The notes beneath the pieces are model-generated. The model had not been told where the DNA came from, did no database searches, and saw only the letters and a program-made list of their open reading frames with translations. The position numbers were made by a program, and so were the translations under genes. A DNA stretch of 63,485 bases, the filler included, from Collodictyon triciliatum (taxonomy: Eukaryota), in NCBI GenBank assembly GCA_043381765.1. It is 8 parts of 8 records of this genome, joined end to end, with 100 filler letters (N's around TTAATTAATTAA, not from the genome) between each part and the next. Parts side by side here need not be neighbours in the genome. Positions count along the whole stretch, not along the records: positions 34,792 to 46,271 come from JBHJMP010002396.1; 7 more parts are not named here. One strand, 5' to 3'. Below are positions 1 through 63,485 of this stretch, piece by piece. Numbering within the stretch: position 1 is the stretch's first letter; each line of letters begins with the position of its first letter.

Positions 1-226
1 TTTTTTTATGTTCTCTTTTTTTTTATGTTCTCTTTTTTTTTATGTTCTCTTTTTTTTTATGTTCTCTTTTTTTTTATATATCCTCTTTTAAGGTATATGT
101 TTATGGCTCTTTGTTGCATCGCCTTCGTTGTATTAACTATAGCTGTCAACATCACACACATAGGGCAAAAATAATCTTGATGACATGTCTGTAACGAAAT
201 ATCACAGGGGAGGCGTGTCTGCAAAC

Positions 227-295
227 CGTGGCTGTGCTTTCATCGAGGGTTGGCCCCTGTGCAGCGGGCTTTGAAGTTCCGAACAGACGATTCAT
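227..295 (-). CDS. CHMP5: First coding exon of ESCRT-III subunit CHMP5/Vps60; rest of gene lies beyond the contig edge
   Basis: ATG at 295 reads MNRLFGTSKPAAQGPTLDESTAT followed by donor GTTTGC; resembles the conserved MNRLFG..K N-terminus of CHMP5/Vps60. Only 23 codons visible. Confidence 0.6.
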
Positions 296-570
296 ATGTA
301 TTTGCTAATCCTATATAGTATAACCAGCATGTCTGTAATTTCAGTAATATCAACCTCTCGATCATGTCGAAGCAAAAAAAAAAAAAGGAGAAAAGAAAAG
401 AAAAGAAAAGGGCAAGCCCCCATCGGGGATAGATCCTCAACAAAGAACAGTTTAAGTCGACTGAGAGAAAAGCTTTATCTATTATTATTGTACACCGCCT
501 AGTTTTGTAAAAAGAGCGCTGATAACTGTCTCGTCCGGTGGTTCTGCCAAGAGCGTAACAGCAGTTTTGT

Positions 571-1380
571 TCACTGCTGCAAGAGTGGGTTTAGATCAAG
601 AATGAGTTCGTTCCAATTATTAGGAATCTGAGATAGGACGGCGGTAGAAACACACTTCCTCGGCATAATGTCATCACCATCATGATACTGGAACTAATTT
701 ATATAAAAGATACTATTATGGTGTCCCAGTGATTTATAAAATATAATTATCTATAAATTCCAGAATTAACTAACGGTTATGAGTCTCATCTTGCGAAGCG
801 ACGCACGTTTTCGCTCCTTCATCCAATCCAAACACTTAGGCAACGTGGTACTTTTTATTCGCCCGCAGGAATCCTTAGAGATATGTACATACTCGAGAAA
901 GGTGGATTTTTACAGTGGAGGATGAGGAGTGATTTTTTTTTTCACGAAGAGAATGAGAGAAAGGAGAGCACCAGGACGAATCAAAACTCTGCAAGATTCC
1001 AAAACTCTACATGGCGAGAGCAGAGAGGCGGGAGGCTGAGTGATTTCTAACCATCATAGGGACATCTCCATCGACAATCGGGTGGGGTGTGGTGCGAATC
1101 AGTTTCATTTCCTGAGCTGTCCTGAGAAAAAGGGAAAATGCATATGTTAATTGATGGCCAAGCCGTCCTTTATTTCTAGGTTGTGGAATGGGAACCCTTT
1201 AGCGGAAACAAAAGCACAAGAAAAAAAATGTACAACTCACGACGATATCTTCGCACAGGCATAGCTACAAAAGCACGCGGTGTGTTGTTGCATTTTGCTG
1301 TCCCAGATGCGTGCCACAAATGGTGTGGACTGGATGCGTTCATAGCAAAGGGGGTTTTCGCAGCGAATATGACCCGACAT
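571..1380 (-). CDS. Small multi-exon hypothetical protein with N-terminal FCS/TRASH-like zinc finger
   Basis: Exon from ATG 1380: MSGHIRCENPLCYERI...TACFCSYACAKISS then GTGAGT donor. Downstream exons DSCGRIKSTTLPKCLDWMKERKRASLRKMRLIT|FQYHDGDDIMPRKCVSTAVLSQIPNNWNELILDLNPLLQQ* with GT-AG borders. Middle exon phases not resolved. Confidence 0.4.
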
Positions 1381-2092
1381 TGATGTTCTTTAGTGTGGTT
1401 TGCTTCTCTATCTGGTAATTAGGGTTAATGCGGTTTGCCTTCTTGGGGGCAATTCATGATACTAATCGGCTTAAGTATTAGGCTTCTTTATCCTGAATCA
1501 TTAAATAGTAAGCTACATTCTTGTTCTCTCATCAAAAGGCTCTATGAAGTTTTTTTTTCTTTCGTAATCCTCTCTGCTCCCTTGGCTTCGCAGCCTTATT
1601 CTGCGACCACGGCCAACAAACCCATCTCCCTGCCCTCGAGCGGTGGCTTTCGAATAGTCGCGTCGGTTCAGTACTGCTGTTCGCTGCTGTATGGGTTTTA
1701 GTGTTATCCCTCAGGTTAGAACCCGCTCGGGGAAAGGGAATTCCCCTCGACCCAGTGACGACTGGGTTTATATACGCGACTCTGGCCGCTCTTTTAAGCC
1801 GGTAGCACTTTATATATGATGAAATACCTTGTGCCCGTGTGGTGCAAAAGGGGTTTCTTGTATCCTGGATTGTGCGACGGAACAGAGCTGATCAAAATTA
1901 CAGCAGGCAATAGAGAGCAATTCATGCAGAGTTGTATCTGAATAAGGGAGTTCCTGGCAACCTATGTGACCTAATACGCTGCATTTGTGTAAATTCCGCA
2001 TTTGGATGTCAGTATTTCCCAATGTGGACCGTAAGCACCAGACATGTCGAAGGGCAGTGAACAGAGCGTGATGCTTTATTATGGCCGGGTGT

Positions 2093-3139
2093 TTAAGCAG
2101 CGGCGGGGCGGGAGACCTTCTTGCCAACATCAGCGGAAGTCTCGGCGTGGAGCTCAAGGAGCTTGGCAACTACAGATAAATGCAGTGAGCGAGAGCCTAG
2201 AGATAAACATCAACTACAATAGTAAATTAACATGACAGCGCTCCACTCACCATCGAACTTGGGGGACTTGAGGATCTTGACCTTGCGGACGTAGACGTTC
2301 TGGAGGGGGTAGATACGGGATCCAGCCTTCTCGATCTGGCGGCCGATGGACTCGTTGATGAACTTCTTCACCAGAACCTTGAGCTCGGAGTGGCTGACCT
2401 CGCGGGTGATAATTTCGACCATCTTCTTGCGGATCTGCTTGATCTGGGAGGACTTTGCGTAGCAGGTCTTCTTGAGGGTGTTGGGGCGCTTCTTGGTGAA
2501 GGCGATGGTGAAGACGCGGACAACATAACCGTCCTGAGTCTTGACGTCGGCGTGAGCCTCGATCAGGGACTGCCACTTGCGGACAAGGGAGCGGAGCTGT
2601 GTTCAAGACTAAGTTAGCATAGAGGAACAGTGTGGAGGTGGAAGAGACCACAGACGAGCAAAAACACTTTTTGATAAGCACCTTGTCGGTGGTGAAGTCC
2701 ATTCCGTAGAAATTGGTGAGGCAGTTGCGGCCCTGGACCTCCTCGCATTTAAGCTTGATCTTACGGAAGCCGAAGTCCTCAGACTTCATGAGGTCTCCGA
2801 GGTTGACTTCGAAGACGCGTCCCTTGAGAGCCTCAGAGGCAATACCTAGAGATGTTCTCAGCTTATGTGGATGCCGGGTTGGAAGGCACAGAGCGAGTTG
2901 GACAATAGGTGCTACTTACGGGTACCAGTGGTACGGGTGACAATGGTCTTTCCGGCTTGGCGAACCTTGAAGGTGCTGGGGGCCTTGATGTCGTACCATT
3001 CCTTCTTGGTGAATGGATCGACGCTATAGGTAAGGCTTAGTTAATCTGCTGGATGATAACTCAAGTGGGGTATTACTCACATCTTCTTCTTGGAGGACTT
3101 TCCCTTCTTGGAGAGGCGCTTGTTTTTACCGACGGCCAT
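2093..3139 (-). CDS. RPS3A: 40S ribosomal protein S3a (eS1), 5 coding exons
   Basis: [19 protein letters not shown]|..[22 protein letters not shown]|..[101 protein letters not shown]; strongly biased codons. Confidence 0.98.
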
Positions 3140-4352
3140 GTTCTAAGATCGGGATGGTTGATTAGACACATAGCTTGCATAGAAGGTGAAGTTGGCGATC
3201 GTTGATTTCGATCTGGTGGGGTTGGGGCTTGTTTTGGAAGGTGATTTTCTGGCCTCTGGAAAATTTAGTGCAATCACTCCAAGAATTCACAAGCACACAT
3301 CCAGATTAATGTGCAAAAAGGGCTCGATAGCCACGATACTAAATTGTGAGAGAAACAGTTCTGGCTACTCATTAATTGCTATCTGTTTGTCCTCGTCACT
3401 ATTCAATTTTACAGTCGAAAACTGTTCCACTTGGGTGTAAAACGGGTCACCGACCACTGGTTTTTTCGGTCAAATTCTCTCTTCGTGTTTCGTATACAAT
3501 GGAGGTCTTCCAGCTTCCATCTAGACCGTACAATGGGAGGATGCCAAAGTTCGCCACGGTCAAATAGAAATGAACTTACGGTTTGGTTGCGGAGTTTCCT
3601 GACGAAGAATCCGGCTGATGGGGGTGAATCAGGGGCGAAAAGAGAACTGTGATTATTCGTGTTGCAGATCAGCAATGTAAATTTAATGAAACTATTTCAT
3701 ATATCTGGAAAATACCTCAATTTCTAAAAATTCTCCTTACAGTTGCCGCAAAGTGACATATAAATAACTCCAATGATAATTTATTTGTTGAATACTAGCC
3801 TGTATATCCTTCTGTGCCCAACCATCAAGCCAATCGTGGCTATATCACATTTTAGCAAAAGCGCATGCTTCCCCCGGAGCAATCCAGACGGGAGAGTTCG
3901 AGCGACGCACCTTCCGCCATCACACCCTTTCCTCTTATTTCCTTGATATCCATTGCTTGCACAACCTACATGCGCTTTTCACCTACTGCTTTGTTGCACA
4001 TACTGTATGAGCATATAAGTTCTGCTTTGAAACAGAGAAGGGAAATAAATCAATTAGGTTATTGGGCTTTTTGCTCGCAGGGTGGGTTGCCACTGGTTCT
4101 GATTTGCTAGGTGTCGCCCAGGGCATAATGCAGATAGACTGGGCTCTTCCTTCTCGGGTTTTTTTTTTAAATTCATTCTAATTTTTTTTTGTTGGGTCAC
4201 TGGAGCCAACAAACGAAGAGAATAGAGAGTGCTTACATTTATTTTCAGTCGATTTTTTTTATTATTATTGTTATATTGTATAATCATGAGAGATTTTCTT
4301 GCAGGTTATATATAAAGTGACAGAGGGAATTGGTGAGGTCCAAAGTAGCAAT

Positions 4353-5715
4353 TTACACAACGGAGTCATCGTCATATTGGTCGAAGGGATTGGTGCTCTT
4401 TGCTGCAACCTTTTCAGGAGAACGCGAGGCTGCTTGCTTGCTGTGGGGTTTACTGTCTGCATGATTTGTTTTCATCATAGAAAAAACGTTTGGGCAAAAT
4501 CCCCTTCGTTCAGAGCTGGATCTAGTATTTGCTACATTTTCCACATCATCTTTGACACTATTTGCATCCATATCTGTATCGGAAGGCTTGCGTTTCAGCT
4601 TCTTCATCTCATAGCCATCATCAGCACTTACGTCTTCGCTAGAGTAATCTGAATCGCGTCGATATAGCCTTTTGCGAGAGCGTCTTTTTCTGTTTTTCTG
4701 GCGTTGTCTTCGGCGCTTTCGTGCCTCTCTTTCTCTCTCTTCTTCTTCTTCCTCATCTTCATCTTCTGCATTAACATCTTTATCCCTTTTCTTATTTGTG
4801 CAATTCGCAATTATTGAGTGAATCAAAATACCAAAGAGGAACAGTGCAACCCAAGTTCCATAAAAACTGTAGCAAAGTGTATCATTACACTCAAACTCTG
4901 GGCGTGTGTAGAAAATCCAAATCCAATTGAAGCGGTAGTGTTCAATTAGACCCCCAATCCCATTGACGAAAAAATATGATCCGAAAAAAACACTTAAAAT
5001 CATCACAACCCACTTTCGGAAAAAATGCGCCACCACGCCCCCGATGATGGCACTGATTCCCAATCCGATTCCCATAATAACAGGAGTTGGAGATGCGACC
5101 TCATCGATAAGAGGAGCACCGGCATAGTTGAAAACTATAAAGGCTGTCATTCCACCCAAGACAAGGTACATGGAAGCATGAATGCAAGCCATTAGGGCCG
5201 CCAAAAACAGTCCAAATCCTGCACCAACACCAAAGGCAATTATGTGCTTTGCAGTTAAAAAATAACCCACATCAGAACCCGTGGAAAGCCCAAAAGTAAA
5301 TCTGCTCGGACACGAAGAAAAAATGATAAATTAGATTAGCACAAATAGTAAGCCTTCAATGTTTCTGATGCATGGTAGATTGAATAGCTCTACCCTAACA
5401 ATATCATGGATATCTGAGTGAACTTTGGGCCTAAGCACCACAGAAAGGCTCCCACAGGGATCATGAAGATGCATACGGTGAAATCTTTTGGGAGGGTTGG
5501 GTTATATTAAATGTATTGTTCGCTTACCTCATGACTTTTACCGACATAGTGTAAGCATACTTTATTTTATGATTGGACAATAATTGAAAGGGAGAGAGAA
5601 AAAAACCGTAGTTGTACTCGACGTCCTCCACATCCACTTCTAGAGGTGGATCCATCACTGCCGTGACGTTTCCCAGATTCATTCGGAAGGAGAAACCAGC
5701 TCGTGATCTATTCAA
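4353..5715 (-). CDS. Multi-pass membrane protein, DUF4203/TMEM198-like, with long charged cytoplasmic tail; 5' exons extend upstream but are unresolved
   Basis: 305-aa terminal exon with about 6 Gly-rich hydrophobic helices (FGVGAGFGLFLAAL..., ILSVFFGSYFFVNGIG, WVALFLFGILIH), then acidic/basic tail; upstream exon FTVCIFMIPVGAFLWCLGPK. Confidence 0.6.
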
Positions 5716-6711
5716 AGAGGGAGGGGATGTGACAACCTTAGCTCGCCTTTTCTAAGAGGTGGTGAGAGTATTACAACCTTTTTATTCTTTTTTTATTTTA
5801 TCATAGCCTTTGCTAACTTATCAACCTTTTTCATCCCATGTTCGAGTCATCATTCCCTCGTGTGCTATTCCTTCATCAGATTCATCATCATTCGACTCGA
5901 TCAATGAAGACGGATCGATCGCTTTTGTGGTAGTTTTACGAATCTAATCTGGAAATTATACATTTTTAGCAATGGAAAGGTTTTGTGTTGGTGGCGTCGG
6001 TGTTGTTGTTCGCCAAGGGTCGTGTCGTGGCCAAGCGAGAGTGCAGCTTTTCAAGAATCACAGTTAGTCTCCTTGTAATTAGGAATGCTATCTTTGTTTT
6101 GCTCATATAGTCCAACTAGTGGCATCTGCTCCCTGGATAGTCTCATTTTTTTGCACCATTACCTTACCATCTATTAGGTGGTGTTGAAGGTAAAGATAAT
6201 TGACCGCCACTGAAGTAATTTATTTACTTCCTTACCGAAGAGATTAAATGGCGTCTCACATGCTACAGACATTAAACAAAGCTCGGGTTCGTGTGAAAGG
6301 CAACATAATTAGGGCTCAAGCACTTTCGTCGTATGCCATGCGCAATTACAGCATCGGGGCCGCCAATATGTGCAATCTATCGAGGCCGAACCTACCGGAT
6401 ATGATAGAAGGGGCCAACCCAGGCAACCATCACCTATCTACACGCAAAGTCTAACAGCGTGCGCACATAGCGATAAAGAAAAGCCGATTGGACGAACCGG
6501 AAAGTAATGTGCAAACAGAAAGGCTCACTGCTGCGCGTCCCGGGTGTATGTTGATGTTTTCTCACGGACTCTGAAAATACAAAGAAACAGACAAAAAACT
6601 GCAAAATGAATGGCTAACGCGGCTATGGCGGCACGGGCCGGAATTAAGTCCACGAAGCTTGGAAAAGAGCAGTCAAAGCGAAGAATCGATCCTCCACACA
6701 CTGACACACAA

Positions 6712-6852
6712 AGAAGCAAAAGACACAATAGACACAATAGACACAATAGACACAAAAGACACAAAAGACACAAAAGACACAAAAGACACAAAAGACACAA
6801 AAGACACAAAAGACACAAAAGACACAAAAGACACAATAGACACAAAAGACAA
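6712..6852. repeat. 9-bp tandem repeat (AGACACAAA/AGACACAAT)n
   Basis: Directly visible; source of several spurious ORFs (CLL, HKR, DTK repeats). Confidence 0.95.
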
Positions 6853-7062
6853 ATATAAAGACAAAGAAGACAGAGCCTTTTACTTCCATACCAGTTAGCT
6901 CTCTTTTTTCTTGCACTACTTCCTCACTTGTTTTCTTCCAGGAGTTACAAAGCTTGAGGCCTTTTTTCTGTACCGATCGATTGGGCCCAGTTCTTCGAAA
7001 GCTTGTTGCTTATCTCTTGTAATTGCCGCAATACTCTCCCTTGAAGGTTAAGACACCTCCAA

Positions 7063-10000
7063 ATGAGCCTTCTGCGATCTAAGACAGCGTATGTTTGTTT
7101 CCTTCGAGCACCACATACATCCAAACTGCCGCTCCCTTAAGCAAAACAGACGCGCTATGCGTTACATTCTTTCGGTCCTGATTCTTATGCAAAGCGTTTC
7201 ACTTGTTCCGAGTGCATAAATAATATAGAAATCGCGCACGTAAACCACCTGTTTTCTCACACACTCTCTTTCCTAAGCTGACGCATTCTCCTCAGTTTTG
7301 CCTGTCATTCCCTTTTTTTATTTTCCTTTGTACAATTAGAAAATAACTACCGAAAAGCAAATACAAAGACATGTCAAGTATCCAGAAAACCAACCAACAA
7401 AAAAAAAACCGAATAATTAATGAAAAATGAGGTACTGAATGAATGAAAAACTCAACCTATTATTTATTTGTGTAGCCAAAGCATTTTGGGGCACAGCTCA
7501 AGTGCACCCAACCCATCCAACCTATCCAACCCATCGAGTCCGTCTCATGCCGAGGCACAGTTACTCCAACAGACTCCTTTTGCACCATTCAAGGGTATAG
7601 TGTGGAAGTGGACAAACTTTATGAAGGGATGGAGACCACGCTACTTTGTCGCATCAGTTCCTGGAGTATTAGAGTATTACTCCTCGAAACGTACAAAGAA
7701 GAAGCTGGCCACTATAAGGTGAGGAAATCAGTTCTCTTTTTGTTAACTTGGAAAACTCAACTTGTGTATCTTTATTCAATTTAAAGGTCATACAAGTTTT
7801 TTTTAACTCACCCAATACACACAGTCAACCCTGAATAATAATAAAAATATAAAATAATGAGTCGCCTTTATCGTTTTCCATCATTTGTATATAAACTATA
7901 CTTTTAATTAACGCAGTCTTAGTGATGCGATCATTTCTCCATCACGAGCGAAAGAGGATCAATTTAACATTACCTGCAAGAAAAGAAATTATCACATTCG
8001 TACACCAACAAAAGAGGAACGCGATAAATGGGTCGAAGTGCTTCATGCCAGCAAAAACCTTTACCTGAATACCATATCAAAGTAATGTCCACACATGAAT
8101 GAACTTACTTTCTATTGCACCAATAATCAGTTTTTTTTCTCAGTAATGGTACAAAGAAAGTTTATCATTCGCATAATAGCACAATCGAAGGCCAATGTCG
8201 CCAACTCTTCCCCCTCGTTAAGTTATTAAATATTCGATTATCTTGCATAGAGCGAAGATGAATCCCCTTCCGTCACAAAGCCCAGAAGCTGTAGCACTGA
8301 TGGAAAGACTTCAAGAGTTACAGAGTCATAAAGTGCGATTTATAGCCCAAATTCGACAGCTGAAATTAAGCAACAAACAATCATCCACGCATATTGAAGA
8401 CTTGGCCTCGGAGATTGTGTTGACCGTTGAAGAATGTACAAGATTGATTGAAAAGAATGTTTCATCACGAAAATTATCCTTTTCAGCTTCAAGGAAATCT
8501 CTCGGAGATGATGATTCTGTGTCGTTTTACAGCTGCATGGTTTGATTGATTCTTACTTATAATTCAGATTATTTATCGCTCAAAGAGCGTGCAATTTGTT
8601 TGTTTTACATCCGAAAAAAAGACACAAGAGAGAGGAACTTACATATTATTTTATTATTTTTGAACAATTATCTTGTTTCCATCAGTAGTATTTGTGGTCT
8701 ATATTTTATTTTAAAAGAAAGTATCAGTCAATTGACCCAGCCTCCTCACTCAAGGACCGATCTGAAGAAGAGGATGACGATGAAACCGAATCATCTGACG
8801 ATTCTCAAACATTTGAAACGGACGACGAGTTCCCACCTTTGGCATCTTCCCCTACCCCACGAGGCATGCACCGTCCTAGTCATGCTGATACAAGCGACTC
8901 ATCCAAATATGCGATGATAGCAGGGAAGCAATCACAACCGCAATCACAGATGCTTGTAGCGTCAACACACCAACAGGCAAACCAGAAGGAAACTACGACA
9001 AGCATGTGGGTTCCTGTGATGAAGGAAAGGAGACGACAAACTCTTCCACATCCGAAGGCCGCAAAGCGTGCAAGTTTATGGGGCGTGCTGAAGGATGCAG
9101 TGGGTAAGGACCTTTCTCGAATCACATTACCTGCCAATTGGAACGAGCCGCTTGGGTCGCTTCAGAGGGCGTGTGAAGAAGTCGAATACCATGACCTCCT
9201 TCAGAAGGGGCTCGAGTTCACAGACCCCATCCAACGAATGATTTATGTTGCTGCATTTGCTGTCTCCTCATACGGGTATACGCGATACAGGTAGCTATTT
9301 TTCGTCATGACAAGCAGAAACTTTAGAGAACAACAGTCCTCCTTTTTTTTTTAATTTCCAATAACAAAATAATACCAGTGTGTGAATAGACCCTGCGTTA
9401 GTGGTTAGTTTCATGAGCTTTTATAAAACTGTTTGATCAACTACAAGAAAGAAAAGGAAAAAGAAAGGACTACTTCATGTAATCACATATTCATGGGGTT
9501 CTTTCTCTCGATTAATTCAGAACAAGTAAGCCATTCAACCCAATGCTGGGAGAGTCGTACGAATTTGAAGATGAAGAGATTCGATTCATCTCAGAACAAG
9601 TTAGCCATCATCCTCCCATCACCGCATTTCACACACAGGCCAAAAACTATCAAGTCTACGGCGAGGTACAAATAAAAAACAAGTTTTGGGGCAAGAGCGT
9701 CGAAGTCATCCCTGTTGGTTTTGTAAACGCAGTTTTTGGCGATAATAAACACAGATACTCATGGAGCAAGGTGACATGCAATTTCGAATATAAATTCAAT
9801 TTCTTTCTTATAATTTTTTTTCCTAGTACCAAATCTTTTCACATAAAATTGCTAAATGATTGGATAAATGATTCAAAAAGACGAACCAAAATGAAGCAGA
9901 AATGAGACAATATTAATTTTATAAATAAACTGTCCAGTCCACTTTCAACCGATTCAATAGAAATCATAAAGCATAAATACTCTAACTCAATCAGGTCACT

Positions 10001-10642
10001 ACTACTGTCCACAACATCGTGATTGGGTCCCTCTGGCTCACCCACCACGGAGAGATGAAAATTAAGAACCACGCAACAGGAGACACTTGCACACTGGAGT
10101 TCCACACAAAAGGCTGGTTTGGAAACACAACATTCCTGGTGACCGGCCAGATTTGCGACTCCCAAGAGCGACCAGTCTATTACATCTACGGCATGTGGAA
10201 CGAGTATCTCTCCTACTTGCCAGCCTCCGACGGACACGACCCAAACAACCCGGATGCCCCGTGGATTCGCATCTGGACCGTTCGCCCATTCCCGCCCGAC
10301 TGCGAGCAGTTCTACAACTTCTCATACTTTGCGATGAAGCTGAACGAGATTACGCCGGATCTGCGCGCGGTTTTGCCAGTGAACGACTCGCGTCTTCGTC
10401 CGGACCAGCGCCTTTTGGAGGACGGCGATTACGACCAAGCGACTGTGGAGAAGTTGCGGCTGGAAGAGAAGCAGAGGGAGATGCGACGTGCGCGCGAAAG
10501 AGCCGGGCAGGAATGGAGTCCGCTGTGGTTCAGGAAGCAGCTTGACCCGGTTCTGGAGACGGAGATCTGGGTCTACATGGACCAGTACTGGCAGAAGCGG
10601 GAGAGGAGAGACTGGGCGAATGTTGTGGACCTGTTTGCCTAG
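7063..10642 (+). CDS. Oxysterol-binding protein-related lipid transfer protein (PH domain + ORD)
   Basis: Likely start MSLLRSKTA|QSILG; PH motif KGIVWKWTNFMKGWRPRYF and ERDKWVEVL; ORD motifs SLWGVLKDAVGKDLSRITLPANWNEPLGSLQR, KPFNPMLGESYE, signature EQVSHHPP, DSRLRPDQR, EKLRLEEKQR; stop 10642. Confidence 0.95.
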
Positions 10643-11046
10643 GCGAGTGCCGCTTGTGTTTGTTTATATACACAAATACACATGGCTGCAACGGCATCCT
10701 TTTTCTTTTTCAGTGCGAGTAAACAGGCGCCTCTATTTTTTTTTCTTTCCTTTCTTTTCTTCACGCAGACGTGGCTATGCGTCTATGTGTCGGAAAGGTG
10801 CTTGTGGGATGAGATGGATACAAACAGAAACATCAATAATAAAGTAAAGCATATACTTGGATGATTTGTCTGGTAAGTTTGTGTCGTTTCTTGGTTATTA
10901 AATGGATGACTGAATCAGCTGGGGAGGGGGTTCTCTCATTTATTCTTTCATCTTTTTGCGCCCAGCCCTTTGAATTGTTGGGTGGTGAGTTCTTTCTTTC
11001 TTTTTTTATTTGGCACTTTATCAAGTGCGAAAGTATTTGTCCGGGT

Positions 11047-11323
11047 TTAGCGAATATACTTTTTCAGAAAGCTTCGGTGGAAGTCGTTGCGGAGGCTGAA
11101 TGAAAGGGAAGTTAAGCTGATTACATGCTGGCATGACATGACGAATGTTTCACCTCAAATTCACATTTGGCACGAAAGAGAAGTCATAAAGGATATAATC
11201 ATTTAGATACAGTCAACTGTATAGCTATGGAAAAGTGAAGTATACGTGTCGTTGATGAATCTCTTCTTCTTTTCGTGGTCATCTTTGCGGCTCTGGTTTT
11301 TGAAGACTACGTCGTCATCCCAT
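11047..11323 (-). CDS. CWC15: Pre-mRNA splicing factor CWC15, last two exons; 5' part lost at gap
   Basis: WDDDVVFKNQSRKDDHEKKKRFINDT|LRNDFHRSFLKKYIR* matches the conserved Cwc15 C-terminus. Confidence 0.9.
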
Positions 11324-11343
11324 CTACCAGAATTTGATATAAT

Positions 11344-11344
<1 letters not shown>

Positions 11345-11437
<93 letters not shown>
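11345..11437. repeat. (AAT)n microsatellite in CWC15 intron
   Basis: Directly visible. Confidence 0.95.
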
Positions 11438-11440
<3 letters not shown>

Positions 11441-11508
11441 GAAGTACAAATGAACAATACGAAGAGGTGTCAAACTTAAGTGAAAAAATAAGAAAAGAGA
11501 ATGGATAA

Positions 11509-11608
11509 NNNNNNNNNNNNNNNNNNNNNNNNNNNNNNNNNNNNNNNNNNNNTTAATTAATTAANNNNNNNNNNNNNNNNNNNNNNNNNNNNNNNNNNNN
11601 NNNNNNNN
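11509..11608. other. Artificial 100-nt contig spacer N44-TTAATTAATTAA-N44 (same at 23107-23206, 34692-34791, 46272-46371, 57850-57949, 60417-60516, 62359-62458)
   Basis: Identical fixed-length spacer with stops in all six frames, mostly flanked by low-complexity contig ends; genes are cut at it. Confidence 0.97.
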
Positions 11609-11821
11609 AAAAGAAAAGAAAAAGAAAAGAAAAAGAAAAGAAAAAGAAAAGAAAAAGAAAAGAAAAAGAAAAAGAAAAAGAAAAGAAAAAGAAAAAGAAA
11701 AAGAAAAGAAAAAGAAAAAGAAAAAGAAAAGAAAAAGAAAAAGAAAAGAAAAAGAATGAATAAAAGATAAGGAAAGGAAGGAAAAAGAGACAAAAGAGTA
11801 TATCAAGATGAAGTGGTATAT

Positions 11822-12890
11822 TCATCGGGCGGTGATTTGCTGGACGCGATTTTGGGCTGTGCGAACATAACAATTAGCCATAAAAGCGAGATGCAATCCA
11901 CTTGTCATTAGTGCGGCCAAGGTGAGCCCAACAGAGGATGAGAGCCCATAGCGTGCTTCACTGTGCAGTTTTCCTGCGGCCTCAAGGATTGCGCGGCTCA
12001 TCCTGTCGATGTTGTTGTACGTCTACGATTGTAAAACAAGACGTTATAAGGGTGAAATAAATGGATGTGATGCGCAATATATCCACCAAATAGCCATAAA
12101 AAAAAGAAAAAAGGAGGAGCCGGATATGACATGATAGTGAACTTGAAGTATATGAATGTAAATGGTATAAGGAATACATATAAAATATCGCGCAATGCCT
12201 TTTTTTTACATTATTATTATTATTGTTCACAAGCAATAATTTCAACGCAGTATTACCGAAGCAATCCATATAATCGACGTTATGATGAAAAATATATTGA
12301 TTGTTACGAGCCACCAAAAACTGATGTTTTCCTTTGAAGTGACGTGAATGTATTTCAAAGGAATCCGCTGTGGTGATTTGATTATTTGTTCGTTAGGGAA
12401 TGTGTCTTCAGAATGTATGAAAGTATCATAAAACAAAATGAACTATTTCAAGATGACATGAATAAATATACCTTCAGGAAATAAGAAATTGGTAAGAAGG
12501 ACATGATAACTATGGATGCCGCAAGAAAGGCAGAGGCATTATGATAAGCACTTCGACAGAAACCATCCATCTCATAGCATTCCTTTTAAAAATTTTTACA
12601 ATTATTGCTGTTATTATTATTATTATTATTATAATTATTATTATTGTATATGAAATTGTATGAGAAAACCTTGAGTTAGAATTCTTCTTTAATCTCAATA
12701 CAAACTCATAATATGAATATAAGCCTTTTTTTCTAAGGTCGATTCAGACATGAGTACCTCATAGGACAATATCTTTAAATGAACTCCATCCTGAGAGATG
12801 CGCCAAAGACCATATGATAGTGAAACGTCTTCATTCTGTGATAACAAAATATTAAAGGAGGAAACCCCCGTCATATGATGTAAGGAAAGA

Positions 12891-12987
<97 letters not shown>

Positions 12988-13294
12988 TGGGTAACAGCGG
13001 AAACAGTAAAAGCTTTGAAGAACCCATTCAAGTTTAATGTCTTCTTTCCTAAATAAACAAATATCAAAGTGGGTGTGGGTGGGTGTAAATAGAAATCCGG
13101 TATGGTCTAACCTGAAGGAAAAACCATGAGTCTCTGATAAGAGCACTAATAATAAAGATGATTGTAGCCACATGGAGAAAAACGAAACTCAAACGGAAGG
13201 TTTGCTTGAAGTACCACGAGCGAACCATTTTCTTGGTAAGAACTAAGCGAAAAGGAAAAACTTTAAAGAATTCGACCATAATACGCAGCCACAT
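11822..13294 (-). CDS. Claudin/PMP22-superfamily-like four-TM protein (multi-exon)
   Basis: Exon fragments: TM1 FVFLHVATIIFIISALIRDSWF; loop LSYGLWRIS with later C-x5-C (ECYEMDGFCR); TM2 AFLAASIVIMSFLPISYFLK; TM3 FWWLVTINIFFIITSIIWIAS; last exon ARYGLSSSVGLTLAALMTSGLHLAFM...ITAR* (stop 11822). Start (13294 or 13228) and some junctions uncertain. Confidence 0.5.
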
Positions 13295-13927
13295 TTTTTA
13301 AAAAATTTTTTCATTTGTTTTCCAGGCAGTTTTTATGTTCTGCTTTTGTCTTACTATATCTTTGTCTTCTTTTTCCCCCTTCTACTTCTTATTTTCTTAT
13401 CATTTTTATCTTTTTTCTGGTTTATATTTTATTTAATATCCGTCTTTTTGATTTGTTATTGTTAATGTGGTTTTATTATTATTCTTTTTTCTATTTTCTA
13501 CTTGTATATTGTTTTTGTGGCTCTCATAGTCAAATATTAATTAAAGGACGATCCACTTTGAACCGAATAAAGGAAAAAAAATCAAAGGACGATCAACAAA
13601 GTCAACTCTTCAAACAATTTATCATGAATGTAATGACTAAAAGAAAAAAAAGAAAAGGAAAAAAAAAGAGAGAACCTGGGTAAAAGAAAGAGAAAAAATA
13701 AACTATAACAATGTATCGCTCAACAAAATAGAATCAGACTCGGAGAAATCGGCGCGAGAGTTTGCCAGAACACCAGCGATCGGTGGCACATTGGTTCCAT
13801 TTTTGGAAAATATAATTGCATAAACAGGTTGATCGCAATATTGCTGTGTGGAAGTCCTTCGCCACCCCACAGGCCAAGAGACAAAAATCGAATGATAAGG
13901 GCGCGAGGTTGAGAATGCAGGCGCTTT

Positions 13928-14066
13928 ATCCATCCATCCATCCATCCATCCATCCATCCATCCATCCATCCATCCATCCATTCATTCATTCATTCATTCA
14001 TTCATTTGTTTGTTTGTTTGTTTGTTTGTTTGTTTGTTTGTTTGTTTGTTTGTTTGTTTGTTTGTT
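13928..14066. repeat. Compound microsatellite (ATCC)n(ATTC)n(TTTG)n
   Basis: Directly visible. Confidence 0.95.
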
Positions 14067-14152
14067 TATTTTCTTCACAACTCCTGCCAGGGCTCGCCAT
14101 GGAGCACTCTTGAGAGAGAGCCTGGAGCTGTGCCAAAGGAATGAAATCCCCA

Positions 14153-14644
14153 CTATCGGAGCAGCTTTTTATCCCTCAATGCACCGATGATTCGCGGGAT
14201 GAGGTATTCATAAGTGGAAGAAAAGAGGGATGAAATGACCTTGGAACAGTACTCTTTAACACCCGAGATGGTGATGGCTGTATTAGTTAGCAAACTTAAT
14301 TCCGATAAGATGACGGCGATGATAAGCCCTGGAACTCCGCCAACTAGGAAACCTGCACCTCCAGCGGTGAGCGGCTGTATTTGCCTGATTGCGAGCTCCT
14401 TAAGGGCTGAAGGAGAGCATTTTGATACCACAATATCGGCAAGATACGTTGACATAACGTCAGCCAGCCCCGGGATCAATGTGATGGGATTCAGTAACCT
14501 GATTGAGGAAAATCCCTTCTGGAAGGCAGCTTTGCCAACGTCCTTGAATACGGAAAATACACATTTGCCAGTAGTTATCAGAGCAGACGGCTTTTTAGTC
14601 GAAGGATCCTCACCATTGTCCTTTTTGGAGGATTTGTTGCCCAT
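14153..14644 (-). CDS. Intronless 163-aa orphan with predicted N-myristoylation signal and Gly-rich hydrophobic segment
   Basis: MGNKSSKK fits MGxxxS plus basic residues; LTAGGAGFLVGGVPGLIIAVILSELSLL is hydrophobic; open frame in AT-rich surroundings. Confidence 0.55.
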   Translation of the reverse strand: MGNKSSKKDNGEDPSTKKPSALITTGKCVFSVFKDVGKAAFQKGFSSIRLLNPITLIPGLADVMSTYLADIVVSKCSPSALKELAIRQIQPLTAGGAGFLVGGVPGLIIAVILSELSLLTNTAITISGVKEYCSKVISSLFSSTYEYLIPRIIGALRDKKLLR

Positions 14645-15599
14645 ATGTCAGAAACCTACGGATTCTCTATCCATGTTGCATGGAAAGAGAATATGTTCGT
14701 GCCAAAGGAAAAAATGTACGAATTAGAAAGAAATGAATGTCCTTAGAAAGCTTCGCTACTTTTTCCATCTCTATAAGTTATTTTGTGGATATATGTATTA
14801 AATCAAGTGAGAGAATATATTCATCTGTGAGATAGCTGGACTGGTCCAAAATGCTCATATTCTAGTTCGGCTCCTTTCCACGGGATGCAAAGGTTTGTTG
14901 TCTATTACAGGCTCACCCGTCGGTGAAATGCGTTGAGTTGAGTTTGTTGCTGCCCAATGCTTCGCAGTCATTCGACTTTCCTCTCATTTATACTGTGAGT
15001 GACGGAACGGTGGATCAACACATGACTTGAGGGAATGGGGTATTACAGAACAGTTGACCAAACCACCAAAGTTTCGTTAACACTTACCTCGGATTAAATG
15101 TGCCAGTGACCCATGTAGAGTATTTATATTTGCCATAGTTTTCTAAGGGGGAGGATGTGTCGATTCCTTTCGCAAATAAAATTTTAATAGATATTCTCTA
15201 CTCTTTTTTTTTTTTTTCCGATTAGAAATGTGGGGAATAGAATATAAATGTTCCCTAATTCTTATAACCTAACAAAGAAAAAAAAATAAATGTTCCCTGT
15301 TTATCACTTTCTAAAGTGGAAAAGAAAAATAGGTTCGAACACTGAACTGTAATGTCTGCCTTATTACAGAATTCATTTACGATTTCATAAAGGATGACTT
15401 GTGAAAAAAAATGAAATGAAATGAGATCTTTATAGGTTCATGGGTTTAATCATGTAAAGTGTTATTTACTATTGGTTGATGGACAAGTAAACTCTACACA
15501 CGATTATTACTTTGCTTTATTTCAATAGGAATGACGGAAAAGAACACACGGTGCTTTTATTCCCAGACAGATTATGTAAAATATGACTTGATTCATTTA

Positions 15600-16130
15600 C
15601 CTACCAACAAGAAGCATCCGAGCATTTGGTTGCTTACACACAAAATTAAAAACAAATATAAAACACAGAGAGCTGTGGATAGGTGCGCGTGTAGTCCATG
15701 CAGCAACGACCTCCCCAGAATGCACCATGTGCCATAATGGAGATGACTCTATCGAACACACATTTGTGAAGTGCTCTCTTGCTCAAAAAGTGACAGAATC
15801 CACCCACAAGATGCTCTCTGAGCTTGATTATGCTCCCAACCGACTCAGCGCGTCAGACATCCTGTTTGGCCCACAATACCAAATGACCCACGACTCTAGA
15901 ATACTCTGGACAGGCTTGAAAGCCTCGTGCGATACAGCTTCCTGAACAGTCTGCTGAAACACGCTCGCATTCTTCGCTACTCTGACCGCAAGCGAAGAGA
16001 GATGTGGGAATGTGTCGTGCGATATCTCCCACGGCATATGCAACCCCTGCTACCCACACAACCAATCAACTAGTCGGGTCGCCCACCTGGCCAACTCGCT
16101 ATCACTGATTTCTTTCCAGTGTTGTTAGCA
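15600..16130 (+). mobile_element. Decayed non-LTR (L1/Tx1-like) retrotransposon ORF2 C-terminal fragment with RT-associated CCHC zinc finger
   Basis: CTMCHNGDDSIEHTFVKC..LSASDILFGP..ILW followed by stops and frameshifts; aligns by eye with the copy at 33850-34530. Boundaries approximate. Confidence 0.7.
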
Positions 16131-17284
16131 TCTTCACAGTAGTCTTCTTCTTGCGCCTGCTCCCTGCAACCTTTTGATGAAGCTAAAATATGTGAATTTC
16201 TGGAAATTAAATGTATAGTATTATTTCTGGCCACCCAAATTGAATGTGACTGTTATTACCTGAAAGTTGTAGATTTATTACATTAATATGTACTATGTGA
16301 GTGTAAAATATGTCATTTGCTTCGCGGTTTTCACATGTGGGCAAATTGTTTGCTGGTGCACAACTCTGCCGTTATGAACCCAGGGCGCAAACTTGCACTC
16401 CTGCATCTTGTAATTCGAGCCACTCTCTTTATCCGACAGAGGCGCAGAGGCGTGAGTATATCTCGAGAATCCCTTGCTGGCCGCTTCGTCGAAGGTGTGG
16501 AGGTTTCGGGAAGGGCGTGAATCAGGGTTTGACCAGGCGCAAAAAAAAAAAAAAAAAGAGGACAAAAAGAAAACCACATCTCTGGAATATAGCGCATTTC
16601 AGGCTATATTTTACTTGCAGTTGATTGAATATTCTGTGTGCATAAACTAATTTGTCCTTGTTTCATTTCGGTTATCGGGTTTCGGTCTGCGGGGGTTGTG
16701 GGGTGGAATTAGGGCGTGGGAAGTTGGCTGGAAAGCTATTGAGTCTGTGATTAGTTTGTGGGGCTGTGTCTGTGAGTCGTGAGAGAAGGAACCGACTCCG
16801 CTCACGCTTGATTGATGTGGAAGATCTGGATGAAGGGTATCGTGCGTCTTTAAGTGGGGTGTGATATGGCGCAAGGGACTGACTGAAAAGAAAGAGACTT
16901 GCGCAACGCATTTTCCCGTCTCCCAAAAGTGGCATACAAGGAAGTTGATTCATAGGTGGGACGAACCAACCACAGCAACTGGGAAACGTTGTGGAGAAAC
17001 AAAAAAAAAAGTTTTTTTTTTGGTTTGTTTGCTTTTCTTTTCTGCTATTGTCGAAGTTGCAAGTCTTCACCGAAGGATCAACCAAAAGATCGCACGTTCT
17101 TTTCATCCGTGCCTGCCTTCCGCGACACTTGTTGTCTCGACAGGGAGTGACTGGCGCGTTTTCAAAAAAATAGATAAAATACCTTATAAAGACGCACTTA
17201 ACAGTCTTCTCCAAAACATATAGGATTGATCGAAAGCGACGCACGGCCTTCTTCCGATACTCAGGAAGCCTTTGTTTCTTTCGA

Positions 17285-20200
17285 ATGGGCTTCCGCAGGA
17301 TCGCTGCTCTATGCGTTTTTATCTCCTGCGTTGTGGCTCCGGCGATCTTTTGCGGTTCTCATATCAACTGAAAATAGTCACACATGACACATATTAAACC
17401 ATACAAAATAGCATCAAATACTTATGTAATACTTATATAGTACATGGAAAATATAAAGGAAAAAAAATAGTACATGGAAAATAGACATTTAATAATACAA
17501 ATAGATTTGAAACACAAAAATACACACCGGTAATTGTATCAATGGTATACAGCGTCCTCATGGGAAAGTTTGACTGATAATCCAGTACCTGGATTCTACA
17601 ACACTGCTGCAAACGATGACCGCTACATTTACTATCTTGGTGACCTGTAGGGAAATATTTAACGAACAGCACCTTTTCTTGTATTGATGAAGTTCACCAT
17701 ACTAAATGTTTATTTCTCAGTTATAGCACGTCTACACAGCAGATTCATCAGAACTCATTCAGCTTGCTCTACATCTTTGACACAGGTTGAAAGATTTTTG
17801 TAACTTAAATCACACAAGTTCGATTGTTTACACGAATTGTAAATTCAACACATTCAGTCAGCCGAATATGGTCCAGCACACCTCTAACTGGCTCGGTCCC
17901 TGATCGGCGCTCAGAATATTCGCTTATATGTCACAAGAACAAGGTAGATTGTCTGCTTTACTCAGTTTTGAACTGCATGATGCTATAAAAACATAATATA
18001 GGAAATTAATATTAAAAATTTGAAGCAAAACGATAACAAAAAAACGATAACAAAAAAACGATAACAAAAAAACGATAACAAAAAAACGATAGCAAAAAAC
18101 GATAACAAAAAAAAACGATAGCAAAAAATCCAGAAAAATGATTATGTTCAATATAAAGCACAATTATACTTCAGTATGATATCGCCATTATTGAAAAATT
18201 CTCTTCAAATATTGTTTAATGTCAATGTGGGTCATTTATTTGACGTCTAATCAAGCAATCACCAATACACCTCATACGTTTACATAGCTTTATGTATTCG
18301 GGGGAACGACCACAGTGGAGCTTAATTCTGTGTACGCCCTGGATCTGGCCACAAAGTCATGGTCTCCTCTCTCTCCTGCTACCTCTGTACAACCAAGTCC
18401 CAGACGTACCAGTTTTAGTTTTGTGATGGACAACAAAGTGTTCTTCCGTGGTGGCTACTCCCAGCAAGCCTCAACAACACAAATCTATCAAGATTTGTGG
18501 TCTTTCGATCCCGGTATCTATACCTATATCTTATCTAATTTTTTATGACCCTAAAAACATAACTACATTTGAAGATAATGAACACCGAATAGACACCCTC
18601 CCTCGTTCCCCTCTCACTTCTTTGACCTAGATTTTCCATTATTATTACTATTCTACAGAGAAAAATATATGGAAGACGTACAATTTCACAAGTCCCACTC
18701 GACCGAATGTGTACTGGGGTGTAGAAGCTTATCACTACAGGACTCTCTACGTGTACAGCGGAAAGACAGTCTATTCATCTCTCGATCTTTGGGCTCTCAA
18801 TCTCGGTAGATTTGCTGCGATTCCTTTTTTTTTTTATTGCAAAAGAAATAATATAAATGAATGTAATGATTCATCTCTTGAATATGGATAGTAATTTGAT
18901 GAATTTTCCCCTATTTCCTTTCTGACTTTGTCTGGGTCCTCTTTTCTCTTTTTTCTTTTCGATTTTTTTTTTAAACCATACCAATTAAATCAGATACCCT
19001 CTCATGGAGCATCGTGATGACTGGAGAGATTCCTCGGCTCATGTCAGAGGCGGTTATTTATCAGAATAAATTCATTTACTTTGGTGGTTCCATGAGCGCT
19101 TTTATGTTTTCTGGGACATCTGATCTGAACGCAATAGACCTCGGTGAGTTTTGATAATCTTCCATTTATCAGTCAATGAAGCGGAATTTTACCAATTGAC
19201 GCAAATAATCGGTCCCTCAACATCAAGGCTCAAATAATTATTGATGCCCACAGCAGACATATTTCTTGAGCCTTTCGTAGTTGTTTTTGTCGTGATATGT
19301 AAAATTCAAGATATGTCCTCCTAATAATTGATATGTAAACCATCCTCCATAGGCAACTACACCCATACAGCCTCAACCAATTATATGAGCCAACCCGACT
19401 TTTACCGCTTTCCGTTTCAGTATCCATTGCCTAGGCTAAGTCACATAATGCGATTGGTTAACGGGAAAATTTACCTGGTAATGGGGAGGAGCTCAATAAC
19501 CTTGAATGATGTTTGGGTCTTGAACCCTGGTAATGCCCTCATTCAAGAAACAAAATTCCCCTCAAATTTACCACAATCCTATAGTCTATTCCTTTTCCCT
19601 CACTTTTCAATGCCCAATACTTTATAAGAACCTTCCTTGAGCTTGTTAATATTAGGGATGAGTAAGGAAAATATTTCATTTTCTCACAATATAATTGAGA
19701 ACCGAAAAATACGTTTTCTTTGGGTTTTAGATACATTGGTATGGGAATGGAATTCTTTGTCTTCACAGCCGCTTGCCAGAACACTTCCTGCGTATACTAA
19801 AATCGATGATAGCAATCTTGTCATCTTTGGAGAAGGCACCTCATCTAACAGATACCCTTTGAATGACCTTTGGAACTTCAATATTGGTAGTTTTCTGTGT
19901 GACATTCATAAATATGACGTGTTTGAGCCAAGCTATCTCATAGAAATAAATAAACGAGATGATGAAATTTATGTAACAAAAATCTCGGCGAAATAACAAC
20001 AGATACCAGAAAATGGACATGCATCCAAAGAGAGTCAACCTGCATACCGACCAACACAAGCTGTGTCCCACAACTTCTAAATCCGGTTTCTCCCTTCTCA
20101 ACATATAAAGTTTCCCCTTAACACAAGCATGTATTCCAGCAAACGGAAGGCACTTACTAAAATACTTCAATTATCATACAGTCTATAGCATATCACAACA

Positions 20201-22862
20201 ATACTCTTTACCTCATCGGGGGAGACATTCCAAACTATGTAGAGAGAGACCAAATCTTTCGCCAATATTTCTTTGGTAATACATCATGTGATTTTTTTTT
20301 TGATTACGAAAGTCATATACTGCATTGATGAACTATAGTCCATTCTATTCTCAGCCTTTGTATTGAGTTTTTACAATCAAATCTTGTTTTTTTTTTTAAC
20401 CTCGCTCCTTAGGCAATAAAACATGGAGTTCGTTCACTTTGAGATGGAAGAGCTCAACAATCGGGTCACCAGGATTTCTTACTGGTGCTGCGAACCGCCT
20501 GATCGGATCCTATCTATACATCTGGGGCGGACGAACAAACTTCAATAGAGCTTTGAATAATGCACCCCCAATTAAGATAGATATGAATACGTTGGAGGCT
20601 GAAACATTTACTATGGTCGGCACAGCGCCCACAAACCGTGTAATGGCCCGCGGATTTTCTGATAAGGGCGCTTTCTGTTTCTACGGAGGATATATCACCA
20701 CGGCCTCCCCTTTTGGTGATGTCTGGTGCTTTAATGATAAAGGTCATTTATAAACATATTCTTTGAATTACTTTGATTTTTATATCGATAAATATTATAC
20801 GATATAGTCTCATTATTTTAGATGCTCATGATATCCTTATTCATAATCTAGTCGGCAACTATTCATGGAGCAACACAGTTTCATCTTCCTTCACCAATTT
20901 TGTGAACACATCCCCTGGAGTGGTTTACTTTGGACAACTACTTCTCTTCGGAGGAACGCTGTCGAATATAGATCAGAACTCGATTTTCGCTCTGCAAGGT
21001 ATTTTTTTTTTTTTGAACGAAGACAAATCCCAAAAATAATATTCATGCTCTCAACCAAATGTGTCTTATTTTTATGAGAGGTAACCACCCATGTCACGCA
21101 CAAATCCCTAGACAGAATGAATTACGTGAGAAAATTTTGCATATAGGCCAAACATTCAGCGAACTACCAAAGGCCCCCAATGTTCCCTCTACAGTCGCAG
21201 ATGCTATTGCGGAACTATTTGGCTCCAAGTTGTTTGTCCTATCTGGCGTGTTAGTGAACAGGCGGATATTTGTTCTTCAGATGATTGACTTGTGTAAGTA
21301 TTCTTTTAATATTAGCCCATTGATTTCTCCAAGACCCAAATAATTCTTTGATAAAAACATATATACCCCAATCGAGATGTAATTCGATATATCCTGGGTT
21401 GCTATGGTCACATCCTTGTACCATCATTGATTCCCTTCTTTGATTTTCATAGCTGCATATTTTTGCGAAGGAACATCCTCAATAGATGCATCTCAGGTTG
21501 CTATGTTTGGAGACTCGAGCGGGTCTTTTAACTATTTCCCAGGAACAAATTGTAACTGGATGGTGTCTGGGGCCTATTGGATTAGTGTAAAGCTCATATA
21601 TTGCACGCAGTCCCCTTTTTCTTTTTCTTTTTCTTTTTCTTTTTCTTTTTCTTTTTCTTTTTCTTTTTCTTTTTCTTTTCTTCTATTAATTAAAGATTGG
21701 CCAATTAGGTTATAGTGCCAATTTCATCAAAATCACCCAACCAAGTAAATAAGTAACGAAACAAAAATTATAGCTTCTAGATATCAATATAAGTCCTGAA
21801 ACATCTCTTGTCGCCACCAGCTATGGATGCCCGCAATACTCTCACCTGTTTGTTGAAACGGTCCTTCATGAGAATGTACTAGCTCTACTTATTTGGAGTG
21901 CTATATCAACATATATAGCTTATATATACATGTTGATTATGTCATTACTCTAAATGGAAATCTATGTGTATATATATGATGAGAAACAATCATCTAATGA
22001 AGAAGATAAAAGCTTCGAATGGTGTCACAAAACACTGAGATTACAAATGATGTTTTTCGTTATCTACACAGGTTACTTTGGATAATCAAGACCACCAGAA
22101 AGCCTTTTTGATGTCCACAAATTACTTCAAAATAAGCTTCAAAGTTCCTCTCAACAGTGACGCTGCGCGTGGTTTTACCATCAAAGCATTCTGTACGCTT
22201 CTTGTTACGTCCTTCGTCTGATTTTCTTCTGGCCCGATGGGCCATTTCTTTACTCGCGGCAACTAATTATAATTCTTATTTGCTGCATATCTATATAGCC
22301 TGTCCCAAGGGATATCTTGTTTCAAATAGCACTTGCGTATGCCCGCCCACAAGGTTTATCAATATCGCTGGAGAGTGCGCTCAGTGTCCTATAGGCATGA
22401 CTCAGGACCCCTCGAATAAGGTTTGCAACCAATTAGAAACCGTCTCATACAAATTATCCATCTTATTTGCTGAGGAAACAACATATCTGAGCAAATGACA
22501 CTTGTCCTTTTTCTTTTCTTCTTTTATTTCAGCTAACTTTCATGAGTAATACAGAAAAAATGTGTACCGATAGATCGAAACGATCATATCAGCCCGATGA
22601 GACTGGAAATTCTCGGTGAGAAAATAACAGATGTGCTTGAGCAAAAAATGACATCTGTACTAATTCAAATACCTTTGAAACACCCCAGATTTGATGGGCT
22701 CTGGTCAACTGAAACGACTTTCTAAAAGCCCACCTCCCTCGTTGTATCCAAGTGCTGTAACAATTGGAAATGACACTTACATTCTGGGCGGATACGCCTA
22801 TACGGACGTCGCTATATCCATCTTTTCTCCCATGAATGAAATCATCCATACGAAAGGATCGG
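17285..22862 (+). CDS. Large secreted or cell-surface Kelch-repeat + CUB-like + Cys-rich protein; 3' end truncated at gap
   Basis: Signal peptide MGFRRIAALCVFISCVVAPAIFC|A; many Kelch blades (LYVFGG..VYALDL..W, VFFRGG..DLWSFD, IYLVMG..NDVWVLN, YLYIWGG, FYGG..DVWCFN, LLLFGG); CUB-like CEG..GDSSGSFNYFPGTNCNWMV; Cys-rich CPKGY..CVCPP..GECAQCPIG; further Kelch (TYILGG). Confidence 0.8.
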
Positions 22863-23206
22863 GTATATATTGGATTGTCTCACTTCTGCTTCCTCTGCAT
22901 CATATGTTTTTGTTTTTGTCCTTGTTTTTGTCTTTGTTTTTGTTTTTGTTTTTGTTTTTGTTTTTGTTTTTGTTTTTGTTTTTGTTTTGTTTTTGTTTTT
23001 GTTTTTGTTTTTGTTTTTGTTTTTGTTTTTGTTTTTGTTTTTGTTTTGTTTTTGTTTTTGTCTCTGTTTCTGTTTCTGTTTCTGTTTCTGTTTCTGTTTC
23101 TGTTTCNNNNNNNNNNNNNNNNNNNNNNNNNNNNNNNNNNNNNNNNNNNNTTAATTAATTAANNNNNNNNNNNNNNNNNNNNNNNNNNNNNNNNNNNNNN
23201 NNNNNN

Positions 23207-23560
23207 GCTGCATCCAGATGCAAAAAAATTATGGGCAGTGACGCGAGGCCATTTGCTGTGGACTATGTGGATAGCGCGCATATACTCACGCAAAGCAAGA
23301 CTCAACAACCAGCCACCCATTCCTGATAATAGGCTGGATGACATCATACAAATCTCTTTCCTCAATAGCTTTCTTCGCCACCTGCACGTTCTCTACTACT
23401 CAGACCCCGTGAGAAGAGACATGTGGAAAGAAGCTGAGAAGGAGATTAAACCTTGCCTTGTCTCTCTCATGCAAGCACAAGACCCAGGCTACAGGCCAAA
23501 CCGCAGGATGCAATTGCTGATTGCTGACTGCTGACTGCTGACTGCTGACTGCTGATTACT
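23207..23560 (+). mobile_element. Non-LTR retrotransposon 3' fragment (same family as 33850-34530)
   Basis: LWAVTRGHLLWTMWIARIYSRK...PGYRPNRRMQLL; about 315 nt align at roughly 90% identity (by eye) to the reverse complement of 33880-34195. Confidence 0.75.
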
Positions 23561-24061
23561 TCCCTGTCAGCCCAAAGTAGCACCCGAACGATGGTAAGAT
23601 AATGGGTGGCATCCAAGCCAATCTGGGCCTGAACGTTTCCGCTTTCTTGCTTCCTATTTTCCTTTTTTTTTTTCAAGTTTGGATTCACTCCTTTGCCTTT
23701 TTTTTTTTTGTCGAGTAACTGATAGGATGCTTAGATGAATGAGAAGTTTTCTTAGCATGACGCCTGTAAAAGTGAATGCCTGCGAAAGGATAACTCGGGA
23801 TCGATCACAATCGTCTAAAGCCTAGTTTCTTCTGCGAATCACTCTGTTGTAAAGAAACATACAAGCAATACAAAACCTTTTCTCTTCTTGAAAAAAGAAA
23901 GAAAGAACAGTTTATGTTGAGCCTATTGGCTAGTGAAGTTCATCTAAATTGACGATGACATGTTCAGAGAAAAGAAAAGGACAACAGAACAAATGAGGAA
24001 CTTGGAAAGATTGAAAAAGTCGAACATCAAAGGACTAATAGCCGAACAGAGACGACAACGA

Positions 24062-27082
<3,021 letters not shown>

Positions 27083-27831
27083 CTTGCTAGAACTCTTTTC
27101 GTTGCCTTTTCTTTCTTTTCTCTTCCTCCTAATAGCGCAATTGCGTTTGAATAATTCTTGAATAGAAGAAGGTTCACTCACGAGCACTTCATACAAGACT
27201 CTGAGTTATTCCAAGCCTTGCAGTCGCACTGCTTACGTCGGCCTCCTTGAGATCGGTTGAGGCAGAGAAATCTGCTGGTGATTTGTGTGATGATCAAATC
27301 GAAAAGATCACAAGATCCTCTGCTGCAAGCGCGATATTTCCACTATTGGATTAATTCCATGATTCATCAACAAGATAATACATTTATGGAATGTTTGTCG
27401 AGCCAATCAATCTGGATTCCTGAGCACCACATCATTATCAACTTCATTAAGACCATACCCAAAGCCCGTCGATCAATCAGGCTCAGTCAAAAAGCGGCTG
27501 CAGAGCAAAGGACGGAGGCAAGAACAAAGAGAGGCCGGATGTCGCAAGGCTGCCTGAGAAGCGGCTGGGCTCCATGATGGATTTTGCAAAAAGCTCGGAT
27601 TTAAGCAACAAGAAAGGCGCGCCATCAAATAGAGTTACCACGCACTTCTTCCTGCTCGAACAAAGATCAACAGGAGTTTGCAAACAACCAGCCTTCCCTT
27701 TGAAATGAAGTGGGAAACCAAAGAATGTTTTCCCTCTGTGTTCATGGCCTCCTTTTTGCGTTTCCCTACCCAGCTGCTCCGATTAATCGAATAACTGCAC
27801 CGTTTCCTCTGTTTTCTCTCGCTCCCTTCAG

Positions 27832-28654
27832 ATGTCAACCGTCCTCTTTTCAGCCCGCCAGTCGCTGGCCTCACTTGTTCGCCCGGTCGTTGCCAATCAA
27901 GTGCGCTTTCATCAGGCTGCTGCCTCAACTGCAACCACGTTGAAACCGGTACTCAAACACTCTGTCAACTTCGCACTCATTTTCTCTTTCTTTTTCTTTT
28001 TCATTTTTTCATTTTTTCATTTTTTCATTTTTTCATTTTTTCATTTTTTCTTTGCTCCAAAGCGCAGTTCCAAAGAACGCACGACAAGTGCTTAAGTTTC
28101 ACCCGTCAACAACATTTTCTAAGCAGGCTGCTTTCACCCATACTGTTTTTTCCAATCTTCCAACAATACAAAGGGAAACCAGAAAACCCCGCTAGAATGT
28201 GTTTCTGAGCAGAAGGCGATACTCATTGACGGACGCTCAGTCTACTGCAACGGAGGTTTGTCTGACAATTACTGGCGCCACTCACTTATCTTAGCAGCCT
28301 TATTGGTGTCAAATGAGAATAACAAATGGACACATCAGCGCTTTTTCTCTTTCTCTCTTTTGTACTCACATGAATTCGACGCACCTCGGCTTTCTTTCAT
28401 CACACTCTTTCCTTGAGATGTTAGCTATGCATGTGTAATGAAAACTGGAAGGGGATATGGCGAGTAATCATGATGAAAATCTGAGGCTAATTGATTGTTT
28501 GGGTCTAGGAAGCGAAGTGAACGGCCATCCTCGTGTCTGGATCAACCTTGACAAGCCGTACACAATGGCCTGCGGATACTGCGGTCTTCGTTACGCCCAG
28601 AAGCATCTCGTCGAGGAACACGGAGGCGAACTCCCCCTCTACACAGCCGTCTGA
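27832..28654 (+). CDS. NDUFS6: Mitochondrial complex I 13 kDa zinc-finger subunit (NDUFS6/NUMM), 3 exons
   Basis: Presequence-like MSTVLFSARQSLASLVRPVV; exon 2 ...GRSVYCNG|G..GHPRVWINLDKP..ACGYCGLRY (zf-CHCC). Confidence 0.92.
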
Positions 28655-29268
28655 GATCCACACAGAACACCCGACAACAAAGCATAGCACAGCCCAATTA
28701 AAGAAAACAAAAAGGAAAGATAAACTTACAACTCACCCAAAGGACACATCTCTAGACTCGTATTTATATCAAAACTAGGTGCACGATTTGCACATTGCAG
28801 GTGGGAGCAGTGCGGTTTGGTATATTTTCCAGATTAGCAGAACGGTTTCCTTGAATCTTCGATACCGTCCAACATCACTTTCGAAATCAGATTTGTAAAC
28901 CTTTCTTTTGGAGCAGGAGTCGAGTGAGTGTTGCGATCGACAAGCCTGCGTCCCGAACGAAACTGCTTTTCTTTTTCTTCTTAAAATTGCCAATCGCTGA
29001 TAAGCAAGTAATTGAATTCCTTATTTCATACTATTTTCTTTTCCTGGCCTTTTCTTGCTTTTTTTTATCGTGGGCGAGGCTACCGCAGGCCTGCTGATAA
29101 AGCATCGGCTGGCCAGATCAAAGGCCTTCCCTTGCGCTTTTATCACGTTTGCGCTATTGAGAGGTTGCCTCCCGTCCTCCTTGTTTGTTTGAGAGACAGA
29201 AAAACAAGACTCCACCACACACTGACTACAAGTGCTAGCAGGGAAAAAGAAAGCCACCCAGAAACAAA

Positions 29269-32200
29269 ATGGAGCGACCTTCATCCAGAGGAGGTAACTT
29301 ATCCAGATCACGCCACAATAACAAATATTTTTTTATTTCCTTACAACGCCAACCCGCTGTAAAGAAGGAAGGAAATCTAGTCAAGCATATGAAAAAACAG
29401 TCGCCCAACTAGCTTTCCTTTTACTCACTACTCAAAGACGTGTTCTTACACGGTTTAAACTAAAACCCAATTATTTCATACATACCCCACTTTCCGGCGT
29501 TTCAAAGGAATCAGTAAGCCTTTCCTTCTTTATGTTTATCATATCGATATATTTCCCACTCTAAAGAGCTATGCTTTTGACATAGTTAGAATTTGGGTAT
29601 CCGAATAAGGCCTATCTTAATGAAAATAATCCAGAGCATCTTAAGTTCTTATCTAAAAGTCATAGAAGTCTAAGGAATATCTATCATTTGTTTCTTAGTG
29701 AGGCCATCGAGCGCCATAGGTAGAGGTGGCTCAAATGCTGCCGGTAGTGCTGCAGGGAGTGTGATACGGCCTTCATCCCGCTCCGGTTCCAATTATTGCA
29801 AAATATTCATCAAAAGATATCCACTCGAACGCTTCTCACAATTTTATCATACAGTCAAATGAATGGATACACACATATCATACCCCACCCTAGCTTTTAT
29901 TTGTATTATAATATGGTGCAACCCTTCAAATACTACGGTGTTAAACCGTTATAATCAAACACACGAATACAACCCACTCAATCTTTTCGTTCTATATTCT
30001 CCAAAGGTGCCCCGCCCCAAACCTCCGGACAAATGCGCCCTGGTTCATCTTCTATGGGCCCACCTGGAACCGCCAATCGGATGGGAACAGCCATGCGACC
30101 AGGGACTAAAGGAAGAGGAGTTCCGCTGGAACAGAGTGTCGGCTACAACTCAAACATTCAGCTATCAGAACGGCCTGTAACTCAACAGGGAATGATGGGT
30201 GTCCGCGTTGTTGCGGGAGGTCTGTTTTCACCTCCTCCAACCAAGATACAATATCTGATTACCGTATCCCTATCATTCTCATTTTCCTTTTCATAGGTGA
30301 AAGATTTTCTATAAAGTGTGTTTTGTTGCCCTCCTGTCCTTCCGTTTCTTCTATGTCTGTGTTAGTAACCCAGTTGCTCATTCAGGTCCGGGAAGGCAAA
30401 TTCAGGACAGGTCATTTTACCTGAATATCCTGCGCTCTCGTATAGGCGAGCTTGGAACTGAGACAGACAAAATGAATAGAGAAGTAGAGCAAACCCAAAA
30501 AAACAGCGAGGCCAACGCAAACATAGATAAGAGGCACGCTTTATTTAAATCATTCCTTCCTAACATTTGTGTTTTTAATTGGGAATACTGGGGTTACTTC
30601 ATATTTTTCGAAATAAAGATTGCCATGTTTGAGTCCATGGATATCTGAATACAGTATTTAAACACCAAATGTTAAGGTATGATGCTCTTTGCCGAGAAGT
30701 TAAAGGACTTCAAAGCCAGCTGGCAGATTACAATCTCTTGATGGAAAAAAGTCGCCTTGGCGTCGAAATTTCGGAATTGGAGGAAGAGTATGACGAAGTC
30801 AAGGCGGAAAACAAAGAGCAGGCGAGTGAGGGAGATACCCTTCTAAAGCGAAGAAAGGCGTAAGTAAACAAACAAAACAAAACAAAACAAAACAAAACAA
30901 AACAAAACAAAACAAAACAAAACAAAACAAAACAAAACAAAACAAAACAAAACAAAACAAAACAAAACAAAACAAACAAAACAAACAAAACAAACAAACA
31001 ACTGTCGCATTCGTGGCGTTATCCGTCGTCTAGCGTATATTTAATTAACCTATGTCTAACATATTAGACTTGAGGCTGAGATTGCGACCACTGAGAAGGA
31101 AATGCGTGAAATTGAAGACGTTACCGAAAAGAAAATTGATTCTCTCGTAAGACTGTAAATTTAATACCGAAACATCTTTGTTTTTGAGATGTAGAACACA
31201 ACTGTTCAAGAAATATGATTAATCTTTAAGATTTTCCTTCATCCTCTCATTTCCTATTTCTTCACCATTTTATCATACACATTTGGAAATATATTCATAC
31301 CGTGTCATTATTTATATATATTTGCACACAATGTAGAGTGAAGATAAGAGAGAAAGGTACCAGCGCTTGAAAAAGGAGAATTTGAGCCTACAATCTGCAC
31401 TTCAGGACAGACAGACAGAATATGACCGAGCATACAACCAACGAATGCAACTAGAGCAGCAAGTTAAGAAAGAGCCTATGAAGCAACGTGTGAGTCAGAT
31501 GTATGACCAAATGCGAAATCTGCAAAAGCGCAAAACGGATGTGGAGCAGGAAATCACGATGGTAACCATGAATGGGCCTGAGGACAGAGAAAAACTCCTT
31601 CAGCGAGTGCGCGATGACAACTCGGCGATTGCTTCTATGGATAAAGAATGTCAACAGATCAAAGACAAAATTGATACTCTGCGTGAGCAAATAGCGAGCA
31701 TGGATGTGATGATGGATGAGTTTGGTGGAGAGAAAAGTCGCAAGCTCGAAGAATTACAAGAGCTTGACAGGGAGATGCAAACTTTTATAGACACGTTCGA
31801 AGATACACGAAGAAAAGAGGCAGACCTAAAGGCTAAATCTCAGGAGCTTATTGCCTTTCTACTGACCCAAATATCTAAGGTTTTCTTTCACCCCAGATTC
31901 ATTTGCTCATTCTCTTGCTCATCAACATCAGTCTCACCCTAAATGTTTCGAATATTTTTCATAACAACCCATCTAATGCTTCTCGAACAAATTACTTTTC
32001 TTTTTTCTTTTCTTTTCTTTTGTCTCCTTCCATGTTGTGACAACGTGAAACAATGTAGTCGTTAGAGCGGCAGACAGATATGCCTACAGCCGATAGATTC
32101 CAAGAAATGAAGGCTGACCTTGAATATAAGACGAAACAAATGGAGAATTCTCAAAACACCTTCACTCGGCTGCAGGATGGTGCGACTTGAATTTCACGCT

Positions 32201-32989
32201 GGAGTTATATTATGATTATGATTCTGATTCTGATTCTGATTATTATTATTATGATCATTACCATTATCATTAGTGTAACAGGCAGTCATTTTTCACCATA
32301 TTTGTTATTATTTCTTGATTACATAAACCTACCGCCTTTATCAACGAAACATCTACATCACATTAGAGCATGTCGCACGGTTAGGTGAGTTGGAAAAGAT
32401 TAAGAGCCTTGACTCTAAAATTGCGTCCGAACTTACCGCCTTGAACGAAAAAATGGAAACGATGAAAGGAGAGCTTGTAACATTCTCCAATGTCGAGCAA
32501 TTGAAAGCCAACTACGAGACACAGAAAAAGGTTAGTTGTTTAATTTAATATTTGTTTACCGTTCAACTTACGCTTAATACATACCTCTAATATCCATCCC
32601 GTTTTCTACAGAAATTAATTGCCGACAAACAACGCCTATCCAAACGGCGTGACATCCTTAAGCAAATAACACAGACAATATCCTCAACTCTGGAAAACAG
32701 TAAAAGACGACTATCAGAAAATGATACAATGTCCCAGTTAGAAAGTCTGGAACAGAAACTGAGACAAGTCCAGCAGACAAATTTCCATTTAAATGAGTGT
32801 TTGTCTCCTTCGTGATACATCTATGATATTTTTATGCAACTTCATGTGATTTGTAAATTAATATTATATTTGTGCAACTCAGATATATCCGGAAAATTGC
32901 GCGAAAGCAACTACAAACCACAAGCCGACAAAGTTCGCAGAAAAGTTTCTGATATCAACAAGATGCTCGTTCAAGGAAATGCCAAGTAG
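29269..32989 (+). CDS. IFT74: Intraflagellar transport protein 74/72
   Basis: MERPSSRG|..RPSS repeats; RPVTQQGMMG; GPGRQIQDRSFYLNILRSRIGEL; IDKR|YDALCREVKGLQSQLADYNLL; long coiled coil; C-terminus YISGKLRESNYKP...NAK*. Confidence 0.93.
30866..31001. repeat. (AAAAC)n microsatellite in IFT74 intron
   Basis: Directly visible. Confidence 0.95.
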
Positions 32990-33849
32990 TATGCAATCTT
33001 TTAATACATTCGCACTACGCAATAAACATTTAATAACGCAAATAAGATGCCGTCCGTATACATCACCTCGTGTGTTGGCCAAGAGGGATAACTGTTGGAT
33101 CCAAAAATATGCCAAAATACTTCTCATCGGATATGAAGTGTATGTCACAGTTGGTCATTTACATGTGAAATCAATCTACTCCCGATTGAAAGTCCATCAT
33201 ACAGTTGAATCAGATAGCTCGTGCAAACTTTCCAAGCGCTGGGCAATATGGGTCTAATGATGGCTATGATGAGTCCAATAATTTTATTTCATCAAGAAAA
33301 ATATGTATTATTGACACAGTCGTTCGCCTAGGTGGTAGAGTGGGTATTATCCTCTTTCATTATTTCTTGATTCCTTGGGAAAAAAACTCATAAGCCTCTT
33401 TACATCCATCCACACCTAAATGCCTTGTATCACTGCATTATTCAGTTCATATTTTCCATTACTCTTTTGCTCTTTTTCTCTTCGGGTCCATTTTCAACAA
33501 TGCGACTAGAGAGAGGCAAAACCATGAAACTGCCATCGCCATGAGATGTAGAAGTGAGTTGCAGATGATTTTCTTTATTCGATTTAAATGAAGTGAGTTG
33601 CAGATGATTCTGCGGAACTGCTACACTATGTATTCATAGTTGTAATTAGTAGATGATGTAAATGAGAAAAGAAAGCAACAAATGAGTGTCGAGATTTAAA
33701 AGAGACAATATTCTCTCTCACAGACTATTTTACCCATCTGATAACTATAACTTTTTTGTTCTATTTTAAGAGATGGTTTTTTTTCTTTGCGTCTGGAGAT
33801 GGAGTTCCTTTTTCCAATGTTCCAGCCTTCTTTTGCACTAGCGCTATTT

Positions 33850-34530
33850 GTTGGCTGGGTGGTGGAGAAGTAGTCGGTAATCAGGAATTGCATCCTGCGA
33901 TTTGGCCTGTAGCCTGGGTCTTGTGCTTGCATGAGAGATACAAGGCGAGTTTTAATTTCTTTCTCAGCCTCTTTTCACATGTCTCTTCTCACGGGGTCTG
34001 AGTAGTAGAGAACGTGCAGGTGGCGAAGAAAGCTGTTGAGGAAAGAGTTTGGATGATGTCATTCAGCCTGTTATCAGGAATGGCTGGCTGGTTGTTGAGT
34101 CTTGCTTTGCGTGAGTATATGCGTGCTATCCACACAGTCCATAGCAAATGGCCTCGCGTCACTGCCCAGAATGTTTTTGCATCTCGACGCAGCTGTTGCA
34201 GAGGCCCAAATATCGCCTGGATTGGGCTAACATCCGCAGCCGTCTTGAGTGTCAGTCAAAGAATCTCACCGGCTGTTTCGCGCAGGTTTTGAGCGAAGGG
34301 ACATTGCAAAAAAAGTGTGCTCGATGGATTCATCACGGTTGCAGCAAAGTGTGGATTGTTGGGAGACTTTATCCGCCCAAACACGCTCCTGCTTCGGCAC
34401 GATATCCGATCCAATATCTCGACGGCGCAAACACGTCACACATACGTGGCATTTTGTTTCTTTGATCTGTCTTCGATCGGAAGTCCAATCACCCAATCCT
34501 CAGCATTTGTCTTTCTGCGGCTTCAGTGAC
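33850..34530 (-). mobile_element. Decayed non-LTR retrotransposon ORF2 C-terminus (zf-RVT-like)
   Basis: TLCCNRDESIEHTF / frameshift / LQCPFAQ..IL*LTL..QAIFGPLQQLRRDAKTFWAVTRGHLLW; carries a 1-nt deletion and a TGG>TGA stop relative to the 23207 copy. Confidence 0.75.
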
Positions 34531-34791
34531 GCGTAATTGCGAATACCTCTCTAGCAAGAGCTTTTTTCAAGTCATACACAGAGCGCCAGCGTCATATATT
34601 ACACTGCGCTAAACAAAAAACAAAAAACAAAAAACAAAAAACAAAAAACAAAAAACAAAAAACAAAAAACAAAAAACAAAAAAAAAAAAAANNNNNNNNN
34701 NNNNNNNNNNNNNNNNNNNNNNNNNNNNNNNNNNNTTAATTAATTAANNNNNNNNNNNNNNNNNNNNNNNNNNNNNNNNNNNNNNNNNNNN

Positions 34792-35031
34792 GCCACTATA
34801 TATTCGCACTATAATACCTGATGGCCAAGTCTTTGGATGTTTGGGATGAATTTCGAACAGACTCCGACTCAACAGCCACTATATATTCGCACTATAGTAC
34901 CTGATGGCCACGTCTTTGGATGTTTGGGATGAATTTCGAACAAACTCCGACTCAACAGCCACTATATATTCGCACTATAGTACCTGATGGCCACGTCTTT
35001 GGATGTTTGGGATGAATTTCGAACAAACTCC
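34792..35031. repeat. 83-bp tandem repeat, about 2.9 near-identical units, cut by contig start
   Basis: Units start at 34792, 34875, 34958 (GCCACTATATATTCGCACTATA...CTCCGACTCAACA) and differ by a few substitutions. Confidence 0.95.
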
Positions 35032-36527
35032 TATTTAACTAGCATTATTCTTTCACACGGTAATTTATTGAATTTAAAAGAGCAGGATGTAGTTTAAGGT
35101 TATATCTATAATTATATGTTGTTATTTATTATATTCTATTGTTTAAAATCATAAAAGATATTTTTTAGAATACTTACATGGGTATTCATATGAAGCTACC
35201 GTTTTTCTGGTAACTTTAACGATTGAAGATATTTTATGTTGGAGAATTTTCTTTTAGTCTTGTTTATTATTTGTATTAAAATAATTAAATTTGAAATTTC
35301 ATTTTAAATATTTATCATATTTAATATTTCGATTTTATGACTGATTTTAAGAAAAATCTGCGGATTGTGCTGAGACCTACTTTCTTATCATGCGATAATA
35401 AATAGGTTGATAGACAAATTTGATCTTTTTTATGATTTATATATTCGTGGGCTTACACTCCCTTTTAATCATAGGTAATTGTAATACTGTCCAGTGGCAT
35501 GAGCTCATCTGATAAATTTGCTATGTATCTCTATTTTTCCAACTAGTTTTAATAAATTTATCAAACTGATGTCGATTTAACTTTTATCAAAGAGAGGCTG
35601 ATAAGAGGGATTTGCCAAAACTATGCACAAAGAGAAGAACAGAACAAACCATGTATCCAGTTAAATTGATTTATTAGTATATTTCATCAATATTTATAGG
35701 AAAACTTAATCTTTTTTTTAACTTGTATTATGAGACCAAAATATTTTTTTTTACTTTTTACCAAATTTATGATATGATCACTAGGTTTTTGGTTCTTCAT
35801 CATGCAACACAAAAGCGCTTAACCGTTTGAAGGTCATTTTAGACTAACGTAAAATTTTATATTAATTTTCATTTTAAAACGGGAACTTATGTAAAGGCCT
35901 CCCTAAAATTATCTGAACTTAAATTTTATTGTACTTATCTATAATTAAAAGGAGGCTTTACAACGATACTATTGTTACTACGAAAGAAATAACGTTACAA
36001 AAAATGCCCGTCCGAAGTTTACATAGTTTAGTGTCATATATATCTTAATGTCCAAAATATCTGGCGGGTGCTGTTAAATATTTATTATTTTGTGGCGCAT
36101 TCATATATTTGGTTGCCGTGAGCACATTTTTATCCACGAAGTACCTCTTGAATAAAATGAAATTTAAGAGCATGTTCTAATAGCTGATTGAGAAGCATTA
36201 ACACATAAGCATGATTAGATATACAGGGTCAAAATAAATTTGATAGATTATATAACGCACAATTACGGACTGTTGTATTATTTTGGAATATCTATATTGG
36301 AATTTTAACTCTTCAATTATTCTTAAATCAATTTAAGATAATGATGTCATTTTTAATGATTTAAAAAAAAAAGAGTCTTTTAAAGTAACAAATACACCAA
36401 AACTCCAACCAAAAAAAGGAGATATACATAAATACCCAATTACTTATTCTCAAAGGCATGAGTGACTCAAAGTCAATCAAAATCAATTTACCATAAGATT
36501 ACTTAAAAGACTAGGAATTTTGAGAAA

Positions 36528-39500
36528 CATGTCTGCAACCGAAACAAGCACCGAGGCCAACGTCAGCCTTGTCACCATTGACGAAGTCTGTGCAAATGCA
36601 TACATTACCTTCAAGAAATTATTTATATGTCGAAGAGAATTGATTACTTAATCTGGCAACTGAGCACAGGCTGTCCTCGAATGGGTGAACCACCACCTGG
36701 AAAAAATCGACCTCAAGGCGAAGAACACCCGCGATGACTTAATGGACGGATTCTTTTTGGCCATGCTGATTGAGGCGGTTACCGGAAAGTCCTTGGGAAG
36801 TTACCATTCCCGCTTGTTTGCGTATGATTTATTTATGATACTCACAATTTTAATACAATTTATTTTTTCATGGATTTGTATTTGATCCCTTTATTTATAT
36901 CAGTGACAAAGTTATTGAGGAGGAGGTTCTTGTTGACGAGAATCAAAAACTCATCGTTGATTGGTTTCTGAAATTGAATGTGCATGATGAGACTGTTGCT
37001 TCTCAGTCTCGTTACGCTGGTTTGCTTTATATGTTTTAAAAGGAAATAATATTGGAATTTTTCATATATCATCCATTTATTTTGTATGGGTAACTGACGT
37101 ATAAATATTCTTACAGATTTGCTCAATGCAATGCTCCAGTACCTTATTGGGCAAAGTGTTGGCCATTTGGGAAGTCTTGGGGTAACAAAATACACCTCCT
37201 TTTAATCTTTCATATTTAAGGTTTTTTTTTAATTTTTTGAACCATGCCGAAATATAATTTCCAATCGTTAAAAATTGTAGAAAAAATGTCGTGAGAGGTA
37301 CGATATTGCCAAGAAGCTCTACGAAAGAGCGAAGGCCCCGTTTCCGTTCCATGGTTGAAATTCTACATCTTTTTATTTTTATTAATTTATTGTTTTGTAT
37401 TTACTTCTCAACTAAATTAAATTTAAATATTGATGCAGGTCTTGGTCTGGAAGAAAAAGGCTCTGTCGTACTCATCCGCACTTGCATTCTTCTTGACAAG
37501 GTAACTAATAATTAATAAATGAAATAAGAAAAATTTGACCAAAATCATTCCGTTTGGTGGAATATAATGTCCATTTCAAACCAGATGAAGCTTGCTCGTG
37601 AAGACCTGAAGGAGAGGCAATACAAGAAGTGGAATCCGGCTCCACAAAGATACCTGACACCGACACCATTGCCGCTCATTGTCTTTGACGAGCGTGTCAT
37701 CCGTGTTTTCCTTTCCTCCACTTTCCGTGACATGCAGAAAGAAAGAGACGAGTTCTTCAAGAATGGAGCCCCTGAGTTAGTTCAATATATTTTTATAATA
37801 AATTTATGATAAGGAACGATAATTTGATGTTTTTATTTTCCTTACAATATAAATTCAATGTCAGGTTGAAAAGACTTGCGAAATCATTGGGAGTGGACCT
37901 TGTCTTTATCGATTTGCGCTGGGGACTGACTTCTGTGGACAGTAGCGAGGGATGGGTAATCAGAATATTATTAACATTATTTTTGAAACTTTCATTATAC
38001 TGCAATTTATATAATAATGAACTTTAATTTTCTTTTCTTGCTTTGTTTTCATAGGTCGTGATTCGCTGCTTGGATTCCATCGGAAAATGCCCATACTTTG
38101 TGTGCTCTCTCGGTGCGCGCTACGGCTGGATTCCTGACCAGAACAAAACGGAGCTGAACAAGCAAGCCCGCCTTGAGCAGCTGCTGAATACCAAGCCTGA
38201 TGCTACCATGAAGGATGTTTGGGTGGAATGGCGCAGTGAAACGAATAGCCGCTTCCCATTCATTGACAGAATGCCTGGGTTGAGTGTGACTGAATACGAG
38301 GTGAAGCCAATCTCTACATTTTATTCTGTATCTTTTTATGAGTAATTACAATAGAGAAATTAAACCAATCATTTTCTAAATTATATATTCATATTAAGAT
38401 TCAACACGCCTGTCTGATTGACAAACCAGCATGCAGCCGCGCCTTCTTTTACCTCCGCGATGAGCACTATGCTGTCGAACATGCCCAGAGCGAGGAAGAA
38501 AGAAAGCTGTTTCAAGCTGAAAGCGAAGAGGCGGTAAAAATTGATAGAAATTCTTTAATCTTCATTTTCAAGTAATTATGTTATGTTTATTTAATGATTT
38601 AATTTTTTGACACTTGTTTTAATGTATTTTTTTAGCGTAAGAGGCAGGACGAGCTCAAAGGGAAAGTCAAGACCAAGTTCGGGCATGTTGTCTACAAGGG
38701 AGCGAAGGAGTATTCGGACTTTGTGACCTACCATCTCACCTACGCCATCGAGCGTGACTTTGGGAAGCAAACTGTAATTTTTATGGATTTATGGATATCA
38801 GTATTGATTGGTGATATGCATTTCATTTCATTTATATTTTGTTCTCATAACTATATCATAGGTGAGAGACCCTGAAGACCAAGCTCAGCACCAGTTCAAG
38901 ATGCATCGACTGGCTGGGTTTGGTGGAAGAAAGGAGCTTCTCAAGACAATTACGGAGCAAGTAAGATAAAGATCAATTAATTAAAAATGACAATAATATC
39001 TTTGATTTTTTTCTTATCAATAATTTTTTTTTATTAGGCCATGAATCAGCTGAGCACGGAGAAATCCAAAATCATCGTTCTTGCTGCCGAGTCTGGGATT
39101 GGAAAGTCGTCGCTCATGGCTGCTACAGCGAGAGACCTTGAAGGGTTGAAGCATCCTGGGCTGCATGTCTTTTTCCATTTTGTTGGATGCACCAATCTCA
39201 GCAACTACGTAGAAAGGTTAATTTCTATTTCTTTTTGTTTTTATAGATATAAAGATATTATTTTGGTTTTTCTAAAAATATTTGTTTTATATTAGTGTAT
39301 CGATTCGCTTCTGGACTTTGGTCGCAAACTCTGCCAACTTTGTCAGGGAAAAGAAGCAAGAAGCTGGTATTGTAATTAATTTTATTTTTATCTTTTTAAT
39401 CCAAATGTCGTATAACAATTCTTCAGGCATTTACTTTATTTTTACCACCAGAATACGAAAAAGAGGGACTCCAGGGCTTGCTGAAGATGATTCAGGAGAA

Positions 39501-42500
39501 AAACAAGTAATACGTCAATTTTTTTGTATTTAAATTATAAAATCAAAATTAAAAATATTTTGTTTCAAATAAAAAATTGATATTAAATTATGTTTTATAG
39601 GGACGAGAAGTTTGTCTTTCTGATCGATGCCATCAACCAAATCCACCCGTCGCAAGGAACGCCAGCTCCGCATCTGCTGACCTGGTTGCCCAAAGAAACG
39701 CCAGCTAATGTTGCCATTGTTGTGTCGACCATTCATACCCATGAATCTTGCGCGGTATTTATCATTTAATAATATTTTTTGGATATTTTTATATTCTGCA
39801 TAAAAATGATTTGAGTGGAAGGTTAATTAATCTATATGTGTCATAAGTCTGCCAAGCAAAGTGGACTGGAGCCGATTCCTGTCGCCAAGTTGACCGAGGG
39901 CGAAATTAAGGATGGTGTCGAATCCTTCCTCATTCGCTATGACAAGACCCTGAACGAAAAGCAAGTTGGAATGATTCTGGCTGACTTTGAAGATACTGGT
40001 GAGACATTTTTTCAAAAGAATATATTTTTATTAAATTTTTTCAAGGTATGATTTAGTTATACTTATCTAATATTTTATTATAGGCCATCCGCTCTATCTC
40101 CGCATCATTCTGGATGAAGTCAGGGTCTTTGGAGTCTATGAGAAGCTTGACGATGAACTGTTTGCGCTGCTTTCAACCAACGGTGTCATCGAGCTTTACA
40201 CTCTCATTATCCAGCGCTGGCAACTGAAGTTTGACAGGAAAGGTGAGTATTGATTTCATATTTCACAAAAAAAAAAATTACAATTATAATTGCTATTTTT
40301 GTTGAATGAATCTTTTTTATTGTACAGTCTCCTCGTCTGATGGAAAAGAGACAATGAAGGTCGAGTATGTCTCCCTCTCGATGAAGGTTCTCTTTGTCTC
40401 CCGCATCGGTCTGAGTGAAGTTGACTCGGACAAGTACATGAAAGACGCGATTGGCGCAGGATTCGAGCTTGCTGAATGGTTTGCTTATTCTTGAATTTTA
40501 ATAGAATTAATAGGTTAACTCTTATCTCATTTTCTTTTTTATTTAACTTATCTTTTATTCATTAAAATAGGAAATCCTTCTTCTTTACCCTCATCGAGTC
40601 GCTTTTCGTGCGCAATGGAAGGTTACTTTTATTTCTCAATCCTTTTGTTAGTTAATCTGTGCTTTCTGTATAATTATATTTGGATAAAAACTCAATAATT
40701 GCGTATCATAGATATATGTATTTCCACCAGCTGCTGTTGGAGACCACCAAAAAGGTCTACTTCACCGAAAACCAGGAGATGGAAAAAACCCACGAAAAAT
40801 ACGGAAAATGGCTTTTTGGCCAATATTCTGAGGCTGCCGACGCAGGTGAGGAGCTTGCTGCTGAAATATGCTACCAGCTTCTGAAGGGCAGTTCGTTTGA
40901 CTTGCTTGTGGAATACATGAAGCAAAAACATGTGATTTTTTTATTTAATTATTTTCAGTCATTATGAAACGGCATTCACTGATTAATTTTTAAAAAAATT
41001 TTAGGTTATCAGCATCATGCTTGGTGGCCGCTATCGCTACGAGTTCTTTACATGCTGGAGAGCAATCAACGCAAGTGGAGCGGCAAACTACAAAGATGCC
41101 TATGGAAGCTTGGCTAAGGTTATTTACTATTTAATTTTAATTTTTTGAAAGTTACTACTCACAAATTTAATTATCAATCATGATTTATCTATTAATTTTT
41201 TTAAAATTTTCAGTCTTTGGATAATGTGGGAGACCTGCTGGTTGGATTTTTCCTGGAGTCTTTTGAGAATTCGTTCTTGTTATCTGTTCTGAATGTGCGT
41301 CTTGGAAAGCATCAAACAGAAGGTATGCAACTTATTGTTATTTTTTGAAGAATTTAAGTCATGAATATGATTTTATATATGGATATATTCAATAATCTAT
41401 CAATTTACAGATGCGAAGGCTGCTGATTACCTGAATCTTGGTCGTGTCTACAAGAACCTCCAAAAGTATAAAAATATAAAAATCCATTAATGATTATAAT
41501 TAGGACATGACATGATGCTTATAATGCTAACTTTTCTAAAATAAAATAAAAATAAACAGCTGGGCTGAGTCCATGGTCTACTACAAGAAATGCCTCAATT
41601 CAGTTGAGAAAAATGCAGATGACTCCTTGCGTATCGCTACCATCCATGAAGAAATGGGAATAATCTACCAGCAACAGGACAAGTCAGGCTCTCTTTCAAC
41701 TGTAAAATAAATAATGAATAATGTTTCAAAAAGGAATTATTCTGATTTGCTTATTATGAAACAGAATTGATGAAGCTCTTGATGAATACAAGAAATCACT
41801 GGAATTGAGAATCAAACAACTGGGCGAGAACGACTTGCAAGTGGCCCAATCATATGACCGCTTCGGAGACATATATGTGAAGCAGTCAAAGTAATAATTG
41901 ATTCATCTATATTCGTTTTTTTTTTTTTGCCTTTATTTTGTAAATATATATGTATGCTGATCAATTTTTTATGATAGGAATGAGCAAGCTCTGGTTGAAT
42001 ACACAAAGGCCATGGAAATTCGCCAAAAGAAAGTCGGAAACGAGCATCCTCTTGTCGCAACATCGTACCAGAACTACGGCCATGTCTCTCTGGCTGGGAA
42101 AAAGTATCACATATTCATTCGATTCAAACTGGTTTTAAATCAATTATGATAATTTTGATAAATATTAATATGATTGAATCATCAAGGTATGAAGAGTCTA
42201 TTGAAAACTACGAGAAGGCGAAATCAATCCTTGAAAAATCGCTGGGAGCTAAGCATGCATCTGTTGCCTCGACAATCCAGTTTATTGCGAGTGTTCATCT
42301 TGCCAGTGGAAAGTTTGGATTTCTAAACTACAGATAATTTCATAAAATAATTATTTCTTTCAATTTTTGCAAAATGAGTTTGGCTTCATATATTTCATTT
42401 ATATGGACTCTATTTGGAGTTAATTTTATTATATAATATAATCAATTAAATAAATATCAAATAAATATCGTCTTATATAGGAAAAGTGAGGCCTTGTCCT

Positions 42501-45500
42501 CATTAAAGCAATCGCTGGATATTTTCATGTCTGCCTTGGGTGAAAATCATCCGAATGTTGTGGCCTGCTATGAGATGATTGGAGACATCAGCCATGATTT
42601 GAAGGAGTATCTCTTTTTATAAATTATTTTTAATATTTAATTGAAAACAATAATGTATTTACTCACATTATCCTAGCTTTAAGGATGCTCTGGAGGCCTA
42701 TACAAAGACGCTGGATATTCGCGTGAGAACACTGGGCGAAAGACATGCTGATTATGCTACTTCCCTGGAGAATGTTGGCCGAACAAACTTTGAGCTTCAA
42801 AGGTAGATTTCTCTATTATATTCATTAATCGAATATTTTTATTAATAGTTATAAAAAACAATACAAATATGAACTAATATGCATGCATTTAGATTGGACC
42901 AAGTCGTTGAATACTTCCATAAGGCAGCTGCTATCAGAAAGGAGACAAAGACTATCATATCACTGAAAGTTGGTTTACAGATTGACAACATTATCCGATT
43001 CATGAAGGATAAGAAAGAGCACGAAATCGCTTCTTATATGTACAAAAAGCTTATGCATTTATTCAGCAAGCTTTACTCCATGGATTATCTTGGACTATGG
43101 AACAGCTGCAAGGAAATTGACAAGATTTACAAGAAACTGAAGCAGCATAACGAAGCTGTGGCATTCTGGACTGAGATGAGAGACATGTTTGCTGATAAAC
43201 TCGGATGGATTCACCCCAGAACATTAAACTCGTGCGAATACTTGTCCGTCCATTCAAAGGAAATCGGAATCAACAAAGAGCCTACCGAGTTTATAAGAGT
43301 CAAGGAATTCATCAGTGAAACTCTTGATGATGCAAAACTAGATGAGGAGTGGAATTGTGAGCAAATAATTGTATTATCATTCAGAATTGTCTACATGTCA
43401 AAGACTGATGAAAGCAAATCAAAGGCTGCGTCTGATGCAATTACACTTTTGAATTTCATGAAAGTTTCGTTCGGTGGAATGGATTTATCAAACATCAAAA
43501 TTCCACATGCAAATCTCAGTAACTCAATCCTTGACGGTGCAAACTTCGCTGGTGCCAACTTGTATGGCGTTGATTTCACAAATTCGATGCTTGGTGATTG
43601 TGTTTTTGACAATCCGAATATGAGTAATGTGAAATTTGGATTTCTGAATGATAAATTTGAAGGACATACAGATCGTGTCATGAGTGTTTGCAGTTTTCAA
43701 GGACCGAATTGTGAAGATTGGCTGGCTTCTGGAAGTAGAGATAAAACAATACGCATTTGGGATGTAGCCACAGGGAAACAAATCAAAACATTAAATGGAC
43801 ATACAAACGACGTCTGGAGTATCTGCAGTATTCAAGGACCGAATGGTGGAGATTGGCTGGCTTCTGGAAGTAGAGATAAGACAATACGCATTTGGGATGT
43901 AGCCACAGGAAACCAAATCAAAACATTAAATGGACATACAAATTCTGTTATGAGTGTTTGCAGTATTCAAGGACCGAATGGTGAAAAGTGGCTGGCTTCT
44001 GGAAGTATGGATAAAACAATACGTATTTGGGATGTAGCCACAGGAAATCAAATCAAAACATTAGAAGGTCATGCAGATGGTGTCACCAGTGTTTGCAGTA
44101 TTCAGGGGCCGAATTATGAAAAGTGGCTAGCTTCTGGAAGTTATGATAAAACAATACATATTTGGGATGTAGCCACAGGAAATCAAATCAAAACATTAAA
44201 TAGACATACATGTGAAATCTGGAGTGTTTGCAGTATTCAAGGACTAAACGGTGAAAATTGGTTGGCTTCTGCAAGTGATGATAAAACAATACGTATTTGG
44301 AATGTGGCCGCAGGAAACCAAATCAAAGAATTAATAGGTCATACAAAAGGTGTCAGAGGTGTTTGCAGTATTCAAGGGCCGAATGGTGAAAGGTGCTTGG
44401 CTTCTGGAAGTGATGATAAAACAATACGTGTTTGGGATTTGGCGACAGGAGACGAAATTAATAAACTAGAAGGTCATACAGAATCTGTCAGTAGTGTTCG
44501 TAGTATTCAAGGACCGAATGGTGAAAGTTGGTTGGCTTCTGGAAGTGATGATAAAACATTACGTATTTGGGATATAGCCAGTGGAAACGAAGTTAAAATA
44601 TTAGAAGGTCATACAAGTAATGTCACTAGTGTTTGCAGTATTCAAGGACCGAATGGTGAAAATTGGTTTGCTTCTAGAAGTAATGATAAAACAATTCGTA
44701 TTTGGGATGTAGCCACAGGAAACCAAACACACAGCCTACAAAAATCAAAAGTAACCTGCACCCAAGGAAAATATCTTGTCAACAAAGAAAAGCCAGACGA
44801 AGTCATCGCAGTATTCAACAGAACAAGTGATGCGATGAACATGATTGATTCCAACAGAATCCAAGATTCAAAGACAGTCCAGATTATCGGCCCAAGAAAG
44901 CTGCAGGGTGGAAACATCCAAATTAGAAATGTCACAGGGTTGAGTCGATTCAACAAAACCATTCTACTTACAATCGGAGCTGCTTCCTTTGATACAGGCT
45001 TTGCTTCCTATTGTGAGCAGGGTAAGTTCACCAAGTTCCAGGCTCAAATGATGGCTGAGTGCTATGAGAATGGATGGGGTATTGAGGAAGACATCGAGAA
45101 GGCAGCTGGGTGGTTTATAAAGGCTGGAAACTTGGAAAAACCGAAGCAACTCGCACAACAAGGTTCAAAAGAGGTATTCAATGTTTTGAAAGAAATGGCT
45201 GACGTGAAGGAAAATATCATGGACATATGGAGAAGAAAAATTGGTGAAAAACACAAATATCCGAAGGCTGTTTCCATCGTTGCAGAATGCTACGAGAATG
45301 GATGGGGTGTTGAAAAAGACACCATGAGAGCAACTGAGTTGTTTGGAAGGACTGAAAACTTTGACAAGCTGAAGGAACTTGCACAACAAGGCTCAAAAGA
45401 GGCATTCAATATTTTGAAAAAAAAGGCTGAAATGAAGGATAACGTTGGTAGATATGATGAAAAATGCAAATATCCACAGGCTGTTTCCATCCTTGCAGAA

Positions 45501-45776
45501 TGCTATGAGAATGGATGGGGTGTTGAAAAAGACACCATGAAAGCAACTGAGTTGTTTGGAAGGACTGAAAACTTTGACAAGCTGAAGGAACTTGCACAAC
45601 AAGGCTCAAAAGAGGCATTCAATGTTTTGAAAGAAATGGCTGAAATGAAAACATGGGATAAAAAACTCAAATATCCACAGGCTGTTTCTATTGTTGCTGA
45701 ATGCTATGAGAATGGATGGGGTGTTGAGAAGGACACCGAGAAAGCAGCTGAATGGAGACAGAAAGCCTCAGCTTAA
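36528..45776 (+). CDS. NLR-like STAND protein: CH domain - DUF4062 - NACHT/AAA-like NTPase (NPHP3/TEP1-type) - TPRs - pentapeptide repeats - 8 WD40 - 4 SEL1-like repeats
   Basis: CH-like VLEWVNHHL..DDLMDGFFLAMLIEAVTGK; DUF4062 IRVFLSSTFRDMQKERD..IDLRWG..CPYFVCSLGARYGWIP..SVTEYE|IQHA; Walker A AESGIGKS; Walker B FVFLIDAINQI; GHPLYLRIILDEVRVFG; 42-aa TPRs (LGENHP type); terminal coding exon 42893-45776. More than 20 introns in the 5' two-thirds; phases of exons at 37.1-37.5 kb not fully resolved. Confidence 0.88.
43662..44726 (+). repeat. Eight tandem 135-nt (45-aa) high-identity WD40 coding repeats
   Basis: GH codons at 43662, 43797, 43932, 44067, 44202 (RH), 44337, 44472, 44607; consensus GHTxxVxSVCSIQGPNGExWLASGSxDKTIRIWDVATGNQIKTLx. 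Confidence 0.97.
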
Positions 45777-47088
45777 CAAGGTAAGTATCATAATAAATAC
45801 ATATTGATATATGTTCGTTAACTATAATCATTTTAGATGGAGAGATTCTCTGGGTTTTTTTCAAGCAGACCTCCGCTTTTTTCCCACAAGGACGCTCCAT
45901 GAAAACAGAATAAAACCATAAAAATGAAAGCAAAGCTGATCAATCTGTTGAATCCATTTTTCCTTTTTCGTTTTTCCTTTTTCTTTTTTTCTTTTTTCCT
46001 TTTTTTTCTTTTTCTTTTTTCCTTTTCTTTTCTTTTTTCCTTTTCTTTTCTTTTTTCCTTTTCTTTTCTTTTTTCCTTTTCTTTTCTTTTTTCCTTTTTT
46101 TTCTTTTTCTTTTTTCTTCTTTTCTTTTTCTTTTTTCTTCTTTTCTTTTTCTTTTTTCTTCTTTTCTTTTTCTTTTTCTTCTTTTCTTTTCTTTTCTTTT
46201 TTCTTCTTTTCTTTTCTTTTCTTTTTTCTTCTTTTCTTTTCTTTTCTTTTTTCTTCTTTTCTTTTCTTTTCNNNNNNNNNNNNNNNNNNNNNNNNNNNNN
46301 NNNNNNNNNNNNNNNTTAATTAATTAANNNNNNNNNNNNNNNNNNNNNNNNNNNNNNNNNNNNNNNNNNNNAATAAAAAATAAAAAATAAAAAATAAAAA
46401 ATAAAAAATAAAAAATAAAAAATAAAAAATAAAAAATAAAAAATAAAAAATAAAAAATAAAAAATAAAAAGAGAAGAAAAGAAAAAGAGAAGAAAAGAAA
46501 AAGAGAAGAAAAGAAAAAGAGAAGGAAAGAAAAAGAGAAGGAAAGAAAAAGAGAAGGAAAGAAAAAGAGAAGGAAAGAAAAAGCAAAAAAAGCAAAAAAG
46601 CAAAACCAATAAACGAATAAATGGAACATGAATAATCTTAAACAAAAAAACTGTGCGTTGTGAGTTCCAAAGGGCAATCCAACTTTTTGGAAGAGAGGAG
46701 AGGAAAGAGGGCATACATGAATCAGGTTACAGTATAAAACAGAAATTAGGGAAGCAATCACCTCCATGTGATATTTCATTTTTTGATAGATTTTCCCCTC
46801 CAACTCCATGCTTTATCACAACCCCATAAAACCCAACCGAAAGTAATCAAGAGACATACAAAACTCATCCACATATATTGAGACATTCGTTTATTTCTCT
46901 TCGCTGCTGAATACAGGCTTCTGCAATCTGTTCCGTGCGCTGACAGATGGTTCTGTAGACGCCTAAGTGTTATAATTGCTCTTTCATTTCATATTGTAGT
47001 GCGATTGACAAATAATATCAAAGCAATACCAAAACTCGCAGCAATCAAATCTTGAGGAGAAGCCTCCGGACTGCAGTAGAACATGAAA

Positions 47089-50000
47089 TCACAATCCGGA
47101 GCCTTCCAAGTGCGCTTGAGTTCGCGTTGGTGTCTCTTTTTCATTCAACCGGGTCATATGGGGTTGTATGTCTCTGGTGATTACAGTATCTGTTTCTCTT
47201 CGTTCAACCAATTTTGTAACCCGAGAAATCTCTGCTCTGTTCTTTGTAAACACCACCGCCCCGATGGTCAGAAAACCTGCTAACCCGACGCATCCGAGCA
47301 AACCGTAAAGAAGCTTCATGAACATTCCTCCACCTTAAATATTGAACATTAATAGACCGAAAAGCTTAAAAGTTATTGTTGAATGATTTAAATAAGATTT
47401 TCCAATACTGGCACTGGTACGTATGAATATACAATTCACCTTGGTGCTCGTTTCTGCCGCTGAAAATTCCGATGTTTTTAAGTCTGCCATCCGCGATGGC
47501 GCTCTCTAAGTCAGCTGCAATCTTTGACGGCTTATTTTCAAGGATGTAAATCAGCATAAATCCGCAATTCGATAGCATATAAAAAAAATTACAATGTTTC
47601 TGAAAGCCTCGAATATACGTTTTTTTTTTTTTTTTGTTCTAACGTATGATTATAAATATATTACCTCCCACTCATTCGATTCACAGACGCTCACCGACAA
47701 AGCGGGAGAGCCATTCTCAGTCAAAATATCCAAAGGTGACACGTACAGAGAGTTCCTCGGGACACCAAGTTCTTCCGCCACCTTCTCCAATAGGCCATAT
47801 GTTTCCTTTTTAAAGAAGGAATCGTTCTCTAGCAAGTCGAAAAGTGTCTCATTTTCGTTTCTTTCCGATTGAAGCAATTTTGCGAGGGCTGGGTTCTGCT
47901 TCTCTGATATAGGTAAAGTGACCGCTTTTGTACTGGGCCAAAGTCTCTTCGTTATGCTAGTTATGAGTGGATATCCAGATGTAAAGTCGTCTAAATCCAT
48001 AGCCCATACCATACCACCGCCCATACCCCTTGAGATTAGATAATCCACTTTGGCCTCGAGTGAGCTTTGGTTGTCAAAAGAGACCCACTGGTTTCCGAGT
48101 GTGAGAAAAGGGACTCGACGGGCTTTATCGTAAAAAACCCTGGCCTTTCTACTTATCATCGTTTGTATCTCATACCAAGAAAGAAATCCAGCTTCCCCTG
48201 TGATAGTTCCAGCGGTTCCAGGCCCTGATGCCGGAGCTCCCATTTTGCGATTGTTTGGATCCACTAAATGAGGAGTTCAATAATATTTAGGTTAGGCTAG
48301 CAGATTTATAGATATGCATTTATTTTTGTTTGTAATGCGAAATTAAAACTAGTGAATCCGAAAGACAATCACCTAAGGTCCAGGAACGTCCATACGTGGG
48401 CAATCCAAGGACAAGTTTCGATCGAGGGACTCCCTTACATTATGAATGATAGAAATATTCAAAACAATCGGAATCTCATGTGAAATATTTTCTTTTCATC
48501 TCTTAATGAAATCAGAAGAATAAACAAATGCGATACCCCCTTCATCCACGCTTTCACTGCGCTGTCGATATTTAAGGTAGATTGAGGGTCATACAAAGGT
48601 GAGTTTGCACCAGTAACAGACTCCCAAGAGCCATGAAAATCGTAAGTCATCAAATTGATAAAGTCCACTGTGATATTTTGGTATAAGTTTTAGAAACGGC
48701 GGGGTGTTTTCCTCATCATCAAAACCATTAAATGGATTGATTAAATCAAGATGTATTATCGGATGTCTCCATTAAATTGTGTACGATTACTTACAATAGG
48801 GATGTATATTAGGAATATCGTATCCAGCTTTTATTTGCGACAGTCCTGATGGAGCAGCAATTGTGAGAAGCAGCCTCCTTTTCCCCTTTGGTATGGACTC
48901 TGCGTTTATTGCAGCTCGGAACTCTTTCAGAAGCAGGGGAAAATTCTGAAAATCTCTTGCTTGTCCGCCCTACAAGAAAAGGAAATTAATCTATTATGAG
49001 AGATTCAAAGTGACTGCTAAAAAAATCCTATAAAAAACCCTTGGTACGGTTTCAAAGGAGTAATTTCTTCCCTATATTCGATTCAAAGTGCAACAGGGTC
49101 ATGTCATACAAAGAGTTTCAAAGGATAAATAGATAGTCAATATTAGTCAATTCAAGGAGACCTGGTCCGGCCAACCAGGATATTCCCAATCGATGTCTAG
49201 CCCATCGAAATTGTTTTGTCGCAGGAACTTGATTGCATTTGTGATGAATGTGGCTCTATTTTGAGTCGTAGAACACATATCCGAAAATATCGTCTTCGTC
49301 GCTGTGAAGTAATTGAAATTCCATCCACCGATGGAAATCAATGTTCTTAAATGCGGGTATGTAGACTTCAGACTATTCCAGTAGATAATCATTCAATAAA
49401 CATAATATGACAATTAAAAAGCCACACACTATTGAATTGATAGTATATATCTAAACATTCCTGCTAAACATGCCCAAACTCACATATTCCATAAAAAATT
49501 ATTTATGTGACCAAGAGATTCTTGATATAATATATACTTATTGAATCTTTGGTACATCCCTTGGGTGTAATCAAGAATATCGTTCCATTCGTAAGGTTGG
49601 ATGAGCCAAGTGCCAGCCTCAACTTTGGCGAATGCGAAGTTGAGATGAGTGAATAGATTACCATTCACATTCTCGGGAAAGAACTTGTATTTTCCGTTTG
49701 CCGCCGAGCGATACTGTGACCAATTAGTGTAATATCCAATCATTCTCTAGTCGAAGAAGAGATTGTTTAATGTTAAGAGTTATTGATATCAGTAATATAA
49801 TATAAATAATTATCTTGGTTTCTAGGCTCATGCATTTTATATAGTCCAAAAGTATTATGACAAAAAAATTGATGCATTAATGGGTAATTACGTATTTGGA
49901 GCTTAAGGTTGTAATTCGATTCATTTGTTCTAAACCATTAACCCCTATTAACATCGACTCTCCGACCAACTTCGAGCAGCTCTTGCAGTCTTGTGGGCAA

Positions 50001-50801
50001 TTGTTGCAATTTTCCAATTTTTCCTGGCAGATGTTGTCACCACAGAATTCCTTTATTTCAAGTTGCTGATTACCAAGGCTTTCTAAAAAGCCAGTACAGT
50101 TGTGATGTTTTTTTGAAACTAGTGCTCCATCAAAACAAACTGTGCCAGCTTTTCGGGAGAGGAGTTAAATTGTTATCTGATTAGAAAAAAAAAGTTTCGA
50201 TATGGTTAAATTGAAAAAAAAAAAAGAGGGTTTAGTGTGGTATAGAAAACACAAACGAGGTGAAAGTTGAGTTTCTGATGGCCTTTGCTTCTTGCACAAG
50301 TAAAAATGACTACTGCAATCATTTTGGGAGCAAAATAGACCGTCTCTTGAACATTCACTTTTGCGTTCTTTCAAATATTCATCACCAGAGTATTCTCTCT
50401 GAATAGCTGCATTAAATCTAGATGCCTGTGTACCGTGGTTACCACACACTTTTTCATCACTAGGAATCAATGACCCTTCCACACAAATGGTTCCTCCTAT
50501 ATTATAGGTGCACATGTTATGTTATCGTTTGTACCTCCAATTGGTAATATTTTATATTAATTGATTTGCTGTGCTATTTTCCAAAACCATATTCACCCGG
50601 TGATTTATGCTCTGGTGACACCTTCCGGTCATACCCGCAAAAGCGATATAGTCCGGAACAAAGGGAATCATGACAAAACAATAAGTCATCCTCTTGACAA
50701 CTGTCCCCTTCTTTAACAGACTCGTAAGAAATTTTCTCTGCGCCGCAAGTCACCAATAGCATGGAGACAGCAAGAACAACCATACTCTTCCATTTTTTCA
50801 T
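47089..50801 (-). CDS. Type I membrane-anchored GH18 chitinase with N-terminal Cys-rich repeats
   Basis: Signal peptide [21 protein letters not shown]; two Cys-rich repeats; [16 protein letters not shown] motif; [24 protein letters not shown], intact catalytic [57 protein letters not shown]; stop 47089. Confidence 0.93.
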
Positions 50802-51653
50802 TTTTCTTTCCTTCTGACGTTTTGGTATGTGATTTAACTATATATTTGTTTAGTTAGTTTTGCATAATTTAAGAAAGTCTCCTCAAGAAATCACATTTAA
50901 TGGTGATGCACACACATGTCGCTATGTTTCTATCCACTAATCACTGGCTGGGCTGGTCATGTCCTTTAAATACATCTTGAAAATCAAGGGTGAGTCAATC
51001 GTAACATTAAGACACGTACAATCGAGAAACTATGAATTCCATATTATAGCAACACCTGGCACCTATGAATCATTACATGCCTTCTCCTTTTTTTTCCCCC
51101 TTTTTTTAATTCTATTTTATCGCGGGTGCAATCTAGCGCACGTGAGTCTTGTGCTCCGATTCGTTCGCCTCAGGCCAGCCCTGACCAAGAAGGGAAAGCC
51201 AAACATGGACTTTACAAATCATACCAATTTAGGCCAATTGATTTCATCCACATAAATAGAAAAATGACCTAAGAAACCGAATTCGTCCAAAACCCATAAT
51301 AATTTAGTCAGAATGCTTCTTAAAGTGGCGATTTAGGATTTCTCATTCACTCTTATCTGTTCCATCAGCGATGTTGATCGAGCGTTCTTTTCCATTGCGC
51401 CTGATGGTGGAGACATTTGACAACCCAATCAAACTCGAAGCCGACCGCAGAACAGACAAGCGAGACAAACCACATATATTACAAACAACTCACCTGCCCA
51501 CGAAAAAAGAAAAAGAAAAAAAAAGTAACCACAAAATACGAACAAATAACCCACTCACAAGACACATACACGCACACGTTTGACTTGAATCCCAACACAA
51601 AAGGATGTTAAATTGAAAGGAAGAATAAAAAAAAAACACACACACACAAAAGG

Positions 51654-57346
<5,693 letters not shown>

Positions 57347-58542
57347 GTAAGTTAGTCAATACTATGCTCAGCAATTCTTTAATGACATAACCTCGCTACA
57401 CTTTGAATCGAATAAAGGAAAAAAAATGTTCAGCAATTCTTTACGTGAAATAAAACTATGTTGTAAAGTATATTTAATAGCATTATTTTTTTTTTTTTTT
57501 TACATTTGTGCCAAATCATGGGGAAAAAATGCATTCATTTGTTTACACACCTAGACATCATTATTAAATGTGGGGGCATCTTCTGGTCGTAGATATGATT
57601 CGGTATGCATTTTGGCTATACGGAAGATATTTTGAGTTTCACGACTCTTGATGTAATATCCTCTGTTTAAACTCTTCACATTTCTACAAATATGTCTCCT
57701 AACTAAATTGTTTTTTTTTTTTAATAAATAAATAATTCCAATCAGCAATTCGATTTTCATGCTGCTGCTGGTTAGTATAATTAATATAATATATTTCCCT
57801 AAAATCTTCAGACTACAAGTCACTTTTTTTTTTTTTTTTTTTTTCTTTTNNNNNNNNNNNNNNNNNNNNNNNNNNNNNNNNNNNNNNNNNNNNTTAATTA
57901 ATTAANNNNNNNNNNNNNNNNNNNNNNNNNNNNNNNNNNNNNNNNNNNNCCACGTGGATGCAAAAGACCGAGAGCGCAAGCATCGCGGCATACGCCCCGA
58001 TAACCTCCGGTGTTTCCGCCACGGATGCGATCATGTGTGCGATCTGTCTCTGCTTATTTTTTTTGTTTTTTGTTTTTTGTTTTTTGTTTTTTGTTTTTTG
58101 TTTTTTGTTTTTTGTTTTTTGTTTTTTGTTTTTTGTTTTTTGTTTTTTGTTTTTTGTTTTTTATAATCCCTGATTTTAACCATGCGACGCCGTGTGGGCG
58201 ATCCAGAAACAAGTCTGACAAGATAAGCAACCAAGAAGTAGGTCTGAAGCTCAAGTGGCAGACTCTCTTTCCTTTCCACCCTAACCCTTTCCTTTCTCCC
58301 CACAACCAACAAATGCGCGTGATTCTTTTCTCCTCCTTTCATCCTCTCATTCGTTCAATACAAACACTTGTATCTCCACCTGCGAGTTCAACCCTTGTTG
58401 GCAGTCTCGATGCGCTGTGCGCAGGTACAAGTCATCTACTGCAAGACTGAGTCATCGTGCGATGCGGCATCCATGAGCGGGACACGAGTGCGTCTTTTCC
58501 AATATACGTTTCTTTTATTCCGTGCGCCTGCTTGACACATGG

Positions 58543-63485: not shown

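Follow-up and report, generated by a model that had tools for sequence, protein, structure and literature searches.

The window, by which we mean the whole stretch of 63,485 nucleotides of Collodictyon triciliatum DNA that was analyzed, contains at 36529-45776 a single, intron-rich nuclear eukaryotic gene of the Collodictyonidae (CRuMs) lineage, related to Diphylleia. The gene and all features described below lie on the + strand. A codon-scored splice search resulted in a model of 31 exons and ∼2176 aa; this search was constrained to open frames, and the model has no in-frame stops. The encoded domains follow the order CH-like, DUF4062, NACHT P-loop NTPase, helical region, TPR, pentapeptide, WD40 and Sel1-like. 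A sequence-only reading of the same DNA had proposed one spliced frame from CH-like exons through a STAND core to Sel1-like repeats. This domain order was recovered, and cDNA-derived proteins of Diphylleia rotans span both the CH-to-DUF4062 and the TPR-to-WD40 links. The terminal exon of 2.9 kb is a plain ORF of 967 codons, visible without any modelling, and contains TPR-like helices, pentapeptide repeats, eight WD40 units and four Sel1-like units. Pfam was run on the stop-to-stop ORF pieces of the gene region (matches in 8 of 16 pieces) and, in addition, on sub-ranges of the terminal exon.

The least certain part of the model is the putative first coding exon at 36529-36585, with an ATG at 36529. 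This exon is not homologous to the N-terminal extensions that the D. rotans relatives carry, and a search for upstream exons resembling the extensions of two of these, P0010 and P0015, yielded none. An alternative in-frame ATG is located at 37585 and the start codon is uncertain. When the model was used as a tblastn query for a second gene copy in the window, none was found and all 23 HSPs fell inside the gene itself. Among 22 sequencing runs listed for the gene, none contained more than 0.13 of the sampled words, and shares of this size carry no evidential weight, for habitat or otherwise. The neighbors within the window are housekeeping genes, so the gene has no defence-island context.

The CH-like region and the DUF4062-NACHT core

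The CH-like region and its connector occupy 36670-37500 (exons 36670-36821, 36904-37019, 37117-37181, 37281-37353 and 37439-37500). The CH profile (PF00307) scored 24.4 bits on 36664-36885 against a cut-off of 26, and the homologous region of P0010 scored 34.1 bits, above the same cut-off, while covering only profile positions 3-76 of 109. The CH-like region aligned to P0010 at E=3e-22 and to P0015 at E=1e-24.

The DUF4062/TeTIR TIR-like domain follows at 37585-38773 (exons 37585-37775, 37865-37955, 38055-38300, 38399-38533 and 38636-38773). The third of these had been modelled as 38055-38327 and was trimmed by 27 nt to 38300, because the relatives lack those nine residues. Introns split the domain, and its pieces therefore fall just below the Pfam cut-off of 24.7 bits (37528-37809, 20.7 bits; 38055-38345, 24.0 bits); the colinear P0010 scored 42.9 bits. 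The DUF4062 region of the model is 59-64% identical to those of P0010 and P0015.

DUF4062 is described as a TIR-like NADase ("TeTIR") that lies upstream of NACHT in TEP1, NWD1/2 and NPHP3 (10.64898/2026.09.21.753143; 10.64898/2026.05.01.722283). The TEP1 activity is reported to be lost on mutation of F902, R914, R942, C959, R976 or E1008 (10.64898/2026.09.21.753143), to depend on E1008 and to increase with protein concentration (10.64898/2026.05.01.722283). When the P0010 DUF4062 region was compared with 11gz_A, the crystal chain of the TEP1 TIR-like domain, the match had E=2.9e-17 and included an ungapped block of 86 residues; eight residue identities (F902, S905, R908, R914, R942, W943, C959 and R976) fix the numbering of the chain. 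All nine TEP1 residues, these eight and E1008, are kept in all five sequences compared, one from the window and four from relatives in D. rotans. The RWG loop is encoded by the second DUF4062 exon (37865-37955). The catalytic Glu codon is GAG at 38298-38300, where SVTEYE of the window protein aligns with TEP1 SVTEME (E1008) in a transitive alignment (window to P0010 to TEP1) rather than a direct one. The DUF4062 of the window protein is a TIR-like domain with conserved catalytic residues, and it may act as an NADase. Purified NWD1, NWD2 and NPHP3, three of the four human members, are reported as inactive in vitro (Osinski preprint, 10.64898/2026.05.01.722283), so possession of a DUF4062 domain does not guarantee NADase activity.

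The NACHT-type P-loop NTPase is encoded at 38862-40242 (exons 38862-38960, 39038-39216, 39296-39366, 39452-39506, 39601-39754, 39848-39998 and 40084-40242), its P-loop exon lying within ∼90 residues downstream of DUF4062. This exon, scanned as 39038-39295, gave weak matches to NACHT (17.3 bits), NPHP3_N and AAA_16; P0010 narrowly passed NACHT (27.4 vs 26.7 bits) and nSTAND1 (32 vs 27.1). Walker A (AESGIGKS) is found at 39086-39109 and Walker B (FVFLIDAINQ) at 39611-39640, and the identity of the NTPase region to P0010, P0015 and P0165 is 55-59% (57% for P0010). A helical region at 40328-41322 (exons 40328-40478, 40571-40621, 40712-40931, 41005-41118 and 41214-41322) follows the NTPase. It gave no Pfam match; over 200 residues, its identity to five proteins from D. 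rotans is 52-60%.

The TPR array and the terminal exon

The TPR array extends over 41411-42802. Its first unit is split between exons 41411-41465 and 41560-41682, and the last five exons (41765-41890, 41978-42103, 42187-42312, 42481-42606 and 42677-42802) are 126 nt each and in the same phase in the splice model. Three exons matched TPR_12 at 23-29 bits against a cut-off of 30.1. The array aligned near-full-length (263-267 of 265 residues) to P0015, P0166, P0017 and P0165. An additional TPR exon inside the 168-nt intron 42313-42480 was considered and rejected, given this alignment and the shortness of the intron. Where about 7-8 TPRs had been counted from the sequence alone, six canonical 42-aa units are present on the exons, and ∼five more degenerate, TPR-like helical hairpins follow within terminal-exon residues 1-188. 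These hairpins were not called by Pfam but matched TPR proteins in an exhaustive search, and an AlphaFold2 model placed ten helices in terminal-exon residues 2-188.

The last intron, read directly from the sequence, spans 90 nt (42803-42892, GTAGAT...TTTAG). The junction reads ...CTT CAA AG/gtagat...catttag/A TTG GAC CAA and encodes Q-R-L-D-Q, exactly the in-frame continuation of the TPR pattern that had been described before. Retention of this intron would lead to an immediate TAG stop, with an in-frame ATG at 42879, 74 nt downstream. Together with P0010, which stops at the exon boundary equivalent to window 41682, these signals could be taken for two adjacent genes, one encoding CH-DUF4062-NACHT-TPR and ending at the TAG after 42802, the other encoding pentapeptide-WD40-Sel1 from the ATG at 42879. 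This arrangement is highly improbable: the 90 nt that separate the ORFs are intron-like in composition and bounded by canonical GT...AG, the terminal exon takes up the TPR unit at the same point and phase as each of the five 126-nt exons before it, and the first 186 downstream residues are TPR-like themselves. Moreover, three D. rotans transcript ORFs cross the junction, with no gap in P0015 or P0017 and a single gap over 287 columns in P0014, and both halves occur together in five ORFs. The alignments across 42802/42893 thereby bear out the sequence-only reading, which had treated 42879-45776 as part of the same gene and not as a separate one. As the end of P0010 coincides exactly with an exon boundary, short forms may exist.

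The terminal exon starts with a TPR-like helical linker of 186 aa (42893-43451), assigned from the AlphaFold2 model and from similarity to TPR proteins. It is followed by ∼12 pentapeptide units at 43452-43655, for which the PF00805 score in the sub-range scan was 52.1 bits against a cut-off of 20.2. At terminal-exon residues 190-250 the model showed one strand residue per five residues, as in a beta-helix, and the module is conserved in five of seven D. rotans relatives.

Positions 43656-44735 encode eight WD40 units, each 135 nt (45 aa) long. They were detected in the terminal ORF by Pfam (E=1.6e-77, eight stretches) and by Tandem Repeats Finder (135 nt × 7.9 copies, 82% matches), and the AlphaFold2 model showed eight four-stranded blades. 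The mean pairwise nucleotide identity of the units is 80.5%, and the variation is concentrated at unit positions 5, 6, 8, 20, 27 and 44. A dN/dS of 2.5 was obtained at the variable positions, a value that is circular as evidence because these positions had been picked for their variability.

A post-propeller connector (44736-45020) has partly low model confidence (pLDDT <50 at terminal-exon residues 617-672), and its later part is conserved in five of the seven relatives. Four Sel1-like units and the stop codon complete the gene at 45021-45776. The Sel1 profile (PF08238) matched the terminal ORF at E=3e-21 and scored 83.7 bits in the sub-range scan (cut-off 30.7), with two stretches passing alone; Tandem Repeats Finder gave 213 nt × 2.5 copies with 88% matches. 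The motif ECYENGWG occurs four times (45057, 45285, 45498 and 45699), and the units are helical in the AlphaFold2 model. The pentapeptide, eight WD40 and four SEL1-like repeats listed in the sequence-only reading were thus all found by Pfam or repeat analysis. No LRR was detected on any exon piece, on two sub-ranges of the terminal exon or among the 25 families listed for the full terminal ORF, the middle of which is accounted for by the eight WD40 units. As an NLR in the strict sense combines NACHT or NB-ARC with LRR, the protein is NLR-like in logic only.

The family in Diphylleia rotans

The closest relatives are unannotated ORFs of D. rotans Trinity transcripts in EukProt, so that the full architecture, as had been allowed for, was already present in databases. 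The transcriptome behind these proteins was assembled de novo, a procedure in which repeats can be joined wrongly. P0010 is colinear with the model (522 identities in 1000) and P0015 is colinear over 1864 columns at 49% identity. TPR, linker, pentapeptide, WD40, the post-WD region and a Sel1-like unit are shared by five of seven D. rotans relatives, and P0167 is TPR-only. The clade including the window gene has a support of 100/100 and a long stem, and the family comprises at least seven distinct Trinity genes in this one species. WD40 array length differs greatly among the relatives, and so do the C-terminal tails: the window gene has four Sel1-like units, P0015 and P0017 have one each, and P0166 has one that is followed by a different tail.

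When the linker was searched among 1.84 billion representatives, only three strong whole-linker matches were obtained, all from D. rotans, the others being generic TPR proteins. A word-index search for longer proteins, with terminal-exon residues 1-260 as the query, gave nothing but eight generic pentapeptide giants; the relatives surfaced in the exhaustive search. A PDB search with the whole of P0015 was dominated by WD40 chains. Metagenome loci were also scanned with the linker, and the one match, weak and 28 residues long (L001), was judged spurious. In the literature collection searched, no paper named both Diphylleia rotans and NACHT. No orthologue was found outside the Diphylleia clade, where the nearest proteins are 22-24% identical (23% for the nearest prokaryote-labelled NACHT-WD40 relatives); the sequence-only reading had named conservation of a single-copy orthologue in many eukaryotes as speaking against it, and no such orthologue was found.

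Judged from these sequences, the gene is part of a lineage-specific multi-copy family that is otherwise seen only in D. rotans transcripts and in which the composite layout is the norm. The colinearity of P0015 and the modules shared by five of seven relatives show that this layout is not a one-off chimera, and a recent chimera was rejected on the same grounds. Accretion of the modules therefore predates the radiation of the family. Of the chimera by module accretion proposed earlier, the idiosyncratic part is lost, while the extreme C-terminus still looks like accretion, with four Sel1-like units against one and with differing tails.

A decaying or silent copy, or an artefact of repeat assembly whose open frame is in part the product of a stop-forbidding model, is very hard to reconcile with the data. 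Such a reading could draw on the restriction of the splice search to open frames, on repeat arrays that are 80-88% self-similar and can mislead assemblers, and on the identity of only ∼50-60% to the closest database proteins. Against it, the 2.9-kb terminal exon is an unmodelled ORF of 967 codons, the alignment with P0015 runs over its 1864 columns without a frameshift, and the catalytic and P-loop motifs are intact. The repeat units, with a mean identity of 80.5%, are divergent enough for unambiguous assembly, and a 97%-identical fragment (P0009 and its cluster members) is found independently in public assemblies.

Proposed function and comparison with known systems

From the gene structure, domain order, family and catalytic-residue conservation established here we infer enzyme activity, ligand activation and a role in defence. 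Taken as a whole, the locus is probably a single family gene for a receptor that combines a composite sensor with ligand-triggered oligomerisation and NAD+ depletion. A mechanism can be proposed from the parallels with TEP1, plant TIR-NLRs, APAF-1 and bacterial STAND defence proteins. At rest, the C-terminal repeat superstructure would keep the ATPase closed. The repeats would bind a ligand, most likely via the variable top face of the propeller, and binding would lead to nucleotide exchange and oligomerisation of the NACHT modules. This would bring the TIR-like domains into proximity and switch on NAD+ hydrolysis, and the resulting NAD+ depletion would cause an infected or damaged cell to stop growing or die. 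The CH-like region may tether the protein to the cytoskeleton. The six variable WD40 positions, together with array lengths and C-terminal tails that differ among relatives, suggest a diversifying sensor. An intracellular non-self sensor had already been put forward from the sequence, and this putative role gains strength from the 2026 reports of DUF4062 as a TIR-like NADase, the tested residues of which are intact here.

The same architecture could instead belong to a constitutive scaffold or housekeeping enzyme, such as an assembly factor associated with the cytoskeleton or flagellum, or a vault-like regulator of NAD+, in which the repeats would be fixed protein-binding platforms. We consider this rather unlikely. 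CH, TPR and WD40 modules are frequent in cytoskeletal and ciliary proteins, NPHP3 has a ciliary role, the known animal members have non-immune roles, and the neighbors in the window are housekeeping genes. In addition, TEP1 is described as working in the vault particle and NWD1, NWD2 and NPHP3 as lacking NADase activity in vitro (10.64898/2026.05.01.722283), and NWD1 has been linked to purinosome formation (PMC7186558). A fixed scaffold fits less well with at least seven Trinity genes in one species that differ in WD40 length and C-terminal tail, with WD40 inter-unit variation confined mostly to six positions, and with nine tested catalytic or substrate residues kept in five of five sequences. 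The lack of an orthologue outside the lineage, as far as searched, would also be unusual for a core cellular machine. If the protein were a housekeeping scaffold after all, it would simply be an unusually elaborate family member.

A more far-reaching version of the receptor reading is offered tentatively. The collodictyonids (CRuMs) may possess an expanded family of intracellular immune receptors of their own, each a cytoskeleton-tethered, catalytically competent TIR-like NADase with a NACHT switch and a four-module sensor. The sensor would run from a TPR solenoid through a pentapeptide beta-helix and a hypervariable WD40 propeller to a C-terminal tail that can be swapped (a Sel1-like array, one of MIB/HERC2 type, or no tail). 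In that case, cell-death immunity of the TIR-NADase/STAND type with diversifying repeats would be present in a free-living unicellular predator on a deep eukaryotic branch. Its targets could include giant viruses, intracellular bacteria or undigested prey, and retention of the last intron could also yield sensor-less short forms.

Animal DUF4062/TeTIR-NACHT proteins were tied to NAD+ cleavage only in 2026, and their C-terminus is described as either WD40 or TPR (Hornebeck preprint, 10.64898/2026.09.21.753143). The window gene and its Diphylleia relatives carry the same effector-switch pair in a deep-branching protist lineage, with four repeat classes in fixed order, multiple copies and all tested catalytic residues intact. 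They offer a natural system in which to study how different repeat modules work together within a single STAND receptor, whether unicellular eukaryotes use TIR-type NAD+ depletion for defence, and how ancient the TEP1/NWD/NPHP3 group of animals is. Like TEP1, NWD1, NWD2, NPHP3 and TTC41, the window protein has a TIR-like DUF4062 just upstream of NACHT, followed by repeats. The RWG loop of TEP1 is present in it, as are the TEP1 catalytic Glu and the Arg, Phe and Cys residues that contact the substrate, and it matches NPHP3_N, TPR_12, TPR_NPHP3-type repeats and TEP1-type propeller profiles. Unlike them, it combines TPR and WD40 in one chain, with a pentapeptide beta-helix between the two and Sel1-like units after them, and its N-terminal extension is CH-like instead of TROVE-VWA. 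It also differs in being multi-copy in a protist, with 22-24% identity to non-Diphylleia members and a long clade stem.

With the fungal HET-E/NWD-type NACHT-WD40 proteins the window protein shares a NACHT domain, a highly regular WD40 array with few variable positions per unit, and a repeat number that differs between paralogues. The unit identity of the fungal arrays is higher than the 80.5% (nucleotide) of the window gene. In contrast to the fungal type, the effector is TIR-like, the N-terminal domains are CH-like and DUF4062 with no HET or related fungal domain, and the propeller comes after a TPR array and a pentapeptide module.

Plant TIR-NLRs (TNLs) and SARM1 would be alike in mechanism, with TIR-type NAD+ cleavage that starts once a repeat domain has sensed a ligand and proximity is induced on a STAND or other oligomerising scaffold, a likeness that rests on established knowledge and on the account in 10.64898/2026.09.21.753143. 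The plant proteins differ in that the window ATPase is NACHT-type and not NB-ARC, no LRR was found, and its TIR-like domain is a member of the divergent DUF4062 branch. For the TEP1 domain, the products described are only ADP-ribose and nicotinamide, with no signalling nucleotides (Osinski preprint, 10.64898/2026.05.01.722283).

The bacterial DUF4062 defence proteins (Swarozyc and 'Evangelion') have the same catalytic domain family and act by abortive-infection NAD+ depletion, as described for Swarozyc (10.64898/2026.05.01.722283). Swarozyc proteins are reported to assemble on the phage portal and have helical stalks (Osinski preprint, 10.64898/2026.05.01.722283), whereas the window protein has a NACHT-plus-repeat body. 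In bacterial conflict systems, pentapeptide repeat, NACHT, WD40 and TPR are described as alternative modules and not as parts of one chain (PMC7159879).

Gene model and repeat content

Between 36.4 and 45.8 kb, the stop-to-stop open reading frames (ORFs) on the + strand were short except one of 967 codons at 42873-45776. A splice search, scored by codon log-odds trained on this long exon together with simple scores for donors and acceptors, resulted in a model of 31 exons from an ATG at 36529 to a stop at 45776. Its introns span ~55-170 nt and mostly have GTA donors. Homology corrected the end of the exon modelled as 38055-38327 to 38300, because nine extra residues were absent from all four relatives, and the protein is therefore ~2176 aa long. 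The last five TPR exons measured 126 nt each (one 42-aa unit) and had an identical starting codon phase, and the terminal exon started at the same point of the TPR unit. The structure was lopsided: 30 short exons (51-273 nt, 36529-42802) were followed by one intronless exon of 2884 nt (42893-45776) with four repeat modules. Intron loss biased towards the 3' end, or the gain of this part as a single block, could explain the imbalance. GC skew likewise peaked in this part (0.21 at 44-46 kb). The intron at 42313-42480 was 168 nt long, about double what is typical of the introns of this gene; a hidden TPR exon was rejected here, as there is too little room for a 126-nt exon and one more intron, and no additional unit is seen at this place in the relatives.

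Pfam gave matches on 8 of 16 ORF pieces. CH scored 24.4 bits against a cut-off of 26, DUF4062 scored 20.7 and 24.0 bits on two pieces against a cut-off of 24.7, the P-loop piece weakly matched NACHT, NPHP3_N and AAA_16, and TPR_12 was present on three pieces. The ATPase motifs were AESGIGKS (Walker A) and FVFLIDAINQ (Walker B). The 967-codon ORF contained eight stretches of WD40 (E=1.6e-77) as well as Sel1, and when its ends were scanned separately, Pentapeptide reached 52.1 bits against a cut-off of 20.2 and Sel1 reached 83.7 bits against one of 30.7. Tandem Repeats Finder delimited a WD40 array of 135 nt x 7.9 copies with 82% matches and a Sel1-like array of 213 nt x 2.5 copies with 88% matches.

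The G+C content around the gene was ~36-39%, and the DNA is eukaryotic nuclear. The other genes in the window (1-35000 and 47000-63485) were ordinary eukaryotic ones. Intron-split genes of housekeeping type encode ribosomal protein S3Ae, an oxysterol-binding protein, an SRP54-type GTPase and a GH18 chitinase; a TM7S3/TM198-like protein and an alpha/beta hydrolase were also found. No second STAND gene was found in the 63,485-nt window. A long pyrimidine-rich (TTTTC)n-like tract (45957-46271) began ~180 nt past the stop codon and reached a masked N block. Paired 44-nt N runs, separated by 12 bases, occurred at seven places in the window (e.g. 46272-46315 and 46328-46371), none of them within the gene; the first five pairs were spaced ~11.58 kb and the last two lay nearer each other. 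These pairs look like masking and not assembly gaps.

Relatives in Diphylleia rotans

The 91-aa DUF4062 exon, used as query in a word-index search, retrieved a 97%-identical fragment (P0009) and the 1245-aa P0010, a EukProt Trinity ORF of D. rotans, which NCBI taxonomy places in Collodictyonidae, CRuMs. P0010 was narrowly above the Pfam cut-offs for NACHT and nSTAND1. It was colinear with the model over the stretch that begins with the CH-like exons and ends with the first TPR (522/1000 identities), and because of this colinearity the small doubtful exons (e.g. 39296-39366 and 40571-40621) are confirmed and the CH-like region is linked to DUF4062. The C-terminal end of P0010 coincided exactly with an exon boundary of the model (window 41682).

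The initial 186 residues of the terminal exon form a TPR-like linker before the pentapeptide repeats; with this linker as query, 1.84 billion representatives were searched exhaustively with HMMER. The 160 matches at E<=1e-3 were mainly generic TPR proteins, and the only strong matches among them over the whole linker were P0014, P0015 and P0017 (E 1e-22 to 2e-32), all D. rotans transcript ORFs. P0015 (2619 aa) followed model residues 18-1831 colinearly, with 49% identity across 1864 columns, and P0017 covered residues 755-1965. The last splice junction (42802/42893) reads CAA AG/gtagat...catttag/A TTG GAC CAA, exactly as written in the sequence-only reading, which had proposed a single spliced frame across it. 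P0015 and P0017 crossed this junction without a gap (345 and 349 columns, respectively) and P0014 with one gap in 287 columns; these alignments support the proposed frame, with the caveat that the ORFs belong to another organism and were assembled de novo from its transcriptome. If the last intron (42803-42892) is left unspliced, translation meets an immediate stop, and an in-frame ATG lies 74 nt downstream, as would suit two genes instead of one; with three transcript ORFs running through the junction, we regard such a split as very improbable. An artefact or a pseudogene appears just as remote, and it is close to certain that the gene and its architecture are real. Retention of this intron (AGG TAG) would leave a CH-DUF4062-NACHT-TPR protein without pentapeptide, WD40 and Sel1 repeats, and may yield short sensor-less forms.

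With the DUF4062-NACHT part of P0015 as query, a third database search recovered 12 proteins at E<=1e-5, of which four were D. rotans ORFs (P0015 itself, P0165, P0166 and P0167); the other eight had 22-24% identity. When seven D. rotans proteins were probed with model segments, five (P0015, P0165, P0166, P0017 and P0014) carried the TPR, linker, pentapeptide, WD40 and post-propeller segments, so that the layout belongs to a family and is not peculiar to the window gene. P0167 was TPR-only and lacked the CH region; a CH-like region was present in three of the four D. rotans proteins that include the N-terminus. The extent of the WD40 region differed widely among these proteins. The window gene has four Sel1-like units, P0015, P0017, P0014 and P0165 have one each, and P0166 has a single unit and then a tail of another kind; within the family, it is the extreme C-terminal end that is swappable. 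The precomputed Pfam list of P0166 contains PF06701, which we take to be MIB/HERC2. In its tail, the last ~230 residues, the repeats are W-rich and of beta type. A maximum-likelihood tree built on the DUF4062-NACHT-helical core (12 rows, three less than half filled) grouped the window gene with six D. rotans proteins in a clade that had 100/100 support and a long stem, with the inner branching order not settled. These matches suggest that the window comes from a protist related to D. rotans.

Predicted structure and WD40 variation of the terminal exon

The terminal exon was modelled by AlphaFold2 from an alignment of five relatives (mean pLDDT 80, pTM 0.45); because the pTM is low, the way the modules are placed relative to one another should not be relied on. 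The model predicted ten helices (residues 2-188 of the exon), beta structure with a five-residue periodicity (190-250), eight four-stranded blades (262-641), a low-confidence stretch (617-672) and helical hairpins (685-959).

The eight 45-aa WD40 units had a mean nucleotide identity of 80.5%. At least four different residues occurred at six positions of the unit (5, 6 and 8 after GH, plus 20, 27 and 44), which presumably lie on the top face of the propeller. The dN/dS was 2.5 at these positions vs 0.37 elsewhere, a ratio that is descriptive only, since the positions were picked for their variability.

TIR-like domain and proposed switch

Two preprints of 2026 redefine DUF4062. It is described in the main text of Osinski et al. 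(10.64898/2026.05.01.722283) as a TIR-like NADase; human TEP1 hydrolysed NAD+ and NADP+ in an E1008-dependent and concentration-dependent manner, and NWD1, NWD2 and NPHP3 were inactive in the assays described there. The main text of Hornebeck et al. (10.64898/2026.09.21.753143) names the domain TeTIR, places it always immediately upstream of a NACHT ATPase and puts either WD40 or TPR repeats downstream, mentions a few members in fungi and protists, and gives F902, R914, R942, C959, R976 and E1008 as required for activity. The DUF4062 of P0010 matched the TEP1 TIR-like crystal chain 11gz_A (E=2.9e-17). Since eight named residues land on the right letters in an ungapped block of 86 residues, the TEP1 numbering is fixed. 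SVTEYE lies opposite SVTEME. All nine TEP1 residues were kept in 5/5 sequences (the window protein and four relatives), the window protein being aligned to TEP1 transitively via P0010.

In STAND logic as described in PMC7159879, a ligand on the repeats frees the ATPase, which oligomerises. Combining this with the proximity activation of the TEP1 domain, we propose that the whole protein may be a ligand-gated NAD+-depleting switch: ligand bound by the repeats would release the NACHT ATPase, and its oligomerisation would result in proximity-dependent activation, as reported for the TEP1 domain. We consider such a switch somewhat probable, while a role in defence is evenly balanced for and against. 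The main rival, a constitutive scaffold or vault-like enzyme, appears unlikely.

In the literature searched, no paper had both Diphylleia rotans and NACHT. The relatives' sequences are publicly available but carry no annotation. Pentapeptide, Sel1 and calponin are absent from the main text of both TEP1-domain preprints (10.64898/2026.05.01.722283 and 10.64898/2026.09.21.753143), whose supplementary figures may show more architectures. The DUF4062-NACHT effector-switch pair is of an already known kind. New are the union of TPR, pentapeptide, WD40 and Sel1-like repeats in a single chain, the CH-like N-terminal extension, and the multi-copy, protist-specific family.

Follow-up and report, generated by a model that had tools for sequence, protein, structure and literature searches.

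On balance, the array of eight WD40 repeats encoded by a gene of the unicellular eukaryote Collodictyon triciliatum appears to form the propeller with which a STAND/NLR-type switch protein senses its ligand, and in which the blade scaffold has been homogenised and the contact residues on the top face have been diversified by selection. The window, i.e., the whole stretch of DNA that was analysed, comprises 63,485 nucleotides of assembly GCA_043381765.1. The gene lies wholly inside one piece of it (34792–46271, record JBHJMP010002396.1), between a contig-joining linker at 34692–34791 (44 N, TTAATTAATTAA, 44 N) and the twin of this linker at 46272–46371, and all of its features are on the plus strand. 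Fungal NLR-like genes have already provided detailed cases of WD40, ANK, and TPR sensors that undergo both concerted evolution and hotspot diversification, and broad surveys of highly repetitive WD40 proteins have remarked on the pattern too; the same signature is found here in a different architecture, one with a DUF4062 TIR-like domain, NACHT, TPR, pentapeptide, WD40, and Sel1. The locus is a well-supported case of a known evolutionary pattern and not a new kind of system.

The repeats occupy positions 43662–44741. Tandem Repeats Finder (TRF) reports a period of 135 for 43660–44727, with 7.9 copies, 82% matches, and 0% indels (score 1253), and cutting from 43662 yields eight in-frame units of 135 nt (45 codons), which start at 43662, 43797, 43932, 44067, 44202, 44337, 44472, and 44607; the translation of a ninth frame (44742–44876) is unrelated. 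Each unit is one complete blade with strands A-B-C-D, as is evident from TRF, unit translation, Pfam, AlphaFold, and Foldseek, and Pfam recognises WD40 in eight stretches of the array (E 1.6e-77). Pairwise nucleotide identity of the units is 75.6–88.9% (mean 80.4%, 28 pairs), the longest exact runs common to units are 40, 35, and 30 nt, and 68 of the 135 sites are polymorphic. A first-pass annotation, made from the sequence alone, had described eight 135-nt repeats with long near-identical stretches that include synonymous sites; the eight units and the synonymous sharing hold, but near-identity is too strong a description of these values. At the amino acid level, mean identity within the array is 0.70 over the 28 unit pairs, and comparison of the array with itself at a one-unit shift gives 86 identities in the best 100-residue window and 0.717 for the whole array. 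Fifteen of the 45 codon columns are invariant by amino acid and eight by codon, and His2, Asp27, Trp33, Ser23, and Ser25 are found in all eight units.

Codons for the same amino acid are identical in 0.846 of 831 pairs within a column and in 0.480 of 3217 pairs between columns, where codon usage in the rest of the exon would predict 0.397. Serine, for example, is written AGT in columns 8, 11, and 25 and TCT in column 23, and Ala36 is GCC in seven of the eight units, although GCC makes up only 4% of the Ala codons elsewhere in the exon. Because synonymous codons are position-specific in this way, the units share recent nucleotide ancestry (mean dS 0.34), and it is shown that the blades derive from recent common descent. 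A search for a paralogue of the array gene within the window found none, and Rfam and tRNA scans of the window gave no match.

Variation in the 45-codon unit, tabulated per codon over the eight units, is concentrated in codons 4, 5, 7, 19, 26, 43, and 45. Residue lists given in the first-pass annotation are all correct, both for GHT-x-x-V-x (DR/M, ND/W, NS/M, DG/T, CE/W, KG/R, ES/S, and SN/T) and for SGS-x-D (R, R, M, Y, D, D, D, and N), as are the multi-base codon changes that it cited (GAT CGT, AAC GAC, TGT GAA, and AAA GGT). Codons 19, 43, and 45, which it did not mention, are variable as well; codon 19, in NGE-x-W, reads D, D, K, K, N, R, S, N. The rule for top-face hotspots takes the residues in (V/L/I)-R1-R2-(V/L/I) and the one that immediately precedes the Asp of the tetrad (Wu et al., 2012; PMC3419727), and by this sequence rule codons 5, 7, and 26 correspond exactly to the canonical WD40 hotspots R1-2, R1, and D-1. 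The x-V-x triplet formed by codon 5 (R1-2), codon 6 (Val), and codon 7 (R1) lies at 43674–43682 in blade 1 and at offsets +12 to +20 in every blade, and codon 26 (D-1) lies at offsets +75 to +77 (43737–43739 in blade 1). Blades 2 and 5 have Trp at R1, and D-1 is Arg in blades 1–2 and Asp in blades 5–7. The Val codon between the hypervariable codons 5 and 7 is GTC in six of the eight units, and codons 25 and 27, which flank codon 26, show little or no DNA variation across units.

Diversifying selection on the residues of GHT-x-x-V-x and SGS-x-D had been proposed for these positions, and the site-model check supports the proposal for codons 5 and 7, leaves codon 26 borderline, and does not extend it to codon 4, the first x of GHT-x-x. 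The statistics cover eight units of 45 codons from one gene copy and one haplotype, and the site models are our own implementation on an assumed tree. Recombination among units inflates such site-model tests. At codons 4, 5, 7, 19, and 26, dN is 1.30, compared with a dS of 0.32 in the remaining 40 codons. M2a fits better than M1a (LRT 15.6, p 4e-4), with omega2 of 19 on 4.9% of sites and a posterior above 0.99 for codons 5 and 7. When the nonsynonymous rate per site is compared with the global synonymous rate on two topologies, omega is about 19 for codon 5 (p 2e-6, Bonferroni p 1e-4), about 35 for codon 7 (p 6e-6, Bonferroni p 3e-4), and about 25–30 for codon 26 (p 0.001–0.004), whereas codons 4, 19, 43, and 45 have an omega of 2–3 that is not significantly above neutral (one-sided p 0.05–0.09). 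Only codons 5 and 7 thus exceed the silent rate, with codon 26 borderline. When neutral simulations are calibrated by the silent divergence, none of 600 runs attains the nucleotide divergence seen at the top five codons; at the fitted tree length, 30–35% reach their amino acid diversity and 2.8% reach the nucleotide statistic.

The AlphaFold model of the array (pLDDT 92.4, pTM 0.88, 32 strands) shows eight four-stranded blades that close into a predicted eight-bladed propeller. The best Foldseek matches are likewise eight-bladed propellers, namely Tako8 (target TM 0.90), followed by ODA16, Rsa4, and Fbw7, and the seven-bladed WDR5 reaches a query TM of only ~0.59. In the model, strand A of the unit spans residues 6–13, B 19–25, C 30–34, and D 40–44. 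Faces were assigned from this strand order and textbook WD40 topology, not from measured geometry; the strand order would therefore place codons 45 and 1–5 (the D-A loop) and 26–29 (the B-C turn) on the conventional top face. Codon 19, which looks neutral, falls where strand B has its bottom end, and the variable residues would thus not all share one face. The expectation that variable residues would cluster on a single face of the predicted propeller is accordingly only partly borne out, with codons 5, 7, and 26 at the top and codon 19 at the bottom.

Comparison with homologues bears on when the homogenisation took place. A protein search with the whole exon returned, among the 120 matches listed, a single protein that has non-WD parts in common with the array gene (P0025), the other listed matches being generic WD40 proteins of cyanobacteria and fungi; searching with exon residues 1–263 gave six matches, all of them pentapeptide proteins and none of the gene's family. 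A profile-free HMMER scan recovered P0122 and P0123 as homologues. The homologues carry the same 45-residue WD unit, and P0025 has eight blades that align to the array without gaps. With homologue units taken in a fixed register, amino acid identity within the array is 0.34 in P0025 (8 units) and 0.41 in P0123 (18 units), versus 0.70 here, and positions 11, 13, 16, and 36, whose mean pairwise difference in the homologue arrays is 0.71–0.95, are invariant here. On trees, the blades of the window cluster (3 changes, where shuffling gives 7.3 on average and none of 500 shuffles gets as low), and they form one clade with an SH-aLRT of 85.5 once two degenerate homologue blades are dropped; in a more careful tree they are not strictly one clade, as one P0123 blade intrudes and blade 6 falls outside. 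Since the homologue blades are far more diverged, these comparisons support a homogenisation that would be lineage-specific, in line with the first-pass description of the array as homogenised. Its further suggestion of reshuffling by gene conversion did not fare as well: a Sawyer-type test for mosaics and conversion tracts among units is not significant, the best pair reaching a global p of 0.059. Blade-by-blade orthology to P0025 is also not significant, as 4392 of 40320 permutations reach the diagonal.

The gene itself appears, from its sequence, to be a multi-exon gene that encodes CH, DUF4062 (of a TIR-like NADase family), NACHT, TPR, pentapeptide, eight WD40 blades, and Sel1 in this order, with the array in the last exon. 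The upstream exons are exon-level matches that are collinear and lie in open frames. The most upstream recognised part is a putative CH domain exon at 36664–36882 (Pfam CH, E 3.5e-5; tblastn to residues 189–260 of P0123), which is followed by a candidate DUF4062 spread over three exons at 37702–38342 (Pfam E 5e-4 for profile positions 1–19 and 4.4e-5 for 46–73, both below the gathering score). The only PDB sequence match to this DUF4062 is the TIR-like domain of TEP1 (11gz_A), a weak one (E 1.6) that aligns the motif GLSVTEYEV with GRSVTEMEV of TEP1, and the aligned position would be that of the TEP1 catalytic residue E1008. NACHT/STAND NTPase exons follow at 39038–39766, with a P-loop, AAESGIGKSS, in 39038–39292 and a Walker-B-like FVFLIDA in 39587–39766; the P-loop exon (39.04 kb) comes immediately after DUF4062 (37.7–38.3 kb), which is thus N-terminal to it. 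In Pfam, these NTPase exons match NPHP3_N, AAA_16, and NACHT with E 0.002–0.004 (NACHT also with 0.06), all below gathering because the exons are fragments. TPR_12-type repeat exons at 41760–42803 (41760–41891, 41961–42146, 42185–42334, 42437–42619, and 42654–42803) score E 1e-6 to 9e-5 each, just below gathering for the same reason, and are collinear with the TPR region of P0123. P0123 (2619 aa) has an N-terminus consisting of CH, DUF4062, and NACHT only, collinear with the window exons, and its CH (43.6 bits) and DUF4062 (42.5 bits, cut-off 24.7) are both above gathering, with NTPase scores of 25.7 bits for NACHT (cut-off 26.7), 24.9 for nSTAND1, and 23.3 for NPHP3_N. A Pfam search of the upstream exons for a HET domain found none, the matches being CH and DUF4062.

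The last exon (42893–45776) is open for 961 codons plus a stop, within an ORF at 42873–45776, and splice signals read in the sequence, a donor GT at 42804–42805 and an acceptor AG at 42891–42892, give a junction that agrees with the P0025 alignment. It contains, in order, a helical linker, pentapeptide repeats, the WD40 array, a linker, and Sel1 repeats. The pentapeptide segment, at 43452–43637, directly precedes blade 1 (Pfam Pentapeptide, E 4.8e-14, and Pentapeptide_4, residues 194–255 of the translation of 42873–43661). Four Sel1-like repeats with the ECYENGWG motif lie at 45039–45773 (Pfam Sel1, E 1.4e-23), and three of them form a 213-nt tandem at 45245–45751 (TRF period 213, 88% matches), the first two copies of which are 91.5% identical in DNA with a dS of 0.098.

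A mechanism can be proposed on this basis. The blade scaffold may have been homogenised in this lineage by turnover of tandem units, whether through unequal crossing-over, contraction and re-expansion, or gene conversion, and selection would then have diversified the contact residues of the top face into an asymmetric binding surface. By analogy with Apaf-1 and with proposals for TEP1/NWD proteins, a ligand at the WD40 face might release oligomerisation of the NACHT domain and activate the N-terminal DUF4062. Such a ligand may be a non-self one, as in immunity or allorecognition, or a signal from within the organism.

The same features might suggest nothing more than a young tandem amplification under relaxed constraint, whose exposed loops drift neutrally with neither positive selection nor a receptor role. 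Highly repetitive WD40 proteins have been read as young duplications (Hu et al., 2017; PMC5587647), and this gene would be duplication-prone, since its Sel1 units, in the same exon, were recently duplicated too. Neutral drift would also suit codons 4, 19, 43, and 45, whose omega is not significantly above 1; these positions also rank with the most variable ones of the homologue arrays (Spearman 0.47 and 0.44), and 30–35% of all-neutral simulations with uncalibrated tree length match the amino acid diversity of the top five codons. We nevertheless regard this explanation as unlikely, because codons 5 and 7 evolve ~19- and ~35-fold over the global silent rate, M2a is preferred, no silent-calibrated simulation matches the nucleotide divergence, and positions 11, 13, 16, and 36, which are free in the homologues, have not drifted at all here. 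An assembly artefact, i.e., a mis-assembled or collapsed repeat in which the variation represents mixed paralogues or reads, is extremely improbable. The assembly is indeed fragmented, as joined contigs with ends in microsatellites indicate. However, the array is 8.9 kb away from one end of its piece and 1.5 kb from the other, it sits within one uninterrupted frame of 961 codons, it has exactly eight units, as does its gaplessly aligned homologue P0025, and it folds with high confidence in AlphaFold as a closed propeller; moreover, the units differ every few bases, so that collapse is improbable.

A different objection concerns time rather than rate, namely that the hypervariable codons are older and not faster: conversion would homogenise the scaffold, selection would keep long-standing blade-specific contacts, and the excess of dN over dS would reflect a difference in coalescence depth. 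Site tests do not distinguish "faster" from "older", and the eight-blade array may be ancestral, given that P0025 has the same number of blades and aligns without gaps. Blades 6 and 7 even have a few blade-specific residues in common with their P0025 counterparts (RVWDLATG, and the Leu of DK(T/S)LR), with residual diagonal identities of +0.04 and +0.05. The orthology to P0025 is not significant overall, however, and comparison by eye of codons 4, 5, 7, 19, and 26 with the same P0025 blade gives only two matches, a D in blade 1 at codon 4 and an R in blade 6 at codon 7. Codons 6, 25, and 27 vary little or not at all in DNA, so conversion tracts would be forced to skip single codons, and the near-invariance of codon 6 between codons 5 and 7 would make the retention of older sequence under conversion mechanistically unlikely; the mosaic test, too, is not significant. 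We therefore consider greater age a decidedly improbable explanation and return to a homogenised scaffold with selected top-face contacts as the reading that we prefer.

A broader and more speculative possibility, which we think doubtful at present, is that a unicellular non-fungal eukaryote uses an NLR-type receptor, with a DUF4062 TIR-like NADase effector, a NACHT switch, and a WD40 sensor with diversified contacts on a constantly homogenised scaffold, for non-self recognition in immunity or allorecognition, and that the HET-E strategy arose independently of, or before, its fungal form. If true, this strategy would be coupled to an effector that depletes NAD, as effectors in bacterial and animal immunity do. 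Literature searches for ichthyosporean and holozoan NACHT/NLR genes turned up no account of a receptor of this type. If the array is polymorphic among isolates and DUF4062 is an NADase, the gene would be a tractable candidate for an effector-NOD-sensor receptor, immune or allorecognition, outside animals, plants, fungi, and bacteria.

Several known systems resemble parts of this gene. Tako8, an artificial and perfectly symmetric design, is the closest solved structure to the array both by sequence (E 1e-98) and by fold (TM 0.90). Like the array, Tako8, Fbw7, ODA16/DAW1, and Rsa4/Notchless are eight-bladed WD40 proteins, but their functions and domain contexts are unrelated; Fbw7 is reported to use residues of its top face for ligand binding (Wu et al., 2012; PMC3419727). 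Apaf-1, which a PDB sequence search with the array also returns (3shf_A, E 1.9e-50), offers a model for how the gene product may work, as its STAND NTPase is held inactive by C-terminal WD40 propellers and a ligand releases oligomerisation. In Apaf-1, unlike in the array gene, the NTPase is NB-ARC and not NACHT-type, the effector is a CARD, and the 7 + 8 blades are diverged, with no repeat homogenisation.

DUF4062 has been reported as a TIR-like NADase that adjoins NACHT in NWD1, NWD2, TEP1, and NPHP3, with NADase activity reported for TEP1 and purified NWD1, NWD2, and NPHP3 also tested (preprint 10.64898/2026.05.01.722283). A DUF4062 directly upstream of NACHT would be common to the array gene and to NWD1, NWD2, and TEP1, in which WD40 follows, and NPHP3, in which TPR follows, and SVTE-x-EV of the array gene aligns, in the weak match mentioned above, with SVTEMEV of TEP1 around the Glu reported there as catalytic. 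The array gene differs from these four in that it combines TPR with WD40, adds CH, pentapeptide, and Sel1, and has homogenised blades. As for the array itself, it fits the class of highly repetitive WD40 proteins, in which most sites are conserved and predicted hotspots are diverse, a set of 305 proteins that is 50% bacterial and 36% fungal, with none reported from animals or plants (Hu et al., 2017; PMC5587647): all eight blades have His2, Asp27, and Trp33 of the tetrad, and diversity is found at 5, 7, and 26 together with 4, 19, 43, and 45. Its identity of 0.70 is right at the 0.7 threshold of that set, although the identity measures may differ. Hu et al. (2017) did not analyse selection at the codon level.

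The closest parallel in evolutionary terms is the HET-E/HET-D/HNWD family. Four positively selected codons have been reported in HET-E, arranged as x-V-x and x-D-x pairs (Paoletti et al., 2007; PMC1805685), and these codons (7, 9, 25, and 27 of a 42-residue unit) correspond to codons 5, 7, 26, and 28 of the array when a 3-residue insertion in the A-B loop is allowed for. Among the HET-E-like specificity positions claimed at the outset, codons 5, 7, and 26 match three of the four selected positions, whereas codon 4, whose rate is not significantly above neutral, is not one of them; where the fourth falls, at codon 28, all eight units have Lys. In both systems, internally similar WD40 repeats follow an NTPase of the STAND type, a candidate one in the array gene, where NACHT is read from sub-gathering Pfam scores, and both vary in x-V-x and x-D-x on the interaction face with a site-model omega above 1. 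On the other hand, the array gene has CH and DUF4062 in place of a HET domain at its N-terminus, possesses additional TPR, pentapeptide, and Sel1 modules, and is built of 45-residue rather than 42-residue WD units. Its host is probably not a fungus, although sequence matches place the taxon only weakly: the best match of the OSBP exon is a EukProt transcript (74%), with CFRG7888T1, whose prefix denotes Creolimax, next at 44% and liverworts, krill, and Capsaspora at 38–41%, a profile too flat for more than a weak lead towards a holozoan or ichthyosporean-like protist. Its mean internal identity of 70% compares with about 85% for Podospora nwd repeats, for which the criterion was more than 85% over at least 100 aa (Dyrka, 2014; PMC4986451). 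Homology to HET-E was rejected on account of the HET domain, the unit length, and this identity, and the array gene, judged by its sequence, is an analogue and not a homologue of HET-E.

The last exon of the gene (42893-45776, + strand, 2884 nt) holds the WD40 array and is preceded by an intron at 42804-42892 (+) with GT...AG ends. Tandem Repeats Finder places the array at 43660-44727 (+), with a period of 135, 7.9 copies, 82% matches and no indels, and cutting the plus strand at 43662 gives eight in-frame units of 45 codons, the following 135 nt being unrelated. Nucleotide identity between units is 75.6-88.9% (mean 80.4%, 28 pairs), units 1-4 and units 6-7 being the closest sets by pairwise identity, and the longest exact runs common to units measure 40, 35 and 30 nt. 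The first-pass annotation had described near-identical stretches that extend to synonymous sites; the synonymous sharing is confirmed, but at these identities near-identity is an overstatement. Among the eight units, 68 of the 135 nucleotide columns are polymorphic, and 15 of the 45 codon columns are invariant by amino acid and eight by codon. Codons 4, 5, 7, 19 and 26 carry 6, 6, 5, 5 and 5 different residues, and codons 43 and 45 carry 5 and 4. The five most variable codons show 0.59 difference per site, equal at all three codon positions, and the other 40 show 0.18, 0.07 and 0.20 at positions 1, 2 and 3. Unit translation and a per-codon table agree with every residue and codon listed by that annotation, which named codons 4, 5, 7 and 26 as variable and missed 19, 43 and 45.

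The similarity of the units reflects descent, and neither protein constraint nor codon bias. Where the same amino acid is compared, codon identity is 0.846 within a column (831 comparisons) versus 0.480 between columns (3217), and 0.397 is expected from codon usage in the rest of the exon. Serine is AGT in columns 8, 11 and 25 and TCT in column 23, isoleucine is ATT, ATA or ATC depending on the column, and Ala36 is GCC in seven of eight units, although the rest of the exon uses GCC for 4% of its alanines. The pooled Nei-Gojobori dS for the units, 0.34, is far from saturation.

Searching with the non-WD part of the exon by profile-free HMMER yielded three homologues that cover this part, namely P0025 (a partial EukProt transcript of 1219 aa), P0123 (2619 aa) and P0122 (2520 aa). 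The exon product is 41% identical to P0025 over 747 residues with two gaps, and the eight blades of P0025 pair gaplessly, blade to blade, with the eight here; P0123 carries units of this 45-residue type too, about 19 in number, likewise with a GPNGE insertion in the A-B loop. Amino-acid identity within the array is 0.70 in the window, versus 0.34 in P0025 (8 units) and 0.41 in P0123 (18 units). Columns 11, 13, 16 and 36 are invariant in the window, whereas their mean pairwise difference in the homologue arrays is 0.71-0.95; the diversity of columns 4, 5, 7, 19 and 26 (0.86-0.93) equals that of the old arrays. Each blade is about equally similar to every P0025 blade, and no blade-for-blade orthology to P0025 was found, as 4392 of 40,320 permutations match the diagonal. 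In a tree of 34 blades, those of the window need 3 changes versus a shuffled mean of 7.3 (0 of 500 shuffles as low), with one P0123 blade intruding and blade 6 of the window just outside; in a quick LG+G4 tree from which two degenerate terminal homologue blades were removed, the eight form one side of a branch (SH-aLRT 85.5). Judged from these comparisons, homogenisation of the array is lineage-specific. Internally similar WD arrays may be common in the wider group around P0223 (891 aa; NACHT-like, pentapeptide and WD40), whose WD units are about 45-46 residues long, with one pair 89% identical.

Unequal crossing-over, contraction followed by re-expansion, or conversion could have produced such a scaffold. 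A Sawyer-type conversion-tract test among the eight units was not significant (global p 0.059; best pair units 3-4, with a run of 22 concordant polymorphic sites), and the homogenising process therefore cannot be named; of the reshuffling by unequal crossover or gene conversion proposed earlier, the homogenised scaffold stands, but conversion is not borne out. The hypervariable codons could be older sequence retained through homogenisation or changes that came after it. Six of the eight units have GTC at codon 6, flanked by hypervariable codons 5 and 7, and codons 25 and 27, on either side of 26, are identical in all eight; because conversion tracts would need to skip single codons for older sequence to be retained, this one argument favours change after homogenisation.

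An AlphaFold2 model of exon-product residues 254-633, built with a 34-row alignment, has a mean pLDDT of 92.4, a pTM of 0.88 and 32 strands, four per unit (A 6-13, B 19-25, C 30-34 and D 40-44 in unit numbering). Its best Foldseek matches are eight-bladed propellers, namely the designed Tako8 (target TM 0.90), ODA16, Rsa4/Notchless and Fbw7, and the query TM to the seven-bladed WDR5 is only about 0.59; Tako8 is also the best PDB match by sequence (E 1e-98). In WD40 propellers, the top face carries the D-A loop and the B-C turn, and the bottom face carries the A-B and C-D loops. Faces were assigned topologically, from strand order and this loop arrangement rather than from measured geometry, and it follows that the predicted top face comprises codons 45, 4 and 5, which belong to the D-A loop, codon 7, the second residue in strand A, and codon 26, where the B-C turn starts, with codon 43 near the top end of strand D. 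In the same model strand B begins, at its bottom end, with codon 19, so that the proposed clustering of variable residues on one face applies to codons 4, 5, 7, 26 and 45 but not to 19. Wu et al. (2012; PMC3419727) give a sequence rule for top-face hotspots based on a (V/L/I)-R1-R2-(V/L/I) motif, with D-1 preceding the tetrad Asp; applied to the unit, this rule makes codon 5 R1-2, codon 7 R1 and codon 26 D-1. From blade 1 to blade 8, D-1 reads Arg, Arg, Met, Tyr, Asp, Asp, Asp, Asn and R1 reads Met, Trp, Met, Thr, Trp, Arg, Ser, Thr. The hotspot residues are thus polarised, with D-1 Arg in blades 1-2, D-1 Asp in blades 5-7 and R1 Trp in blades 2 and 5, and Glu is found in blade 5 at codon 5 and in blade 7 at codon 4, which suggests an asymmetric, partly charged putative binding face.

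Pooled dN at codons 4, 5, 7, 19 and 26 is 1.30, and the remaining 40 codons have a pooled dS of 0.32 and dN of 0.125. The selection tests used our own code on eight short sequences, assume a tree although units may recombine, and allow single-base steps only. GY94-type site models on an IQ-TREE codon tree gave an M0 omega of 0.48 and preferred M2a (lnL -623.68) to M1a (lnL -631.50; LRT 15.6, p 4e-4), with omega 19 on 4.9% of sites and a posterior above 0.5 only at codons 5 (0.999) and 7 (0.994). A site-model dN/dS above 1, which the first-pass annotation had predicted, is therefore found for the eight units of this array. Per-site tests set the nonsynonymous rate of each codon against the global silent rate, on two topologies and with branch lengths from 38 background codons; they gave omega of about 19 at codon 5 (p 2e-6), about 35 at codon 7 (p 6e-6) and 25-30 at codon 26 (p 0.001-0.004; Bonferroni 0.05-0.2). 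At codons 4, 19, 43 and 45 omega is 2-3 (p 0.05-0.09), and diversifying selection, as proposed earlier, is thus supported at codons 5 and 7, is borderline at codon 26 and is not significant at these four. The three outlying codons are exactly the three a priori hotspots, for which chance is 1 in 14,190 by our own arithmetic (three of 45 columns).

Neutral change could by itself yield some highly variable codons, and the most variable were chosen post hoc; simulations with all 45 codons neutral on the fitted tree correct for this choice. With the tree scaled by 0.6-0.7, so that the simulated silent-codon mismatch equals the observed 0.154, none of 600 replicates attains the observed top-five nucleotide divergence and 0-2% attain the top-five amino-acid diversity. 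On the unscaled tree 2.8% and 30-35% do so, respectively, and the excess over neutrality therefore hinges on the silent-site calibration. Overall, there is moderate, though not overwhelming, evidence that the variation exceeds neutral expectation.

The last exon encodes, in order, a helical linker, pentapeptide repeats (Pfam E 4.8e-14), the eight WD40 blades (Pfam WD40 E 1.6e-77, eight stretches), a linker and four Sel1-type repeats (Pfam E 1.4e-23), all on the + strand. The Sel1-type repeats form a 213-nt tandem at 45245-45751 (+), in which copies 1 and 2 share 91.5% DNA identity over 67 codons (dS 0.098, dN 0.088) and are younger than any WD unit pair, and the third copy is older (dS 0.5-0.75); on these divergences, a second tandem duplication, also recent and independent of the first, lies in this exon and shows no obvious pattern of hypervariable sites. 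The pentapeptide repeats together with the preceding junction AASDAITLLNF..F.G.DLSNI.IP.ANLS (43380-43640, +) recur at 42-57% identity in many long proteins, including P0127, P0139, P0177, P0191, P0223, P0248 and P0264. Among 12 such proteins scanned, NACHT is over its cut-off in four (P0139, P0191, P0248 and P0264), and downstream sensors include WD40-type beta-propeller matches in nine, an LRR in P0248 and ankyrin plus WD40 in P0170. Junction and pentapeptide repeats together appear to be an adaptor that can be reused to join the NTPase to interchangeable repeat sensors.

The upstream part of the gene is described by exon-level matches collinear with P0123, with putative exons at 36670-42610 (+) corresponding to P0123 residues 189-1332. 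These exons match TPR_12 (five exons, Pfam E 1e-6 to 9e-5), a P-loop NTPase (NPHP3_N, AAA_16 and NACHT, E 0.002-0.004, with a second NACHT piece at 0.06), DUF4062 (two exons, E 5e-4 and 4.4e-5) and CH (E 3.5e-5), each under its Pfam gathering score because the exons are fragments. In the N-terminal 928 residues of P0123, CH (43.6 bits) and DUF4062 (42.5 bits) are over their cut-offs, and NACHT, at 25.7 bits, falls short of its cut-off of 26.7. No paralogue of the gene was found elsewhere within the window.

The window sequence is that of a eukaryote; its introns are short and of GT-AG type, and microsatellites abound. Its linkers (44 N, TTAATTAATTAA and 44 N, where TTAATTAATTAA stops all six frames) were read at 11509-11608, 23107-23206, 34692-34791, 46272-46371, 57850-57949, 60417-60516 and 62359-62458; the first five pieces are nearly equal in length (11,478-11,508 nt), and most joins border microsatellites. 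An 83-nt tandem repeat (34792-35031; 2.9 copies, 98% matches) stands at the very start of the gene's piece, some 1.6 kb before the first exon that was recognised. The 3' flank (45957-46271 and 46372-46598) is almost pure microsatellite on either side of the linker, (TTTTC)n for about 300 nt and then (AATAAAA)n and (AAAAGAAAAAGAGAAG)n, which probably explains the assembly break there. By domain match, the ORFs on other pieces are ordinary eukaryotic genes: Ribosomal_S3Ae (RPS3Ae; 2247-2912, -), Oxysterol_BP (oxysterol-binding protein; 8689-10639, +, first piece), kelch repeats (19628-19993, +), SRP54 N and GTPase domains (26273-26863, -), Glyco_hydro_18 (GH18 chitinase; 47650-48273, -) and an alpha/beta-hydrolase (BD-FAE) esterase (61250-61864, -). 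Because the window consists of concatenated contigs, they are not established neighbours of the gene. For an oxysterol-binding-protein exon of the first piece, the top match is a EukProt transcript (74%), followed by CFRG7888T1 (44%; the CFRG prefix is that of Creolimax) and then by plants, arthropods and Capsaspora (38-41%), a series too flat to point to a lineage.

A 2026 preprint (10.64898/2026.05.01.722283) describes DUF4062 as a TIR-like NADase family that adjoins a NACHT ATPase in human NWD1, NWD2, TEP1 and NPHP3, reports that E1008 is required for TEP1 activity, and speculates that TEP1 WD40 senses a signal, leading to NACHT oligomerisation and an active TIR-like domain. Among PDB sequences, the third DUF4062 exon (38055-38342, +) matches the TEP1 TIR-like domain 11gz_A alone, and in this weak match (E 1.6) GLSVTEYEV (38270-38300, +) aligns to GRSVTEMEV, the region of the reported catalytic Glu in TEP1. 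We infer from this alignment that the catalytic Glu lies in GLSVTEYEV, and the predicted effector may be catalytically competent. Given the architecture and the analogy with the preprint's account of DUF4062 and TEP1, the gene product is most likely an effector-NOD-sensor switch, in which the WD40 top face would sense a putative ligand.

The gene is not a member of the HET-E family. We found no description, in the open-access literature, of a receptor of such a kind in unicellular holozoans. The general pattern is already in print, since Hu et al. (2017; PMC5587647) state that highly repetitive WD40 repeats are diverse at hotspot sites and conserved at others; their 305 highly repetitive WD40 proteins (internal identity at least 0.7) are 50% bacterial and 36% fungal and include no animal or plant protein. 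For Dyrka et al. (2014; PMC4986451), high internal conservation means that at least 100 residues share >85% identity; they report it for 21.6% of fungal NLR WD repeats versus about 1% of repeats generally; the present array reaches this level in its best stretch only (86/100). For the Podospora nwd genes, Paoletti et al. (2007; PMC1805685) report concerted evolution, repeat-number variation and positive selection at codons 7, 9, 25 and 27, which flank purifying codons 8 and 26. Given the A-B loop that is three residues longer here, these positions correspond to codons 5, 7, 26 and 28, of which three are hypervariable and the fourth, codon 28, is an invariant Lys. The earlier interpretation overstated details, as only three codons exceed neutrality and codon 19 is at the bottom of strand B, but it is right in its core: top-face hotspots have diversified upon a homogenised scaffold.
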